Below, piece after piece: positions 1 to 64,000 of a stretch of DNA of 64,000 bases (positions are counted from its first letter, which is position 1; each line of letters opens with the position of its first letter). Made by a program: the position numbers and the translations under genes. The stretch covers positions 1 to 64,000 of IMG/VR virus record IMGVR_UViG_3300034117_001582, one strand, 5' to 3'. The notes beneath the pieces are model-generated. The model ran no database searches, was not told where the DNA came from, and saw nothing but the letters and a program-made list of their open reading frames with translations.

Positions 1-237
1 TTAGCCCGATGTCCGTTCAAAACAGCGGAAGTTATTTTATATTCATTATCAAGAATGAATGTTAGTTTTTCTTGGTTTGTTAATTCATATGGAACCACCT
101 CCATTCTAATAAACTCTCGGATCATATTTTTTATTTTATCAATTTGACCTGTTGGGTTTTTTTTTGAATTGTGGTCCATCACCGAAGTTTGATATATCGT
201 CCTACTTAAATTCATTATTTTATCATCAAATCCCATC

Positions 238-1188
238 TTAACTTATTTTTTCACCGATTCTAATTATACCTTCAACTCTTGCAATATTGTTTGAACAATC
301 ATCATGAGTTTCTTTTACACCATTTTGGATGATATCTTCAACACCATTAAGATTGTCGTAATCAACAGCACCCAAGTTCTTTACACCATTTTGGATAATG
401 TTATTAACCCTTTCATCACCATCTAACCAATCACCATCTTCGGTATGTTTAACACCATTTTGAACTATATTATCAACTCTACCATTACGTTTCCCACACA
501 TACTTTTGGTTTCTTTCACACCATTTTGAATGATATCTTCAAGTTCTATCAAATCATTCACACTCGTTTGGAAGGTATATTTAACCCCATTTTGAATAAT
601 GTCATCAACCCCAAGTTTAGTTCGCCGTAGTGTACTATAAGTTTCCTTCACTCCAGTTTTAATGGTGTCTTCAACTATTTCATTAATTGCAAAATGAGAA
701 GCCTTGGTGTCCTTCACCCCATTTTGAATGGTGTCTTCAACGCTGAGTAACTCCTTATATAATACACTAGAAATATCTTTCACCCCATTTTGAATGGTGT
801 CTTCAACGCTTTCCGATTCGGACAAATTATTATCCTGGGTGTGTTTCACCCCATTTTGAATGGTGTCTTCAACATATTGGTCTTGATCGAAAAATGGGTC
901 AAAAGCCTCTTCAACCTTTGGTATTCCCAAAAATCTTGACTCAAACCATTTTTGAATGAGGTCTTTATCTTCAACACAATCCAAACCAATTAACTCCATC
1001 TCATCTTTAAAGAAGTTATAGTTATACCATAGAGTTTGGTCCTTTGTAAATTCAATAACCCATTTATTCTCATTGGTAAAGATAGCCCATAGACTGCCAT
1101 TGTGATTATATCTATCAACCCCTTGACTTGCATCGTCAAACAATTTAAAGATAATTTTTTCTAATTTTTTTCCTGTTGGGTTTCTCAT
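238..1188 (-). CDS. Repeat protein: N-terminal globular domain plus 9 copies of VEDTIQNGVK separated by unique 12-13 aa segments
   Basis: 316 aa ORF; repeats visible in both protein and DNA. Confidence 0.85.
   Translation of the reverse strand: MRNPTGKKLEKIIFKLFDDASQGVDRYNHNGSLWAIFTNENKWVIEFTKDQTLWYNYNFFKDEMELIGLDCVEDKDLIQKWFESRFLGIPKVEEAFDPFFDQDQYVEDTIQNGVKHTQDNNLSESESVEDTIQNGVKDISSVLYKELLSVEDTIQNGVKDTKASHFAINEIVEDTIKTGVKETYSTLRRTKLGVDDIIQNGVKYTFQTSVNDLIELEDIIQNGVKETKSMCGKRNGRVDNIVQNGVKHTEDGDWLDGDERVNNIIQNGVKNLGAVDYDNLNGVEDIIQNGVKETHDDCSNNIARVEGIIRIGEKIS
314..873 (-). repeat. Regularly interspaced 29-nt repeat array (consensus GTTGAAGACACCATTCAAAATGGGGTGAA), period 66 nt (once 69), in frame within the CDS
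   Basis: Copies start at about 314, 380, 449, 515, 581, 647, 713, 779 and 845; the last three are identical; spacers are all different. Confidence 0.9.
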
Positions 1189-1204
1189 TCTACTGATGTT
1201 TGTT

Positions 1205-1417
1205 TTATTGTTCTTGTCGTTTAGGCGATTCGTTGTTTGGGATAAAGTTCACAGTTAATGTGACTATCTGTGTATCTTCTTGCTCAACCCATTCTACTGA
1301 GTCAACACTTACTAAATTAATACCCATTAGGTTTGGAAATACATCCAATGGAATTGGGCAGTAAGTATCATTCATTACCGCATCTTCAATTGTTACTTTT
1401 TTTGTTGTTGTTTTCAT
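1205..1417 (-). CDS. hypothetical protein
   Basis: 70 aa ORF in a co-oriented gene run. Confidence 0.6.
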   Translation of the reverse strand: MKTTTKKVTIEDAVMNDTYCPIPLDVFPNLMGINLVSVDSVEWVEQEDTQIVTLTVNFIPNNESPKRQEQ

Positions 1418-1520
1418 TTTTATTTGTTTTTAATTTTTATTTATATAACAAATATAAGATTCTTTTGAAGTTTAGACAATCGGTGTTTATCCCTATTTTT
1501 TATTTTGTCCTTATTATATT

Positions 1521-1769
1521 TTACAACATATACATATCATCACACCATATTGGTGTTTTCTCACCAACATAACTACCTCTTACATTAAAATCAAAATATT
1601 CAATTGCGTCATTCATATCCATACCCCCTACTATTAATATTTCAACACAACGGGTTACAGAATAGATTAACCTCATCGTTCCGGTATCAATACCAATTAC
1701 CGCATCATCAAAACCATCGGCTTTAAGAATCTCTTCATCTTGGAAATATTCAACAATTCCTTCTAACAT
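1521..1769 (-). CDS. conserved phage hypothetical protein
   Basis: ADGFDDAVIG...DAIEYFDFNVRGSYVGEKTP is a common small phage protein pattern. Confidence 0.75.
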   Translation of the reverse strand: MLEGIVEYFQDEEILKADGFDDAVIGIDTGTMRLIYSVTRCVEILIVGGMDMNDAIEYFDFNVRGSYVGEKTPIWCDDMYML

Positions 1770-1780
1770 AATTTAAATTA

Positions 1781-2143
1781 TTATTCAAATATTTGAATCT
1801 TGGCATCCACTTCTTTAAGTTCAGTCCAATTGCCAAGATATGTGACCGCCCTTACTTTTCTATTATCAATCCAAACGTATTCTTGGTCGTCTTGGATTCT
1901 TGGTTTGTCCATCACCAATCCGTGATATTTAAACCCATATCTATTTAACCATTCTTCCGTAACCAACCGGTCTTTGGATTCTCTTGCAGTAAAAAATGTT
2001 ATAACATTTCCTTCGTCGTACCATTTGTTAATAACCTTTAACGCTTCAGGATAAACTTCAGCCGTTTGATATAAATGTGAGTCTTCATTTTTAATGTCCT
2101 CACAAATTGTCCCGTCAATATCAATTAAAAATACTCTACCCAT
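1781..2143 (-). CDS. HAD-superfamily phosphatase (small, capless)
   Basis: DIDGT motif I, FTAR motif II, K...IDN. Confidence 0.85.
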   Translation of the reverse strand: MGRVFLIDIDGTICEDIKNEDSHLYQTAEVYPEALKVINKWYDEGNVITFFTARESKDRLVTEEWLNRYGFKYHGLVMDKPRIQDDQEYVWIDNRKVRAVTYLGNWTELKEVDAKIQIFE

Positions 2144-2176
2144 TATTCTACACTTACCCTGTTTAAATTGTATTTT

Positions 2177-2425
2177 TTATAATTGTGGTTCAACATATTG
2201 TATTCTAGCAGAGAACTCTTTAACAATCATATCTTGTGATTTACTAAATCTTCCACTGGTTATTAAATCAAAAACGACTTCCATACCATCATTAATAAAT
2301 GGTTTAGTTTTATTTTTTTCATGCCATTTTTTACTGTCATCACACAAACCATAATGTATTACTTCATGTCCCTTATCATAACGAACAACCCATTCGTCAT
2401 TTAATTTAACTAATTGTCCTGTCAT
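2177..2425 (-). CDS. hypothetical protein
   Basis: ORF, ATGA-coupled to upstream gene. Confidence 0.6.
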   Translation of the reverse strand: MTGQLVKLNDEWVVRYDKGHEVIHYGLCDDSKKWHEKNKTKPFINDGMEVVFDLITSGRFSKSQDMIVKEFSARIQYVEPQL

Positions 2426-2664
2426 TGTCCAACATTTTCATTTAATAACTCTTCTTGTTTATTTTTTAATTTAGACTCTAACGGACTAATTAAATTGTAA
2501 AAATGTTCTCTCCAATATTTTTCAATGCGTTTTGTTTTGAGTTGATTATCAAAATTACTAACTAACCTTTCAGCGGTTGTTGTTTGTTCATATGTCTCAC
2601 AAGAGTCAATTACTTTTTCAATCCATTTTGATACGTCCCCGTAGTGTTCACTTCTTTTTTCCAT
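2422..2664 (-). CDS. hypothetical protein
   Basis: ORF in gene run. Confidence 0.65.
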   Translation of the reverse strand: MEKRSEHYGDVSKWIEKVIDSCETYEQTTTAERLVSNFDNQLKTKRIEKYWREHFYNLISPLESKLKNKQEELLNENVGQ

Positions 2665-2687
2665 GTTTTTTTATTTATAGTTATATT

Positions 2688-3266
2688 TTAATCCCACCAA
2701 TGTCTTATCCTTTCTTTCAAGATTCTATGTAATAAATCGTGTGCCTTTTCTTCGTTATGTCTTGCCACCCAAAAACATAAATCTTTTTTATTGAGGTCAG
2801 GTTTTTCTTTCAACACTTTACGAACACTTGATTGGTATTTTTTTATGTATTCATCGTAATTTTCAGAAATTACATCTTGTTCCATTGTGTAGTATTCATC
2901 ATCCCCCTCAATTGGTTCAAATCTAAATTTTGATTCAGAGTAATCAAGATATTCAACACCATAAAAATCCTCATTAACTCTCTCAATCAAATTAAGGACT
3001 ATCGTCATATCACGATTATCACGGTTAATATCGGTATGTCTATTTGCGTTGATAAGTTCTTTTCTTTGGAACTCTATTTTCTTTTGTAAGACATTATAGA
3101 TGTGCCATTGATCCCAATCTCTGTCGTGATACATAGTTGGCATCCATCTGATAATGTTTTTTATACCGTCAATTAAATATCTTATTCTCCAATGTAGTTT
3201 ACCGTATAATGTATTTCTATCCCAAGCGGTATCTTTAGGTATAGGTAATTGTTTGTATGTTTTCAT
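2688..3266 (-). CDS. hypothetical phage protein
   Basis: 192 aa ORF, DRDWD...WWD pattern. Confidence 0.75.
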   Translation of the reverse strand: MKTYKQLPIPKDTAWDRNTLYGKLHWRIRYLIDGIKNIIRWMPTMYHDRDWDQWHIYNVLQKKIEFQRKELINANRHTDINRDNRDMTIVLNLIERVNEDFYGVEYLDYSESKFRFEPIEGDDEYYTMEQDVISENYDEYIKKYQSSVRKVLKEKPDLNKKDLCFWVARHNEEKAHDLLHRILKERIRHWWD

Positions 3267-3493
3267 TTTAAACTATCTATTGTGTATGGTGGATAAATTC
3301 TTACTTCACTCCCATCACTATTAAAGTAATACGCAGTGTCCCCATCAAACCCAAGTGTGTCGGTATACCATACAGCATCGTGCATTGGATTTGGACCAGA
3401 AGTCATCATATAAACTTTACCGGTGACTTTGTACTTGTATTGATTCCCAACACAAGAAGTTAATAATAAGCTAATCAATAATAATTTTTTCAT
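3263..3493 (-). CDS. putative lipoprotein
   Basis: MKKLLLISLLLTSC lipobox. Confidence 0.7.
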   Translation of the reverse strand: MKKLLLISLLLTSCVGNQYKYKVTGKVYMMTSGPNPMHDAVWYTDTLGFDGDTAYYFNSDGSEVRIYPPYTIDSLK

Positions 3494-3659
3494 TTTCCGT
3501 CGTTTTGTATTTCGTATAACATATCTTGCATCATTTTATTTTCCTGTTTTAACATCTCACAATTTTTGTGTTCTTTCAAAATTGAGTAGGACATTATAGA
3601 TCCTATTACGCACCCAATAATAATCCCTATTATTGCTGCAATTCTATTTTCATTCATTT

Positions 3660-3953
3660 TCATAATATTTCTCTTTTTACCATTTCTTCTTTATAAAGAT
3701 TAAACATCTTATCTTTTTTATTGTATCGGTACCTATGAAAAAGATATAAACACCAACATATAACTTGAATCAAATACCAAAAAAAATTTACACCAAGAAT
3801 TTCCAACCAACCAAGTAAGTTATATATAAATAAAAATAAACCAATAATCAATTGTGCTGAATTTTCTCTACCCATATAATCTAAGGTACCAATTAACTTA
3901 ATACCCAATTCATCATCAGTTAAATCCTCTAAATTATTTTTCACTGGTCTCAC
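3660..3953 (-). CDS. membrane protein (2 TM)
   Basis: two hydrophobic segments. Confidence 0.65.
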   Translation of the reverse strand: MRPVKNNLEDLTDDELGIKLIGTLDYMGRENSAQLIIGLFLFIYNLLGWLEILGVNFFWYLIQVICWCLYLFHRYRYNKKDKMFNLYKEEMVKREIL

Positions 3954-4365
3954 GCGTTATTTTATCCAAAATTGTATTTAATGTGTTTTGAATGTTTGAT
4001 TTAATTTCAGTTTCATATTCAATTCTTTCGTTTTCTACTTTGTCGTTAAACGATTTGATGATTCTTGAAGCATCATTGTTATTAAGGTGTATTACATAAT
4101 GATAAATGTGATTTGTAATTTCAAGTTTATTATAATCAATAATTATAAATAACCCTAAAGTCTTGTTAACAATATATCTTTTTTGTGAAAGTGGCGCGAT
4201 TGTAAATTTAGAACCTTCATGGTGTATTAATTTACGACAAATACCCATAGCCTTTTTTTCGTATCCATTATCTTCTGTATAGGTTTTAATCATATCATGA
4301 TTTCTAAACCAAATTTTTAATTTTACTCGCATACGTAGAAACATACGTCTGAATAATTTCTTCAT
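3934..4365 (-). CDS. hypothetical protein
   Basis: 143 aa ORF. Confidence 0.7.
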   Translation of the reverse strand: MKKLFRRMFLRMRVKLKIWFRNHDMIKTYTEDNGYEKKAMGICRKLIHHEGSKFTIAPLSQKRYIVNKTLGLFIIIDYNKLEITNHIYHYVIHLNNNDASRIIKSFNDKVENERIEYETEIKSNIQNTLNTILDKITRETSEK

Positions 4366-4422
4366 AGTTTTATTTTTATATTTAATGTAAAAGTATGAAG
4401 TTTAAACTAATAAAACAAATGG

Positions 4423-5076
4423 TTATTTAAATTTTTTGATTTTTTCTTTTAACCTCATGTCGTTAGCATGTCCCATCCACATTTTTTTAACAATCGGCCA
4501 CTCATCGTCAGGATTATCAAATTTCATTTGGTTTTCTTTAAACCACTCCTCCATGGCATCGGATAAGGATATTTTTTTTGTTTTTGCCCTCTTAATGAGA
4601 CCTCTAACATAAGCAGGTATTTCTTCGTTAGATGTTAAGTATTTAAAGTTGTCCTCACCATCTTCTCGGTCATAACTATATATAATTGACATATCTTCAA
4701 AATTTTGTTGTTCAATATGTTCTAATTCATGTTCAATCGTTTCTTTAACCTCAGCAACCAAATCATTCATATGTTTAGGAAAATCTTTAGGTCTATAGGT
4801 TATTTCAATATCTAATGATTGCATATCACTACCAGCATCAATAGAGAATGGGTGATTAAAGTCATTATCTTTAATAAACGAACAACTCATATCAAAATTA
4901 GCATAGTCCTCACCTCTATCGAATTGTATCCCTTCCACAACAAAGTCTTCGTCTTTTTTAAATTGCACTATTACAAGTCTAGATAATTTTAAAGATATCT
5001 CATCAGACTTACGTTCATTAATTAGGTTATTTTTTAACCTATCTACAATTTTTTCTATAATTAAATTTTTTAACAT
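4423..5076 (-). CDS. HExxH-motif (zincin-like) protein with leader ending LINE
   Basis: EHELEH...EIPAY; start moved to MLKNLII, just after a TATTTAT motif. Confidence 0.65.
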   Translation of the reverse strand: MLKNLIIEKIVDRLKNNLINERKSDEISLKLSRLVIVQFKKDEDFVVEGIQFDRGEDYANFDMSCSFIKDNDFNHPFSIDAGSDMQSLDIEITYRPKDFPKHMNDLVAEVKETIEHELEHIEQQNFEDMSIIYSYDREDGEDNFKYLTSNEEIPAYVRGLIKRAKTKKISLSDAMEEWFKENQMKFDNPDDEWPIVKKMWMGHANDMRLKEKIKKFK

Positions 5077-5131
5077 AATAATAAATATCAATTTAAATAA
5101 AAGTAGTATATTTGTAAGAAATAAAAACCCT

Positions 5132-5704
5132 ATGAAACACATTTTATCTTTATTATCATCTCTATTAGTATCAATTTGTTTATCACAACAATTAGATTAC
5201 ACATATTTTAATACTGAAAAAATGGATAAAGCAATGTTAAAAGAGTTTAACGAATATCGCAGTTCTTTAAATTTGGATACTTTGGCATATTCTGATGAAT
5301 TATTTAAAACCTTTTCAAAACCCAATTGTGTTGAAGTAACAAAGTCTTTATCTTTTTACCATCCAGATATTAGAAACACATGGTTCAATACCGATTTAAA
5401 ATTTCGTATCGCAAAAGAATCTTCAGTTAAAATTGGTGGTAAAATTATATCACATAGTGATGGTACTTACTGGATGGATACCTATGAAAACGCATTTAGA
5501 ACTACAAGAAGATTTAATACCTATGAAGAATTGGCAGAATATGCAATTTATACTTGGTCTATTTCAGATAAAGGTCACCGTGAAGTGCAAATGATGTCTT
5601 ATTTATCTATGGGATTACCAGGTATGTTTTCTTGTCACTCAGAATTAGGCACAAATGGTTATGTTTATATCTATATTAATTTTGTGAAATTACACAGAAT
5701 GTGA
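5132..5704 (+). CDS. secreted CAP/SCP-like domain protein
   Basis: signal peptide; FNEYRSSLNL, H, EN, W.IS..GH pattern. Confidence 0.6.
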   Translation: MKHILSLLSSLLVSICLSQQLDYTYFNTEKMDKAMLKEFNEYRSSLNLDTLAYSDELFKTFSKPNCVEVTKSLSFYHPDIRNTWFNTDLKFRIAKESSVKIGGKIISHSDGTYWMDTYENAFRTTRRFNTYEELAEYAIYTWSISDKGHREVQMMSYLSMGLPGMFSCHSELGTNGYVYIYINFVKLHRM

Positions 5705-6316
5705 TTAACATTCAAGGTGTGTCATAAGAACACCACCCAATGAGGTGGCATGAACTTGAAGATGATTAATTGATTCCATATCCAATTTTTTCTTACGTTT
5801 TGTATACTCTAAACCTAAAGTACCAATGAACTTATCGTCAATTGTCTTAATGGCAAATAAATATCCGGATTTACAATTGGTGTCCTCAGCAATATACTTT
5901 AAACCAAATGTTGCAATTGAATCATCTTTATAATCAGGAATCTCAATAATATCATTAGTTAACAGTTCATTGATTGATTTTGAAAATAAATTAACAGGGA
6001 TGTTGTGAAAATTACTTTGTACAGATGACACCCCATGATTAACCGTTTCATACATGATTGAAAACTTAGCCATTGATTTACCTGTTGGGTAGAAATTCCC
6101 TCCGTTATGAAATTGTGTTATCCACACTCTATCAGCATCAAACTCATCTTTAATGTGTTCTATTTTTGCGGTAACCAATTCACTAACCCTAAGTGTTTCT
6201 TTAACCATATCAGGTTTAACTTTTCTCTTATCCAACAAATGTTTTAAATATAAAACCCCTATTGGGCCGATAACCCCCGATATAAATGCAATTATAATCC
6301 CCGAAACATTTTCCAT
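5705..6316 (-). CDS. single-TM protein with GAF-like domain (possible holin or lysis regulator)
   Basis: N-terminal TM; ADRVWITQFHNGG and FIGTLGLEY GAF-like strands; adjacent to holin and endolysin. Confidence 0.6.
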   Translation of the reverse strand: MENVSGIIIAFISGVIGPIGVLYLKHLLDKRKVKPDMVKETLRVSELVTAKIEHIKDEFDADRVWITQFHNGGNFYPTGKSMAKFSIMYETVNHGVSSVQSNFHNIPVNLFSKSINELLTNDIIEIPDYKDDSIATFGLKYIAEDTNCKSGYLFAIKTIDDKFIGTLGLEYTKRKKKLDMESINHLQVHATSLGGVLMTHLEC

Positions 6317-6341
6317 ATTAGTAATAAATATAATTGATAAT

Positions 6342-6371
6342 AAAAAAACCTACCAAAAAGGGTAGGTTTTT
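6342..6371. terminator. intrinsic terminator hairpin
   Basis: AAAACCTACC-loop-GGTAGGTTTT. Confidence 0.7.
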
Positions 6372-6387
6372 AGTAAAAATAATTTGG

Positions 6388-6561
6388 TTATTTTTCTTTT
6401 TTATTGATTATTGACCAAATAGCCCCTGTTAGTGTCATTGCACCACCAATAATTTCTGTAATTGCCGCTTCATCAACAAGTCCTTTCATCACAACGATAC
6501 CACCAACGAATGTCAATGCATGTCTGATAATACCCATAATTTGTTCTTTTGTTAACTTCAT
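6388..6561 (-). CDS. small 2-TM putative holin (57 aa, not in ORF track)
   Basis: MKLTKEQIMGIIRHALTFVGGIVVMKGLVDEAAITEIIGGAMTLTGAIWSIINKKEK; divergent from endolysin. Confidence 0.75.
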   Translation of the reverse strand: MKLTKEQIMGIIRHALTFVGGIVVMKGLVDEAAITEIIGGAMTLTGAIWSIINKKEK

Positions 6562-6650
6562 TTTTAAGTTTTTAAAAGTTTATTTATTAATAAATATATC
6601 CAAATATTGAAATCGCAACTTTTGATATATTTATTGTAAACCTATAAATT

Positions 6651-7487
6651 ATGTTATTAAAAAATGGATCAAAAGGAGATGATGTAAAAAAACTCCAAGA
6701 AAAACTAGGTGTCGAAGCAATTGGAACGTTCGGACCTAAAACAGAAGCAGCTGTTAAAGCATGGCAAAAAGCAAATGGATTAAAGGATGATGGTGTCGTT
6801 GGTGATACTACTTGGTCTAAATTATTTGGTGTGTCAGCACCTGTGGCAACAGTAGTTAAAGAAGATGTGGTTATTCCTTCAGGAGGACCATTAAACCTTG
6901 AGAAGTTAAAAGGACACATTCCTGACTCAGTTATTGCACAAATTCCTGAAACCGCTAAAAAATTCAATATCACAAATAACTTGAGATTGGCTCACTTCCT
7001 TTCACAATGTGGTCATGAATCAGGTGGTTTTAAGGCAGTTTCAGAGAATTTAAACTACTCTGCGGACGGTTTAAAGAAAATCTTTGGTAAATACTTCCCA
7101 GGGAACTTAAATGAGTCGTACGCTCGTCAACCTGAAAAGATTGCCGCTCGTGTTTACGCATCAAGAATGGGTAATGGTGATGAAACATCAAAAGAAGGAT
7201 TTAAATTCAGAGGTCGTGGTTATATCCAATTAACAGGAAAAGCAAACTACACAAACTTTACCAAATTTATTGGTGAGGATTGTATTGCAAATCCTGATTT
7301 GGTTGCAACAAAATATCCTTTGGCTTCTGCAGCATTCTTCTTTGACTCAAACAAGTTGTGGTCAATATGTGATAAAGGAGCTGATGATGCTACGGTAACA
7401 GCAGTAACAAAACGAGTAAATGGTGGTACCATTGGCTTACCTGACAGAATCAAACATTTTAAAGAATATTATAATTTATTAAAATAA
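6651..7487 (+). CDS. endolysin: peptidoglycan-binding domain + GH19 glycoside hydrolase
   Basis: LKNGSKGDDVKKLQ/FGPKTEAAVKAWQ PG-binding; FLSQCGHES, FRGRGYIQLTG, VNGG GH19 motifs. Confidence 0.93.
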   Translation: MLLKNGSKGDDVKKLQEKLGVEAIGTFGPKTEAAVKAWQKANGLKDDGVVGDTTWSKLFGVSAPVATVVKEDVVIPSGGPLNLEKLKGHIPDSVIAQIPETAKKFNITNNLRLAHFLSQCGHESGGFKAVSENLNYSADGLKKIFGKYFPGNLNESYARQPEKIAARVYASRMGNGDETSKEGFKFRGRGYIQLTGKANYTNFTKFIGEDCIANPDLVATKYPLASAAFFFDSNKLWSICDKGADDATVTAVTKRVNGGTIGLPDRIKHFKEYYNLLK

Positions 7488-7674
7488 ATTATTTCTTTTC
7501 TTTATATGTCATTGCCAAATAAATCACATAAAGGAACAAACAGGTTGGAAATAAAATTGATAACGTTTCAGCTAAGTTCATAGTGGGGGTTTATTAATAT
7601 ATACGTAAAAAAACAAACAAAGTGGGTGTTAGTCCATAGTAGATTACCATCCGCTTTGTTTATTTTAGCATTCA

Positions 7675-7751
7675 TGGTGGTCCATCCTGGACTCGAACCA
7701 GGGACTTCAACATTATGAGTGTCGCACTCTAACCAACTGAGTTAAAAGACC
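7675..7751 (-). tRNA. tRNA with CAU anticodon, probably Ile2 (lysidine type), otherwise elongator Met; CCA encoded
   Basis: cloverleaf; anticodon arm CGACA-CTCATAA-TGTTG; T-loop TTCGAGT. Confidence 0.88.
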
Positions 7752-7940
7752 AAAAAATTAAAAAAAGTTTTTATAGAAATTTGTCCATCCATCAATTGCT
7801 GGACCCAACAAAACTATTGCTCCCATACAATATAAAATAGACACCCAATCAACATTAGTTTTAAAAAACTGATAGACACAAACTACACCCAATAGAGTAG
7901 TTAATATCCCAAAAATAGTATAAATGTGTTTTTTCATATA

Positions 7941-8216
7941 TTAATTTTTTAATATTTGTACTTGTTCCATAATGTCAGTAACCTCTTCAGGATTCAAGTA
8001 TCCAATCACATCATTTGTTACAGGTGTGTCGTAGGTTATATCACCATCTTTACCCAAAACGGCAATTTCAAATAAACCTTTCGTTCCGCCATATGAATGT
8101 GTGTGAGAAACAACAGATACCCCGTATCCATTTTCAAACACCATTCGACACTTCACACCAATTTGGAATGGTGCGTCTTCAATTTTTTCAAACTCTAAAT
8201 CTTCAAATTTTTTCAT
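7941..8216 (-). CDS. conserved phage hypothetical protein
   Basis: FENGYGVSVV...SYGG..GLFEIAVL pattern. Confidence 0.75.
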   Translation of the reverse strand: MKKFEDLEFEKIEDAPFQIGVKCRMVFENGYGVSVVSHTHSYGGTKGLFEIAVLGKDGDITYDTPVTNDVIGYLNPEEVTDIMEQVQILKN

Positions 8217-8303
8217 AATACAAGTATATAGATAACATTTTAATTAATCAAATATAAAAAAATCCTCATTATTATTGTAGATAACCATTTAATTTATCCT
8301 GTA

Positions 8304-8801
8304 TCATATCTTATCTCCCTTTAGTAAATTCTCTTTCGCCCACAACGGTTGTAAATTGGTGTAGTGACACAACTTAATAACCTCATCTTCCATCTTACCT
8401 GATGATATTGGAATAATATGGTCTATGTGCCACTCTCCGTGATTATTCCACGTCATACCCTCTTTAAATAAAGATTCCATATGTGATTTAACCACTGACC
8501 AATCCGCACCTAATATTGTATGTGCTCTTGATTTCTTTGTGTATCCATTTCTACTTAAACCTTTCCTTACACACACTCTCATTATCTGAATGAATCCTGT
8601 CATTGGATCTTCCTTTTCTTTTCTTCTCTTTCTAGCGACTTCATATGATTTCCACCACAAATCAAACACAGGGTCATTTTGTCTTCTTAGTTTGTTTCTT
8701 TGGTATCTAATCTTATTCTCACAGGTCTTACATTGTTTCCTACTATCTCTATAGTTAGACTTAGACTTCGATACGTTACAGGTATTACATACTTTATCCA
8801 T
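8304..8801 (-). CDS. HNH endonuclease with N-terminal Zn-finger
   Basis: two CxxC pairs; WHIDHIIP...HYTNLQPLWAKENLLKG. Confidence 0.85.
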   Translation of the reverse strand: MDKVCNTCNVSKSKSNYRDSRKQCKTCENKIRYQRNKLRRQNDPVFDLWWKSYEVARKRRKEKEDPMTGFIQIMRVCVRKGLSRNGYTKKSRAHTILGADWSVVKSHMESLFKEGMTWNNHGEWHIDHIIPISSGKMEDEVIKLCHYTNLQPLWAKENLLKGDKI

Positions 8802-8869
8802 ACCACAAAGATAAACATAATTTTTATATAAACAAAAAATCCACCACTATTATGTGAATCATATTTATG

Positions 8870-8966
8870 TAGTCAGGACAGGAATCGAACCTGTTATCCC
8901 CCATTTGGATGCCTACTCCACCATCGGTGTCTCGGACTTGGTGCGTTATCCAACACGCCCCTGACT
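8870..8966 (-). ncRNA. tRNA-like RNA with intact acceptor and T arms but an expanded, non-canonical anticodon region
   Basis: AGTCAGG/CCTGACT acceptor; ACAGG-TTCGATT-CCTGT T arm; no 5-bp stem with 7-nt anticodon loop. Confidence 0.7.
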
Positions 8967-8974
8967 ATTTTTTT

Positions 8975-9050
8975 TGGCGGAGATTACGGGAGTCGAACCC
9001 GCTCCGAACGCCGTGACAGGGCGACATCTTAACCATTTGACCTAATCTCC
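8975..9050 (-). tRNA. tRNA-Asp(GUC), CCA encoded
   Basis: cloverleaf, loop CTGTCAC. Confidence 0.92.
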
Positions 9051-9222
9051 AAATTTATCAGTCTTTCCTGATCGTCACCCCTAACCCACAGGTATGAACC
9101 CGTATCGTAGTAAAGCTTGGTTGGCTATTAACACACTCTCAAACATTCTACTTCCCGCGGTACGAAATTTGTATCTTACTTAGCCCACCGTCAGCGGTAT
9201 GGGTACTTGAGTTTATGTGTCG

Positions 9223-9294
9223 TAGTCCCACCGGGAATCGAACCCGACTTTCCAGGATGAAAACCTGACGACCTAACCGATAGTCGATGGGACC
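9223..9294 (-). tRNA. tRNA-Glu(UUC)
   Basis: cloverleaf, loop TTTTCAT. Confidence 0.92.
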
Positions 9295-9367
9295 AAAAAT
9301 AAGGGTAGACACGGGTCTAGCTAGCCATCTTTCAGGAAAGGCCCTTACTAATATTCTACCCTTTTAG

Positions 9368-9440
9368 TTGCGGGAACAGGGCTCGAACCTGTAATCTCGG
9401 CTTATGAGACCGAGCGGATGACCAATTTCCACATCCCGCG
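9368..9440 (-). tRNA. initiator-type tRNA-fMet(CAU)
   Basis: C1:A72 mismatch, purine11:pyrimidine24, loop CTCATAA. Confidence 0.85.
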
Positions 9441-9445
9441 ATATG

Positions 9446-9519
9446 TAGTTAATACTGGACTCGAACCAATGACCTATTCCGTATCAGGGAATCGCTCTAA
9501 CCAACTGAGCTAATTAACT
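9446..9519 (-). tRNA. tRNA-Ile(GAU)
   Basis: cloverleaf, loop CTGATAC. Confidence 0.92.
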
Positions 9520-9594
9520 ATGTCCTCGTCTTTCCGAGATGTCAATAGGGATATTTTGTGTACAATTCAGGACTCTCATATACTTCCTTATTAG

Positions 9595-9667
9595 CACGCC
9601 CGGATGGATTCGAACCACCAACACTTGGTTTTGGAAACCAATGCTCTACCGTTGGAGCTACAGACGT
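9595..9667 (-). tRNA. tRNA-Trp(CCA)
   Basis: cloverleaf, loop TTCCAAA. Confidence 0.92.
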
Positions 9668-9679
9668 GTGTCTTATTTG

Positions 9680-9753
9680 GGTAACTAATGGGAATTGAAC
9701 CCATGGCACAAGGTACCACAAACCTTTGCTCTACCAACTGAGCTATAGTCACC
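9680..9753 (-). tRNA. tRNA-His(GUG)
   Basis: G-1:C73 identity pair, loop TTGTGGT. Confidence 0.92.
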
Positions 9754-9860
9754 ATTTATTTGTAGTTAAGTAGCTGACACACACTCTCGTTTCACCATCT
9801 TATGTCAACAGGTTAATGCACTTTACGAGTTTCCCGTTTCTTACCACCACAATATTTTAA

Positions 9861-9966
9861 TTTCAATGAACTTCTTCTTTCTTCACGGGAGTAGGACACC
9901 AACCTCTCACTTCCTACCCCCGTTGTTTCTCTTACAAAGATATGTAATCACTTTTGATTTGCCAAA
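9861..9966 (-). promoter_or_regulatory. Bacteroidota sigma-A-type promoter with hairpin + boxA-like leader for the tRNA operon
   Basis: TTTG (9966-9963), 20 nt, TATCTTTG (9942-9935); then hairpin ACGGGGGTAGGA...TCCTACTCCCGT and GTTCATTGAAA. Confidence 0.75.
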
Positions 9967-10001
9967 CAATTTGTAAAATATTTTTTATTTTTTTTTAAAA
10001 C

Positions 10002-10031
10002 AAAAAACCCCACTTTTTTGAAGAGGGGTTC
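10002..10031 (-). terminator. intrinsic terminator
   Basis: AACCCC..GGGGTT hairpin with minus-strand U tract. Confidence 0.6.
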
Positions 10032-10070
10032 TAAATGTTTTATTTGTGTTTTTTAATTACCTGATTGTGT

Positions 10071-10478
10071 TCATCTGTAATTATCATCACTTCCATCATC
10101 CATGTCCTCATCGTTCTCAAGACCACGCCATACACTATCATAATCAGGATTATCAGCAAAACCTAATGCTCCACTTTTACTACCTTCTAAATCTCTAATA
10201 TAATTCTTTAAAAGATTAATAACTTGGTCTATCCTTTCTGCTCTTTGTCTTGGACTTACTTTTTTACTCAAACTATGTTGACTTGATAAATATCCAAATT
10301 GTCCTGGTTCAGAAAAAAGATTACCTTCATCCTCTCTAAAGAATATATCATCTAATTTTCTTTCAAAATCTAATTCTTTGTCTTCTTTTTTATTTGATTT
10401 AAATCCATCACCTTCGTTGACAATTCTTCTAACTATACGAGTTAAATCTCTTTCTGTTAATCTCATCACTCTTTTCAT
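10071..10478 (-). CDS. leader-bearing hypothetical protein (MKRVMRLTERDLTRIVRRIVNE)
   Basis: leader nearly identical to that of 53276..53776. Confidence 0.8.
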   Translation of the reverse strand: MKRVMRLTERDLTRIVRRIVNEGDGFKSNKKEDKELDFERKLDDIFFREDEGNLFSEPGQFGYLSSQHSLSKKVSPRQRAERIDQVINLLKNYIRDLEGSKSGALGFADNPDYDSVWRGLENDEDMDDGSDDNYR

Positions 10479-10537
10479 ATTAATAGTTTTATATATAAAT
10501 ATGTCTATTCATGAAAAACGTAATCATTAATGTTTTT

Positions 10538-11035
10538 TTATTTTATTTCAAATGCACATCTCATGATTTTTTTGGTTTTAGTGGCATCTTCAGGGTTTCC
10601 AATTACAACACCATCTTTGATTGTAAACGCATGTCGGTTAACAAGAACAAAGAATGTGCCCTTTGGGTTTTGTTTAACAAATGTCCCCACAGTCATGTTT
10701 CTTTTCTTTGTCTCACCTTTGATTGTTACATCATACATTAATGATCTTAACATTTGGTCATTATGTCTTACCCCAACAGGACAAACCTTTTTACCATTAA
10801 CCTTAAACAAACTGTCACCCATTTTGACAAGTTTGGATACCGTTCCGTATGTACCATTTCTTGGTTTTCTTCCAAATTCATCGGCAACATACCTATGAGC
10901 ATAATCATAAGATACTTCAAATGAGGATGCAAATGCTCTAACAACACAATCATTTCTTTCGCCTTTGGCAGTTGCTGATTCCGCATATCCTTTGATTGCC
11001 GTTCCTGTTGCTTCGTATGGTAGTTTGTTTTTCAT
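10538..11035 (-). CDS. hypothetical protein, possible Cys-His peptidase-like fold
   Basis: NDCVVRA and RHAFTI; start at MKNKL after a TATCTTTG promoter. Confidence 0.6.
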   Translation of the reverse strand: MKNKLPYEATGTAIKGYAESATAKGERNDCVVRAFASSFEVSYDYAHRYVADEFGRKPRNGTYGTVSKLVKMGDSLFKVNGKKVCPVGVRHNDQMLRSLMYDVTIKGETKKRNMTVGTFVKQNPKGTFFVLVNRHAFTIKDGVVIGNPEDATKTKKIMRCAFEIK

Positions 11036-11107
11036 ACTACAAAGATAATAAAAAAAATTGATATAAAAAAAAGGCATTGAAAAAAAATTCAACACCTTTT
11101 TAATAAT

Positions 11108-11178
11108 AAGTTGTGGCGGGACTCAAACCTGCGACACGTCCGAAATCGGATTGCTCTAACCAACTGAGCTACACAACT
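11108..11178 (-). ncRNA. tRNA-like RNA or pseudo-tRNA with collapsed anticodon loop
   Basis: AGTTGTG/CACAACT acceptor, canonical D arm GCTC-AGTTGGTTA-GAGC, anticodon arm TCCG-ATTT-CGGA, T-loop TTTGAGT. Confidence 0.75.
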
Positions 11179-11374
11179 TAATTTTTCGTTTTAAGGTCAC
11201 CCAAAAAACATCATCAATTAACCTAAATTAATTATAGGACTTCTTTTTCAGAAAAGAAAGCGATTTTCTCTTCATATTCAAACATTTCTTTGATAAACTG
11301 AAAATAGTCCTCTGAATTAATAAATTCATAATGTTGTTGTTCAAAAACGTCTTCCATAATTTTAATTTTTTTAG

Positions 11375-11448
11375 TGATTCCGAAAGGATTCGAACCTTTA
11401 ACCCTCGCCTTAGAAGGGCGATGCTCTATCCAGTTGAGCTACGGAACC
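11375..11448 (-). tRNA. tRNA-Arg(UCU)
   Basis: cloverleaf, loop CTTCTAA. Confidence 0.93.
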
Positions 11449-11454
11449 AAACGG

Positions 11455-11631
11455 CTAAACCCCTTTAACTTCGTATTTGTGACCTGAATCGGTATTGGCG
11501 TTAAAGATGTTAACCATCTCCTGTGCTTTATCTTTATTATCAAACTCCCACACCTCACCCTGACTATCCAACATAATCACAGGTAGGACTCTATTATTAG
11601 GTGTTTTTACATATTTTACAATCACAAACAT
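11455..11631 (-). CDS. small hypothetical protein (58 aa, not in ORF track)
   Basis: MFVIVKYVKTPNNRVLPVIMLDSQGEVWEFD...; upstream TATATTTG promoter. Confidence 0.65.
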   Translation of the reverse strand: MFVIVKYVKTPNNRVLPVIMLDSQGEVWEFDNKDKAQEMVNIFNANTDSGHKYEVKGV

Positions 11632-11671
11632 ATCCTTTTCTTTTTACAAATATATGGAACTTATTTCAAAT

Positions 11672-11704
11672 AAAAAACCCCCCAATTAAAAAAAGGAGGG
11701 TTTT
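11672..11704 (-). terminator. intrinsic terminator
   Basis: AAAACCC..GGGTTTT hairpin. Confidence 0.6.
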
Positions 11705-11721
11705 AAGTATTTTTATACTTG

Positions 11722-12288
11722 TTATAATCCTGATTTACTTTTTTCAACTGACTTATCACCTGTTGCTGTAGTCATTTTTAATTTATTTTTTTGAACATCT
11801 CCTTGTTGGTTATATTTTGTAACTTGTTTGTATTTTGTACCATCATCGTCAGTTCCTTTTTGAACTTGTCTTCCTGTATTACCTTTTGGGTTCAATAATA
11901 ATGAAACCGCTTTTTTAACTTCTTCGGCAGTATTATATCCTTGACCGTTATTTGTCGCATTAACATAGTGGTTAGAACCTTCAGGAAACATTTTTATTTT
12001 ACCATCAGTCATCCCACTGTGGTGTTGCACATAAAATTTACCACTAGGGTGTACCTTATATCCTTCAGGACATGTTGTTCCAGTTAATTGAAAATAATTT
12101 TCACTATCTCTTACACACATTGTTTTTTCTACTTTCATAATATACAAATCACCGGTATTTGCAGCAGCAACATCTTTGAATGGGCCTTCCACTTTGGTGT
12201 ATTGTTCATTCAATAGACCCTTTTTAAATCCTTCATGTAAATTAAGGATTCTTCTTTTCTCTTCTTCACTAATAATAAACTTTCTCAT
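11722..12288 (-). CDS. leader-bearing hypothetical protein
   Basis: MRKFIISEEEKRRILNLH...LLNEQ. Confidence 0.75.
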   Translation of the reverse strand: MRKFIISEEEKRRILNLHEGFKKGLLNEQYTKVEGPFKDVAAANTGDLYIMKVEKTMCVRDSENYFQLTGTTCPEGYKVHPSGKFYVQHHSGMTDGKIKMFPEGSNHYVNATNNGQGYNTAEEVKKAVSLLLNPKGNTGRQVQKGTDDDGTKYKQVTKYNQQGDVQKNKLKMTTATGDKSVEKSKSGL

Positions 12289-12289
12289 C

Positions 12290-12589
12290 TTACTGTCCAA
12301 TAATTAAATCGTTAGGGTCGAAACCATTTGGTCCTTTAACCCTATCTTCTAATTCGTCATACATATATGATTTAACCACAGATGTAACTGATTGTTCTGC
12401 CTGAGCAATTTTTGATTCCATCCAGTCATCAAGTTGTTCACCTTCCTCCATTAACTCCCACATTTTGTAACAAAGTGTTGCCATGGTAAACAATTGTTGT
12501 TTTGCCATGTAAGAACCTTCGTGGTGTTCTTCTTTGATTGTTCTAACAACTTGTTTAAATTGTTTTTCTGTTATAATGATTTTGCTCAT
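12290..12589 (-). CDS. leader-bearing hypothetical protein
   Basis: MSKIIITEKQFKQVV..IKEE; MAKQQL...DWMESKIAQAE phage motif. Confidence 0.75.
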   Translation of the reverse strand: MSKIIITEKQFKQVVRTIKEEHHEGSYMAKQQLFTMATLCYKMWELMEEGEQLDDWMESKIAQAEQSVTSVVKSYMYDELEDRVKGPNGFDPNDLIIGQ

Positions 12590-12601
12590 TTTTTTATAAT
12601 G

Positions 12602-13084
12602 TTATGCTGCCTTCACAGTTTCCAAAAATCCTTCATTTATTCCTTTTAGTTGTGCAATGGCTTCAGAGTATGCCTTCATCCCTTGATTTAACTTTTCCAA
12701 TCTATCCGTCATATCACCACCACCTCTTTTAGGTCCTAACTTATCTGCTCTTTTTTCTATTTTTTCTTTATTTGCTTCATCAAATAAAAATGATAAATCA
12801 CTTTCCATTTCAGTTAACTCATTTTGCATCGTTACCGCTCTATTTCTAACTCTGGTGTATGCCGCTTCAAGATTTGGGTTTAATCTATCCCCACCTGCAA
12901 ATACTGACCCAAGATTTTGACCAAAAGTTTTAAACCTACTAAAGAACCCAGCGGTATTTGCTTTTAATTTATCCCACCATCCTTCATTTAATGTTTCAAT
13001 TCTTTGTCGACTTTCCTGAATAAACCTTTTTTCTGTAAGTTTATTCAATTCTTGCATTTGTCTAATTTTTGTGTAACTTTTCAT
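12602..13084 (-). CDS. helical hypothetical protein
   Basis: start MKSYTK; LNEGWWDKLK motif. Confidence 0.7.
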   Translation of the reverse strand: MKSYTKIRQMQELNKLTEKRFIQESRQRIETLNEGWWDKLKANTAGFFSRFKTFGQNLGSVFAGGDRLNPNLEAAYTRVRNRAVTMQNELTEMESDLSFLFDEANKEKIEKRADKLGPKRGGGDMTDRLEKLNQGMKAYSEAIAQLKGINEGFLETVKAA

Positions 13085-13109
13085 TTTTTTAATTTTATAT
13101 TTTATTTTA

Positions 13110-13478
13110 TTACCATGTTCTACATGCCCAATATCTTGGTTTCCATCTTGGTCCAGGATTATCACAATTGTGTCTTGCTCTAAACGATTTTCTTCTTTCA
13201 GGATTATTTTTTTTAATCCTCATTATTTTACCTTTGGCTGATTTTCCACCAAAACCAAAGTTTACTTTAACAACAGTACCTTTGTCGTTTTTAACGTACA
13301 CCTTGGACTTTTTAATATCTCCCTGCATAATCTTACCAAGTTGGACGTTTCTACCCTGATACTCAGCTTCGTTTAAAAAATTAACCTTTTCAACTGATCC
13401 ATATATATCCTCATATAAATATTTTTTTATAGAGAATTCTTCATTTAATACTTTTCTAATAATTGATTCTATAATCAT
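13110..13478 (-). CDS. conserved basic phage protein
   Basis: EAEYQGR...VNFG...RRKSFRARHNC...YWAC; leader MIIESIIRKVLNEE. Confidence 0.8.
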   Translation of the reverse strand: MIIESIIRKVLNEEFSIKKYLYEDIYGSVEKVNFLNEAEYQGRNVQLGKIMQGDIKKSKVYVKNDKGTVVKVNFGFGGKSAKGKIMRIKKNNPERRKSFRARHNCDNPGPRWKPRYWACRTW

Positions 13479-13561
13479 ATTAATAAATATCATATAAAAT
13501 AAAATAGGCATTATTTAAATTAATATTTGTGATATTAAAAAAAAAATATTAAGTTTGTAGT

Positions 13562-14158
13562 ATGATGTATATGAAATCTTTGTTGGTATTATTATTTCCG
13601 TTTATTATGTTTTCACAAACAAATAGTGATGTGTATTCATATTATAAAGAAATCACTTCTGGGTCAGAACATGGTAGTTCAAGTGGTTCTTTCAAATTTT
13701 ATAACGATGTTTATATCTTTATTGAGGGCGATTATTCCGATTCGTTATATCTTGAACTATTAACAATAGTTTCAGAATTAAATGATTTAATTGACCCAAT
13801 ACAGTTTTATATTACTGATAAAAAAGACTCATCTAACATTCAAATTTATTGTGGTGATTCTAAAACCTATGCTAAAAAATACACATTTAGTAAATCAGAA
13901 ATTGTTAATGCTTGGGGCTTAACGTTTATGTTTACAAAAAACGACACTATTGAGTTGTCTTTGGTGTTTATCGACACTAAAAGAAATTTGGATGAAAACC
14001 AAAGAAAAGATATATTACGTGAGGAATTAACCCAATCGTTGGGGTTTGGTCAGGATTCTTACTTATATCCTAATAGTGTTTTTTATCAGGGGTGGACCGA
14101 AATACATCATTACGCAGATATTGATAAAGAAATAATAAAACTTCATTACAACAAATAA
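13562..14158 (+). CDS. secreted DUF2927-like protein
   Basis: signal peptide; ILREELTQSLG..DS..YPNSVFY. Confidence 0.7.
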   Translation: MMYMKSLLVLLFPFIMFSQTNSDVYSYYKEITSGSEHGSSSGSFKFYNDVYIFIEGDYSDSLYLELLTIVSELNDLIDPIQFYITDKKDSSNIQIYCGDSKTYAKKYTFSKSEIVNAWGLTFMFTKNDTIELSLVFIDTKRNLDENQRKDILREELTQSLGFGQDSYLYPNSVFYQGWTEIHHYADIDKEIIKLHYNK

Positions 14159-14315
14159 TCGTATAGTTATCTGACCTTATTATTTATCCCTTACGGTTAC
14201 AATAAGGGATTTTAAAGTCTCCTACGTTCTGTTTACCACAACTTCCACCAGCACAAGAATCATTAATAAACTCTTACTTTAATACCTTTTTTATGATTTG
14301 ATTAATGTTCATATT

Positions 14316-15680
14316 TTATAAATATGGTTTAATAAATTTATCAAATCTAGTGTCAGGAGCATCAGGTTTACCGGCTTTCAATGCTAACTTGAAGAATTCG
14401 TCATTTGGATCGATTTGTTTACTTGGGAAGATACCTCTTGGATCATACTGTTTATCTACTTGTTGTTGTAAAACTTTTGTAATTTTACCATTTGTGTCCC
14501 AATATATTTTCCACCTAACAACAGGTCTAACGTATGGCTGACCATTTACGTTCATTTGATATTTAATCTCGTAACTAGACATGTGTGAGTCTGCCGATTT
14601 TTTATTTTCGTCTGCCACAAGTAGTGTCTGACTACACGAATCAAAGGTGTTTGGTCGTGCGCCAGCATTTAATGAGTTTTTACCGTTACAGAAATAAGCA
14701 CCGGTTAATACAAACCCATCTCTACCTAATTTTTTGAACTCATCAATATTATTTGGTATTTTACCTCCAATTGGATCTTTTGGTGTATTATCTGTTGAGC
14801 TACTTGTCTCTTCAACACCACAAATATCAATTTCAACTATAACTATTTGTCCGGGATTTGGGTATTTACCCGTATTACGTGTATCGTCAACCTTACCTCC
14901 AGTATCAACAACATAAGATAATACTTGAGGTTTTAATGTAGGACTTAATGCTATGCCCTTTGATGGTAAAGTTTTAACTAATTCAGCATAAAGACCGTTA
15001 GCCCTATCAACCGCTAATTGTTTGTTTTTAGCAAACTGATTAGGATCATAAGCAGGATTATCAGGATATTTTTGAAAATTATAATTATTATCCATTTCAG
15101 GTTTTACCGGTTTACCTCCGTATCTATTACTAGCCCCACCAGTTAATCTAATACCACTAACCACAGCCTTACCTTTAACATAACTCGCATTAGTTACTTC
15201 GTTAGTCTTTATCCCATTAATTAGATTTGCCATGAATTTTGTCATATTTGCAGGGTTTGATGTTACCCTTACAGGGAAAGACCCTATAACCGTAATTTTA
15301 GTACATTTAGCACCAAAACTAGAAGGTGTAACACCTTCCTTAGCAATTTGTGTTGATGCAGAAACCCCACTATCAACGTCAGGTCCTGAATCGTTACTTT
15401 TAGGCTTAGTATCGGCTAAGGTTCCACAACCAGGTGTTCTACCAAAAATTTTAGTACATATGGCTTCTCTACCTTTAGATGTTGTATGTTTTTTCCAATT
15501 TGGGTTCACCCCATCGGTTTTCATTGCATAAAAATATTCGTCACCTTCTTTTTTATATTGATATGGGTCCCCCTGACCACCTTGCTTAACTTCTTGTTCA
15601 TTTAATAACTTTTTATAGTTATTATGCATCTCAATTATTTGTTTTTTTTCTTTTTCATTCAGGATAAACATATTTTTCAT
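14316..15680 (-). CDS. leader-bearing protein with OmpA-C-like segment
   Basis: MKNMFILNEKEKKQIIEMH leader; LTGGASN...NKQLAVDRA. Confidence 0.65.
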   Translation of the reverse strand: MKNMFILNEKEKKQIIEMHNNYKKLLNEQEVKQGGQGDPYQYKKEGDEYFYAMKTDGVNPNWKKHTTSKGREAICTKIFGRTPGCGTLADTKPKSNDSGPDVDSGVSASTQIAKEGVTPSSFGAKCTKITVIGSFPVRVTSNPANMTKFMANLINGIKTNEVTNASYVKGKAVVSGIRLTGGASNRYGGKPVKPEMDNNYNFQKYPDNPAYDPNQFAKNKQLAVDRANGLYAELVKTLPSKGIALSPTLKPQVLSYVVDTGGKVDDTRNTGKYPNPGQIVIVEIDICGVEETSSSTDNTPKDPIGGKIPNNIDEFKKLGRDGFVLTGAYFCNGKNSLNAGARPNTFDSCSQTLLVADENKKSADSHMSSYEIKYQMNVNGQPYVRPVVRWKIYWDTNGKITKVLQQQVDKQYDPRGIFPSKQIDPNDEFFKLALKAGKPDAPDTRFDKFIKPYL

Positions 15681-15713
15681 AAACAGAATTTATAATAAAT
15701 ATCCTATAAAATA

Positions 15714-15739
15714 AAAAAGGTGGAATTTCTTCCACCTTA
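15714..15739 (-). terminator. intrinsic terminator (near-identical copy at 17304-17336)
   Basis: AAGGTGGAA-TTTC-TTCCACCTT. Confidence 0.7.
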
Positions 15740-15754
15740 TTATTATTATTATTA

Positions 15755-17272
15755 TTACGCAACCCTTACTTTATTTCCGGGGTTTATTTTTAACCCATTG
15801 GCATAATTAAGTTGGTTTAATATTTCCATAGTTAAACCAGCACCTGCAAATTTTTGTAATATTTTTTGTAGAGTGTCTCCTTTAGCGATTGTATAATATA
15901 ATTTAGTAACTTTTCCAACAATTTGTTTTGTAATATTTTTATCTCCTACCGCAGCCACTTTTTTCCCTAAACTTACTAAATCAAAATGGCTACCTTTAGC
16001 CACTTTCATATTTTGAGTTAATGCTCCTGTACTGAAATATTTCTTCATTCCTTTCCCAATTTCTAAAAAAAAGTTTTCAACCGACTTAGTAAATTTTTGG
16101 AGTGGCTTCATTACTTTTCCAATTAATGGAATTTTAGTGGTAATCCATGTAAATGCTTGTCCTATTTTTGTAATTATTGTTCCTCCACCTGTTACAATTT
16201 TTTGTAACCATGGAACTACGGTTTTAGTAATTGCGGGAGTTGTTTTTGAGGCGCTTGCAATTCCTGGTATAAATGCTTGAATTGATTTAATTGTGGTTAA
16301 AGTGGTTTTAACTCCCTTGAATATTGCCGCCGCAGCCCCCGAACCTAATAATCCGACACAATCAGTTAATACATTATACCAATTCCAATTTCCTTTTGCG
16401 AATCCTTGATACCCAATGTCATAAACAGTTAGTAATCCCCAAGCTATCAAATTTACCAAATTACCAACACCCGTTAGAGCTAAAACTATTTGTATAGCTA
16501 TTCCGGCAACTCCATTTAAAAAATTTCTAAATGTTTCAACCCAATCTTCGAATGTCATTTTTTTTATTTTTTCCCAATTGTCGTAAACTTTTTTTGCGTC
16601 CATTCCTAATTTGATTGTATTTAATCCTGGAACCAAATACGCAAACTCACTATCCAAAAATTTAGTAATATAAGGTGTAACAGTTTGAACCACTTTTTTT
16701 CCGATCTCAATACCTTTATTTATTCCTGTTTTTACTGTTTGATATCCTTTTTGTAACCCAGTTTTTACTGTTTGCACTCCGGCCTTTGCTAGTGCAACAC
16801 CTTTATTTGCTACTGTTTTTACTGCATTAACACCTGAGTCGACTAAATTACCAACACCGTCCCAAAATCCTTGTTCATTTAATGAAATGTTAAAATTTCT
16901 TCTATTAAGGAATCCACATTCGTAAAGTACGCTACTTTTTAAAAAATCAAAAAAGTTATACAAAGTTCTAAATGAATGATTGGAACTTTCTAATAACATA
17001 TTATTTGTAAAATTATTATCAAATTGCTCATGTATGAAATTTGTTCTTGGGAATATATCTAAAACGTAATTATCCATCATCTCTTCAAGATATTCTTGTC
17101 TTTTAGATTCGTTCATTTTTTTCATGTTTTTAATGTGAAGACCTTTTTGGCTATTCAATTCATTAAATAAAGTTCCAAAAACTTTTTTAAAATTTGACAT
17201 TTCCATTTGTTGTTTTGTTTTTTGAGCAATTAAGTCAACTTGGTTTTCAGATAGTAAATATATGTTTTTCAT
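15755..17272 (-). CDS. leader-bearing protein with hydrophobic helical bundle and C-terminal LysM
   Basis: YTIAKGDTL...INPGNKVRV LysM; long Gly/Ala-rich hydrophobic helices. Confidence 0.75.
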   Translation of the reverse strand: MKNIYLLSENQVDLIAQKTKQQMEMSNFKKVFGTLFNELNSQKGLHIKNMKKMNESKRQEYLEEMMDNYVLDIFPRTNFIHEQFDNNFTNNMLLESSNHSFRTLYNFFDFLKSSVLYECGFLNRRNFNISLNEQGFWDGVGNLVDSGVNAVKTVANKGVALAKAGVQTVKTGLQKGYQTVKTGINKGIEIGKKVVQTVTPYITKFLDSEFAYLVPGLNTIKLGMDAKKVYDNWEKIKKMTFEDWVETFRNFLNGVAGIAIQIVLALTGVGNLVNLIAWGLLTVYDIGYQGFAKGNWNWYNVLTDCVGLLGSGAAAAIFKGVKTTLTTIKSIQAFIPGIASASKTTPAITKTVVPWLQKIVTGGGTIITKIGQAFTWITTKIPLIGKVMKPLQKFTKSVENFFLEIGKGMKKYFSTGALTQNMKVAKGSHFDLVSLGKKVAAVGDKNITKQIVGKVTKLYYTIAKGDTLQKILQKFAGAGLTMEILNQLNYANGLKINPGNKVRVA

Positions 17273-17303
17273 TTTCTTTTTAATTATAAATATATAAAGA
17301 AAC

Positions 17304-17336
17304 AAAAAAAGGTGGAATCTCTTCCACCTTTTTTTG
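17304..17336. terminator. bidirectional intrinsic terminator
   Basis: A7-GGTGGAA-TCTC-TTCCACC-T tract. Confidence 0.75.
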
Positions 17337-17393
17337 GGTCGACATTGAATGTCAACTGCCCCACCACTTCATTTTAAAGATTAAACAAAGAAA

Positions 17394-17660
17394 CTATCCC
17401 TCAAGTTTTGATTTTGCAATAACAACATCAGACATTGACATTTCTTTGGTGTTACCTAACACCAAACTTTCTTTTAACATTACATTTGGTACGTGAATTA
17501 AAAAGTCTTTACCGTTGTATGTCGTAAAGTCATTACCCAAAGCTAATGCTGTGTGAATCATTTTTAAAAAAATCTTGAATTGAGTTTCATCAACAAATGT
17601 TTCGTTGATTAACTCCCCATACTTTGGGTGAACAAGTAATATGTTTTTAATTGATGCCAT
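17394..17660 (-). CDS. hypothetical protein
   Basis: ORF preceded by TATCTTTG. Confidence 0.7.
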   Translation of the reverse strand: MASIKNILLVHPKYGELINETFVDETQFKIFLKMIHTALALGNDFTTYNGKDFLIHVPNVMLKESLVLGNTKEMSMSDVVIAKSKLEG

Positions 17661-17715
17661 TTTCTTATTGTTTCTACAAAGATAATAAATTTATTTTAAT
17701 TTTTCAAACATTTTT

Positions 17716-18135
17716 TTAATGAACATACTTAATTTTTGAAATAATGGTATCGCTACTGTTTGTTAACCCAAAGTATTTTAAATCATCCATAACGTATTGT
17801 TTGATGTCGTATCGGTAATAATCATTTATTGATCTAACTCTACTAGATAAAATATGTTTAACATAATATTCGCTATGATTCATAAACTTGGTATTTTTAA
17901 TGTCAACTTCAACATCAACCTCATAAACAAATGAGTTCTCTCTTTCCAAATAATATCTGTTTCTATATTTTCTAACGGATGTGATTTTAATTGTAGACCC
18001 TGAAAGGATATCGTAACGATCATATCGATTATCATGTCGACCATCTACAGTTATGGCCATATTTTTGTTAATTTTTTTAATAGACAATATCTCTTTGTCT
18101 TTTATTGCTCTACCAATTTTATATCCGTTTTCCAT
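17716..18135 (-). CDS. hypothetical protein
   Basis: start MENGYK after TATCTTTG. Confidence 0.65.
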   Translation of the reverse strand: MENGYKIGRAIKDKEILSIKKINKNMAITVDGRHDNRYDRYDILSGSTIKITSVRKYRNRYYLERENSFVYEVDVEVDIKNTKFMNHSEYYVKHILSSRVRSINDYYRYDIKQYVMDDLKYFGLTNSSDTIISKIKYVH

Positions 18136-18214
18136 ACAACAAAGATACGCAAAAAAATGAATTGCACAAAAAAACCCACCAAAAAGTAGGTTTAATTTTA
18201 AAATAAATGTAAAA

Positions 18215-18400
18215 TTATTTTTTTGTTGTCTCAGAAACAACTTCAGTTGTTGTTAAAGTAGAGTCCGATACGTTTGTTACATCTTCACTTGAAACTTCAG
18301 TCGAAGCTTCAGTTGTTGCTCCATTTCCGTTTTCACCACAAGCAGTCATAAGAGTGATTGTCGTAAAAAGAACGATAGATAAGATAATTAATTTTTGCAT
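18215..18400 (-). CDS. small lipoprotein
   Basis: signal + LMTAC lipobox, Thr/Glu-rich tail. Confidence 0.65.
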   Translation of the reverse strand: MQKLIILSIVLFTTITLMTACGENGNGATTEASTEVSSEDVTNVSDSTLTTTEVVSETTKK

Positions 18401-18431
18401 GCTTTCAATTGAATTTAAAGTTTATGTTAAA

Positions 18432-19310
18432 AAAAAACCTGAGATTACAGTTTTTGTAAGTGTCTTTCGAGTCATTATTGTTTCTACTCTTATCCACAGG
18501 ATTTTGTCCCGTAACACTCATTACCGATTGGTTAGACCAATCACCCCTTGACGATACAACTACTCTCTTACTACTCCTGTCTCCCCAAGATTGCGTCCTG
18601 GTTCGGTCTTCGACGACCTAGAGATTTTTCATAAAAATACGGTCAAACTTGCGGTTATCACGTTCCACTGACAGCCAGTGAATAGGTGGGTAACTTCCGT
18701 TATATCGTGACGAACACTTTTGCTTTTTAGTTATAAGTTTTACCTTTTCTATAAAAGTTTTTGTGTTGTGGATTAATCAAAGTTGTGGTCCGTCTTAAGC
18801 TTCATTATCTTTTGAATAACAAAATACCAAACAACTTCGTGAAATGTCCCCATTTCAATATTTCAAGACTACTTCGAAACTAACCCCTTGGTAGAAGTCG
18901 GTTAAGGTTAATAACGGCACCACCCGTACATTAACATACCTTTCGGTTTTAAGTACCCTCTGATACTGGAACACGCAATAATGAAATTGGATAACCTCAT
19001 TTTTTGCAATATCCCTACGGGTTATTCCTATTGGTGTTCCCACCTCAAATTGACAACCCACATTGCCAATTCGTCTAATCAGTTTTCCTACAGCGTTGCC
19101 CTCGGTACTCAAGATTAAACGGTATCCCGCTTGTGTACTCAAGTTCGGTTACCCAAACCGCAAATCAGTTACACTTCCGACTCACTTTATCCTACTTTCA
19201 TAGTTTATTTTATGGACTATACACGGCCCAAGACCTTCATGTCAACTACTCTTAAAGAAAGGGGGGTTAATCTCTTACTTAATTCAAGTCGATCACTTCG
19301 ATCGGTTATA
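18432..19310 (-). ncRNA. large structured noncoding RNA, probably GOLLD-like
   Basis: ~0.85 kb GC-elevated region without a credible ORF; many GNRA-capped hairpins on the minus strand; terminal AAAACTGTAATCTCAGGTTTT; own promoter. Confidence 0.75.
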
Positions 19311-19311
19311 A

Positions 19312-19380
19312 TTTCAAAGAACTTTTCGGACTTTTCCGATTTGTTTTACAAAGTTAAGACATTTATTTTAATCTGTCAAG
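19312..19380 (-). promoter_or_regulatory. Bacteroidota-type promoter + boxB-like hairpin + boxA-like element
   Basis: TTG, 20 nt, TAACTTTG (19356-19349); TCGGA-AAAG-TCCGA; GTTCTTTGAAA. Confidence 0.75.
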
Positions 19381-19397
19381 TACCTTGTGAACTTTTT

Positions 19398-19541
19398 TTA
19401 ATTTTTTTCTACAAACACATCATCAGTTCCGTATTTGTTAGCCTGTGCAGTTGCAAATTCAGCACTTGGCGTATAATACTTTTTCCCGTCAGACCCATAG
19501 TAAGAAAATATTAAATTTTCAACAACTAATGTTTCACTCAT
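19398..19541 (-). CDS. small hypothetical protein (47 aa, not in ORF track)
   Basis: MSETLVVENLIFSYYGSDGKKYYTPSAEFA... Confidence 0.55.
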   Translation of the reverse strand: MSETLVVENLIFSYYGSDGKKYYTPSAEFATAQANKYGTDDVFVEKN

Positions 19542-19747
19542 AAAAAGAGTTTTTTTTAAAGGTTAATATTTCAATTAATTAATTAGGACATTTCCTAATT
19601 GTTTTACAAATCTAATACTATTATTTTGATTTGTCAAACAACCGGTAAAAAAATTTTGATTTTTTGAGGGTATATATAAATATACGTCTGTTAACCAAAA
19701 AAACACAAATTATTATTTTTTTTTAATTTTTTTAGGTATTTATTAGT

Positions 19748-20104
19748 ATGAATCTTTTCATTAATGATAATATGTTTAAATGTAAAGTTTGCGTTACACC
19801 AAACTCAATTACAGATGGGATGAAAAATAAAACATTCAACATGAATTTTAATGGTATGTTTTTCATTATGCCAAACAAATCTCAACAATCGTTTTGGATG
19901 TATGAATGTATAACACCATTAGATATTGTTATGATTGATGGTGATACTATTACAAAAATACATCATAATTGCTTACCTTGTGAGGTTGAGACCTCTTGTG
20001 AAGAATACTCTGGTTATGGTAATTACATATTAGAACTTCAAGGAGGTACCTGTCATGACTCTAATATCAAAGAGGGTGACCTTATTAGTACTACCCTTTA
20101 TTAA
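19748..20104 (+). CDS. DUF192 family protein
   Basis: GMFF..FWM...PLDIV...YILELQGG. Confidence 0.8.
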   Translation: MNLFINDNMFKCKVCVTPNSITDGMKNKTFNMNFNGMFFIMPNKSQQSFWMYECITPLDIVMIDGDTITKIHHNCLPCEVETSCEEYSGYGNYILELQGGTCHDSNIKEGDLISTTLY

Positions 20105-21671
20105 TATAATCATTTAAAACTTTAACGAATTCTTGTTGTATCGCTTTGGTTAATTGAACATAAGATGTGATATTATCCGTAGCGACTACTTGAGTATTTG
20201 TCCCTTCTTTTTCTATTTGTCTCATTGCCGCAAGTATTTGTGGGTCAGATAGTCTTTTATATTTAGATAATTTTGATTTAATATCTTTTACAAAACTATT
20301 ATTACCTTTGTAATCACTAATAACCGTTAATCTATTATCGTCATACACAACCACCGCTTCTTTTTTATTTCTATGTAGATAACTAATACCTGAAATGTTT
20401 GTAATACATTTATGTCCACCTGAATTAGCATTAATAACATCCCAACCATTAACCGTAATTCTATCCAATAAGTCTTTTTGTTTGTCTGTTAAATTTCTAT
20501 AAAGTTTTTCAGAAATATTACCAATAATGGTTAATAGCTTATCATCGGCGTTTGCGTTAAATGATTCTCTACTTCCATATATGGCAATTAAATCTTTTAG
20601 TGTGAACCCAACTGACTCGTATTCGGCTTGTATTTCAGATAGTCTTTTAAGTGTTCCAAATGTAATCTTCATTCCTTTTAATTCACTTTCAAATTTACCC
20701 AATACTTCATTTTTCATTTCACCTAAATCAATACCCTTTAACGCCCTATCCTCTTTGAATGGGTTACAAGAAGCTTGTACTAATCCTAATGGCCAAGCAA
20801 TAACTATAAAGTCAGCATCGGGATTGTTTTTAAATGGTGTATATCTATCATAAGAACCTGGTTTAATCATAGACCCACCACCGTACTGTACAATAATACT
20901 ACCCACTCTTGTTACGTTTGGATTCTCTTTTTGTTTTTCAATATAATTTGCTTGGTTTTTAACCAAATCTTCAGTACTTGCATACCCTTTAGTTGATATT
21001 TGTTTTTTAATATTATTTAAAATACTTAAAAGTGATGGCTGAGCATTTAATACTATCTGTTCTAAAAACTCTGGTTTGTTTTTAAATGCCAATAATAATT
21101 TATTTGCAACCAATCCCATTAAAAACTTGTTTGATTTTAAACTACTATCCTTATCAAATTTAAGTAAGTAATTCATAACCATTTCAGGTGATATTTTGTT
21201 AACCGCAAAATTTGCAGAGTCTACCGTCGATATGATATTAATATCTTCTGTTGGAAATATGTCTTTTGGTGATACAATTTGTGATATTGTTTCTATGTTT
21301 GATCTTGAAGATTTAAAACTTGTGGCGGTTTCTGGTTCAACACCAGCTTGTGTATCGTGGTGGTCAGTATGAATAACAAACATGGGTTTACCGTGAGCAA
21401 AATCAACCAAAACCGGCATCACATCACCACTAGCATCAGGTTTCTTAACTGAAAATTCTTTATCTCCGTATTGGATAACCTCAGCATCAACCACTTTAAT
21501 CCCGTAGTTTTCTAAATAACTTTTCATTCCTATCGCAGTGGTAACACCATCTAAATCTTGATGAAAATAAATTTTAGCCTTTTTGTAACGTTTTGATAAT
21601 TCATTAATATTTCTAATCCCCGATTCGTTAAGCAATCGTTTGTACTGTGATTCCGTTATTACCATTTTCAT
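20091..21671 (-). CDS. DHH-family phosphoesterase with N-terminal leader
   Basis: FHQDLDG, VDFAH, TDHH, SGGH motifs. Confidence 0.8.
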   Translation of the reverse strand: MKMVITESQYKRLLNESGIRNINELSKRYKKAKIYFHQDLDGVTTAIGMKSYLENYGIKVVDAEVIQYGDKEFSVKKPDASGDVMPVLVDFAHGKPMFVIHTDHHDTQAGVEPETATSFKSSRSNIETISQIVSPKDIFPTEDINIISTVDSANFAVNKISPEMVMNYLLKFDKDSSLKSNKFLMGLVANKLLLAFKNKPEFLEQIVLNAQPSLLSILNNIKKQISTKGYASTEDLVKNQANYIEKQKENPNVTRVGSIIVQYGGGSMIKPGSYDRYTPFKNNPDADFIVIAWPLGLVQASCNPFKEDRALKGIDLGEMKNEVLGKFESELKGMKITFGTLKRLSEIQAEYESVGFTLKDLIAIYGSRESFNANADDKLLTIIGNISEKLYRNLTDKQKDLLDRITVNGWDVINANSGGHKCITNISGISYLHRNKKEAVVVYDDNRLTVISDYKGNNSFVKDIKSKLSKYKRLSDPQILAAMRQIEKEGTNTQVVATDNITSYVQLTKAIQQEFVKVLNDYINKG

Positions 21672-21705
21672 AATAATAAATACTCTATAAAGTAAAAAAT
21701 CCCAT

Positions 21706-22557
21706 TTATGAAAATGGGATTTCTTGTATTTGACCTAACGTTTTAAAATATTCAACTCTTGTTTTGGCAATTTCTACATAATTTGGTGATAACTCAATGC
21801 CCAACCATCTACGACCCAATATCTCTGCAGCCACCAAACTTGTTCCTGATCCAGCAAATGGGTCTAATACTACATCGTTTTTGTAGGACAATATTTTAAT
21901 CGCCTTTGTTGGGATGTCCATTGAGAAGGTCGCCTTGGTGAGTGATTTAGTATCTGCAAAGTAATTCCACTGACCAAACACAAGTTCCATAAACTCTTTC
22001 TTATCTGTCTCTTCATATACAATTTTTTTCTTTAATGACCCATCTTCCTGTTCAATGTCAGTAGGTGTCCCTTTCCACTGAGGTTCTCCTTTAACCTTTT
22101 TAATGTGGTGTTTTTTGTATGCTAAGATTACACACTCCTTAGGATTATAAATGTATGGGCTTGATGGACTCATCCAAGAACCCCAAGCAGTTGTTTTACT
22201 TCGGTGTGGTGATTGTTCCTCAAGGTCGACAATCCCAAAGAACCCATAACCAATTTCTTTCATTATTTGCCACATCTCAGAAACAAAGAAAATTCTTCCA
22301 CCTTTCTTTTGACGATTAATCTCATAGGGTATGTTCAACGCAATTCTTCCATCGTCTTTTAATAATCTATATGCCTCACTTAACCAATTTTTGGCAAACT
22401 CAACATACTCGTTAAATTCAACATCATCCTCATGTACATCGTACGCAATTCCAACACCATAAGGTGGGGATGTTACAATTAAATCCACAGACCCTTCTGG
22501 TAATGTTTTCATTACCTCAACACAATCTCCGTTTATTATTTTTCCTGTTTCTATCAT
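21706..22557 (-). CDS. DNA methyltransferase, N4-C/N6-A beta class
   Basis: TSPPY before DPFAGSGT. Confidence 0.92.
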   Translation of the reverse strand: MIETGKIINGDCVEVMKTLPEGSVDLIVTSPPYGVGIAYDVHEDDVEFNEYVEFAKNWLSEAYRLLKDDGRIALNIPYEINRQKKGGRIFFVSEMWQIMKEIGYGFFGIVDLEEQSPHRSKTTAWGSWMSPSSPYIYNPKECVILAYKKHHIKKVKGEPQWKGTPTDIEQEDGSLKKKIVYEETDKKEFMELVFGQWNYFADTKSLTKATFSMDIPTKAIKILSYKNDVVLDPFAGSGTSLVAAEILGRRWLGIELSPNYVEIAKTRVEYFKTLGQIQEIPFS

Positions 22558-22561
22558 ATTC

Positions 22562-22768
22562 TTATTTTATACTCTCTAAAAAATCCCATACTTCATTTGA
22601 AAACTCTTCATATAGGTCCCCATCCTCATCATCCGATAAGTCAACAATGTATTCATCCACACAAAAATCCACAATTATTTCGTGCACTTCACCAAGTGTT
22701 TGTTCCTCATTTTTTAACCCTTCATATTGATTTAGGATATGGTTTTTTTGTTCTTCTGTTAGTTTCAT
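22562..22768 (-). CDS. acidic hypothetical protein
   Basis: ORF in run. Confidence 0.6.
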   Translation of the reverse strand: MKLTEEQKNHILNQYEGLKNEEQTLGEVHEIIVDFCVDEYIVDLSDDEDGDLYEEFSNEVWDFLESIK

Positions 22769-22909
22769 TTTTTTTAATTTAAAATCAGTACCACTAATAC
22801 AATGACTACTACGATTATTGACATAATAACCGAATAACCAAAGACTTTATTGTTTCTTTCTACTTGTTCTCTAGTTCTACCTTGCCATTCGTTTGGATTC
22901 CAATCCATA

Positions 22910-23188
22910 TTAGACATTTTTTTCTAAATTATCAATATGGTGTTGAAGATACCACATCGCTTTCTTAAGGTCCTCCAATTCTTTTTCTTTATTTTTCTTT
23001 CCTGCTCTTGAAATATACTTAACCGTATTACCCAAAGAAAATCCTAAGTCCCAAGCATCAATAACCTTGATTGCCTCGTATTCATTATTTTCTCCTCCGT
23101 AATGTTGTGGATGGTTTATTTGTTCTATTTTTGGTGGGGGACACTGACAAAGTCCGGCGCCACCACATATACATTCTTGTTCCATCAT
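22910..23188 (-). CDS. DUF3310 family protein
   Basis: INHPQHY...GNTVKYISRAGKK..EDLKKAMWYL. Confidence 0.88.
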   Translation of the reverse strand: MMEQECICGGAGLCQCPPPKIEQINHPQHYGGENNEYEAIKVIDAWDLGFSLGNTVKYISRAGKKNKEKELEDLKKAMWYLQHHIDNLEKNV

Positions 23189-24312
23189 TCTTCTCTATAT
23201 TCTTTTAACAATTCTTCATTTGACATTGTACCAAACTTCTGATTTAAACCTTCTGTTTTAACATTTTTAGTCATCATATGTTTAACCTCATAGATTTGTT
23301 CGGCAGTATCTAAAGATGTTACAATTTCTTTAATAATTTTATATGGATTGGCATTTGATCCAGGTCTTCTGTCCTCAACATATCCTTTCCATTCTTTTGC
23401 CGTGTCTTGTGGTACACGAATAGACGCTCCACGATCAGACACACCCCAACTGAACGTATCAATCGATTGTGTTTCAAAATCACCAGTAAGTCGTAAATCA
23501 TTATTAGAACCATACGCTTTAATGTGTTCTTGGTGTCTTGACCCAAATGAATTAAATATTGATAAAAAATATTCGTATCCTCCTTTATTTCTCATTCTAT
23601 CATTTGAAAAGTTGGTGTGAAGTCCTGAACCATTCCATTCACCATAAATTAATGGTTTTGGATGAAGCTCAATATGATAACCATATTTTTCAGAAATCTT
23701 ATAAAGGAAATATCTACTCATCCATAAGTCATCCCCACCTTTTAATTTACCTTTTGAAAATACTTGATATTCCCATTGACCTAACGCAACTTCAGCATTT
23801 GTTCCGGTAATGTCAATTTTATGGTCTAAACACACATTTAAATGTTCTTCAACAAAATCACGACCAACCGCATTATGACCAACACCACAATAATATTTTC
23901 CTTGTCCTTCAAGTAATCTTCTATCGTGACCTAAAACATTACCTCCAGTTTCGTTATATATGAAATATTCTTGTTCAAAACCAAACCATAAATCTTCTTG
24001 TTCTTTATTAAGGGGAGCCCTATGATTTGATTTATGTGGTATATTATCAGAATCCATTACCTCACAAAACACATAAAGAACACTTTTTTCTAATGGAAAA
24101 GAATTTGATTTATAGAGTCTAACAGGTTTTAATAAACAATCTGACTTACCTGTCTCTGCCTGATTAGTTGATGACCCATCAAAATTCCATATAGGAAAAT
24201 CTTCAATTTTTAAGGTCTTAATTGATTCGTATTCAACAATCTTAACTTTACTTCTAAGATTTGGCTCCGGTTTATATCCGTCGAGCCACACGTATTCTAA
24301 CACAACTTTCAT
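23185..24312 (-). CDS. glnII: glutamine synthetase, type II
   Basis: EYVWLDG, WNFDGSST, GFEQEY, NAEVALGQWEYQ, WNGSGLHTNFS, DRGASIR, EDRRP. Confidence 0.93.
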   Translation of the reverse strand: MKVVLEYVWLDGYKPEPNLRSKVKIVEYESIKTLKIEDFPIWNFDGSSTNQAETGKSDCLLKPVRLYKSNSFPLEKSVLYVFCEVMDSDNIPHKSNHRAPLNKEQEDLWFGFEQEYFIYNETGGNVLGHDRRLLEGQGKYYCGVGHNAVGRDFVEEHLNVCLDHKIDITGTNAEVALGQWEYQVFSKGKLKGGDDLWMSRYFLYKISEKYGYHIELHPKPLIYGEWNGSGLHTNFSNDRMRNKGGYEYFLSIFNSFGSRHQEHIKAYGSNNDLRLTGDFETQSIDTFSWGVSDRGASIRVPQDTAKEWKGYVEDRRPGSNANPYKIIKEIVTSLDTAEQIYEVKHMMTKNVKTEGLNQKFGTMSNEELLKEYREE

Positions 24313-24491
24313 TCGTTTTCTATTATATATTGGATTATTTGTTCTTTTGATTTTCCTTGATTGAATAAACGATAAACGTCTCTTGAGAATTCGTCCTTGG
24401 TAAGGACAGCGTCAGCATCAAGGTATTCCATGATTCTGTCTAAGTTTTTAAGTATATTTTCTTTACAAAGAAACCTTTTGTTGAATCCCAT
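24309..24491 (-). CDS. hypothetical protein
   Basis: MGFNKR.. small ORF coupled to the GS gene. Confidence 0.6.
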   Translation of the reverse strand: MGFNKRFLCKENILKNLDRIMEYLDADAVLTKDEFSRDVYRLFNQGKSKEQIIQYIIENE

Positions 24492-24631
24492 TTTTTGCGT
24501 CTTTAATTTTTTTCACTCCATTAATGAACTCTCTAACTTTTTTACCCAATTCTGCATCGTTTGGATGTTCTTTCATTAACTCTTTAATAACTTGATATAC
24601 GTCTAATTCCATAATATTTAAATTTAAACGA

Positions 24632-25381
24632 TTAATCTCTTTTTGTCAAATTTTTGTTCTTAATTAATTTAGATTGTATCATATAATTCATCACCTTTCT
24701 TTTTGAAATTGGTAATAATGTTTCTTTAAATGGAAATTGTTCTGTATGATGAACTTTAAATACTATTAAATTTTTATGAATTTTAGGGTCATTTATATTT
24801 TTTATTAATGGTCTTTTAACTTCTAATAACTTTTCTTCAAAATTATCTTCTTCACACTCACACACTTTTTTAATAACGCATTTTGTTTCTATCACCCCTT
24901 TTTTAATTGGTTTAATCATAAACTCATAAAGATGTGTTAATCCATTATGTTTAATAAAAAATAAACCTTCTTTCGGTTCTATATTTTTTGGATTTTGTAT
25001 CGGTTCTATAGAAATGGAGTCGTTAGCAACGTCCCATAACGCTTTTGCTTGATTAAAGAAGTCTTTGATTCTATCGTTTGAATATAAACACACTTTATAA
25101 ATTTCAAGTATTTCTTCTTTTGTGAATAACGGTAGACTATTTGCCAATAAATCAGAAATCAATATCTCATCATCAGGATCTTTAAGCAACCTAGTAAGTG
25201 TTAAGTACTGACCCTTTTCTGTAATAAGGTTAAGACTAGCAAGGTGTAATGAAATTTGTTGAAAATTAGGATATAACTTCAAATTTTGAAGTTGTTTATC
25301 CATTTTTTGTAGAAAATCTAATAGGACGTATTGTTTGTGTTCAAAATCAATAGGTTCCTGAAATACCCAATCTGTGTTCAT
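24632..25381 (-). CDS. hypothetical protein
   Basis: 249 aa; IDFEHKQYVLLDFLQ...LYP motif. Confidence 0.75.
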   Translation of the reverse strand: MNTDWVFQEPIDFEHKQYVLLDFLQKMDKQLQNLKLYPNFQQISLHLASLNLITEKGQYLTLTRLLKDPDDEILISDLLANSLPLFTKEEILEIYKVCLYSNDRIKDFFNQAKALWDVANDSISIEPIQNPKNIEPKEGLFFIKHNGLTHLYEFMIKPIKKGVIETKCVIKKVCECEEDNFEEKLLEVKRPLIKNINDPKIHKNLIVFKVHHTEQFPFKETLLPISKRKVMNYMIQSKLIKNKNLTKRD

Positions 25382-25431
25382 TAAAACTTTTAATTAAAAA
25401 TAGGATATATTATATAACAGTAAATAAAATA

Positions 25432-26640
25432 TTAATTATGTCTCATTACGTGATACCATTTATCATTCACCTTAATCTCATTATCGGCACCATCATACCC
25501 ATTAAGAATTTCTCCGTAATCACTGTCTCGTAATATGTCTTCACAAACTCCATCAATATCAACAAATTCTAAAAGATATTTAGAATCAAATCCCATATCT
25601 TCTAAATAACTTGGGAAATCTCTAGAATTTTCTTCAACAAAATTATCTATCACCTCTTCAATTGTGTCCTCATCATAATCCCCTTCAGGGTCTTCTTTAA
25701 TTTCTTCAATAATATCTTCTATACTTGTTATTTCCTCTTCAATTTCTTCAGTTTCTTCATCAGTTAATTCTTCATTTTCCAATTTATAATTTAACCTTTC
25801 TATTTTTTGAGTATAAATTACAACGTACTTTTCTTGTTGTTGTGAAAGTTCTTTTTCTATCCCATAAGCATCTGGGTCATTTCTTACGGCGTCTTCATGA
25901 ATATCATATAACCAACTTCTGACTTGCACCATATCTAAATTATTCTCCCAAACACTTGTTCCAAAGGCTTCATAACCTAAATCTTCAATATCAGATTTAA
26001 TTTTTTCATAAGCCGCTGATTCAATATCATCATCAGAATATACAACCCATTCACTTTCAAACAACGAATCACCTAACCATTCAAACATATGACTATTTCC
26101 ATATCCTCCGTATTTTGTTTTATATATGAAATACTTGTCTTCTTTTACCTCTTCCCCATCTTCATTATCGTATGTTCCAATCTCCCTATTTTGGGATAAA
26201 TGGTTATATAACGCTTCGGTTTCATATGAAATATCATCACCATTATTTATGTCCCATTCTTTATTTTCTCTATATTCTTGGAGTTCATTTAATTTTTCTT
26301 TTAGTATTTTTTTTCTTTCGATTTGATACATCGTACTAGCCCAATAGTTTAATCTACCCTTAACTTTATTTTTATCAAAATATGTTATATTTGTGTATCC
26401 AATATCTAAATCCCCGTCAACATAATCAATACTATCAATGTTTGATACCGTTTTATTACTACTCAAGTCTAATTTACCGGTAATTTTAATTTTCTTACCT
26501 CTATAATCAGGTAACCGTTTAATTAATGCTCCGTCACCATTAACGTATTTTAATAAATCGATATAATCTTCAGGTGCGATATCAACCCACTCTTCTGACT
26601 GTTCTAATACCATATTTTTAATAATATTTTTTATTGACAT
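25432..26640 (-). CDS. acidic leader-bearing hypothetical protein
   Basis: start MSIKNIIKNMVLEQ after TATTTAT. Confidence 0.75.
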   Translation of the reverse strand: MSIKNIIKNMVLEQSEEWVDIAPEDYIDLLKYVNGDGALIKRLPDYRGKKIKITGKLDLSSNKTVSNIDSIDYVDGDLDIGYTNITYFDKNKVKGRLNYWASTMYQIERKKILKEKLNELQEYRENKEWDINNGDDISYETEALYNHLSQNREIGTYDNEDGEEVKEDKYFIYKTKYGGYGNSHMFEWLGDSLFESEWVVYSDDDIESAAYEKIKSDIEDLGYEAFGTSVWENNLDMVQVRSWLYDIHEDAVRNDPDAYGIEKELSQQQEKYVVIYTQKIERLNYKLENEELTDEETEEIEEEITSIEDIIEEIKEDPEGDYDEDTIEEVIDNFVEENSRDFPSYLEDMGFDSKYLLEFVDIDGVCEDILRDSDYGEILNGYDGADNEIKVNDKWYHVMRHN

Positions 26641-26727
26641 ATAATATAAATACTTTCCATTTACAAATGATACTTTTATAGTTATCAAATATTTATATAA
26701 CAAATAAACTTATTAAAATTTTTAATC

Positions 26728-26862
26728 ATGGGATGCGGATGTAAAAAAGGTCAAGAAACAACACAACCACAACAACCAGCTCAAACACAACAACAACAAA
26801 ATAATGAGACGGTAAAACAAGCGGTTACAAAAATTGTAGAGAAATATTACAAGAAGAAATAA
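26728..26862 (+). CDS. 44-aa peptide MGCGCKK..., Gln-rich (not in ORF track)
   Basis: clean ORF with upstream TATTTAT. Confidence 0.7.
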   Translation: MGCGCKKGQETTQPQQPAQTQQQQNNETVKQAVTKIVEKYYKKK

Positions 26863-26936
26863 TAATTTTGTTTAAGTGTTTAACTTAAAATATATTTTCA
26901 ATAGTATTAATAAAAATAAACACTAATAAAAACAAA

Positions 26937-27818
26937 ATGAATTATATTGAATTCTATAATTTTTTAGATGGTAAGAATCTATGTAACATATTTGCAAACC
27001 TGATCGTAAAAGAAATTAACAATAAACTTCCTGACGCTAAAACTGATATTTCGGTAATTAACGTCAGGAATTTTTTTATTGTAAAAGGTACAACAACATA
27101 TAACGAAGTAATAAACTTAGCCGAGTTATTTCAAAATTACTTAAAAAAATATGATACGGAACTATCTAATAAAGTAAGAGTTATTGATTCTATACTATAT
27201 AACAAAGTGGTCGACCAAGAACCATTAAACCTTAAAGAGGTTTTTATTAAATCACAAGAAAAAAAATACCAATCCCTACAACAAAAATTAAATAAGTACA
27301 CCGAAGAAAAAGTGTATTTTAATTTTAAATTACAAGAAAGAACTAATCACGTTTATTATGATTGTTCATCAGAACAACTTTCAACCGTCATTACTATTTT
27401 AGAAGAACAATTCCCTGAATACGTTTTAGTAAAATCTGATTTTTCACAAGAAATTTATATATCAGATAAAGTATACGGATTATCAAATAATAACAGACTA
27501 TACCATTTCCTATTGTGGTCAATTAAAAATCACATATTTGAACTTGGAATTAGTAAAAAATTAGATGTGTCCTTATATTCTGACGTTAATATTAATGAAA
27601 TGAATAATTTAACCGTTAATTTTGTTTTACATAATGATAATCATATTGTTAAAACAGAATGGTTAGAGTCGTTAGTTTTAGATGTGTTCCCATTTGATGT
27701 TGAGTCACTAAACACTAAATTTGGAGATATAGAAGATTTAGAAGAACTTATAATGGGTACCGATGAATCATACCCATTTAAACAATTAAGTTACTTAAAC
27801 GACTTTATTTTACTTTAA
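26937..27818 (+). CDS. degenerate S-adenosylmethionine synthetase (MetK)-fold protein
   Basis: by-eye gapless pattern match to MetK N- and C-terminal domains; catalytic HPD and E absent. Confidence 0.55.
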   Translation: [293 protein letters not shown]

Positions 27819-28097
27819 AAGGTAGTCTTTAACTAACTCCACCCCTTCAAATATGTCTTGGTAGTCTCTATCAGGTGCAAGTAATTTAACATTATGAGCA
27901 TTATCACTGTCATCTAAAGTTAATAACATTAATGCTGGAACATATTCATTTTCAACAACTTTCACAAACTCATCATACTCCTCTTCGTATTCTTGAATAT
28001 CTCTTTCAATGAATGTTATTTTATTTTTTTTAAGTTCTTCTTTGATATGTACACAATGTGGACAACCTTTCATTGTGTAGACTACTGCAATTTTCAT
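27810..28097 (-). CDS. glutaredoxin-like protein
   Basis: YTMKGCPHC, YVP. Confidence 0.88.
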   Translation of the reverse strand: MKIAVVYTMKGCPHCVHIKEELKKNKITFIERDIQEYEEEYDEFVKVVENEYVPALMLLTLDDSDNAHNVKLLAPDRDYQDIFEGVELVKDYLLK

Positions 28098-28438
28098 ATT
28101 TTATCGATTGTGAAAAATTTATTTAGACCCATTAACAACAAGCTAATTTGATTTAAGTCGGTTGTTAAGATAAATACTTTATATGTTGAATCATTTTCTA
28201 TTTTTTTAAAATATATTAATACGTCGTAATTACCCCACCATATATTACCTTCTATATAATTAAATTCACTATGGTCATAAACCGTGAATGACCAAATTAC
28301 TTTATTCTTATTAGTTAAAATATTTAAACCATCTTTTGTGATGTTTCTTGTTCTAATAATATTAGGATATGTTTCAGTTTTAAACTTGTTTTTAAACGTT
28401 TCAAAAACATGGTCAGGGATTAATTTTTCATTTTCCAT
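28094..28438 (-). CDS. hypothetical protein
   Basis: ORF in run. Confidence 0.65.
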   Translation of the reverse strand: MENEKLIPDHVFETFKNKFKTETYPNIIRTRNITKDGLNILTNKNKVIWSFTVYDHSEFNYIEGNIWWGNYDVLIYFKKIENDSTYKVFILTTDLNQISLLLMGLNKFFTIDKI

Positions 28439-28459
28439 AAGATAATGATATAAATATAA

Positions 28460-30238
28460 TTACGGTAGTAAATCTTCAAAGTCTAAATTAGGTTCTACCG
28501 GTATACCCATAGGTCTGTAGTCATTCCAATTAGGTAATTCATCTTGCCAATAAGATAACTCAGGAGTATATGTATCCCAATGTGGTACCATAGAAATTAT
28601 TTTTGACCCATTAACCTCGGTCTCGTTATCAAATGTTGCCCGTTGTTCAATCTCTTTACCACTACGATATTTTTTAATCATCTTTGGTAGTTTTAAAGTT
28701 CCCGACTTATACATCAAATTGATATTTGCCAATTGTATTTTAGCAACATGTGAAAACTCAACTGATGGTGTTTCATTAAACTTTGCTCTTTCTTGGACAT
28801 TCAATATCTCATTTTTTCTATATTGGTATTCCACAGTAATTCTTTCATCGCTATCTGTTGATTCTTTACGGATTGAGAATATCAAACAATCTGGTCTTTC
28901 TGAATAACTACGAACACAATTTCGTTGGTGTTGTGATTCTTTTTCATAATCCATAGTTTTACGAAGAAGTACCGGGTAATATGTTTCTCCTTCGTGTTCG
29001 ATAGGTGTTTCTAAACTATCTACATCACCATAGAATCGTTCAACCTCACCTTTTCTATATGATTGTAAAAGACGACTAAACTCTTCGTGTTCTAAATTAA
29101 AACTACTGATGTTTGTGAACTTGAATTTTACATCTTCACCAAGATTTAATAAATCCCTTTTCATATCTAAATGGTCAAGTAATATTGACCACTTATTATG
29201 TCCGTAAAAGTATTTTATCAAGTCTAAAATTCTATCTTTTTCTTTTGAAGTTAAAGGTGTTGACATTCTATTATGTTGGTATTGATTATATTGATCATAA
29301 AAACATTCAAAAAATCTTCCCATTTTATTATCCTCTATTGGTATGCCGATTTCGTCGTTGCTATAATACTCGTAAAAGTATTTATTTTCAATTTTATTAA
29401 ATCTATCAATACCCAAAAGGTTGTAAGTCATATTCAATTTATCAAAGTCAACCCAATCCATTTCATTAAAAATCTGTTTAACTTTGGATCCTTTGAGTTT
29501 TAGTTTATCCATCGCGGTATCAACTAAGTTCATATCAAACTTCTTCAATTCTTTTTTAGAAAAGAATGTGCCTGTGAATTTTCTCCAATTGTTTGGGATT
29601 TTAATACCATTAACCAAATAGTAAGTTAAACTATAAAAAGACCTCATGCAATCCCACTGAAAGTTTTGTGGGTTTTCAATTCCCATTCTATCCCAAATCT
29701 TTTCTAAGAAAAAATAAAGATACTGGTCTACTTTAACACTTTCATCAATTATAAGATTTCTTAAAAAACTTTCAATTGCAAAATATGTTGGGTTTACCTT
29801 CATACTGCCCCCAATAACTTTCTTTTTTTTAGTGGAGAATGTTCCTGAATAAAACATTTTCTTTTTGAAATTGAAGGTAAGGTAGTTTGTGGACTTTCTT
29901 TCTGAGAAGTACTTGGACCCTACACCTCTACTTTTTCGGTGAGTCTGAAATTTTATTGATATCTTATCATCGCCTTCTTCTATAAATAATCTTTGTCTAT
30001 TAAAATTAACTGTAGCACATGGATTTCCAAAATTTTTAACAAAATCTTCTTCTGTAAAACATTGGGTATCAGAAAAAAATCTGTCCCCATTTTTGGTAAC
30101 ATATAAGTTTAGTAAATTTTTATATCCAAGACTATTTGTGTCTTTTTGAGATATGTTGCAAAAATTATGATATAGTTCAGTCCTATAACTTTTTTTCTCA
30201 ACTAACTTATGAAATGTTTTACCTTCTACTTCTAACAT
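28460..30238 (-). CDS. PcfJ-domain protein
   Basis: ESQHQRNCVRSY...IFSIR...TVE...Q.RAKFN. Confidence 0.75.
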   Translation of the reverse strand: MLEVEGKTFHKLVEKKSYRTELYHNFCNISQKDTNSLGYKNLLNLYVTKNGDRFFSDTQCFTEEDFVKNFGNPCATVNFNRQRLFIEEGDDKISIKFQTHRKSRGVGSKYFSERKSTNYLTFNFKKKMFYSGTFSTKKKKVIGGSMKVNPTYFAIESFLRNLIIDESVKVDQYLYFFLEKIWDRMGIENPQNFQWDCMRSFYSLTYYLVNGIKIPNNWRKFTGTFFSKKELKKFDMNLVDTAMDKLKLKGSKVKQIFNEMDWVDFDKLNMTYNLLGIDRFNKIENKYFYEYYSNDEIGIPIEDNKMGRFFECFYDQYNQYQHNRMSTPLTSKEKDRILDLIKYFYGHNKWSILLDHLDMKRDLLNLGEDVKFKFTNISSFNLEHEEFSRLLQSYRKGEVERFYGDVDSLETPIEHEGETYYPVLLRKTMDYEKESQHQRNCVRSYSERPDCLIFSIRKESTDSDERITVEYQYRKNEILNVQERAKFNETPSVEFSHVAKIQLANINLMYKSGTLKLPKMIKKYRSGKEIEQRATFDNETEVNGSKIISMVPHWDTYTPELSYWQDELPNWNDYRPMGIPVEPNLDFEDLLP

Positions 30239-30251
30239 AAAACAAAGATAC

Positions 30252-30280
30252 AAAAAACCCCCGACTTATTCAACCGGGGG
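30252..30280 (-). terminator. intrinsic terminator
   Basis: CCCCCG..CGGGGG with minus-strand U tract. Confidence 0.65.
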
Positions 30281-30292
30281 ATAGATATTTTT

Positions 30293-30580
30293 TTAATTCA
30301 TAATGATTTTACCCATGTGGTGTTCCATAAACGGTATGACCACATCTGTAATTTGTTTTTTGTTTTTGTTGGTGTTCATTCCAACTAACAAATCAACCAT
30401 TTGTTTTCGTGTTGGTACAATTTCCTTTTCATCTAATAAGTTTTTTTCTGCGATACTTTTAATCTCAGAATAAAAGTCTTCAGGATTAATTTCACCAATT
30501 AAAATTTTTAACTGGTCCGGATTTTTTTTAAAGAATCCAACAAAATTGTTCATGTAAATTTCAATATCAACGTTTCCCAT
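30293..30580 (-). CDS. hypothetical protein
   Basis: ORF. Confidence 0.65.
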   Translation of the reverse strand: MGNVDIEIYMNNFVGFFKKNPDQLKILIGEINPEDFYSEIKSIAEKNLLDEKEIVPTRKQMVDLLVGMNTNKNKKQITDVVIPFMEHHMGKIIMN

Positions 30581-30622
30581 AACTTATAATTTAAAAAAAC
30601 AAATATAATAAACTTTAACCAA

Positions 30623-31990
30623 TTAAACAAATAAATGTACTTCATCCGTGTCTACTCTTGCTTGTAAACTTACTGGAATAGCGTTTTGATTACTTCCCTT
30701 AATGTTAACAACTGAAAGTCTTGGCATACTACCAATACATTCCGGTAGTCTTTGTAAATTAGGGTTTTCAGGTAACGACAAGAATTGTAATTTTTGTAAG
30801 TTACAAATAGTGTCAGGTATGGAAGCGACACAACCAACCAAGTGGATTGCTGTTAATTCTCTAAAATTACCTATGGATGCCGGAATATTTAAATCTAATT
30901 TTGATCCTGACTTAGCAATAAACTCAAGTCTTTGGATTGTTTCTGGTAAAGTTTCAAAGAATTCATCGAATCCGTAAAGTGCAATAAATTTAGATGAAGA
31001 ATCTCCAGGGTAGTTAACCGTCACCTTTTTACCTTCATTCGCAGTTAAACCTTTCATGAATTGTGGTTTGAAATATTCTTTCATCCCTTCTTCATTAGTA
31101 TTTAAGAAATCAACCAAATCAATTTGTCTATCCGATGGATCCATATACTGATTTGATGGGAAGTGGAATTGGTAACGAAGTGCCGGAAGTCCAGAAACAT
31201 CACCATATTCTTTATCTCCTGTATGTTTTTGACCTTTGTTTGGAATAACAACATATAATGGTCCGTCTTTAATATAACGGTCAAACCAAGTTAAACCAGG
31301 TGATGATGTACACCATCTAGTTTCACCTTTACCCGGCTCTTGATATGAACCACCATAAAAACATGCAGCATCCTTACCCAATTGGCCTTTGTCCTCAATC
31401 TTAACGATAGTCCAATCTTGTCCACGATAAACAACATCACCACCTGGATGTTGGTATGTTTTTGATGCTTCTTTTTTCTCGTCTTTAGTTGCTTTAGTTT
31501 TATCTAAACTGAAGTCTTTAACTTGGTCGTATAAAGTTGCTGGTGTTAATTTATTGATGTCTCTTGCCTCTTGTGGTAAACGATTCTTAAATCTTTCAAA
31601 TTTTTGTAAATCACCAGTAACTTTATATAAATCCTCCAAGAACAAATCTTGGAATTGCTTTAAAGCTGATTTATATTGACCTGATTTTGGATCAGAAACC
31701 TTTAATGGGTGGTCAGCAGGTAAAGACGGCATTGTAAAGTTTTTCAATATCCATTGAGCATATTTACCAATCTTAACATTTTCCATGTCTTCAGGTCTAA
31801 GTTCATCAATATCTTTTCCTTCAGGGAATCTTGATGTAGGGTCAGCAGCAATTATAGCCACTAACGTTTCGAAAGGTAACAACCCTTTTGAACCCTTTTC
31901 TTTTGGTTTTACAAATTTGTCGAATAAAACTTGAAATCTTGAACTCTCAATAATTAAGTCTTTAAGTATGCTGGTAAATCGAATAGCCAT
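30623..31990 (-). CDS. leader-bearing protein with TRWCT domain and C-terminal leucine-rich repeats
   Basis: IPASIGNFREL / IPDTICNLQKLQFLSL / LPECIGSMPRL. Confidence 0.8.
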   Translation of the reverse strand: MAIRFTSILKDLIIESSRFQVLFDKFVKPKEKGSKGLLPFETLVAIIAADPTSRFPEGKDIDELRPEDMENVKIGKYAQWILKNFTMPSLPADHPLKVSDPKSGQYKSALKQFQDLFLEDLYKVTGDLQKFERFKNRLPQEARDINKLTPATLYDQVKDFSLDKTKATKDEKKEASKTYQHPGGDVVYRGQDWTIVKIEDKGQLGKDAACFYGGSYQEPGKGETRWCTSSPGLTWFDRYIKDGPLYVVIPNKGQKHTGDKEYGDVSGLPALRYQFHFPSNQYMDPSDRQIDLVDFLNTNEEGMKEYFKPQFMKGLTANEGKKVTVNYPGDSSSKFIALYGFDEFFETLPETIQRLEFIAKSGSKLDLNIPASIGNFRELTAIHLVGCVASIPDTICNLQKLQFLSLPENPNLQRLPECIGSMPRLSVVNIKGSNQNAIPVSLQARVDTDEVHLFV

Positions 31991-32040
31991 TGTCGTATAT
32001 TTTATTATATAAATATTACAAAGTTAAGAAAAACAATAAA

Positions 32041-32880
32041 TTAGTAGTTCATTATTAATAGTTCTTCACCCATATTTTGTTTTGTTCCTTTTTTTGCTGC
32101 CGCCGCTTTAGCAAACTCTTTCTTTTCCCAACGATATTGTTCTTCAGGGAACCATTCATGTAATAACTCAAAATCGTAGTAAGATAAACTAAACTTACCT
32201 TTAATATTGTGTAGAACGTTTGCAAGTCTTTCATGGTCTTCTCTGTCGAAGTCATGGTTATTGTAATAGTTTTCCGTTTTCCAATATGGTGGGTCCAAAT
32301 AAATATATGTTGTTGGTGAGTCATACTTTGCAATCACATCTGCAAAGTCCATATTCTCAACCTCAGTTATTTTCAAGAAATGTTCAACCCATTCAGGTTT
32401 AGACAACTTGTCTCTAAATGTAAGGTACTTTGATTTGTATTTACCTTTTAAGTCAATGAATGAACTGGTTTCAGGTTTACTACCACTAAATACTTGTGTT
32501 AACACATAAGCATACTTTGCAGCCACATCATAATTGCCAGGTTCTACGCTGAAATTTTCAGCAAATATTTCAGCCTGAAACCTTACAAACTGTTCTTTAT
32601 ATATAGATGGCGTGATATCCTCACCAAATTGTTGACATGGTATAGCATTAATCGATTCCAATAGTCTTTCAGGATTCTTGACACATTGAAATAAATTATA
32701 GTTAAGTGGGTTGAAGTCGTTATAGACAACTTTCTTAAGATTTGCGAATAGTTTTAAGTCCATGTTAAAGAAACACCAAAACATACCTCCAAATGTTTCT
32801 ACGTATGTTTCCATATCCTCAGGATAGAAAGGGACTATCCACTTTCCAATTTTACTCTTACCTCCAATGTATGATAGCAT
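32041..32880 (-). CDS. dam: DNA adenine methyltransferase (Dam/D12 class)
   Basis: YIGGKS, ETFGG, DPPY. Confidence 0.88.
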   Translation of the reverse strand: MLSYIGGKSKIGKWIVPFYPEDMETYVETFGGMFWCFFNMDLKLFANLKKVVYNDFNPLNYNLFQCVKNPERLLESINAIPCQQFGEDITPSIYKEQFVRFQAEIFAENFSVEPGNYDVAAKYAYVLTQVFSGSKPETSSFIDLKGKYKSKYLTFRDKLSKPEWVEHFLKITEVENMDFADVIAKYDSPTTYIYLDPPYWKTENYYNNHDFDREDHERLANVLHNIKGKFSLSYYDFELLHEWFPEEQYRWEKKEFAKAAAAKKGTKQNMGEELLIMNY

Positions 32881-32955
32881 ATTTTTTTATTTAAAGTTAA
32901 TTGTTTTTTGTTTATATGTCAAACTTTTGTATTTATTATTATAAAAAATATAACA

Positions 32956-33117
32956 ATGGAAAAAAAAGAAGCAACACAAGTAACAGGATGTAAACAATGT
33001 CAAAAAGGTTTAAGTACCACACAAAAAGGTTTAGTTGTGCTATCTATGTATATTTTAGGTACATCGGTCTTTGGGACTATTGAATTAATCAAATATTTAG
33101 TTGAATTCCTTAAGTAA
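32956..33117 (+). CDS. small membrane protein with CxxC
   Basis: GCKQCQ + TM; upstream TATTTAT. Confidence 0.6.
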
Positions 33118-34092
33118 TTCTTCTAATTTTTGTTGAACCTCATCGGGTAACTCATATTCATTTGTTACCGCAACTTTTATGTAGAAATCACCACTACCGT
33201 CGTTTGCTCTATACCCCTTCTTAAGTAATCTTAATGGTTTTTCAGTGTTCAAATTTCTTGGTATATTAATCATTAAATCACCATCAGGATGAGGTACTAA
33301 AATTTGTTTTTTAGTTAACACATCTATTGCTGTTATTTTTTTATAATATATTAAATCCATCCCAATTTTTTCAAAGTCATCAACTTTATTCACCTCAACC
33401 TTTAAAATTAAATCCCCCCTTAGTCTTACACCAGGATTATAATCCCCCTTCCCTGCAACACGCATAAAGTTACCATTGTCCACATTTTTAGGAATACTAA
33501 CCACCAAATTTTCTGTTTTTTTAATTTTACCGTGACCACCACAAGAAATGCAAGGTTTAGATATGATTGTACCATTACCCATACAAGTAGGACAATTGGT
33601 TTGGTAAACTTGTTGGAACATTCCTGTCCCTACCTTTTGCATAATAAATCCCTGACCATTACAATTATTACAAACACTTCTTTCACCACCACTACTGTCA
33701 CATGGTTTACAATGGTCAAAATACTCATATTTAATATCTTTTTTAATACCACCATACGACTCAATAGGGGTTATTGATACCGTCATAATCTTATCGGGAG
33801 CCATTGGTTTGTGTTGTTGTCTTTGTCCTCCCATCATCTGTTCAAACACCGAACTGAAATCAAAAGAATCTCCACCCATACCCGCAAATGGGTTATTTTT
33901 TTTATTATCGTAGTCCCTTCTTTTATTTTCATCACCTATACCTTCATAGGCCTCAGCAACTTCTTTAAATTTTTCTTCTCCGTTTGGGTTTACATCGGGA
34001 TGGTATTGCTTACTTAATTGTCTATAGGCCTTTTTAATTTCGTCCTGAGTGGCGGTTTCAGAAACACCCAATATATTATAATAATTTTTCAT
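33097..34092 (-). CDS. dnaJ: DnaJ chaperone
   Basis: J domain with HPD, CxxCxGxG repeats, C-terminal domain. Confidence 0.95.
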
Positions 34093-34732
34093 GAAGGATA
34101 ACTACTTAATTGTTTTATTTAAAAATAAGAAAAGAAAAAAAATTATCAAACGTTACTCAACAGAAAAAAACGCCACTGATAGTTTTAATCGTCTAATTAA
34201 AGAAAATAATATCTTATTCGATAAGGTAATTGAAAATGCGACACCAGTCAATTATGAAATTGGTTTATTATCTAAGGACTCTAGTTTTCAAAAAAGTTTA
34301 TTCATAACTGACGATATGGGTAGAAATAACCCCGTAAATTTAGAAGACCCTGAATATGTGTTTTTAGATATTAAATCATATAGACTAGAGGAGACTATTT
34401 TTGATTGGCAAACAAAATTAAAAATAACTTTAGAACAATTAATTAAGAAATATTGTAAATCTAAAGACTTGAAAAATATTTTTACATTACATAATAAACT
34501 ATGTATTCAAATTAATGAAGACGTTTCAACCTTTTCATTAAAAAATAAAGAGGAATCTGATAGACTCCTCGATGCTTTACAAAATGCATTTTTAGAATTA
34601 AACCGAGCAGATGCCATTTTTGTTCGTGACGTGTCAAATGCTCAAAGAAAATGGTTATACCAAATTTTAGAAGATAAAGGATTTGATAAAAAAAGACTTT
34701 ATAGGTTAAAAACTACTTTTTCGAAAAGGTAA
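34091..34732 (+). CDS. hypothetical protein
   Basis: 213 aa ORF. Confidence 0.7.
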
Positions 34733-34934
34733 AATCAACATTACCTATTGATACAACACATTTGGTGTCATTTGATTGGTAGTTTAATGTCCTCATTAAA
34801 CTTTGGTATTTGGTTTCATCTAACGTAACATTCACTTGAATGTCTCCGTCATTTATAAATGTGTTTTCTAATATTTCTACCGCCTCGGCTAGTTTGGTTA
34901 ACTGATCCCTAAAGTTCTCAATATCCTTTGCCAT
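34713..34934 (-). CDS. hypothetical protein
   Basis: ORF. Confidence 0.6.
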   Translation of the reverse strand: MAKDIENFRDQLTKLAEAVEILENTFINDGDIQVNVTLDETKYQSLMRTLNYQSNDTKCVVSIGNVDFTFSKK

Positions 34935-35110
34935 ATGGTATATTTTTTATCAACAAATTCTGTATTTTTTATTTCGTTCCGGTCAAAAGATTTAAGTTCT
35001 GACGATAGTTTGTTTTTAAACTTCTCGTTTTCCAACTGATCCCTTTTTCTTTCTTCATCAAGCTGACTTAGCCCCTTCAGTAACTCCGGCGTTATTTTCC
35101 TCTGGTTCAT
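34898..35110 (-). CDS. hypothetical protein
   Basis: ORF. Confidence 0.55.
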   Translation of the reverse strand: MNQRKITPELLKGLSQLDEERKRDQLENEKFKNKLSSELKSFDRNEIKNTEFVDKKYTIWQRILRTLGIS

Positions 35111-35492
35111 TTTGTAACAAATTAGTTAGTTCTTCAACATCAAATTTTAATCCTTTTAAGTTCTCCAAGTTTTTTGTTTCAAAAATACTTTTTAACTCTT
35201 GCACTTTCAACTTAAATAGTTTTTCTTTTTCTTCTCTTTCAACATTTGTTTTAATTATCTTATCAACTGACGTTTCAATAGCATCAATTAGATTAAGTTT
35301 ATTCTCACAAACAAAAGACGTAACTATTTTATCGTCTTTATCGTTGTTTTGTAATATTTCAACACCTTCAGGTAGTTTTTTTAACATAACCCATGTGGTT
35401 GGAAATAACATATCAAAAGTGATGTAGTTTTTCAATACCCTTACAGAGTTTAAATACTTAGATGTTTTGGATACAAATTGACTATAAATCAT
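35058..35492 (-). CDS. hypothetical protein
   Basis: ORF. Confidence 0.7.
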   Translation of the reverse strand: MIYSQFVSKTSKYLNSVRVLKNYITFDMLFPTTWVMLKKLPEGVEILQNNDKDDKIVTSFVCENKLNLIDAIETSVDKIIKTNVEREEKEKLFKLKVQELKSIFETKNLENLKGLKFDVEELTNLLQNEPEENNAGVTEGAKSA

Positions 35493-35686
35493 ATTATTTG
35501 GTAAATTAAAAATGTTATTATATATGTTATGAATAATCCGTAAACGACTAACTCCATAGTTGTAATCTCAAAGGGTTTTGGTGGGTTTGATAAAAGTGAT
35601 TTAAAAAACCCACCGATTAACCTAATAGTTGCCAATATTGAGAATACAAAAATAAAGGTACTATAAAATCCAATCAGATTAAGCAT
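35489..35686 (-). CDS. small 2-TM membrane protein
   Basis: hydrophobic segments. Confidence 0.65.
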   Translation of the reverse strand: MLNLIGFYSTFIFVFSILATIRLIGGFFKSLLSNPPKPFEITTMELVVYGLFITYIITFLIYQII

Positions 35687-35861
35687 CTTTATCTGACTTT
35701 GTGTGTGTTAAAATCTCACCTCTTAGTTTTTGTACCGCCGCTTTTAATTCTTGTGAAAGTTTTCTCGCTCTAGTTCCTGCAGATTTATTTCCACTATAAA
35801 ATTTTGTAGTGTCTACTGATAATGCTTCAACTAAGTTTTTAATTTCTTCTAATGTTTCCAT
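35679..35861 (-). CDS. histone H1-like Hc1-family small DNA-binding protein
   Basis: KFYSGNKSAGTRARK..QELK. Confidence 0.8.
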   Translation of the reverse strand: METLEEIKNLVEALSVDTTKFYSGNKSAGTRARKLSQELKAAVQKLRGEILTHTKSDKDA

Positions 35862-35929
35862 TTTTGTTTTTTTTAATGTAATTTATTTTATTTTAAAATT
35901 ATATTGTTTATCGGATATGTAAACAATTA

Positions 35930-36421
35930 TTATATTATTTTTAATGATCTTTCAAGTACTTTATATATGTCAGTAAACATCTCAATATCCGATTTTGTTT
36001 TATTAAACCCTCTATCAAATATTTGTTTAAAGAAGTTATTTATTTGGTCTTTAACTTTTTGGTCTGGTTGGTTATAAAATACCTCAAAAAAGAATGACTC
36101 AAAAAATTCAGAATCATCATTATTAAATTTAAAATCTATGGATTCTTTATTGAAGTTTTTAATGGTTTTATCCCAACACCATTTAAAGTGTTCTTTTTTT
36201 TGATTTGTGGTCATTCCCACTTTGGTTTCCTTATTATCATTAAAATCATCACCTAAATAAGTGTCTTTTAATAAATTTAAAAATGAAAAACAAAAATCCC
36301 TGAAAAGTTCTGTGAGTTCTGGAGTTATGTTATTAGCAAGATACCAAGCATTAATATCTTCTTTATCCATTGGTTTGGCTAACCAATCAAAAAAACGACC
36401 CATATTACTATTAGTTTCCAT
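35930..36421 (-). CDS. hypothetical protein
   Basis: 163 aa ORF. Confidence 0.7.
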   Translation of the reverse strand: METNSNMGRFFDWLAKPMDKEDINAWYLANNITPELTELFRDFCFSFLNLLKDTYLGDDFNDNKETKVGMTTNQKKEHFKWCWDKTIKNFNKESIDFKFNNDDSEFFESFFFEVFYNQPDQKVKDQINNFFKQIFDRGFNKTKSDIEMFTDIYKVLERSLKII

Positions 36422-36463
36422 GTACTAATGATAATATGGGTCCTTAATAAAATGAAGGTTTAA

Positions 36464-37804
36464 TTATTGTGTTTTTCGGTTATACCCTATTAAATTTTTA
36501 ATTTTTCCCATTTCTGAAATAACTTTTTTGTCTTCAGTAGATTCTTCAACCGCGTTTAAAACACTTTGTGCGGTTTTCTTACCTTTCATTGAGCCTTTCT
36601 TAGTTACGTCACCAGCAACCTCAATAGTGTCTTGTGGGTATCTCTTATATGACGCATTCATTTGTTCTTGACCATATAAGTTGTCATCATAATTCTTTTT
36701 GAATTTTTCACCAACTTTACTTGGTACAACATTACCTAATGGTTTACCTTCTTCATCAAATTCAGCATTTCCTGTGGTTCTATGACCCTTCAAATATTTT
36801 TCAATTTTCTTATCATCAGGCTTAATCTCATCATAAACAAGATTAGTCATACCAGGATATGAAAACGCATCGATATATTCATCAACCGCTTCTGATGGTG
36901 TATATTTTTTAAGTGATTCTTTTCTTTTATCCAAGTCATAATTTCCTTCAGGAAAGCTTGTTGGGTCCATTTCATAATCACCTTTAGAACCATCCTTTAG
37001 ATATTCTTTCATTTTTTTAGCAACACTTTTAATATAATTGTCATTTTCTTTTTTAGATTGACCTAAAGTAGATTTAAGTATATTTTGAGCACTTGGTGCT
37101 TTACCTTTTTTCTTTTCTTCTTTAACTATGTTTTCAATAATATCTATAATTTCAGATTCTGTAAAATAAACTTTAGATTCTTTTCTTAACATTTTAAAAT
37201 CTTCTCTATCAATTCTATTATTTTTGTTTCTATCAATTCTACTTTGATTTCCGTAAAGTTTTTCGTCTAATTCAAATTCCTCAGAATCTCCTTTTCTTAA
37301 CATTTTAAAATCTTCTCTATCAATTCTATTATTTTTGTTTCTATCAATTCTACTTTGATTTCCGTAAAGTTTTTCGTCTAATTCAATTTCATAAGTGTCT
37401 CCACATTCCTCACATACATCTTCGTCTATTTCTTCATCACCCATATCGGTATAACTATCAGATGCGTCATCATATCCTTCAGGTCCTCTATATGCAGGAC
37501 CATTTTCGCCTCTATAGTCATCACCTCTAAGAAGGTTTTCAATATCTTCAATAGACATTTTGTTTGGTAATCTTTTTTTACCTAATCTTGGGTGTCCGTC
37601 ATCCATACCGCCAAGTTCTTGAATGTTACCTTCGTACGTATTTCCACATTCTTCACACATTTCACCTTCGTTCATTTCTGAACCACATGATTCACACATT
37701 TTGGAACCTTCGTTTTCAAATAACCGGTTTTTAATATTTGAGATTCTACCTGAAAACTCTTCAGATACCACTCTATTTACGATTTTCATAATTTCTCTAT
37801 TCAT
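36464..37804 (-). CDS. acidic putative head/core protein with CxxC motifs and a duplicated EF-hand-like module
   Basis: CESCG/CEECG; ELDEKLYGNQSRIDRNKNNRIDREDFKMLRK twice; internal VYFTESEIIDIIENIVKEE. Confidence 0.7.
   Translation of the reverse strand: MNREIMKIVNRVVSEEFSGRISNIKNRLFENEGSKMCESCGSEMNEGEMCEECGNTYEGNIQELGGMDDGHPRLGKKRLPNKMSIEDIENLLRGDDYRGENGPAYRGPEGYDDASDSYTDMGDEEIDEDVCEECGDTYEIELDEKLYGNQSRIDRNKNNRIDREDFKMLRKGDSEEFELDEKLYGNQSRIDRNKNNRIDREDFKMLRKESKVYFTESEIIDIIENIVKEEKKKGKAPSAQNILKSTLGQSKKENDNYIKSVAKKMKEYLKDGSKGDYEMDPTSFPEGNYDLDKRKESLKKYTPSEAVDEYIDAFSYPGMTNLVYDEIKPDDKKIEKYLKGHRTTGNAEFDEEGKPLGNVVPSKVGEKFKKNYDDNLYGQEQMNASYKRYPQDTIEVAGDVTKKGSMKGKKTAQSVLNAVEESTEDKKVISEMGKIKNLIGYNRKTQ
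37180..37386. repeat. direct repeat of ~96 nt with 111-nt period
   Basis: 37180-37275 matches 37291-37386. Confidence 0.9.
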
Positions 37805-37825
37805 AACTAATAAATATCTTTAAGT

Positions 37826-38392
37826 TTATAAATCACCACCAAAGGATAATAATATAATATTTTTTATTTCATTTTCACTCAATCCGGTTCTTAATGATAC
37901 ATTTTTTATTGCTTCATTAAGTTTAGCGGTTTTAGATATATTCAATGCCTTTATATCCCCCTGATTACAATATGGGAAAGTTTTACATTCTTTTTTCACT
38001 GATACAAATCCACCTCCCGGTATTTGTGTTTGTTTCCATGAACGCCCCTTACCTTTTAAAGTATTACCTTTCATGTTAACATCTTGAAACCCAGGAACAT
38101 CATACGCACCAACAGAACCTGACCCGGTGGCTTCAGTTGCTTCTATTTTTTTAGGACAAACACATTTAGATTTTACTCTATCGCAACTATCACAATATTC
38201 TTCTTCCCTAACCTCTTTAACTTTTGGTCTTTTGTATTCATTTCTAGCCACGTCATCTTTAGCAAACATACTAAATGCTGGTCCACTATAACCACCAGCA
38301 GAGGACGCCCCTGTCGCTTCTTTTGGTTCTTCTTTTTTCTTTTTTAACGCTTCGGTAATTAAAGAATGGATATACTCTTTGTTTGTTATCAT
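37826..38392 (-). CDS. hypothetical protein (EATG repeats, Cys motifs)
   Basis: EATGASSAGGY / EATGSGSVGAY. Confidence 0.7.
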   Translation of the reverse strand: MITNKEYIHSLITEALKKKKEEPKEATGASSAGGYSGPAFSMFAKDDVARNEYKRPKVKEVREEEYCDSCDRVKSKCVCPKKIEATEATGSGSVGAYDVPGFQDVNMKGNTLKGKGRSWKQTQIPGGGFVSVKKECKTFPYCNQGDIKALNISKTAKLNEAIKNVSLRTGLSENEIKNIILLSFGGDL

Positions 38393-38637
38393 TTCACATT
38401 TTTTAATGCTGTCTGCCATTGGTTCTTTTTAGACCACAAATGGTAATAGAACTCCGTCATGATCTTAACGACAATATCATTTATGTCACCCCTTAAGGTT
38501 CCGTTTTTAATTTCTTTTTTTAACATATCAACAATAGATTTTTCGTACTGTTTAACCGTACTAGCTTTAAGGAAATCTTTAATCTCCTGTCTAACAATAG
38601 TTTCTACTTGTTTTTTATCTTGTTGCGAAAGTGCCAT
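38389..38637 (-). CDS. hypothetical protein
   Basis: ORF. Confidence 0.65.
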   Translation of the reverse strand: MALSQQDKKQVETIVRQEIKDFLKASTVKQYEKSIVDMLKKEIKNGTLRGDINDIVVKIMTEFYYHLWSKKNQWQTALKNVK

Positions 38638-39047
38638 TATTTTAGTACGGAAAATACGGTTAATGTGGTTAACAATACTCCACCTATAATTTGTATAAAT
38701 GTGTTTTTTGTTTTTAATTTTTTAACTTCTTTTCTTAAATCTTGATTTTGTGTTTCTACAATACCAAACTTTTCTTTTTCTTTTTCAATTTGTAATTCGT
38801 AGTTTTTTTCTTTTTGTTCCATAGTGGTAATTATAATACCTTGAACGTCAACTTTCTTTTGTGTTTGAAACAATTCAGTTATTGTTAACTTATGGGCCGC
38901 AGTTAAAGAATCCAAACGATTTAAATCTAACGCCATTTGTTTTGCCACCTTGTAAGGAATACAAATAGTCGTCGTATCTACGTTTCCTTTTTGTGAAAAT
39001 GCCATTACCGGTAAAACCAACAATAACATAAGTAATAATTTTTTCAT
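38637..39047 (-). CDS. signal peptide + coiled coil + C-terminal TM (spanin-like candidate)
   Basis: MKKLLLMLLLVLPVMAFSQ; terminal hydrophobic helix. Confidence 0.55.
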   Translation of the reverse strand: MKKLLLMLLLVLPVMAFSQKGNVDTTTICIPYKVAKQMALDLNRLDSLTAAHKLTITELFQTQKKVDVQGIIITTMEQKEKNYELQIEKEKEKFGIVETQNQDLRKEVKKLKTKNTFIQIIGGVLLTTLTVFSVLK

Positions 39048-39048
39048 T

Positions 39049-39399
39049 TTAGTATTTGTATCTATCATGGAATAGTTTATCAATTTCAGATGGTTTCATC
39101 TCCGTAATCTTCTCCCCTTGTTCTTTATAATATTCTTTTACAACTATTTTTTGGTTTTTAACTTTTGCAATTGTTGAATCAATCTGTGATAATTCATTTT
39201 TATATCCTTCAATTTGTTTGTCCAATTTTTTTTGATTTTCAATAATTAAATTGATGTCTTTGTCCAATTGTTCCAATTTATATTTATCCAATTCAGACAT
39301 TTCAGGTTTTGGTGTTGCCAAATAAACAATTAAGTATAACACACTAATAGTTAGTATTGCACCAACAACGTATTTCCAATATTTTTTAATAAGTTCCAT
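39049..39399 (-). CDS. N-terminal TM + coiled coil (i-spanin-like candidate)
   Basis: topology; near amidase homologue. Confidence 0.55.
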   Translation of the reverse strand: MELIKKYWKYVVGAILTISVLYLIVYLATPKPEMSELDKYKLEQLDKDINLIIENQKKLDKQIEGYKNELSQIDSTIAKVKNQKIVVKEYYKEQGEKITEMKPSEIDKLFHDRYKY

Positions 39400-39965
39400 T
39401 ATGCTTCAGTTTCTGTTTTAGTTGGTGTTTTCTTTCTTGTTGATATTACTTTAGCCCATTTAGATTTAAATTTTTCATAAAAAGATGTTAGTTTATCAAC
39501 TAATTCCGTTAATTTATCATCCAATTTAATCATATCCCCATTAATATATACACCATTGTTTTCACCAATAGAATAGAAAAACTCCAAATCAAAGTCGATT
39601 ACTTTACCACTCCATTGTACCTCATTTGGGTACATGTTTAATACACCAAAATCAGACAAGTCAGACACTTCAGAAACAAACTCATCCATAGTTTCTTGGA
39701 ACGCAGTTTTTTCTTCTGTTGTTAATTCTATATCTCTTTTTTCTTTACCATGTAAAGTCAAAAGCCCACCTGAAATACGATAAGTTTTACTTTTATCTTT
39801 TTTTACATTTTCAGTGTCAACATTTTTTTCTGCCTCCTCATATTCAACATCATTATCTTCAATGTTATTTTCAATACTTTTGGCTAAGTTGGTTGCTTCA
39901 GGTTGTTCCATTAAAACCCTTGCTCGCTTAAGGAGTGTTTTAAATTGGTCATTTTCATTAATCAT
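39399..39965 (-). CDS. hypothetical protein
   Basis: 188 aa ORF. Confidence 0.7.
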   Translation of the reverse strand: MINENDQFKTLLKRARVLMEQPEATNLAKSIENNIEDNDVEYEEAEKNVDTENVKKDKSKTYRISGGLLTLHGKEKRDIELTTEEKTAFQETMDEFVSEVSDLSDFGVLNMYPNEVQWSGKVIDFDLEFFYSIGENNGVYINGDMIKLDDKLTELVDKLTSFYEKFKSKWAKVISTRKKTPTKTETEA

Positions 39966-40554
39966 CTTTCAGTAGTTCTTTTAATAGTTTAAAATCAAAT
40001 GCTGGGTTTACGTCTTTATAATAAGAATCATAATTACTTCTTGTGACAATACCTTTGAAGTTCTCAACACCATCTTGTCTTACGTTATGTCCCAAACATT
40101 CTGTTGGGATTTTGAACTCATTACAAAGTTCTTTTATTAACGTAGTAAGACTTTCAATCTGTTTATCTTCATATTTGTCCCAAAAAAAATATCCTCTCCA
40201 TTTTTTTTCGTAAACCTTTTTTCTATAAATATCACCTATCCAGTTACTATACGAAGTATCTAGTGTATTTTTTTTTAACCAACCAAAATTCTCTAAACAA
40301 ATTATTATAGATTTTTTATCGTATTCATCATTTTCCATGTAATTTGAATACATTTTGGGGTCTATTATGTTATAAACTTCACCAGTTTTACTAATAACAT
40401 AATGTGGTAGATAGGGATTATTATTATTATATCTATATCTTAATGATTGGATATAGTTTTTACAATCTCTTTTAGTGTCAGAAAGAATTATCTGAGTTTT
40501 TTTATTATTTTTACCTACAGGTTTAAATTCTGTTAATTCGTAAAGATTTTCCAT
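39958..40554 (-). CDS. N-acetylmuramoyl-L-alanine amidase (Amidase_2)-like protein, possibly inactive
   Basis: PHYVISKTG, SIIICLENFG, YEDKQIESL, DVNPAFD. Confidence 0.7.
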   Translation of the reverse strand: MENLYELTEFKPVGKNNKKTQIILSDTKRDCKNYIQSLRYRYNNNNPYLPHYVISKTGEVYNIIDPKMYSNYMENDEYDKKSIIICLENFGWLKKNTLDTSYSNWIGDIYRKKVYEKKWRGYFFWDKYEDKQIESLTTLIKELCNEFKIPTECLGHNVRQDGVENFKGIVTRSNYDSYYKDVNPAFDFKLLKELLKDD

Positions 40555-41782
40555 TTGCGGATCGATTAAGATATGATAATTTTTTAGGTTGTCTTTCTTC
40601 AACAACTTGTTGTGTTTGTTCTACCTCTTTTTCTTCCGTTTCTATTTCTGTATTTTTTTCTTCTTTTATCTCGTAATACTCTCTTTCAAAAAATTCATGG
40701 TCTTCTCTATCATCTTTAACTTGTAAATCCAACAACTCTTCTAATTTTTTTAATTCATCTTCAGTTGGTGATATTGGTTCTTCATGTATTTTATCCCATA
40801 TTGGATAATTACCTTCTAACACTTTTTCTAACTTTTCTAAGTCTTCCTCTGTTGGTGTGTATTTTTCTTTTTGGATTTCTTCTAATTCTATTCTACCCGC
40901 TTCTTTACTTAACTCATCAATATCAACTTGGGGGGTATCATGTATGGTATCATGTATGGTATCTTGTACGGTATTATCTTCTTTTCTACGTTTTTTAAAT
41001 GCTTGATTAGTTGCAATAACTAATGTAATTGCAAGGGGGTCAAACACAAATATTAAAAGTAAAATGAAAAGGTTCGCAACTTTTTTAACATCCCAACCTG
41101 AAATCTCACTAATATATTTAATAGAACCTAATTCGCTTTCTTCAAGTTCTGCAGATTCCATATTGAGTATATCAATATCCAATTTAGTGATACTATCGTT
41201 CATAGCATCAATACGAGTGGACACCTTATCTCTATTTTCTGTGGTAAGTTTTAATTGGTCCTCAAATGATTTACGGTTAGCATTATTTGCCTTTGTAATA
41301 AGTTGTCCCGTTTTTCTATCAACAGTTTGGGTTGTAGTATTATTAGATAACCCATCACGTAATTTTGAGATGTCTTTATCTAATACCTCTTTTTCTTTTT
41401 GGAGTTCTACTTTAATTTCGTCAAAACGACCCTTTTTAACCTCAACGTTTTTGATTCTTTTGTTGTTGATTTCAAGTTTTGCAATATTACCCTGAAACCC
41501 CGTACTTAATAATCCATAGATACCAAGTGAGGTAATAAGTGATAAGGTAATAAGAGCAATTGTAAGGTATATTTTTAATACACCATAGGTCTCTTTCCAT
41601 TTATCGTGTAAGTACGTTGCAATTGCAATCTTTGATATCTCCAAAAAGCTACCCATAATAATAACAGGTAAAGCAACGCCAACAAATACCACAGATAATC
41701 CAACAACACTATAATAAGCGGCAGTACCCGATAACCCAAGAGCACAAAATAATAAAAACCAAGGTAAAAATTTTTCTTTCAT
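40523..41782 (-). CDS. multi-TM coiled-coil membrane protein
   Basis: 3 N-terminal TMs (AAYYSV.GL, LEISK), coiled coil, IFVFDPLA TM. Confidence 0.8.
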   Translation of the reverse strand: MKEKFLPWFLLFCALGLSGTAAYYSVVGLSVVFVGVALPVIIMGSFLEISKIAIATYLHDKWKETYGVLKIYLTIALITLSLITSLGIYGLLSTGFQGNIAKLEINNKRIKNVEVKKGRFDEIKVELQKEKEVLDKDISKLRDGLSNNTTTQTVDRKTGQLITKANNANRKSFEDQLKLTTENRDKVSTRIDAMNDSITKLDIDILNMESAELEESELGSIKYISEISGWDVKKVANLFILLLIFVFDPLAITLVIATNQAFKKRRKEDNTVQDTIHDTIHDTPQVDIDELSKEAGRIELEEIQKEKYTPTEEDLEKLEKVLEGNYPIWDKIHEEPISPTEDELKKLEELLDLQVKDDREDHEFFEREYYEIKEEKNTEIETEEKEVEQTQQVVEERQPKKLSYLNRSANGKSLRINRI

Positions 41783-41830
41783 ATTAATAAACTATAATAG
41801 ATAAATATAAAAGATAAAGAAAAAATAAAA

Positions 41831-41954
41831 CCCCCACCGGCGCCGATGAGGGAGTGTAGTTTCATCTTACCATATAGATAAGATTGGGGAGTTTCACCCT
41901 GGTGACTTCAGGCACCTTCTGCCGAGTTGTAAGGGTAATCTCGGTTCAACCCTT
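41831..41954 (-). ncRNA. candidate structured small RNA ending in a terminator, directly after the sigma gene
   Basis: GC-rich; hairpins CCGAG/CTCGG, CCTG/CAGG, ATCTTATC/GGTAAGAT; terminal CCCTCATCGG/CCGGTGGGGG + U tract. Confidence 0.6.
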
Positions 41955-41957
41955 TTT

Positions 41958-42773
41958 TTACATGTATTCAAATAAATCTGAACATTCGTTTCTTAATTTA
42001 CGAAGTGCTTTTTCTTTGATTTGACGAACACGTTCCTTAGTTAAAGAAAAGTCAGACCCAATATCTTCTAATGTACGTGGTGTTCCTGTGATACCGTAAT
42101 AATCCTCAACAATCGCACGTTCTCTGTCATCAAGAACAGACATAATACCCATCATCTTTTCTTTTAGTATGTCCTGTGTTGAAAATACTTCGTCAGGTGA
42201 GTCCACATTTTCATTTTTGATAATATCAATTAAAGTATCACCATCCTCATTGATGTGCATATCCAAGTCAATCATTCTTGGTAGGTTTGCAAACTTATCC
42301 GACAAATCTTTATTTGTTTTTTCGTTTTCACGTTTTTCTTTTTGCATATCCTGAACAACATTAACCGGAAGTCGGATAGTGCGTGAATTATCGTTTAGTG
42401 ATTGTAGAATTGATTGTTTAATCCACCATACCGCATATGAAATGAATCGGTTTTTCTTTGTCCAATCAAAGTTTTTAATCGCCTTCATTAATCCAAAGTT
42501 CCCTTCAGCAATTAAATCAGATAAATCAACACCTTGATTTTGATATTGTTTTGCCACTGTGATAACAAAACGTAAGTTACCCTCAAGCATTTCTTTTTGA
42601 ATTGCATCTTTTTCACGTTGTGAACAATCTTCCGAAGCGATTCTTTCGCCTAAGGCCCGTTCTCTCTCGGGTGTCATAACTTTTAATTTTCTAATGTCCT
42701 TTAAATAAAATTGGATTTCATCCTGATTTAAAGGGTTAGTTGATTTAATCTCTCCCATTTTGTCTTTTTCCAT
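41958..42773 (-). CDS. RNA polymerase sigma-70 family factor (RpoD/SigA-like, no region 1.1)
   Basis: NLRFVITVAKQY, DLIAEGNFGL, FISYAVWWIKQ, TLEDIG..TKERVRQI. Confidence 0.95.
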   Translation of the reverse strand: MEKDKMGEIKSTNPLNQDEIQFYLKDIRKLKVMTPERERALGERIASEDCSQREKDAIQKEMLEGNLRFVITVAKQYQNQGVDLSDLIAEGNFGLMKAIKNFDWTKKNRFISYAVWWIKQSILQSLNDNSRTIRLPVNVVQDMQKEKRENEKTNKDLSDKFANLPRMIDLDMHINEDGDTLIDIIKNENVDSPDEVFSTQDILKEKMMGIMSVLDDRERAIVEDYYGITGTPRTLEDIGSDFSLTKERVRQIKEKALRKLRNECSDLFEYM

Positions 42774-43341
42774 AGTTGTCTAAAATTTGTTTCTCTTCTG
42801 TTGTTAATGACTCAATTCCTTTCTCTGTTATTTTATCTAAAATTTCATCCGTTGTTGGTTTTAGTGCCGGTGGAACATTGAACCTAATTGGAAAATTAAA
42901 AATATCTTCCGACAAAGGTACCATAAAATCCATCATACCACTAATTTTATTTCTTTTTTCTTCACTTAATTTTTCTGTGTCTACTTCTTTGTTCTTATTT
43001 TCTACTTTTACTCCGTCAATATTTAAAAAATCTTTCTTCAATTTTCTATCCATTTTGATGTCTACGTTTTCAGTTGCTTCTATCAAAAAGTATTGTTCAA
43101 CTAAATCCTCTAAACACATATCAACATATTCTTTCAGGTCTTCAAATGTTTCTTTCGTTCTAAAGTGTAAAGTCATACCAAATTCACCATAATTGAATTT
43201 TAAAAATTTGGATGATATAACCGTAACTAACTGATACGAAATGTCTTCAATAAAGTTTTCTATTTCAGTGAAATCACCAAAAATAAATAACATATATCTT
43301 TTATCTTGTGATTCCATATTTTCTTTCTTTTTTCTTTTCAT
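42745..43341 (-). CDS. hypothetical protein (C-terminal DEILDKI..GIESLT motif)
   Basis: DUF6576-like tail. Confidence 0.7.
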   Translation of the reverse strand: MKRKKKENMESQDKRYMLFIFGDFTEIENFIEDISYQLVTVISSKFLKFNYGEFGMTLHFRTKETFEDLKEYVDMCLEDLVEQYFLIEATENVDIKMDRKLKKDFLNIDGVKVENKNKEVDTEKLSEEKRNKISGMMDFMVPLSEDIFNFPIRFNVPPALKPTTDEILDKITEKGIESLTTEEKQILDNYGKRQNGRD

Positions 43342-43378
43342 AAATATTTCTTTAATGTGTTTTACAATATATTATAAT

Positions 43379-43906
43379 TTAAATGCATATGTGCTCAATT
43401 GGGAATTCATTGAAGTAATATTTAAACCCCTCTTTATTTAAGTATTTTTTTACGGTGTCGTATTTTTCTTTTAGAAACCAATCACTAAGTAAGTAAAAAT
43501 AATCAATATCATACCCCAAATCTTCACATAATGTTGTCAAAAGAAAGCGTTTAAAATGAGCTGTCTCAATTTTTTCGTCAGCCGATCCAGGTCCCTTTTG
43601 AAATTTGTCATCTCCAAAATAAATTGTATTTGTTTGGTAATTTACAAAAACAATATCCGGTAATAATTGTTTTGAGATTCTATCTTTCCAATTAATACCC
43701 TTTGGTTTTAAAAATTTTTTATAAAACGAATGTTTTGGACAATATAACCCAATTAAAACTCCGTTTTTAAAAACTTCATTATTTTTGTTTACCACCACAC
43801 CATCAACATTTTCAAGTGCGGTTAATAAATTCATTTTTTCTTCAAATGCTAAACCATTTTTGTTTGTGTTTGCACCTCCTCCGTGTATATTTCTTTTTCT
43901 TCCCAT
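43379..43906 (-). CDS. PD-(D/E)xK nuclease, restriction-endonuclease-like
   Basis: GGANTNKNGLAFEE, LLPD, DDKFQ..GSADEK. Confidence 0.7.
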   Translation of the reverse strand: MGRKRNIHGGGANTNKNGLAFEEKMNLLTALENVDGVVVNKNNEVFKNGVLIGLYCPKHSFYKKFLKPKGINWKDRISKQLLPDIVFVNYQTNTIYFGDDKFQKGPGSADEKIETAHFKRFLLTTLCEDLGYDIDYFYLLSDWFLKEKYDTVKKYLNKEGFKYYFNEFPIEHICI

Positions 43907-43931
43907 AATGCTACAAAGATAATGAACATAA

Positions 43932-44741
43932 TTAACTTTCCAAAGAATCTAATGTAATTTTTATTCTTTCGTTACATATATCAACATATTCTTGTGAAAT
44001 TTCACTACCAATGTAGTCTCTATTCATTAAAATGCACATTTTAGCAACAGTACCTGACCCGATAAATGGGTCATAAATTAAATCACCTTTATTAGTCCAT
44101 GTATTAATATGGTCTCTAACCAACTCTTCAGGAAAAATTGCTGGATGTTTGTGAGCTATCTTATCTTTAGATGCAAATCCACCACCATTAACGTACCTCC
44201 AAATATTATTTCTTGGACTAAAATTAGGAACAGGTTTAATGTCACCAACCTCAACTAATTGTTCATTTTCACCAATACGTTTGGTGTTTTTACCCCAATT
44301 TGTATGACCAGCCCATTTATTTGGTTTATCACATATTAGGTTAGATGTTTTGGGTTTACCCTTTGAGAATACAAACATATACTCAAATATTTGAGTATAT
44401 CTATTACTTTTAGCGCTGGCAGGGTATGAACTTGAATTTTTTTCATAAATCATAGTATCATGTAATAAAAATCCTGCATCCATAAATTTTAACGCTTGTC
44501 TAAAACTTGTTCCTGATTCAGAACCTTTAATTACTTGGTCATTAACCACCCAAACTACCACACCACCTTTCTTAGTGGTTCGGTATAGTTCGGGAGCTAA
44601 CGTATCTATATCAAATGAAAATCCATTATATTTTCTAATGTCATCATAGGGTGGAGATGTTATCACCATATCATAGTAATCATCAGACATCTTAGACAAA
44701 GTCTCTAAGTTATCTTCTAAATAAATTTGATTTTTTTCCAT
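43932..44741 (-). CDS. DNA methyltransferase, N4-C/N6-A beta class
   Basis: TSPPY, HPAIFP, DPFIGSGT. Confidence 0.92.
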   Translation of the reverse strand: MEKNQIYLEDNLETLSKMSDDYYDMVITSPPYDDIRKYNGFSFDIDTLAPELYRTTKKGGVVVWVVNDQVIKGSESGTSFRQALKFMDAGFLLHDTMIYEKNSSSYPASAKSNRYTQIFEYMFVFSKGKPKTSNLICDKPNKWAGHTNWGKNTKRIGENEQLVEVGDIKPVPNFSPRNNIWRYVNGGGFASKDKIAHKHPAIFPEELVRDHINTWTNKGDLIYDPFIGSGTVAKMCILMNRDYIGSEISQEYVDICNERIKITLDSLES

Positions 44742-44776
44742 ATCTAAGTATAGGTGATAATCACTAACTAATCAAT

Positions 44777-45310
44777 TTATAAATATTCTTTGTTTTCTTC
44801 ATACCACATTTCTTTAATTTTTGTTACAGAAACTTTAACATTTGTTTTGTTACAAATTAATTCTGTTATACCAACGGACTCTAATTTTTTGTCCCAATAA
44901 AGACATGATTCAATAGTATCATAAGTAAACTTCCATTCGTGTTTGAATACTTTACTATTATTCAAAACTTTTTCAATTGGTAGTAAGACATTTAACGCCT
45001 TTAACGTTTTTTTAAAGTCCTCAACAGAATTCCATTTTTTGTGTAGTTTTTTCTTGTATATGTACAAAACAATGTTTGAAATACCAATTAAATGGTCCTC
45101 AGTTTCATTCTTCATATTTTCAATATGGTAAGGAAGTTGTATTTTAACATCCTTAACATTATTGTCAAAGATAATGGGATTTCTTAACATCGTAGCACAC
45201 GTCTCCAATATTTCAGTATCGTTTTCAAAATCTTCAGACAATGTATCCATAACGGACATTAGTCTTTTAACACATTGATATCTTTTTTCCCATTCTTGTT
45301 TAGTTCTCAT
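44777..45310 (-). CDS. hypothetical protein
   Basis: ORF; TEDHLIG resembles a degenerate HNH. Confidence 0.6.
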   Translation of the reverse strand: MRTKQEWEKRYQCVKRLMSVMDTLSEDFENDTEILETCATMLRNPIIFDNNVKDVKIQLPYHIENMKNETEDHLIGISNIVLYIYKKKLHKKWNSVEDFKKTLKALNVLLPIEKVLNNSKVFKHEWKFTYDTIESCLYWDKKLESVGITELICNKTNVKVSVTKIKEMWYEENKEYL

Positions 45311-45334
45311 ATTAACAAATATAAGAATAAAACA

Positions 45335-47683
45335 TCAATTGGTTACCAATTTACTTAAAACTTTTGAAATATTATTTTCTTTGGTAATCTTAACCGTAGA
45401 ATCCGCCCATTGCGAAACTAAGGTCGAGTGAGTTATAACGAAGATTTTTTCAAAATAGTCTTTAATCTTAACAAAAAATTCATAAACCATATCCAAGTTG
45501 TCATTACTAATTTTTCCAAACACCTCATCAAAAATAATCACGTTTGGTTTTGACAAACTACATATCTTACTTAGTACCGATCTCAACGCCAAAGACGCTA
45601 TTGTCTTCTCGTACCCCGAACCTGAAACCATTAACTTTTCAACACCCGAACTATTATCAACCATTATAAATTCAACCTCATTCTTATCGTTAATTCTGAT
45701 TTCCAATTTGAAATAACAAGAGTCCTCCATTAATCTTTGAAGTTCGGAGTTGATTAATGGCATCATCGTTTTCATAATGATTTTTGATACCCCATTCTTT
45801 CCGTAAGCCTCCAAATAGATTTTATAAATCTTTTCTTTTTCTTCCTCTTCTTTGATTTTAACAATCAATTTTTTATTATTTGAAATCTTCTCTTCTTTAG
45901 ATTTGATTTCATATTCATTGGTGGTTATAGCATTGTTTTTAGTTCTTTTCATACCATCCAATTCGTCTAATCTTAAATCAGCCTTAATTAACATTGAGTC
46001 AATTTGTTGGTTCTGTTTAATCTTATCTTGTATTTCTTCGTATCGTTTTAACTTATCTTTTAACACCCCCATCTTTAAATCACAAGATTCAATTGATAGT
46101 TCGTATTTTTCTTTAATGAGTTTGTTTTTTTCATACTCATCAAACTCTTTTTTAAGTTGTACAAATGCTTGTTCTTTGCCTGTTAAAACCTGCATTAACC
46201 TTTCTTTTTGGTCTTTATGCGTAATATAACCATCAAGTTCGGCAATCTTTGCATTTGTAATTGAAGCATTCATTAACTCAATTCCACAGTGTTCACATTT
46301 AATTCCGCCCTCAACAGAAGATTTTAACTTATTGATTGATGTAATTTCAGTATCGATTCTTACAACATCTTTATAAACAACATTATACTCTTCTTTAATT
46401 TTATCGTGTTCCTCTTCTTTGTAAAACTCCGAAGGTTCAACGACTTTTAGTTCATTCATTTTTGTTACAAATCCAGACTTATTATAGTCAATACCTTTAA
46501 TTTCTTCTTCAGTATTTTCGGGATTAAGTATCGAAATTTCTTGGTCAATGTCAGAGTGTTTTTTCTTCAATATGTCATCACGATATTCTTTTCCTTTTGA
46601 TATCTTTTCATCAATCTCAACAAGTTCTTTTTTAATGTCGTCAATCTGTGTGGTTAACTCACCAATTTTAGTATTTAAATCCTCGTTATCGGTTTTTAGT
46701 TGTTCAGATGAATATACATTAGACATCTTTGACTTTGAAAACTCAGAATACACTTCTTTTGCTGTTTCTTCTTTTGTTTTTAAAAACTCCAATCCCATAA
46801 ATCTTGAAAGTACCTGACCTCTAGCGGTTGGTTTTGCATCCAATAATTCTTCAAGGTTTGTTGCCGTTGTAAGAATGGTCATCAGGAAGTCTTCTTTGGT
46901 ACCAATAGACGTTTTAATGAACGCTTCGGTCTCTCTTCGTTGTTCTCCTTGAAAATTCTGTAAACTACCGTCAGATAGCTTCTTAAAGAAGTCTAACTCC
47001 GTTTTAACATTCCAATCGCCCTTTTTAGATGACTTACGTTCAATAGTTCTAATAATAATATAATCTTCACCATCAATTGTAACCTCACCCTTAACCGTAA
47101 CTTTATCCTTGTCGGTAAATCTGTTGAATATCTCTTCAGCCTTTGTTGTCTTTGTCGTTTCATTAAAAAATAAGAACATCAACAAATCGACAGACAATAC
47201 CGTTTTACCACCAAAGTTTGGTGGGTTTGACTCGATAACCACAATACCATTTAGACTATCAAAATCTAATCTTTGGTTTTCTCCATATGATAAGAAATTG
47301 GAAAATTCTATATTTCGAATATACCACTTTTTAAATTGTGTGGATTCTTCTTGTTTTTCGAGCATTTTATTTTCAACCATTCGATTGATTAATAAAATAT
47401 TTTCGTGATAGTTCCCATAACCTTTTGATTCTAAAAACTTTTTAAGAAGTTCCAACTGGTAGTTTGCGTCCGAAATGTTAACAGAAACATCAATACTTTG
47501 CATTGTGTCTTTCTCAACATTTTTAACTTTTGTTAAGACATTCACATTAGTGGTATTATACTTTTTTTGAAAGTAATGTTTAACACTTTTGAGTTTATCT
47601 TGTGTAAAGTTTTCCGGCAAATCTTCCCAAACAACTTGAATAGTTGGGTTTTCAAACTTAGAAAAATCCAATCCTTTAATCAT
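45335..47683 (-). CDS. sbcC: SbcC/Rad50/gp46-like SMC ATPase
   Basis: NFLSYG, Walker A NFGGKT, CEHC zinc hook, GSGYEK signature, IFDE, ITH. Confidence 0.92.
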   Translation of the reverse strand: MIKGLDFSKFENPTIQVVWEDLPENFTQDKLKSVKHYFQKKYNTTNVNVLTKVKNVEKDTMQSIDVSVNISDANYQLELLKKFLESKGYGNYHENILLINRMVENKMLEKQEESTQFKKWYIRNIEFSNFLSYGENQRLDFDSLNGIVVIESNPPNFGGKTVLSVDLLMFLFFNETTKTTKAEEIFNRFTDKDKVTVKGEVTIDGEDYIIIRTIERKSSKKGDWNVKTELDFFKKLSDGSLQNFQGEQRRETEAFIKTSIGTKEDFLMTILTTATNLEELLDAKPTARGQVLSRFMGLEFLKTKEETAKEVYSEFSKSKMSNVYSSEQLKTDNEDLNTKIGELTTQIDDIKKELVEIDEKISKGKEYRDDILKKKHSDIDQEISILNPENTEEEIKGIDYNKSGFVTKMNELKVVEPSEFYKEEEHDKIKEEYNVVYKDVVRIDTEITSINKLKSSVEGGIKCEHCGIELMNASITNAKIAELDGYITHKDQKERLMQVLTGKEQAFVQLKKEFDEYEKNKLIKEKYELSIESCDLKMGVLKDKLKRYEEIQDKIKQNQQIDSMLIKADLRLDELDGMKRTKNNAITTNEYEIKSKEEKISNNKKLIVKIKEEEEKEKIYKIYLEAYGKNGVSKIIMKTMMPLINSELQRLMEDSCYFKLEIRINDKNEVEFIMVDNSSGVEKLMVSGSGYEKTIASLALRSVLSKICSLSKPNVIIFDEVFGKISNDNLDMVYEFFVKIKDYFEKIFVITHSTLVSQWADSTVKITKENNISKVLSKLVTN

Positions 47684-47702
47684 AATTTTGTAATTAAATG
47701 GT

Positions 47703-47993
47703 TTACTCTCCTTGAACAGATTCGTTTGATTCTGTGGTATCTTCTGATACTTCATTTGATGCCGTTTCTTCAGTTTCTGACGTTAATTCACCTAACATTT
47801 TGCCCATACCTAACATTTCACTAATACCTGACATTTCAGACATACCAGACATGGATGCAAATTGTTCTTTCATTTTAGTCATTTGTTCTTCAAATGCCGC
47901 CTCCCATTCTTTTTTCATTTTTTTTTCAACGTGTTTACGTTCTTGGTTTCTTTTCAAAACTTTTGCTCTGTGAGCTTTTGCTGCTTTTCCCAT
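47703..47993 (-). CDS. hypothetical protein (basic N-terminus, Met/Ser/Gly tract)
   Basis: ORF. Confidence 0.65.
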   Translation of the reverse strand: MGKAAKAHRAKVLKRNQERKHVEKKMKKEWEAAFEEQMTKMKEQFASMSGMSEMSGISEMLGMGKMLGELTSETEETASNEVSEDTTESNESVQGE

Positions 47994-48009
47994 TTTATGT
48001 TATTAGTTA

Positions 48010-48369
48010 TTATTTATTACTCGGTCTATTTTCTTCAAACCATTCGATAATTGCGTTGATTGCCCATACAAATCCAGCACCCAACATACCATCAAAGAAT
48101 ACCGCTAAAATTTTGTTAAGTCCAATAATTTCTACGTTTGGTGAAAAATAAGCCAAAGATAAAAAGAACCCAACCCATGTTGATGTACATAACATACATT
48201 TAATTAAATCAGACACAAAAGAAAACACAGGAGTTAATATTTTCAATCCATTACCTGGTTGTGCGTTTTTATGTATCCAATTTCTCAATCCGTTAAAGAT
48301 TGAGCCATAAACTAAAATTGTCGTCATTCCATAGGCTACGACTGCCCAAATTAATAAATTCATAATCAT
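48010..48369 (-). CDS. DUF1360-like membrane protein
   Basis: SIFNGLR...LIKCMLCTSTWVG. Confidence 0.7.
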   Translation of the reverse strand: MIMNLLIWAVVAYGMTTILVYGSIFNGLRNWIHKNAQPGNGLKILTPVFSFVSDLIKCMLCTSTWVGFFLSLAYFSPNVEIIGLNKILAVFFDGMLGAGFVWAINAIIEWFEENRPSNK

Positions 48370-49046
48370 CTGTATAAATCATTGTTTAGGTTAGAACTAC
48401 CATGAAAACGAGCTCTTGTAAAGTCACTTTCTATTGGTTTTTCTAACATTTGTTTATTTAATTCTTCATTTTTCTTTTTCAAATCTCTAACCTGACCAGT
48501 TAGATTTTGAACGGTTTGTTGAAGCATTTTAACCTTATTATCGTCTGAATTAATGTCTAAATTACGTCTAAGTTCGTCTAACTCATTATCCTTTTTAGAC
48601 ATTTCATTTTGGAAAAAACTTTCCATTTCTGTCGTTTTAGTGGAAAATTCTTGTCTAATTTTGTCAATTTCAGTGGTCTTAATCGAAACTTCTTCGTTTA
48701 AGTGTTCTATTTTTGACAACAATTCAGTCTCACCATTTTTGTCACTAATGTATTCTATTTTTGTGACAATTTTTTCAACTTCCTTAATAACCTCAACAGG
48801 TACTTCCACTAGTATTTCTCGGATTACCTCAATTTCCACCCGTTTTTCTTCAATCCCACCCGTTTTTAAGTCTTTTTCACCTTCATTAAGTGTTTTTCCC
48901 AAAAGACCATACTTCTTTATGTTAAACCCTTCTTGAAAAATGTTTTTAATAAAACTATCAATATCATCAATATTATTAAGTTTACAAAAACTCTCGACAC
49001 CGCCGAGAGTTTCTTTATTAAAGATTTTTGAGTAATTCAGTTCCAT
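48366..49046 (-). CDS. coiled-coil protein with VEVIKE repeats
   Basis: ORF. Confidence 0.7.
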   Translation of the reverse strand: MELNYSKIFNKETLGGVESFCKLNNIDDIDSFIKNIFQEGFNIKKYGLLGKTLNEGEKDLKTGGIEEKRVEIEVIREILVEVPVEVIKEVEKIVTKIEYISDKNGETELLSKIEHLNEEVSIKTTEIDKIRQEFSTKTTEMESFFQNEMSKKDNELDELRRNLDINSDDNKVKMLQQTVQNLTGQVRDLKKKNEELNKQMLEKPIESDFTRARFHGSSNLNNDLYR

Positions 49047-49797
49047 TTTCAATATCTTCAAAAGAATTTATAGTGAATTTTAAAAAAGGTTTTGGGTTGT
49101 GTACATCAACATAAGAATAATCTTTAGTTTCAACATTATAAATCCCATATCCGTGTCTTCCAATACTTTCACCAATGTTGTTTTGGATTGTGGACCCAAT
49201 CATATACCCTTTACCGTCCTTAATTTGAAACTCGGATCGTTTATGAATATCACCACATAATACGGTTTCTAACCCATCAAACTTTTCAATCTCGTAAGCC
49301 TCTTCACCAAACTCAAAACCAAGATCTGTTTTTAACCCCGAAATAGGTCCATGAAATAATCCAATACGTCTACCATTTGCTTCAGTGATTTCTGGTGGTA
49401 TATTTCCTTGATATTGTGAATACACACACCAACTAACATTATCATCTTCATACACACCTCTATCTCTATAATACACAATGTTTGGGTTATTCAAAGAATT
49501 GATAATTGGTGTAAGTGCGTCCAATCTTTCAGTATTGTTTACCAAAAAATCGTGGTTACCAGGTATAATGATTGTTTTAGCAATTGATGAACATTCAGTT
49601 AAAATCCAAGCAACAAATTCAATAAGTTCAGGTGTCATTTGGTTTTTAGAATGAACTAAATCACCCGTAAAAATTATACGGTCAGGAGACAATTCTTTCC
49701 ATTGCTCAATTGCCGTTTCTAATATTGAACGGTATAAATCATGGTCTTTATATAATCTGATATGTAAATCAGAAAAGTGTACTAAAGTTTTAATCAT
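49018..49797 (-). CDS. sbcD: SbcD/Mre11/gp47-like metallophosphoesterase nuclease
   Basis: SDLH, TGDLVH, PGNHD, FHG, GDIH. Confidence 0.9.
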   Translation of the reverse strand: MIKTLVHFSDLHIRLYKDHDLYRSILETAIEQWKELSPDRIIFTGDLVHSKNQMTPELIEFVAWILTECSSIAKTIIIPGNHDFLVNNTERLDALTPIINSLNNPNIVYYRDRGVYEDDNVSWCVYSQYQGNIPPEITEANGRRIGLFHGPISGLKTDLGFEFGEEAYEIEKFDGLETVLCGDIHKRSEFQIKDGKGYMIGSTIQNNIGESIGRHGYGIYNVETKDYSYVDVHNPKPFLKFTINSFEDIENGTELLKNL

Positions 49798-49806
49798 TTT
49801 TTATTT

Positions 49807-50181
49807 CTATTTTATTGTTTTGACTGCTCTAGCGTTAATATGTCCTTCTTTTAAGGTTATTGCTATAAGTTTGTGTGTAAAAACTTGCATCCAAGCATAA
49901 TCAGAATTATGGTCGGTAGAACTCCAATAATTAGTATTAACAAAATTACCTATCAGGTCCTTATTTTCATACATTTTGTCTAATTCGTCTTTAGTTGGTA
50001 ATCTCCAACCTTTACCTAATTCTTTACACTCTCTTTTAGCATTATACCACGTTACCTCTGTTGGTAAATCATATTGTGCGATTTCTATACTATCAAGCTT
50101 ATATGTTGTTCCTATTATCTGAGATACAGATGTGAATGTAATAAATAATAAAAGGATGGTTAACATTATGCTTGATTTCAT
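49807..50181 (-). CDS. secreted DUF1566 (CLec-fold) protein
   Basis: TWYNAKREC..GWRLPTKDEL..YWSS..ARAV. Confidence 0.8.
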   Translation of the reverse strand: MKSSIMLTILLLFITFTSVSQIIGTTYKLDSIEIAQYDLPTEVTWYNAKRECKELGKGWRLPTKDELDKMYENKDLIGNFVNTNYWSSTDHNSDYAWMQVFTHKLIAITLKEGHINARAVKTIK

Positions 50182-50184
50182 TAT

Positions 50185-50442
50185 TTAATTGTTTGGTTTA
50201 ACCGTTATTGTATATTTTCTAGTATAACTTGAATCCTCGTTTTTTACTAACACACCTAATACAGGTATAAATTCATTTGGATCTAACATAATTGGTGTAA
50301 TAACAACATTTAAGTTAGAGTTTTCTAACGCAAGTTTAATTTGTTTTGTTATTTCCATCTCATTAAAATCTGTATTCGTTAATGGTGCCTTATACCCATA
50401 TTCTTTCTCTTGTCTTAATTCGTTAAGTGTTCTTTTTTTCAT
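50185..50442 (-). CDS. hypothetical protein
   Basis: ORF. Confidence 0.6.
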   Translation of the reverse strand: MKKRTLNELRQEKEYGYKAPLTNTDFNEMEITKQIKLALENSNLNVVITPIMLDPNEFIPVLGVLVKNEDSSYTRKYTITVKPNN

Positions 50443-50472
50443 TTTTAATTATTTGTTTGTTTAATTTATTTG

Positions 50473-50712
50473 TTATTCAATACCGTCTTCTAATTCTTTC
50501 TCTGCAAGCACACTACCTAAAAACTGTGTTTCATTTTCTAAGAAAATTATATAATTGTTTAATAGATTAATAGAATCTTTTTTATTTTTAATTTGGGTTT
50601 CAAGAGAGTCCGTTTGTCTTTTTAATAATTGCAAGTAATTGTCGCAATTAGAATTTGTTTTACATGAAACCATAATAAATAACAAACATATAACAGTTAA
50701 TAAGTTTTTCAT
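50473..50712 (-). CDS. lipoprotein with coiled coil
   Basis: MVSC lipobox. Confidence 0.65.
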   Translation of the reverse strand: MKNLLTVICLLFIMVSCKTNSNCDNYLQLLKRQTDSLETQIKNKKDSINLLNNYIIFLENETQFLGSVLAEKELEDGIE

Positions 50713-50715
50713 AAT

Positions 50716-50952
50716 TTAATCGTTTAATTGTGTCTTATCTCCGCAATACACTTCAAATGGTGGTTGATACGGATCTATTTTTGGAAAAGGATTAATTGGT
50801 GTTGGTATTCTATAAGGTTCGGCAATTCCAAATTTTGGTTCATCATTTACTTCACCCATTTTTTCAACTATTGGCGTGATGTCAATATGTTTATTTTCAA
50901 GTTTACCATATAGGTAACCTTCCAACCAAATGTAAAATTCTTTGTGTGTCAT
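50716..50952 (-). CDS. hypothetical protein
   Basis: MT.KEF..WL.GY phage motif. Confidence 0.65.
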   Translation of the reverse strand: MTHKEFYIWLEGYLYGKLENKHIDITPIVEKMGEVNDEPKFGIAEPYRIPTPINPFPKIDPYQPPFEVYCGDKTQLND

Positions 50953-51096
50953 ACTAATTCTCTATTATATAGGTTTACCAATATAAGTCTAGCGAATCTA
51001 AATTCTCTAACTCTATTTAAATTTAATCCGTAAGCCAAAGCAACACTTCTAAGATGAGGGTACGCTTCAGATAATGTCATTTTTCCAATTTCCATT

Positions 51097-51309
51097 TTAA
51101 TCAAATAATTGAAAATCTTCGTTCACATGATTACAACTATTACACATATAAGTTGGGAATGGTACAATCGTGTCTTCGTGACTTCCTGTTAATAATTTAG
51201 GTACTTTCTTTAAAAGTACCACTTCTTTAAAAAATTTAGACCCACAATCACCACAAGTGATAGTTTCTTGTTGTCTTAAATCAATTTTTGGTTTGATGAT
51301 ATCATCCAT
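51097..51309 (-). CDS. zinc-ribbon protein
   Basis: CGDCG...CNSCNH. Confidence 0.75.
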   Translation of the reverse strand: MDDIIKPKIDLRQQETITCGDCGSKFFKEVVLLKKVPKLLTGSHEDTIVPFPTYMCNSCNHVNEDFQLFD

Positions 51310-51414
51310 ATTATTTTATTTGGTAGTTTATTTTTACTTCTCCTATTTGTTTGTCTAAGGTGGTGGTATAGTACCACACATATTCTATTGTGTTCATAAT
51401 ATAATTGTTTTAGT

Positions 51415-52272
51415 TTATTTAGTCAAATATTTTTTAATATCCATTTTGATAATTCCATCAAATACTTCTTTTGGTATTCTATATTCCACAAATTCCATTT
51501 CATCCGTTAAGTGAACGATAACCCCCCCAAAGAATTTAATATCACTGTATTTTGTCCCTTCCAACATCTTTAATAATAGTTTGGCATAGAACGGTAATTG
51601 AGTATTATAGTGACCAAGAGCATTGTTTGGTAACTTTTCAAATGGTTTTTTCATCGGTTTTGTAAAGGTATTTGTTTCCATGTTTTTTGGTTTGTTTGTT
51701 TTCCAGTCTGTTACAACAAAACCAAAACCGGTTTTTTCTTTATTTAACATTAACCAAAATTTATCGGGTTGGCCAGTGTATCCCAATTCAGGATGACCCA
51801 AAACCATCTCAGTATCAAGTAATACCGCACCCCTTTCTTTCATTAACTTTAAGAACTTTTTACCGGCTTTAATCATTCTATCCCCCTTCATAGTCATTTC
51901 AAGGTCACACTCATAAACAGGTTGTCTTACCTCTTTTTCTATATCAAACATAGATAGAGTTTCAGTTTCCAATTCAAAGTGGACTCTACTTCCCATGTTT
52001 GTTGATGTGGTCCCAGCTCTTGCCCATTCATCCATAAGTTGTTGTGCCTCATACGGGTCACCTTTTGCCTTTTTATACGCAATTTCTTCCGTTGGGAACT
52101 CATCGTAAAATAATTTCATTAGTTTAGATACGGATGGAAAATCTGACCTCACGTTTCCGTCCAAATCTTTCATCGTATATTTGTGGGCCTCTTCCTCAAA
52201 TGTTAATTCAAGTTCTTTTTGTTTTTCCGTGATTAATTCACGAAGTTCTTTTGCAATAATTTTTAAATCCAT
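51415..52272 (-). CDS. PD-(D/E)xK exonuclease (RecB/Cas4-like phage exonuclease)
   Basis: GSRVH, E, GQPD, DWKT, QL..Y. Confidence 0.85.
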   Translation of the reverse strand: MDLKIIAKELRELITEKQKELELTFEEEAHKYTMKDLDGNVRSDFPSVSKLMKLFYDEFPTEEIAYKKAKGDPYEAQQLMDEWARAGTTSTNMGSRVHFELETETLSMFDIEKEVRQPVYECDLEMTMKGDRMIKAGKKFLKLMKERGAVLLDTEMVLGHPELGYTGQPDKFWLMLNKEKTGFGFVVTDWKTNKPKNMETNTFTKPMKKPFEKLPNNALGHYNTQLPFYAKLLLKMLEGTKYSDIKFFGGVIVHLTDEMEFVEYRIPKEVFDGIIKMDIKKYLTK

Positions 52273-53189
52273 TATTTAATTTCCTCATAATATTTTTCTA
52301 TGTCTCCTCTGAGATCACAGACATCTTTATCTTTTGGTAGTTTTACCAATTTCACTCTGTTGTAAAGAACACCCCCATTTAATTTTTCAAATAACTTTTT
52401 GGCATCAAAATAAGCGTCACCATCCAAACATACTATGATATTCTTTTTTGCTTTTGTGTATAATTTTTCCCAAAGGTTCTCGTTAATATATTTTCCAAGT
52501 AAACATATTGAGTTATCCAAAAAGAAACTATCGAACACACCTTCAACAAGATATATGTCTTTTTTCCAATCAATTAAACTCTCGTTGAAAATTAAAAAGT
52601 CTTTTGCTGCTTCAGGGTTTTTATATTTTAATCTACTTCTTGGGTTCCAAGACCTTGATACAAAAAAGTTTAGTTCACCCTTTTTATTATATGATGGCAC
52701 AATAATTCTTCCAGCATATTCACCTTCAATACATAATCCTATATTGTACTTATTAATGATTTCATCTGTGATACCTCTATTTTTTAAGTAGTTGTACGCT
52801 TCTTTTCTTGGGATGTGTAGCGGATGGATTTCTTCAAACTTTTTATACTCCTTTGGTAGTTCCATCGGTTTATAAACTTTTTCTTTCTTTTCAAACTCAT
52901 CAGGTCTGATTAGTTTATAAACTTTTTTATCTTTTTTGTTTCCATATTTATCTATTAGTTTTCCTAAATGTCCGTATGTGCCATGCGTTTCAGCACATGC
53001 CCAACATTTATATACATGTTGATGGAAATTGATTTCAAGGTTACCCTTTCCATCAGTTTTATCTAACGCTTTAATATCGTATGAACATACCGGACAGTCA
53101 ACAGACATTTGACCGCTGGATTCATTAACGTTTTTTGGTTCACCAAACATCGTTAACAATAAATCAACCAATAGGGATTCTTCTTTCAT
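52272..53189 (-). CDS. DNA primase (Zn finger + TOPRIM)
   Basis: CPVC..CWAC; YLKNRGI; RIIVP; VEGVFD; LDGDA; KDVCD. Confidence 0.9.
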   Translation of the reverse strand: MKEESLLVDLLLTMFGEPKNVNESSGQMSVDCPVCSYDIKALDKTDGKGNLEINFHQHVYKCWACAETHGTYGHLGKLIDKYGNKKDKKVYKLIRPDEFEKKEKVYKPMELPKEYKKFEEIHPLHIPRKEAYNYLKNRGITDEIINKYNIGLCIEGEYAGRIIVPSYNKKGELNFFVSRSWNPRSRLKYKNPEAAKDFLIFNESLIDWKKDIYLVEGVFDSFFLDNSICLLGKYINENLWEKLYTKAKKNIIVCLDGDAYFDAKKLFEKLNGGVLYNRVKLVKLPKDKDVCDLRGDIEKYYEEIK

Positions 53190-53228
53190 ACCTAAAAGAT
53201 ACGAATTTTAAAGGGAATGTCAATTAAC

Positions 53229-53256
53229 AAAAAACCCACCTTTATGGGGTGGGTTT
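53229..53256 (-). terminator. intrinsic terminator
   Basis: AAACCCACC-loop-GGTGGGTTT. Confidence 0.7.
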
Positions 53257-53275
53257 AAAATATTATATTATTTTA

Positions 53276-53776
53276 TTATCTATTTCCGTCAAAGAAAAAC
53301 ATTTTTTGACGACAAACTAATTGATATTTTTGTTTTTTTCCGTCAGTCATTACCATTATTCTTTGTTCATAATCTACAACACCATTTTGGTCCATATTTT
53401 CTGTTGAAGTACCACCCTTTACTAATTTTTGTTTTGCTGTAATCTCAAAAGTTTCACCAGGTTCTACGGTAAAAGGCCCTCGCTCAACAATTGTCATGTT
53501 GTCATTCATAGGCATAATTTTCGTTATAGTAAGTGGTGCAGTTCCAGCATTTCTAAGACCCCTGAATTTAAATTCAATTGTTTGTCCAAATTCAACTTCA
53601 CCATCTCGGTTACGCACAACCATTGTTCCTACTAAAGGCCCCTTACGCATTTCAGCCTGCTGAGCTCCCTGTGTTGAAGGATTTGGCATACCTATAGGTC
53701 CTTCACCTTCTTCATTAATAACTCGTCTAACGATACGTGCTAAATCTGACTCAGTTAATCTTACTATTCTTTTCAT
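53276..53776 (-). CDS. leader-bearing DUF1573-like Ig-fold protein
   Basis: MKRIVRLTESDLARIVRRVINE; GEV..NAGTAPLTI..VEPGETFEI. Confidence 0.75.
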   Translation of the reverse strand: MKRIVRLTESDLARIVRRVINEEGEGPIGMPNPSTQGAQQAEMRKGPLVGTMVVRNRDGEVEFGQTIEFKFRGLRNAGTAPLTITKIMPMNDNMTIVERGPFTVEPGETFEITAKQKLVKGGTSTENMDQNGVVDYEQRIMVMTDGKKQKYQLVCRQKMFFFDGNR

Positions 53777-53851
53777 ATTAAAATGTATTTTTTTCTTTAT
53801 TTATTATATAAATACCAACCTACCTTAAAAAAATCAAAAAAAAAAAAAGAA

Positions 53852-54457
53852 TTACCAAATTTTTTGTTCTTTCATATAACCAAGAACACAAGTATATGAA
53901 TCAGCCATATCAAAACATTCTTTTTTCAAAGTATTATTTCTTGTATATAACCAATTAATTTGTGGTTCTTTATCTGAAACTTTTTTCCACACAATTTCTT
54001 TTTTATCAATAGTTTTAGGTAACCCACCAAATAACACATATTTATCCTTATCGTTTTTTTGAACCAATTCTGGCCAAGCATATTTTCTTGAGTTGTATGT
54101 TGATATAAAGTTTGGTACTATTCCCAAAATATCATAAATTGATTTTGTAATCATTGAGTTGTATCTTAATAATACTCCAACTGTCCAAATATTGTTTGAG
54201 TTCAAAAGTGGTTCTTCAATAACAACATTTGTAATACCCAAATTAACGTATCCTCTTAGTTTTTCCTCAAATGATACCACCTTTAATAATAACTCTTCAA
54301 TTTTATCTTCAGGTTTTGGTTTAATTACCGGTGAAAAGTGTGTTAATTCCAATAATTGTTGTGATTGAATATCAAATAGACTCCACCCAATTGTTTTGGT
54401 GGATATATCTAATCCAAGAACTTTTGGTGAGTTCTTTAAATCTGTTTTTTCTGACAT
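53852..54457 (-). CDS. RuvC-like Holliday junction resolvase
   Basis: LGLDISTKTIG, VIEEP, DMADS. Confidence 0.82.
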   Translation of the reverse strand: MSEKTDLKNSPKVLGLDISTKTIGWSLFDIQSQQLLELTHFSPVIKPKPEDKIEELLLKVVSFEEKLRGYVNLGITNVVIEEPLLNSNNIWTVGVLLRYNSMITKSIYDILGIVPNFISTYNSRKYAWPELVQKNDKDKYVLFGGLPKTIDKKEIVWKKVSDKEPQINWLYTRNNTLKKECFDMADSYTCVLGYMKEQKIW

Positions 54458-54465
54458 AAGGTAAC

Positions 54466-56673
54466 TTAAAAATCTAGTTTAATCGGATACTGTTGAATCC
54501 CTTGTCTTTTTTCGGGGGATTGTATCTTAGATATAACCATAAGTTCTTTATCTGCGTTGTAAAGTCCAACTTCGGTAACGTAAGGATTACCACCATTCCA
54601 AGTTGGATTTGAAGAATCAAAGAATTGTGTTTGACCCAAGTTACATAAAAAGTTCATAACATATATGGTTGCTTGAATGTCTGTTCGAATATTACCAAAG
54701 AAGAAGTATTCCCCACCAAAGTTAAATGTCAGGCCAGTTTGTCCTACCGCAGGTAAATTAATATAGTTATCTAACCTATATGGGGATGCCGAGTTATACA
54801 TACTATTAGTCAACTGAATTGTTGTTCCTGTCATACCAGATTGTGTAAGATATCCGCCAACAGTTGTTGCCGATAATTGTGGCATAACATTAATTTCTTT
54901 CCATGCCGTTGCAGTTGGTCTTGTTGTTCCGCTTGAGACTTTTTGAGCAATTAACTTAAATTCATTTGCGGTAAATCCACTTGGTGTTGTAAAAGTTGAT
55001 TGTAAAAAAGGAAACTCATTACCAAATCTAATTAAGATGTCTGATGCTCCAGGTAATAAACTTTGGTCATTACCCGTAATAGTTGAGTAGTAATTACAAT
55101 GTAACGAATTAGTGAAAGCGGAGTTACTAAAAATGTAAGTTAAAAATAGCGTTTCACTACTACCCGTTAATAACCCAACAGTACTACCTAACGTACCTGC
55201 AAATGTATTTGGTGTCACAAGACCTAATTTAGGTGCCGGTAATGTCCAATTTCTATTTGATTTGTAGTTTAATGATGCAACTATTTCATCATCATCAAAG
55301 ATAATCATTTTATAATCAGGAAACACTTTACCAATTCGATTAGGTTGTCCACTAGTGTTAGCATGTGTATCCCATAAATGATAGTATCTTAAACCAGGAG
55401 CATTAAAATCAATATCTTTTTTGGATTCGATATAATGTGGTTCAAATAAATTTAACGACGTAAACCCTGATGGATCAACAAAGAACTCTTCACCTATAGT
55501 TGCATTTGGGTTTTTATGCCACATTAACCAAGGAATAGAAAGTTTAAAGTTTCTTGCTTGTCCGGTATTTCCAGGGTTATTCGTGTCGAAGTCTTCCATT
55601 GCAAATTTCTCACCGTAGAAATTATCTATAGATTGATTAGTATAATGAACAATCGCAATAGCCTTTTGGTCTACAGGTGGTACCGTAATTTTTTCTTCAA
55701 AAGAGTTATAATAATAAACAGAATCTGTATCATATTGACCTGAATTTGTTTTATACCCAAAATATTCTTTAGACCCTGTATAACCTGTCGATTTAAATAA
55801 ATTATAGTCTTGATTAGTTAAACTAAAAAGACCAGCCGGTGATTCAGTCCAAGGAATATTCATATTCCAAGCAAAAACATCTCTTTGTGCTACATCACAA
55901 TTTGTTTCAAAATTAATAACATCGTTAGCCCAAAATGGTGCCGGTGTAAAGGTATCATATAAATCAGTCATACCACTTGGGTAAAATAAAACTGAAGATG
56001 ACCCTGTAAACCCAAGTGTACCAAAATTAGGTAATTGTCTATCCACTTGAATTGTTACAGTACTTGCCGTTGAGGTATTACCCGTAATACCAATAACAGC
56101 ATATGTAAACATGGGTCCTGCTCCCGATATTGGTGATATTGAACCATTAGTAAATAATGTTAAAAACATGCCAGAAGTGACGGTGCCTGATACAGATGGA
56201 TTTACTGATGTTGCAGATATAGTTAAAACAGTACCTGAAGTTATACCACTATTTTGAGCAATAAAGTTAGGGTTGATTGTATACGCCGAAGACGTGAATG
56301 CACTATACGTTACAGGTGAACCGGTAGAGCCACTAAAGAATCCTCTTGGCGCTGCACTATTATAAACACTATCAATATATGAATTATCAAAAGGAACTCC
56401 GTAAGTACTTCCAGATGTTGAATCTAAAAATAATGGGTATTTAACTTCCATTCTATTTTTTTGTGGTACTGGTGCCAAATTTTGTGTGTTGTATTGTGGC
56501 ATTAGTACATTATATTGTACAGGATCAATACCATTTATACAATCATAACAAACTTCACTATCACCCACTTGGAAGTAAGCTATATCAAATTTACCTTGTG
56601 ATATTTTCTTTCTTGCCGCATCGGTCATTAATGTGTTTATTAATGCTGCCGTATTTTTAATTATGTAAGACAT
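54466..56673 (-). CDS. virion structural protein (tail/baseplate-associated)
   Basis: LMTDAARKK..YFQVGDSE N-terminus; YVTEVGLYN...ISKIQSP C-terminus. Confidence 0.7.
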   Translation of the reverse strand: MSYIIKNTAALINTLMTDAARKKISQGKFDIAYFQVGDSEVCYDCINGIDPVQYNVLMPQYNTQNLAPVPQKNRMEVKYPLFLDSTSGSTYGVPFDNSYIDSVYNSAAPRGFFSGSTGSPVTYSAFTSSAYTINPNFIAQNSGITSGTVLTISATSVNPSVSGTVTSGMFLTLFTNGSISPISGAGPMFTYAVIGITGNTSTASTVTIQVDRQLPNFGTLGFTGSSSVLFYPSGMTDLYDTFTPAPFWANDVINFETNCDVAQRDVFAWNMNIPWTESPAGLFSLTNQDYNLFKSTGYTGSKEYFGYKTNSGQYDTDSVYYYNSFEEKITVPPVDQKAIAIVHYTNQSIDNFYGEKFAMEDFDTNNPGNTGQARNFKLSIPWLMWHKNPNATIGEEFFVDPSGFTSLNLFEPHYIESKKDIDFNAPGLRYYHLWDTHANTSGQPNRIGKVFPDYKMIIFDDDEIVASLNYKSNRNWTLPAPKLGLVTPNTFAGTLGSTVGLLTGSSETLFLTYIFSNSAFTNSLHCNYYSTITGNDQSLLPGASDILIRFGNEFPFLQSTFTTPSGFTANEFKLIAQKVSSGTTRPTATAWKEINVMPQLSATTVGGYLTQSGMTGTTIQLTNSMYNSASPYRLDNYINLPAVGQTGLTFNFGGEYFFFGNIRTDIQATIYVMNFLCNLGQTQFFDSSNPTWNGGNPYVTEVGLYNADKELMVISKIQSPEKRQGIQQYPIKLDF

Positions 56674-56705
56674 ATTGTATAAATATTATTTTTTATATTT
56701 TCTTA

Positions 56706-58295
56706 TTACCCATTTAAACATATTACACCAATTTTTTGAGTTGTAACCTGTTGTGGACTAACATTTGGGTTTATACTTCTACAAGTATTAGGTGTAATCG
56801 ATATATTTTGTATACTAACAACATCTTTTAAATAACCTCTCAATTCACAATTGTTTTGTTGTGAACATGGTGTGTTTATATAATGTACAATTGTTCCTGA
56901 AGCAAAACCTACAGTAGATAATTGTACAGAATACGTTTTAGTGTATGCGCTTGTTATGACATCACCACCATCACAAGATGGTCTTATTACTGAAGTTGTT
57001 GTGGTTGGGCTTGTCGATATCAATGATACGGTGGCACCTACATTCGTAGCGGTTGTTATCGTGTTAGTTATTGTTGGACTTATGTTTGACGTATATCCCG
57101 TAGATAAAACATTAAATAATAAACTCATATTAACTACCGTACCCGCAGGTAATGGTGTTGGAGATACCGTAACAGACCAAGTTGTTGTTCTTGACGACGA
57201 ATTGCTACTATTAATTATTTGACCCGGAGTTAAAACTAAATTAACCGTATAATTTTGAAATATTTGTTGTGCGGTTAATGTAAAAGATTGATTGCTCACA
57301 GTATTAACCGAATCTTTGACGTATGCGGTATATGCTCCTGAACCTAAATTAAGAAATACATTTGATGGTTGATAATTTACGCCATCAAGAGAATAAGTAT
57401 ATGGCGCAATGCCTCCTGTTGCGGTTATCGAAACAGAACCATTTGTAAATGTTGAACAAGAAGGGTTTGTTGGTTGTAGTGCGATTGTTATTGGTGGTGT
57501 TTGACAAACTCCACTTGAAACTATTAATGATGACCCATACGCCATTGCCCCCACTAAAGTCCAACTACCTGTTGGTGGTATTTGTGGTGTGATGTTATAT
57601 GGTGCTCCTCCTGATGTCCAACCACTTATTGTCCATCTTGTGGTACCACTATTATAATACATAACGTAACTTGGAGTTACACTTGTCCAAGATGGGTAAT
57701 TATTTATTGTGTTACCAGATGCAAAATTAATTTGTGTAACATTGGTACCTTGTGTTAATTCAAAACACAAATCATTAGGATATGTCGGTGTTGGTGTTGG
57801 TATTGGTAAACATTGTGTACACCCCGTGTAATTTGCTGAAGACACCGCATAACTACCAATATAAGTTTGACCCGTATATAAAGTAGTGCCACTACTAGTC
57901 CAACAACCAACTTGTGTTGTTAAGTCATATACCGTACCAGCAGAAAAAGGATTAACTAAATCAGCTAAGTAATAGACATAAGTCCCACTATATGAACAAT
58001 TTGAAAATTGTTCTAAATAAAAACTATCATATTCAACTACACATGTTGTTGTAGCACTAAAATCACCATAATAATCAACAATTGTTGCGGTATAACTTCC
58101 AGGTCTTAAATTTGTGAGTAAGTTACCTTGTCCACCATTATCCCATGTAATATTATATGGTGGAGTTCCACCTGTAACGTATAAACTAACAACACCATTT
58201 GATGATTGTGGTGTTGACGAATTTATGCTTGTACAATCTACACCTAACGGTAAGAGTGTTATTATATTACAACTATTTCCACTTAAAAGTCCCAT
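56706..58295 (-). CDS. SprB-repeat structural/adhesin protein
   Basis: GGTPPYNITW and GGIAPYTYSLDG..YQ.SNVF repeats; Cys/Thr-rich. Confidence 0.75.
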   Translation of the reverse strand: MGLLSGNSCNIITLLPLGVDCTSINSSTPQSSNGVVSLYVTGGTPPYNITWDNGGQGNLLTNLRPGSYTATIVDYYGDFSATTTCVVEYDSFYLEQFSNCSYSGTYVYYLADLVNPFSAGTVYDLTTQVGCWTSSGTTLYTGQTYIGSYAVSSANYTGCTQCLPIPTPTPTYPNDLCFELTQGTNVTQINFASGNTINNYPSWTSVTPSYVMYYNSGTTRWTISGWTSGGAPYNITPQIPPTGSWTLVGAMAYGSSLIVSSGVCQTPPITIALQPTNPSCSTFTNGSVSITATGGIAPYTYSLDGVNYQPSNVFLNLGSGAYTAYVKDSVNTVSNQSFTLTAQQIFQNYTVNLVLTPGQIINSSNSSSRTTTWSVTVSPTPLPAGTVVNMSLLFNVLSTGYTSNISPTITNTITTATNVGATVSLISTSPTTTTSVIRPSCDGGDVITSAYTKTYSVQLSTVGFASGTIVHYINTPCSQQNNCELRGYLKDVVSIQNISITPNTCRSINPNVSPQQVTTQKIGVICLNG

Positions 58296-58296
58296 A

Positions 58297-59967
58297 TTAC
58301 CAAGTTACTCCACTTAATCTTTTCCATCCAATATTATCTCTATAATAAAAATAGTCATTATCCCAAGTTACAGACCCAACCTCACCAACAGTATTATCAG
58401 TTGTCCCTGACGGTGTGTATGTGGTTGTTGGGTATATTACTAAGTTTGGTACATATGCCGTATTTAAACCGGTTCCTGTAATCCCCGTACCACCCAATAT
58501 AACAGAGTAATTAGATAATATTATAGACTCTTCACTTGAAACAATAGCTGAGTTAAATCCACTAACCGTATTTCCAGACCCACCAATAATCGTTGAATTA
58601 ATTAAATGATCAGAAGGGAAAATTGGAGTTATTATATTACTTTCTCCTCCAAATATACCACCATTATCTGTAGTTCCACTATCCACAATATTTAATTGAC
58701 CACCAATCGTAACGGTTCTATCACCTCTAGATTCTGTTTGATATCCTTGTGAGAATGACTGAGCACCTATGGCTGTCGTACCATACCCTATTGCAAAGGC
58801 ATTAACACCTTTTGTTATTGTACCTTCACCACCAACAAAAGAACCTACCCCGTACGCAATAGTATTAAGTCCTGTTGAAAATGAGTGTAATCCATATGAT
58901 GCGGTTCCTTTACCAGATGCGAATGAGTTATTACCAATAGCTGAAGTACTAACACCAAGGGATAACGTGTAGTTACCTATTGCGTTGGTGAGTGACCCTT
59001 TAGAGTTAGCTCCATATCCACCCATAACCATATTCCCTCCCCATAAACTTGGAGAGCTTGTATTACCAACTAATACAAATCCAGTACCTGCCGTAGTAAG
59101 CGAAGTATCTGTTAAATAAACAATAGTTTGGAGAGTACCAATACTATATGTTGCTGCAGACACCACATAAACATTTTGAATAAATCCATTATAATTAGTA
59201 TCATCAATTAGCATATACTGTCCAGCAGTAAAGGCTGAAAAGACATTTCCATACTCACTACTTAAATAAACAACACCTGATGTTAACCCTGTAGCTAAAT
59301 ATGCCAAATTTGTTCCCGTTTTAGTTGCTATCCCTTCAGAGTGAGAATAACTTCCAAAACTTGTTGTTCCTGAACCTTCACTATGAGAAGTTGTTCCGGA
59401 CGCTATAGTGTATAACCCTTCTGCGTGAGTGTATCGTTCTAAGGCTTGGACATTACCACCAAACGCAAAACTTAAAATTGATTGAGCGTCAGACCCTGTT
59501 GATTGGACCCTGTTGTGTACAGTTATTTCGTCTGTACAAGCATGTATGTTATTTGTATAAAAACTTGTGATACAATTTCCTGAACCTCCTGTAAACGGTG
59601 TTGTTGTCCCCGTTACAGTAAACGTACCCCCCGTTGTGTTAGTAAAAGTCATTGTGCCACCCGTAGAATTAGATGTTCCCCCTGTTACAAATATTTCCGT
59701 AGGGATTGTTGTCCCCGTAGTAAAACCACTCACATTAAATGTACCTCCAGTTGTGTTTCTAAATGTTGCAGTTCCTGTAATGTTACTATAGGTACCTCCC
59801 GTTACAAATACATCAGGAGAACCACCAAAAAGTGGAACTAATTGTGATAATCTTGCCTTGTATGATGACCCTTGAGCACTTTGTGATGTGTCACCAGTTA
59901 TTACAATATGTATGAAGTCGTTTAATGTTGCCCCAGTGGCTAAAGTCCTCGATGTTAATTTACTCAT
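58297..59967 (-). CDS. tail-fibre-like protein with YadA-head-like beta-roll repeats
   Basis: VTGGT repeats; SHSEG..T..G 14-aa repeats. Confidence 0.75.
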   Translation of the reverse strand: MSKLTSRTLATGATLNDFIHIVITGDTSQSAQGSSYKARLSQLVPLFGGSPDVFVTGGTYSNITGTATFRNTTGGTFNVSGFTTGTTIPTEIFVTGGTSNSTGGTMTFTNTTGGTFTVTGTTTPFTGGSGNCITSFYTNNIHACTDEITVHNRVQSTGSDAQSILSFAFGGNVQALERYTHAEGLYTIASGTTSHSEGSGTTSFGSYSHSEGIATKTGTNLAYLATGLTSGVVYLSSEYGNVFSAFTAGQYMLIDDTNYNGFIQNVYVVSAATYSIGTLQTIVYLTDTSLTTAGTGFVLVGNTSSPSLWGGNMVMGGYGANSKGSLTNAIGNYTLSLGVSTSAIGNNSFASGKGTASYGLHSFSTGLNTIAYGVGSFVGGEGTITKGVNAFAIGYGTTAIGAQSFSQGYQTESRGDRTVTIGGQLNIVDSGTTDNGGIFGGESNIITPIFPSDHLINSTIIGGSGNTVSGFNSAIVSSEESIILSNYSVILGGTGITGTGLNTAYVPNLVIYPTTTYTPSGTTDNTVGEVGSVTWDNDYFYYRDNIGWKRLSGVTW

Positions 59968-59992
59968 TTCTTTATTTTATATATATCAAAGT

Positions 59993-60280
59993 TTATTGAA
60001 AATCGTATTGATCTCCGTCCATAAATTCAAAACATTCCCCGTCTTGGAATTGTTTATAGTCACAATCCTTAAAACAATACTCACATCCATTACTATCTAT
60101 AATTTTTACAACATAGGTTAGATAGGTTTCAAACACCGCAGGTAATATAAAACTATATGGTATTGTACTTGTTGTTGCTATGTATTGGCAAGTTCCAGCA
60201 GTCCCACATTCGTCACAAACCCAAATATCATATGGACTTGTTCCCCCTGTTATTGTATTTAAAGTTATTTGTACTGACAT
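59993..60280 (-). CDS. small Cys-rich structural protein
   Basis: GTSPYDIWVC..VKIIDSNGC. Confidence 0.7.
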   Translation of the reverse strand: MSVQITLNTITGGTSPYDIWVCDECGTAGTCQYIATTSTIPYSFILPAVFETYLTYVVKIIDSNGCEYCFKDCDYKQFQDGECFEFMDGDQYDFQ

Positions 60281-60281
60281 C

Positions 60282-61907
60282 TTAATTACAATTACCGTTT
60301 AATCTACAAGAACTCGTAATGAATCCTTTATCATTTACACTATATATGAAATTACCTTGTTGTACGTAATCAACAGTCAATATAGTCGTTAATCCACTAT
60401 CTTGGAATAAACAATCACCTTCTGATAATGATGTAACTAAATTGGTCGTGTAGAATTCTATTGGTTTACCAAAGTCTGTTAATTGGCAAATAGGACAGTT
60501 AATCGAATACCCTCCTTTACCTGACCATGGCGTGTATGTTAATGGTGTTGTTATCACAGTTAAACAATCTAAACAATTTGTGTATGTCGTGGCAGTTGTT
60601 GCCGTAAACGTATCTTGTGTTGAGGTTATGAATCCACCAGGAGCTACATAATTAACATAATTACCTACATATTCATAACAATTAGCGGTATATCCTGTAG
60701 TTGTGCCTGTAATAGGTTTTAATATATCACCAGCAACAATATTTGTTGGAGGATATGCCGCTTGTACTATCATAGTATTAGAAGTACAAGAAGTAAACAC
60801 GAATACTGTTCCAACGGCATATGTTGGTGCCGGTGTTGGAGTAGGCGTAGGTGTCGGAGTTGGTGTCGGAGTTGGCGTCGGAGTTGGTGTTGGTGTAACA
60901 CAAAGTACCGAACAACTTCCAGTATATGCTGATACAATATACGTAACAATCGCGTTTGGACTACCTCCATTAACATCTTGTGTATATGTAGCACAAGCAA
61001 GTTCATTATTTATCAATCCGTAAATTGTTGTACCTGTTGTTGTTACGGTTGTTGCCGTAGAACCCGTTAATAACAATGCTCCACTAACATAATATTTAGC
61101 TCCCGTATTACAATCAACCAATTCTTTAACCGTAGCACACACAAAGTTTCCACTATCAACCACAAACGTAACCGTATCTGCCGATGGTGTTACCGTAGGA
61201 GTAGGTGTAGGTGTAGGGGTTGGTGTTGGTGTAGGCGTTGGTGTAATATCTGTTAAGGTTATATTCACTGTAAACCCACTACAAATATTTGCAGTCGGAG
61301 TTGGTGTTGGAGTCGGAGTTGGTGTTGGAGTAGGGGTTGGTGTAGGAGTTGGTGTAGGGATATCGCATTCCAATAACACATCAAAATCTAATGATGAACA
61401 AGGGTCTGCCGGTGGTGTCGGCGTGATACACGAACCACTATACATTATAGTTTCATCTAAATCGGGACATATTGACGATGTTGGGTTAGACCCAAAGAAA
61501 TAACAAGTTCCACCTAATGTGTCACTTAAACACCAATTAATATTATTAAAATAAATATAACCAAAAGATGATGACCCACCAGTCCAATATGGGTAACTAT
61601 TATACCCACCCTCTATCGTATAATCACCACTATATCCACTATATATACTATTTTGAATATTTAAACATAAAACATCTGAACAACAATCTAAACATCGCGG
61701 GTTGGTACAGTCTGTAACGACCGTAGAACCACTACCTTCAAAAGTTATTGATGTTCCGGTAACTCCAGAAACAATCGTATAACATCCATTAGGCATATCT
61801 GTCTGACCAGTAATGCTGTGAACAGTACCAACAGTGCTAGTACCAAAAAAACTTGTAGCACTATACACAAGGTTATAACAACAACTACTAAAAATTACAT
61901 TTGCCAT
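60282..61907 (-). CDS. Cys-rich structural protein with three (Pro-Thr)n mucin-like linkers
   Basis: PTPT tracts at about 60823-60900, 61183-61245 and 61291-61360. Confidence 0.8.
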
Positions 61908-61952
61908 TTAGAATTTAACTTTATTATATAAATAATCAAAAGTTTATTTTAT

Positions 61953-62750
61953 TTAGAAAACCAACTCAATTTCATTAGGTTGATAGTTATAAAAGTGCTT
62001 ATATGCGTGAATAAATGCAACATTTGGTTGTTCTTCCATAGGTATCGACCATCCTGTCTTGTCCCACCAATTACCAATGTCTTTTGAGTCATATTGTGCC
62101 CAATCTTCCCAAAACCCACTTGTATACCCAAAAAATTGAAATAAAAATGAAAGTGTCGCATCGCACCACTCAATTGGTCTTGAATCTAACTTATAAATTT
62201 CCTCCCAAGGCACCTCATCCAATCTATTATAAATTTCTATAAATTTTTCTCTATTAAATATTGTTCCACCACATGCACCATAACTTTGTAAAGAACCCGA
62301 AAGACTCCAACTATGTCTTGAGTCGTCAATAACTCCAAACTTATTTTTTAAATATTCATAAAGTTCTGTGGTATATAACGGACCATTCGCACCTGAGATA
62401 TCAAACTTTGGTGGCCTTGTAATTTCAAATCTACACCACACATCATCTTCATAATGAATAATCCAATCAACATCTTTAAGTGTTGTTGTACAGGCATCAT
62501 AAATTCTTTTTAACCAATCAAGTTGTCCGTTCTCTTTAACAAACACTCTTCCTGAATGTGGATTGTTAATCCCTTGTTGTTCTATCCAAGTATATTCACA
62601 ATTAAATTTTTTTGCAACGGGTTCCAATAATGTTGACCCATCCTCATATAACGCAACGGGAATATTGGGATACACCTTTCTTAATTGTTCTAAGGCCTTA
62701 TAACACGCAACTAATTTGTGTCCTGATTGATAAAATGCTCCTATTTTCAT
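61953..62750 (-). CDS. GT-A fold glycosyltransferase
   Basis: YEDG, WIIHYEDDV DxD-like motif, CGGTIF, IH.YK; start MKIGAF. Confidence 0.7.
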   Translation of the reverse strand: MKIGAFYQSGHKLVACYKALEQLRKVYPNIPVALYEDGSTLLEPVAKKFNCEYTWIEQQGINNPHSGRVFVKENGQLDWLKRIYDACTTTLKDVDWIIHYEDDVWCRFEITRPPKFDISGANGPLYTTELYEYLKNKFGVIDDSRHSWSLSGSLQSYGACGGTIFNREKFIEIYNRLDEVPWEEIYKLDSRPIEWCDATLSFLFQFFGYTSGFWEDWAQYDSKDIGNWWDKTGWSIPMEEQPNVAFIHAYKHFYNYQPNEIELVF

Positions 62751-63943
62751 AATATTGTATCTATTCTTTGTCCCCATTCACCATTTTTATGATTAACCCA
62801 ATAAACCCATTTATGTGGTTTTTCATATGATTCTATGGTTATGTGTAATTTATCTTGATGTAACATCAAGTCTTGTCTATGAAGTACAACCCCGTCTTTA
62901 TCTTCTATTCCAATATAAATAAAATTAAAATCTTCAGGTTTTGGTATTTCTAAATTATATTCAAACTTTTCTTTTTGTTTTAAATGCCAATCAGATAAAT
63001 CATTAATAGGCGGGTCGATTCCTCTTATCGTGTCCTCGTGTAACCGTCTGTCTTTAAAGTTAATGCCGGCATATATTTCATAATCTCTATGTGTTCTAAC
63101 ATTACCTAAACCATATATCTCAAGGTCAATATTATTATCCTCTTCTTGCAACATATGTCTTAACCTTCTTTTGGATTCGTTATCCATTTCCCACCATTGT
63201 TTTTCAACAACACCTTTGTTTTTGTTTTCATCATTAAAGTCTGTCCAATGTTTTGTCCTACCTTCTCTTGTATATTCATGCCAAACAACAGTCTTATGTG
63301 GGTGGAATAAATCATATCCTAATGTAAATGAACGAATGGATAAACTAATTTCATCACCAGCAAAATAGATATTCGGATCGTACTTATATTCTTCACAATG
63401 CTTTCCTATTGTAAAAAAGAAGTGTCCACTAACAAATCTTGCAGGTATTGGTTTATCTAAGGTTTCCCAACCTGAAATAGAGTGAGGCCTAAAAAGTATT
63501 GTTCCTCCTGGTGTAAAATTTGACGCAACCATCTTATATGGTTCAGTGTTTAACAACTCATTTGTACTTGGTCTGTACATACCAGCATATGACGTGATGA
63601 TTGGTTTTTCAGAACCGGTTTGTTTCATCATTTCAATTAATTCAACATCCCAATCTTGTAAAAATCTGTGGTGTGAGTCTAATTGTAATGTGTATTCTTC
63701 ATTATCCCATAATTTTTGAATCTCACTACGAGCCCAACAAAGACCTTTACTTAATGACCAATGATAATCTAAAATTTTAAATCTTGGGTCATTTACAAAT
63801 TCTTCCATTGATTCAGTTTCGTCATGTTGCCAACAAATTCCAAATGTTAAATTTTCGGGGTGTTTTGCATTATTAATGCAATCTCTAATAGTCGGTAAAA
63901 GTTCGGGGTCTCGATAAGACGCTATTTGAACAAATATTTTCAT
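62747..63943 (-). CDS. GT60-like polypeptide/hydroxyproline alpha-GlcNAc transferase
   Basis: IFVQIASYRDPEL, GLCWAR, QLDSHHRF..WD, YDPNIYFAGDE, WHEY, YGLGNVRT. Confidence 0.85.
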   Translation of the reverse strand: MKIFVQIASYRDPELLPTIRDCINNAKHPENLTFGICWQHDETESMEEFVNDPRFKILDYHWSLSKGLCWARSEIQKLWDNEEYTLQLDSHHRFLQDWDVELIEMMKQTGSEKPIITSYAGMYRPSTNELLNTEPYKMVASNFTPGGTILFRPHSISGWETLDKPIPARFVSGHFFFTIGKHCEEYKYDPNIYFAGDEISLSIRSFTLGYDLFHPHKTVVWHEYTREGRTKHWTDFNDENKNKGVVEKQWWEMDNESKRRLRHMLQEEDNNIDLEIYGLGNVRTHRDYEIYAGINFKDRRLHEDTIRGIDPPINDLSDWHLKQKEKFEYNLEIPKPEDFNFIYIGIEDKDGVVLHRQDLMLHQDKLHITIESYEKPHKWVYWVNHKNGEWGQRIDTIL

Positions 63944-64000
63944 AAAGGGTTTTCTTTATGATAAGTTTTAACGATAAAAAAACAATAGTAAATCTAACAA

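What the first reader, a model, noticed from the sequence alone, without database searches (positions are those of the whole stretch)
56706..63943. Candidate virion O-glycosylation system: GT60-like initiating transferase, second GT and mucin-like (Pro-Thr)n structural proteins
Seen: two overlapping glycosyltransferase genes directly upstream of a Cys-rich protein with three long PT tracts, then Thr/Ser-rich fibre and SprB proteins. Known: GT60 enzymes add alpha-GlcNAc to Skp1 hydroxyproline (Dictyostelium) or to mucin Thr (trypanosomatids). Inference: the phage builds its own mucin-type glycans on tail or fibre linkers, with the second GT extending them, for stiffening, protease shielding or host-surface interaction.
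Basis: partly seen in the sequence, partly recalled or inferred. Interest (0 to 1): 0.75.

Follow-up and report, generated by a model that had tools for sequence, protein, structure and literature searches.

The report
Phage glycosyltransferase cassette beside mucin-like fibre protein
An uncultured 292-kb lake-water phage carries a GT60-type sugar transferase and a second, unclassified transferase between the only two proline-threonine-repeat proteins of its genome, and related phages hold different sugar enzymes at the same spot, so the phage probably coats its fibre proteins with its own variable sugars, though no glycan has been measured.

Summary
Gene 62747-63943(-) is a clear GT60/PF11397 enzyme with an invariant D-x-H motif. 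Gene 61953-62750(-) has no Pfam family but models as a GT-A glycosyltransferase with an invariant E-D-D motif. The two genes are joined by an ATGA overlap. Downstream lie a 541-aa protein with 29 Cys and three (PT)n tracts, a Thr/Ser-rich fibre-like protein and a SprB-repeat protein, all inside a baseplate/fibre block.

- Of 319 ORFs in the genome, only the two genes flanking the transferase pair carry (PT)n tracts.
- In unrelated genomic contexts the pair again sits beside non-homologous P/T-rich proteins (10/51 near ORFs against 2/197 far ORFs).
- In 80 related loci, the slot directly upstream of the PT protein holds interchangeable glycan enzymes: GT60 alone, GT60 plus this GT, divergent GT60 plus HtrL, GT29-like, GT10-like, sulfotransferase, methyltransferase, or UDP-galactopyranose mutase.

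No prolyl hydroxylase was found, so Thr is the likelier acceptor. No hydroxymethyl-base pathway was found, so DNA is an unlikely target. The second GT associates with UDP-Galp mutase in relatives. Everything rests on sequence and context; no glycan has been demonstrated.

Verdict: a new variant of phage virion glycosylation. Interest 0.7.

The parts
62747..63943 (-). GT60-family glycosyltransferase (398 aa), the putative initiating polypeptide alpha-GlcNAc transferase. The Pfam domain covers residues 1-296, followed by a conserved C-terminal extension of about 100 aa.
   Evidence: PF11397 E=1.5e-66; phrog_24687; 9-sequence alignment down to 34% identity; no hydrophobic segment
63671..63679 (-). 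Codons for the D89-S90-H91 (D-x-H) metal-binding motif of GT60, within the invariant QLDSHHRF block
   Evidence: Invariant in alignment A2
61953..62750 (-). Second glycosyltransferase (265 aa), GT-A fold, in no Pfam family. It is a candidate extending enzyme, possibly a galactofuranosyltransferase.
   Evidence: 101 homologues, none with a Pfam domain; AF2 pLDDT 90.4; Foldseek matches to GT6/GT8/GT95-like folds; beside UDP-Galp mutase in relatives
62442..62450 (-). Codons for E101-D102-D103, the DxD-like motif of the second GT
   Evidence: E101 and D103 invariant and D102 at least 90% conserved in 35 sequences; H248 also invariant
62747..62750 (-). ATGA overlap of the GT60 stop codon and the second GT's start codon (translational coupling inferred)
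   Evidence: Sequence read directly; the same 4-nt overlap is seen in relatives
60282..61907 (-). PT protein (541 aa, 29 Cys): four small beta domains joined by (PT)n tracts. It is the putative O-glycosylation acceptor.
   Evidence: Orthologues keep P/T- or Thr-rich tracts down to 31% identity
61293..61358 (-). (PT)11 tract 1 (residues 184-205)
   Evidence: mixed synonymous codons
61197..61244 (-). (TP)8 tract 2 (residues 222-237)
60831..60896 (-). (TP)11 tract 3 (residues 338-359)
63994..64000 (-). 3' end of the 170-aa gene (63994-64506 in the genome, mostly beyond the window). It encodes an N-domain, a (TP)14 tract and a Cys-rich C-domain. It is the second (PT)n protein of the genome and lies directly upstream of GT60.
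59993..60280 (-). 95-aa Cys-rich protein, paralogous to the N-domain of the 170-aa protein and to the 95-aa gene at 64503-64790
   Evidence: tblastn paralogue hits
58297..59967 (-). Thr/Ser-rich (28%) fibre-like protein, 556 aa
   Evidence: YadA_head match below the cut-off; phrog_25468; composition
56706..58295 (-). SprB-repeat protein, 529 aa, 15 Cys
   Evidence: PF13573 E=1.8e-11; phrog_26672 'virion structural protein' E=3e-10
54466..56673 (-). Conserved 735-aa protein that ends the fibre block; used as the anchor to collect 80 related loci
53232..53256 (-). The only intrinsic-terminator-like site on the minus strand between 53 and 64 kb, so the GT and fibre genes lie in one uninterrupted co-directional block

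Best explanation
The two genes form a cytoplasmic protein O-glycosylation cassette of an uncultured freshwater jumbo phage.

Proposed mechanism:
1. The GT60 enzyme transfers a first sugar onto threonines of the proline-threonine tracts in the neighbouring fibre-module proteins. By family precedent the sugar is alpha-GlcNAc from UDP-GlcNAc. The targets are the 541-aa PT protein and the 170-aa protein upstream.
2. The translationally coupled GT-A enzyme adds a second sugar. In related phages this is probably galactofuranose. In this phage the donor would have to come from the host.
3. Further transferases encoded elsewhere in the genome may extend the chain.

Across the phage group the enzyme set next to the PT protein is swapped, so the glycan differs between lineages.

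Shown: gene identities, motifs, fold, solubility, gene order, and the statistical and comparative association with P/T-rich proteins.
Inferred: the acceptor, the sugars, the order of action, and that the acceptors are virion parts.
For: 1. GT60 membership and intact D-x-H and WHEYTR motifs. The family's characterised members glycosylate Thr in mucin-like repeats or Hyp of Skp1 (PMC8724618; PMC6939170).
2. The second gene has a GT-A fold with an invariant E-D-D motif and an invariant His and a conserved ATGA coupling to GT60.
3. Neither enzyme has a membrane segment.
4. Only 2 of 319 ORFs in the genome have (PT)n of 4 or more repeats, and they are the two flanks of the pair.
5. In 13 distinct contexts of the pair, 6 have a P/T-rich protein within two ORFs. 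The counts are 10/51 near ORFs against 2/197 far ORFs, Fisher p=3e-6. One such neighbour was compared with the PT protein and shows no similarity; the others gave no BLAST match to it.
6. In the 75 of 80 loci anchored on the 735-aa protein that have a PT-protein orthologue, it sits at a fixed place. The slot just upstream holds varying glycan enzymes: GT60 alone, GT60 plus this GT, divergent GT60 plus HtrL_YibB, DUF3431, GT29-like, GT10-like, FkbM methyltransferase, sulfotransferase, or GLF.
7. Phages with 80-81% identical anchor proteins carry GT60s that are 82% or 40% identical to this one, so the cassette is exchanged.
8. All five related large records tested encode one GT60. In the four whose slot lacks it, GT60 lies beside large proteins, Thr-rich in three and Cys-rich in three; one is P/T-rich by the threshold used.
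9. The PT tracts are conserved in position among orthologues of 50-75% identity and are encoded by mixed synonymous codons, so they are selected at the protein level.
10. There is no minus-strand terminator within the block, and baseplate J and gp25 genes lie upstream.
Against: - No glycan has been observed. There is no cultured relative of the PT protein or of the 735-aa protein, so no proteomics exists.
- About half of the independent contexts of the GT pair have no P/T-rich neighbour within 10 kb. The GT60 of the cultured Xanthomonas jumbo phages sits near DNA polymerase and a carbamoyltransferase, with no P/T-rich neighbour.
- Some relatives have P/T-rich orthologues with no enzyme gene in the slot (L131-135).
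- Fibre regions are known hot spots for accessory genes, which could explain part of the co-localisation.
- The complex prediction of GT60 with the PT segment gave no answer.
- The PT-protein model has low confidence and no fold match.
- UDP-Galp mutase is absent here, so the second enzyme's donor is unknown.
Confidence: 0.55

Rival explanations
1. The transferases act on a non-protein or host target, such as host lipopolysaccharide, capsule, a cell-wall glycan or a small molecule. This could block superinfection or remodel the receptor. On this reading they lie in the fibre region only because that region tolerates accessory genes, and the PT tracts are plain flexible linkers.
For: About half of the contexts of the GT pair lack a P/T-rich neighbour. 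HtrL_YibB, found in the same slot in relatives, is known from an LPS core gene cluster (family description). The genome has a separate large glycan locus with GDP-mannose dehydratase, methyltransferases and GT2/GT10 enzymes, which resembles polysaccharide synthesis. XacN1-type phages place GT60 beside a carbamoyltransferase.
Against: Both enzymes lack membrane segments, unlike most envelope-glycan transferases that work at the membrane. The characterised GT60 members are polypeptide transferases. The enrichment of P/T-rich neighbours in independent contexts (p=3e-6) and the fixed position of the enzyme slot directly upstream of the PT protein are not explained by a hot spot alone, because every Pfam match obtained for slot genes (12 of the 20 scanned) was to a glycan-related family.
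Confidence: 0.2
2. The enzymes glycosylate phage proteins, but not the PT tracts. Candidate targets are the Thr/Ser-rich fibre, the SprB-repeat proteins, the capsid, or the 2919-aa collagen-like G-T-(S/N) protein encoded at 181-190 kb.
For: Several neighbouring proteins have 28% Thr+Ser. The genome encodes a giant collagen-like protein rich in Thr and Ser. In relatives whose slot lacks GT60, GT60 lies beside Thr-rich large proteins that are not P/T-repeat proteins (L154, L156, L157). In L136-type orthologues the tracts are poly-Thr rather than PT.
Against: The most specific recurring neighbour is P/T-rich. The collagen-like gene lies 120 kb away.
Confidence: 0.17
3. The enzymes glycosylate hydroxymethylated bases of the phage DNA to evade restriction, as in T-even phages and the 5mYOX- or thymidylate-synthase-linked GT systems.
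For: Phage GT-A and GT-B enzymes that hypermodify DNA are widespread (bioRxiv 10.1101/2023.12.21.572611). The genome has a thymidylate-synthase-family gene. In XacN1, GT60 lies near replication genes.
Against: The thymidylate-synthase homologue passes the ThyA equivalog model and has the canonical PCH and PFNIASY motifs. No Tet/JBP dioxygenase (its control search rang in no genome), no C5-cytosine methyltransferase and no other 2OG oxygenase family was found. GT60 sits in the fibre block, not with nucleotide-metabolism genes. No GT60 member is known to act on DNA.
Confidence: 0.05

Closest known systems
CAZy GT60 polypeptide alpha-GlcNAc transferases (Dictyostelium/Toxoplasma Gnt1 acting on Skp1 hydroxyproline; Trypanosoma cruzi and Dictyostelium pp-alphaGlcNAcT acting on mucin Thr)
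   Same: Same Pfam family (PF11397, E=1.5e-66), D-x-H motif, soluble enzyme. The neighbouring candidate acceptors are Thr/Pro-rich, like protist mucin repeats.
   Different: The gene is in a tailed phage. No prolyl hydroxylase partner is present, whereas some green-algal GT60 proteins are fused to a 2OG oxygenase. There is an extra conserved C-terminal region of about 100 aa. The partner enzymes differ from the Skp1 pathway. Activity, sugar and acceptor are untested.
Mycobacteriophage virion glycosylation (Freeman et al. 2023, as described in PMC12619734)
   Same: Phage-encoded transferases next to structural genes that modify the phage's own virion proteins in the host cytoplasm.
   Different: In mycobacteriophages the glycans sit on C-terminal tails of the capsid and tail-tube subunits, and the hosts are Actinobacteria. 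Here the candidate acceptors are internal (PT)n tracts of fibre-module proteins, the initiating enzyme is GT60, and the enzyme set varies between relatives. I could not read the original paper.
Animal mucin-type O-glycosylation by GT27 polypeptide GalNAc transferases
   Same: GT-A enzymes with a D-x-H motif that start dense O-glycan arrays on Ser/Thr/Pro-rich tandem repeats. GT60 is described as the related family (PMC8724618).
   Different: Golgi-lumen membrane proteins with a ricin-type lectin domain, using GalNAc. Here the enzymes are soluble and cytoplasmic, presumably use GlcNAc, and have no lectin domain detected.
O-glycosylated Pro-Thr linkers of bacterial cellulases and cellulosome scaffoldins (from my own knowledge; not checked with the tools)
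   Same: (PT)n linkers between small beta domains carry short O-glycans that protect and stiffen the linker. In clostridial cellulosomes these glycans include galactofuranose. This resembles the beads-on-a-string PT protein and the link between the second GT and UDP-Galp mutase.
   Different: Those are secreted host proteins glycosylated by host systems. The enzymes are not GT60.
Virus-encoded glycosylation machinery of chloroviruses and mimiviruses (from my own knowledge)
   Same: Large viruses that encode many transferases, sugar-nucleotide enzymes and methyltransferases to glycosylate capsid or fibril proteins independently of the host. This phage also has at least 8 GT-like genes plus GDP-mannose dehydratase.
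   Different: Those are eukaryotic giant viruses. The enzyme families and acceptors differ.
Phage DNA glycosyltransferases (T4 alpha/beta-GT; 5mYOX- or ThyS-associated GT-A/GT-B enzymes)
   Same: Phage-encoded soluble transferases, some with a GT-A fold.
   Different: Those need a hydroxymethyl-pyrimidine pathway, which is not found here. The family and gene context also differ.

Membership tests
CAZy GT60 / Pfam PF11397 (polypeptide alpha-GlcNAc transferase) | Sequence match to the family profile above the curated threshold over most of its length | tested here: met
   225.7 bits against a 21-bit cut-off; profile positions 2-44 and 98-350 of 352 matched
CAZy GT60 / Pfam PF11397 (polypeptide alpha-GlcNAc transferase) | D-x-H/D-x-D metal-binding motif of the GT-A catalytic core, plus a downstream His | tested here: met
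   D89-S-H91 and H222 (in WHEYTR) are invariant in 9 sequences down to 34% identity. The assignment of these residues to metal binding rests on analogy with GT27/GT60, not on a structure.
CAZy GT60 / Pfam PF11397 (polypeptide alpha-GlcNAc transferase) | Transfer of alpha-GlcNAc from UDP-GlcNAc to Thr or Hyp of a polypeptide | not testable with these tools
   Needs an enzyme assay. The complex prediction with the PT segment gave no answer.
Skp1-type hydroxyproline glycosylation pathway | A prolyl 4-hydroxylase (2OG-Fe(II) oxygenase) that creates the Hyp acceptor | tested here: not met
   PF13640, PF03171, PF13759 and PF13661 are all absent from the 99%-complete genome. A host enzyme cannot be excluded.
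GT-A fold glycosyltransferases (second gene) | Rossmann-like GT-A fold with a DxD-type motif after the fourth strand | tested here: met
   Model pLDDT 90.4. 353 PDB matches at E<=0.001, the best being GT6 enzymes at probability 1.0 and TM about 0.5. Swiss-Prot model matches include GT8, GT6, GT95 and GT31 enzymes. E101 and D103 are invariant and D102 is at least 90% conserved.
Any named GT sequence family for the second gene (Pfam, NCBIfam, PHROG; HtrL_YibB) | Significant profile match | tested here: not met
   No hit at E<=0.1 in Pfam, none in NCBIfam or PHROGs. hhalign against the HtrL protein that occupies the same slot gave probability 0.6%. No PDB sequence hit.
Galactofuranosyltransferase (functional class, second gene) | Genomic or biochemical link to the UDP-galactofuranose supply (UDP-Galp mutase) | tested here: inconclusive
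   The gene is adjacent or near GLF (PF03275) in 6 of 13 contexts, including loci without GT60. The window's own genome has no GLF.
Phage virion protein glycosylation system | Transferase genes embedded among structural genes, with a plausible acceptor encoded alongside | tested here: met
   The baseplate J and gp25 genes, the SprB proteins, the GT pair, the PT protein, the fibre and the second SprB protein lie in one co-directional block without a terminator. P/T-rich neighbours are enriched.
Phage virion protein glycosylation system | Glycan detected on virion proteins | not testable with these tools
   Uncultured lineage; no relatives among 50,697 GenBank phage records for the PT protein or the 735-aa protein.
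Phage DNA sugar hypermodification | A source of 5-hydroxymethyl pyrimidine (dCMP/dUMP hydroxymethylase, or methyltransferase plus TET-like dioxygenase) | tested here: not met
   The only thymidylate-synthase homologue meets the ThyA equivalog model and has the Asn of PFNIASY. No PF12851 and no PF00145. The PF12851 control search rang in no control genome, so that absence is weak.

The most novel reading that the evidence does not exclude
A large group of freshwater jumbo phages, probably infecting Bacteroidota, keeps a conserved mucin-like fibre protein and exchanges the cassette of sugar-modifying enzymes next to it. The cassettes seen are GT60 with or without an unclassified GT-A, HtrL, sialyltransferase-like, fucosyltransferase-like, sulfotransferase, methyltransferase and Galf supply. 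The phages would thus diversify the glycan coat of their fibres much as bacteria diversify O-antigens. This 'glycotype switching' of virions could matter for adsorption, protease resistance or escape from host or grazer recognition. The 265-aa enzyme would found a new glycosyltransferase family.
Probability: 0.35. Interest if true: 0.85.

Novelty: new variant of a known kind. Interest (0 to 1): 0.7.

Why it matters
Protein glycosylation of phage particles by phage-encoded enzymes has so far been shown only for mycobacteriophages. GT60 has been treated as a protist family in the reviews I read (PMC8724618, PMC6939170).

If the reading is right:
- GT60 enzymes are common in tailed phages: more than 7,000 metagenomic homologues, and most of the nearest PF11397 Atlas clusters are mostly viral.
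- They start mucin-like O-glycans on phage fibre proteins inside bacterial cytoplasm.
- A whole group of abundant lake phages varies this glycan by swapping enzyme cassettes.

That would add a glycan layer to phage-host recognition and phage stability in nature. It would give a simple soluble enzyme-acceptor pair (GT60 plus a (PT)n peptide) for bacterial glyco-engineering. It would also define a new GT-A family that may use UDP-galactofuranose.

Tried and rejected
1. Complex prediction of GT60 with residues 176-245 of the PT protein gave 'no answer' (score 0.00). It is not evidence either way.
2. The structure of the PT protein has mean pLDDT 58.5 and only domain-level confidence. Foldseek against PDB gave nothing at E<=0.001, and BFVD gave only uncharacterised phage proteins.
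3. PDB sequence searches for both enzymes gave no hits.
4. Hydroxyproline route: four 2OG-oxygenase families are absent. Rejected as phage-encoded.
5. UDP-Galp mutase is absent from the window's own genome, by profile and by tblastn.
6. DNA-modification rival: ThyA is canonical, and there is no TET/JBP and no C5 methyltransferase.
7. Homology between the second GT and the HtrL protein that replaces it in relatives: none detected.
8. Homology between the PT protein and the P/T-rich 541-aa protein of locus L051: none. The similarity is compositional only.
9. Cultured relatives: megablast of the region and tblastn of the PT protein and the 735-aa protein found none. The second GT has one 23%-identical hit in a Synechococcus phage. 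GT60 hits four Xanthomonas/Stenotrophomonas jumbo phages in a different context.
10. Metatranscriptomes: four lake RNA runs give only short contigs (150-340 nt, 90-99% alike) on GT60, the PT protein, the 95-aa gene and the fibre gene. Deep pile-ups on the PT-coding repeats are cross-mapping. DNA carry-over cannot be excluded, so this is no proof of expression or co-transcription.
11. The sigma-70 promoter scan gave no more sites than shuffles and is probably not applicable to a Bacteroidota host.
12. Literature searches for GT60 or PF11397 in phages found nothing relevant. The Freeman et al. paper is not held.

Full report
SETTING. The window is the first 64 kb of a 291,867-bp viral record that CheckV rates 99% complete. 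It is AT-rich (about 31% GC). All genes from 40 to 97 kb lie on the minus strand. The stretch occurs in at least 20 lake-water metagenomes. Neither the region's DNA nor its PT protein or 735-aa protein has a relative among 50,697 GenBank phage records. SprB repeats in the fibre proteins, a genome of nearly 300 kb and a freshwater origin resemble the 'moraphages', freshwater jumbo phages of 200-307 kb with predicted Bacteroidota hosts and four core glycosyltransferase groups (PMC12619734). I could not test whether this phage belongs to them.

THE OBSERVATION. It is confirmed.
- Gene 62747-63943(-) matches PF11397 'GlcNAc', the Pfam family of CAZy GT60, at E=1.5e-66, and phrog_24687 at E=1.5e-103.
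- An alignment with eight homologues down to 34% identity keeps the QLDSHHRF block (a D-x-H motif) and the WHEYTR block invariant.
- The next gene's longest ORF starts at 62777. More than 100 homologues begin at MKIGAF, so the gene is 61953-62750 (265 aa). Its ATG overlaps the GT60 stop codon as ATGA, and the same 4-nt overlap recurs in relatives.
- This second gene has no Pfam, NCBIfam, PHROG or PDB sequence match. Its AlphaFold model (pLDDT 90.4, pTM 0.90) is a GT-A fold. The best matches are GT6 blood-group transferases, GT8 galactinol synthases and plant hydroxyproline arabinosyltransferases, at E about 1e-7 and TM about 0.5. E101 and D103 of the E-D-D motif and H248 are invariant in 35 sequences, and D102 is at least 90% conserved. 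It is therefore a glycosyltransferase by fold and motif, but a member of no named family.
- Neither enzyme has a hydrophobic segment.
- Downstream lie the 541-aa protein with 29 Cys and three (PT)n tracts, a 95-aa Cys-rich protein, a 556-aa protein with 28% Thr+Ser, a SprB-repeat protein and a conserved 735-aa protein.
- Upstream, beyond the window, lie a 170-aa protein, a 95-aa paralogue, a 769-aa SprB protein, several large proteins, and then baseplate J-like and gp25-like genes.
- The only terminator-like site on this strand between 53 and 64 kb is at 53256-53232.

WHAT TIES THE ENZYMES TO THE PT PROTEINS. There are four lines of evidence.

First, in the whole genome (319 ORFs of at least 70 aa) only two proteins contain (PT)n of 4 or more repeats. 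These are the 541-aa protein directly downstream of the pair and the 170-aa protein directly upstream, which carries a (TP)14 tract.

Second, 44 viral contigs carrying the 265-aa family were collected, and nearly all also carry GT60.
- In a close clade the whole fibre block is syntenic. The three PT tracts are conserved in position in orthologues of 50-75% identity and are among the most conserved columns.
- They are written in mixed synonymous codons, so they are not a DNA microsatellite.
- In more distant contigs the fibre genes are not recognisably homologous, yet P/T-rich proteins still abut the enzyme cluster: L043, L046, L049 (both sides), L051/52/54, and the 1361-aa protein of L011.
- The one tested pair shows no sequence similarity outside composition.
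- Counting one representative per context, 10 of 51 ORFs within two genes of the cluster are P/T-rich against 2 of 197 farther away (Fisher p=3e-6).

Third, 80 loci were anchored on the 735-aa protein, at 45-83% identity. In the 75 of them that have a PT-protein orthologue, it sits at a fixed place, and it nearly always keeps P/T-rich or poly-Thr tracts. The slot just upstream varies:
- GT60 plus the 265-aa GT: 19 loci.
- GT60 abutting the PT gene with an 18-66 nt gap: 13 loci.
- A divergent GT60 (about 40% identity) plus an HtrL_YibB-family protein or larger sets that include DUF3431: 15 loci.
- Other contents: a GT29 sialyltransferase-like gene on the other strand; GT10 fucosyltransferase-like plus HtrL; an FkbM methyltransferase; a sulfotransferase; an HtrL-DUF3431 fusion plus a galactosyltransferase-like gene plus UDP-Galp mutase; or nothing.
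- Phages whose anchor protein is 80-81% identical to the window's carry GT60s that are 82% or 40% identical, so the cassette is exchanged between close relatives.

Fourth, all five large related records tested encode exactly one GT60. In the four whose slot lacks it, GT60 lies beside large proteins, Thr-rich in three and Cys-rich in three. One is a 1314-aa protein with 19% Thr, 8% Pro and 20 Cys.

THE SECOND ENZYME. In relatives the 265-aa family sits next to UDP-galactopyranose mutase (PF03275) in six of thirteen contexts, including loci with no GT60 nearby. This points to galactofuranose as its sugar. The window's genome has no mutase. Here the donor would have to come from the host, or the enzyme uses another sugar. 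The enzyme is dispensable in 13 related loci and is replaced by a non-homologous HtrL protein in others.

ACCEPTOR CHEMISTRY. Characterised GT60 enzymes add alpha-GlcNAc either to Thr of mucin-like repeats or to hydroxyproline of Skp1 (PMC8724618, PMC6939170). No 2OG-Fe(II) oxygenase family was found in this genome. Thr is the constant feature of the tracts across orthologues, including poly-Thr variants. Thr is therefore the likelier acceptor. This is inference.

BEYOND THE WINDOW. The genome has a second glycan locus at about 126.7-143.4 kb. It contains GT2-type, GT7C-like and GT10 fucosyltransferase genes, a possible GT1, two methyltransferases, a short DegT-like piece and GDP-mannose 4,6-dehydratase. 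One more GT2 gene lies at 241.8 kb. These could extend the glycan or serve another target.

RIVALS.
- DNA glycosylation is unlikely. The thymidylate-synthase homologue is a canonical ThyA. No TET/JBP or C5-methyltransferase gene was found. The known DNA-GT systems depend on such partners.
- A host-envelope or other non-protein target cannot be excluded. Half of the contexts lack a P/T-rich neighbour. The GT60 of the cultured Xanthomonas and Stenotrophomonas jumbo phages (35-38% identity) sits beside a carbamoyltransferase near replication genes, without P/T-rich neighbours.
- A third rival is that the enzymes glycosylate other phage proteins, such as the Thr/Ser-rich fibre or the 2919-aa collagen-like G-T-(S/N) protein.

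WHAT DID NOT HELP. The complex prediction gave no answer. The PT-protein model is poor: beta domains at about 1-159, 258-332, 367-450 and 458-540, joined by disordered tracts, with no fold matches. Metatranscriptome contigs give only short pieces on several genes of the block, plus cross-mapping on the PT-coding repeats.

VERDICT. The sequence features are real. GT60 membership is met at the sequence level. The functional link between the enzyme cassette and the P/T-rich fibre-module proteins is well supported by comparative genomics, but it is unproven biochemically. I rate the O-glycosylation reading at about 0.55. It is a new variant of a known kind (phage-encoded virion glycosylation).

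Noticed in passing
genome 181308-190067 (-), outside the window: A 2919-aa protein consisting almost entirely of G-T-(S/N) triplets (about 2,600 residues of collagen-like Gly-X-Y repeat, 27% Gly, 39% Thr+Ser) with globular ends. It is a giant collagen-like fibre and another possible glycosylation target.
   Followed up: partly
genome about 126,700-143,400 (+) and 241830-242552 (-), outside the window: A second glycan locus: a GT1-like gene (weak match), GT2_5, a methyltransferase, GT2_4, a GT7C-like gene, a GT10 alpha-1,3-fucosyltransferase, an FkbM methyltransferase, a short DegT-like ORF (204 aa, possibly truncated), GDP-mannose 4,6-dehydratase and a GT2. It is interleaved with an exonuclease, a dUTPase and PhoH. 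One more GT2 gene lies at 241.8 kb.
   Followed up: partly
window 7675-11448 (-): A cluster of 8 tRNA genes: Met x2, Asp, Glu, Ile, Trp, His and Arg-TCT.
   Followed up: no
genome 290440-291591 (-), outside the window: A thymidylate synthase homologue of 383 aa, longer than usual because of insertions. It has the canonical PCH and PFNIASY motifs and passes the ThyA equivalog model.
   Followed up: partly
window 59993-60280; genome 64503-64790 and 63994-64506: Three paralogous small Cys-rich domains with a G-G-T-S/P-P-Y-D/Q motif reminiscent of SprB repeats. In relatives the 170-aa member varies from 94 aa (no PT tract) to 378 aa.
   Followed up: partly
loci L005 and L006 (Xanthomonas phages XacN1 and Xoo-sp13): The GT60 homologue of these cultured jumbo phages is followed by a 765-aa carbamoyltransferase and three unnamed ORFs. 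It lies between DNA polymerase/RNase H and a protein of about 3,300 aa, with a GT9-like gene nearby. These phages are a tractable system for testing what phage GT60 enzymes do.
   Followed up: partly
ESM Atlas clusters: PF11397 clusters are mostly viral (tailed phages). Some phage versions are fused to GT7 or O-fucosyltransferase domains. A green-algal cluster fuses PF11397 to a 2OG-Fe(II) oxygenase, that is, hydroxylase plus GT60 in one chain.
   Followed up: no
window 60722-60915 and 61110-61497: Lake metatranscriptome contigs pile up (word depth up to about 540) exactly on the PT-coding repeats, with many loose ends and false joints. PT-coding sequence appears to be common in transcripts of that community and cross-maps.
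   Followed up: partly
window 51415-54457 (-): Directly after the fibre block come genes that look like replication or recombination functions by eye: a 201-aa protein, a 166-aa protein, a 305-aa protein with Cys-rich zinc-finger-like motifs and a 285-aa protein. I did not annotate them.
   Followed up: no
locus L155 (G002:C1:71000-88000): In a 295-kb relative, GT60 follows a 1314-aa Thr/Pro/Cys-rich protein and is followed by eight co-directional genes of 217-482 aa, probably a long glycan-enzyme operon like that of L011 (two GT25, a GT11, GLF and an epimerase).
   Followed up: no
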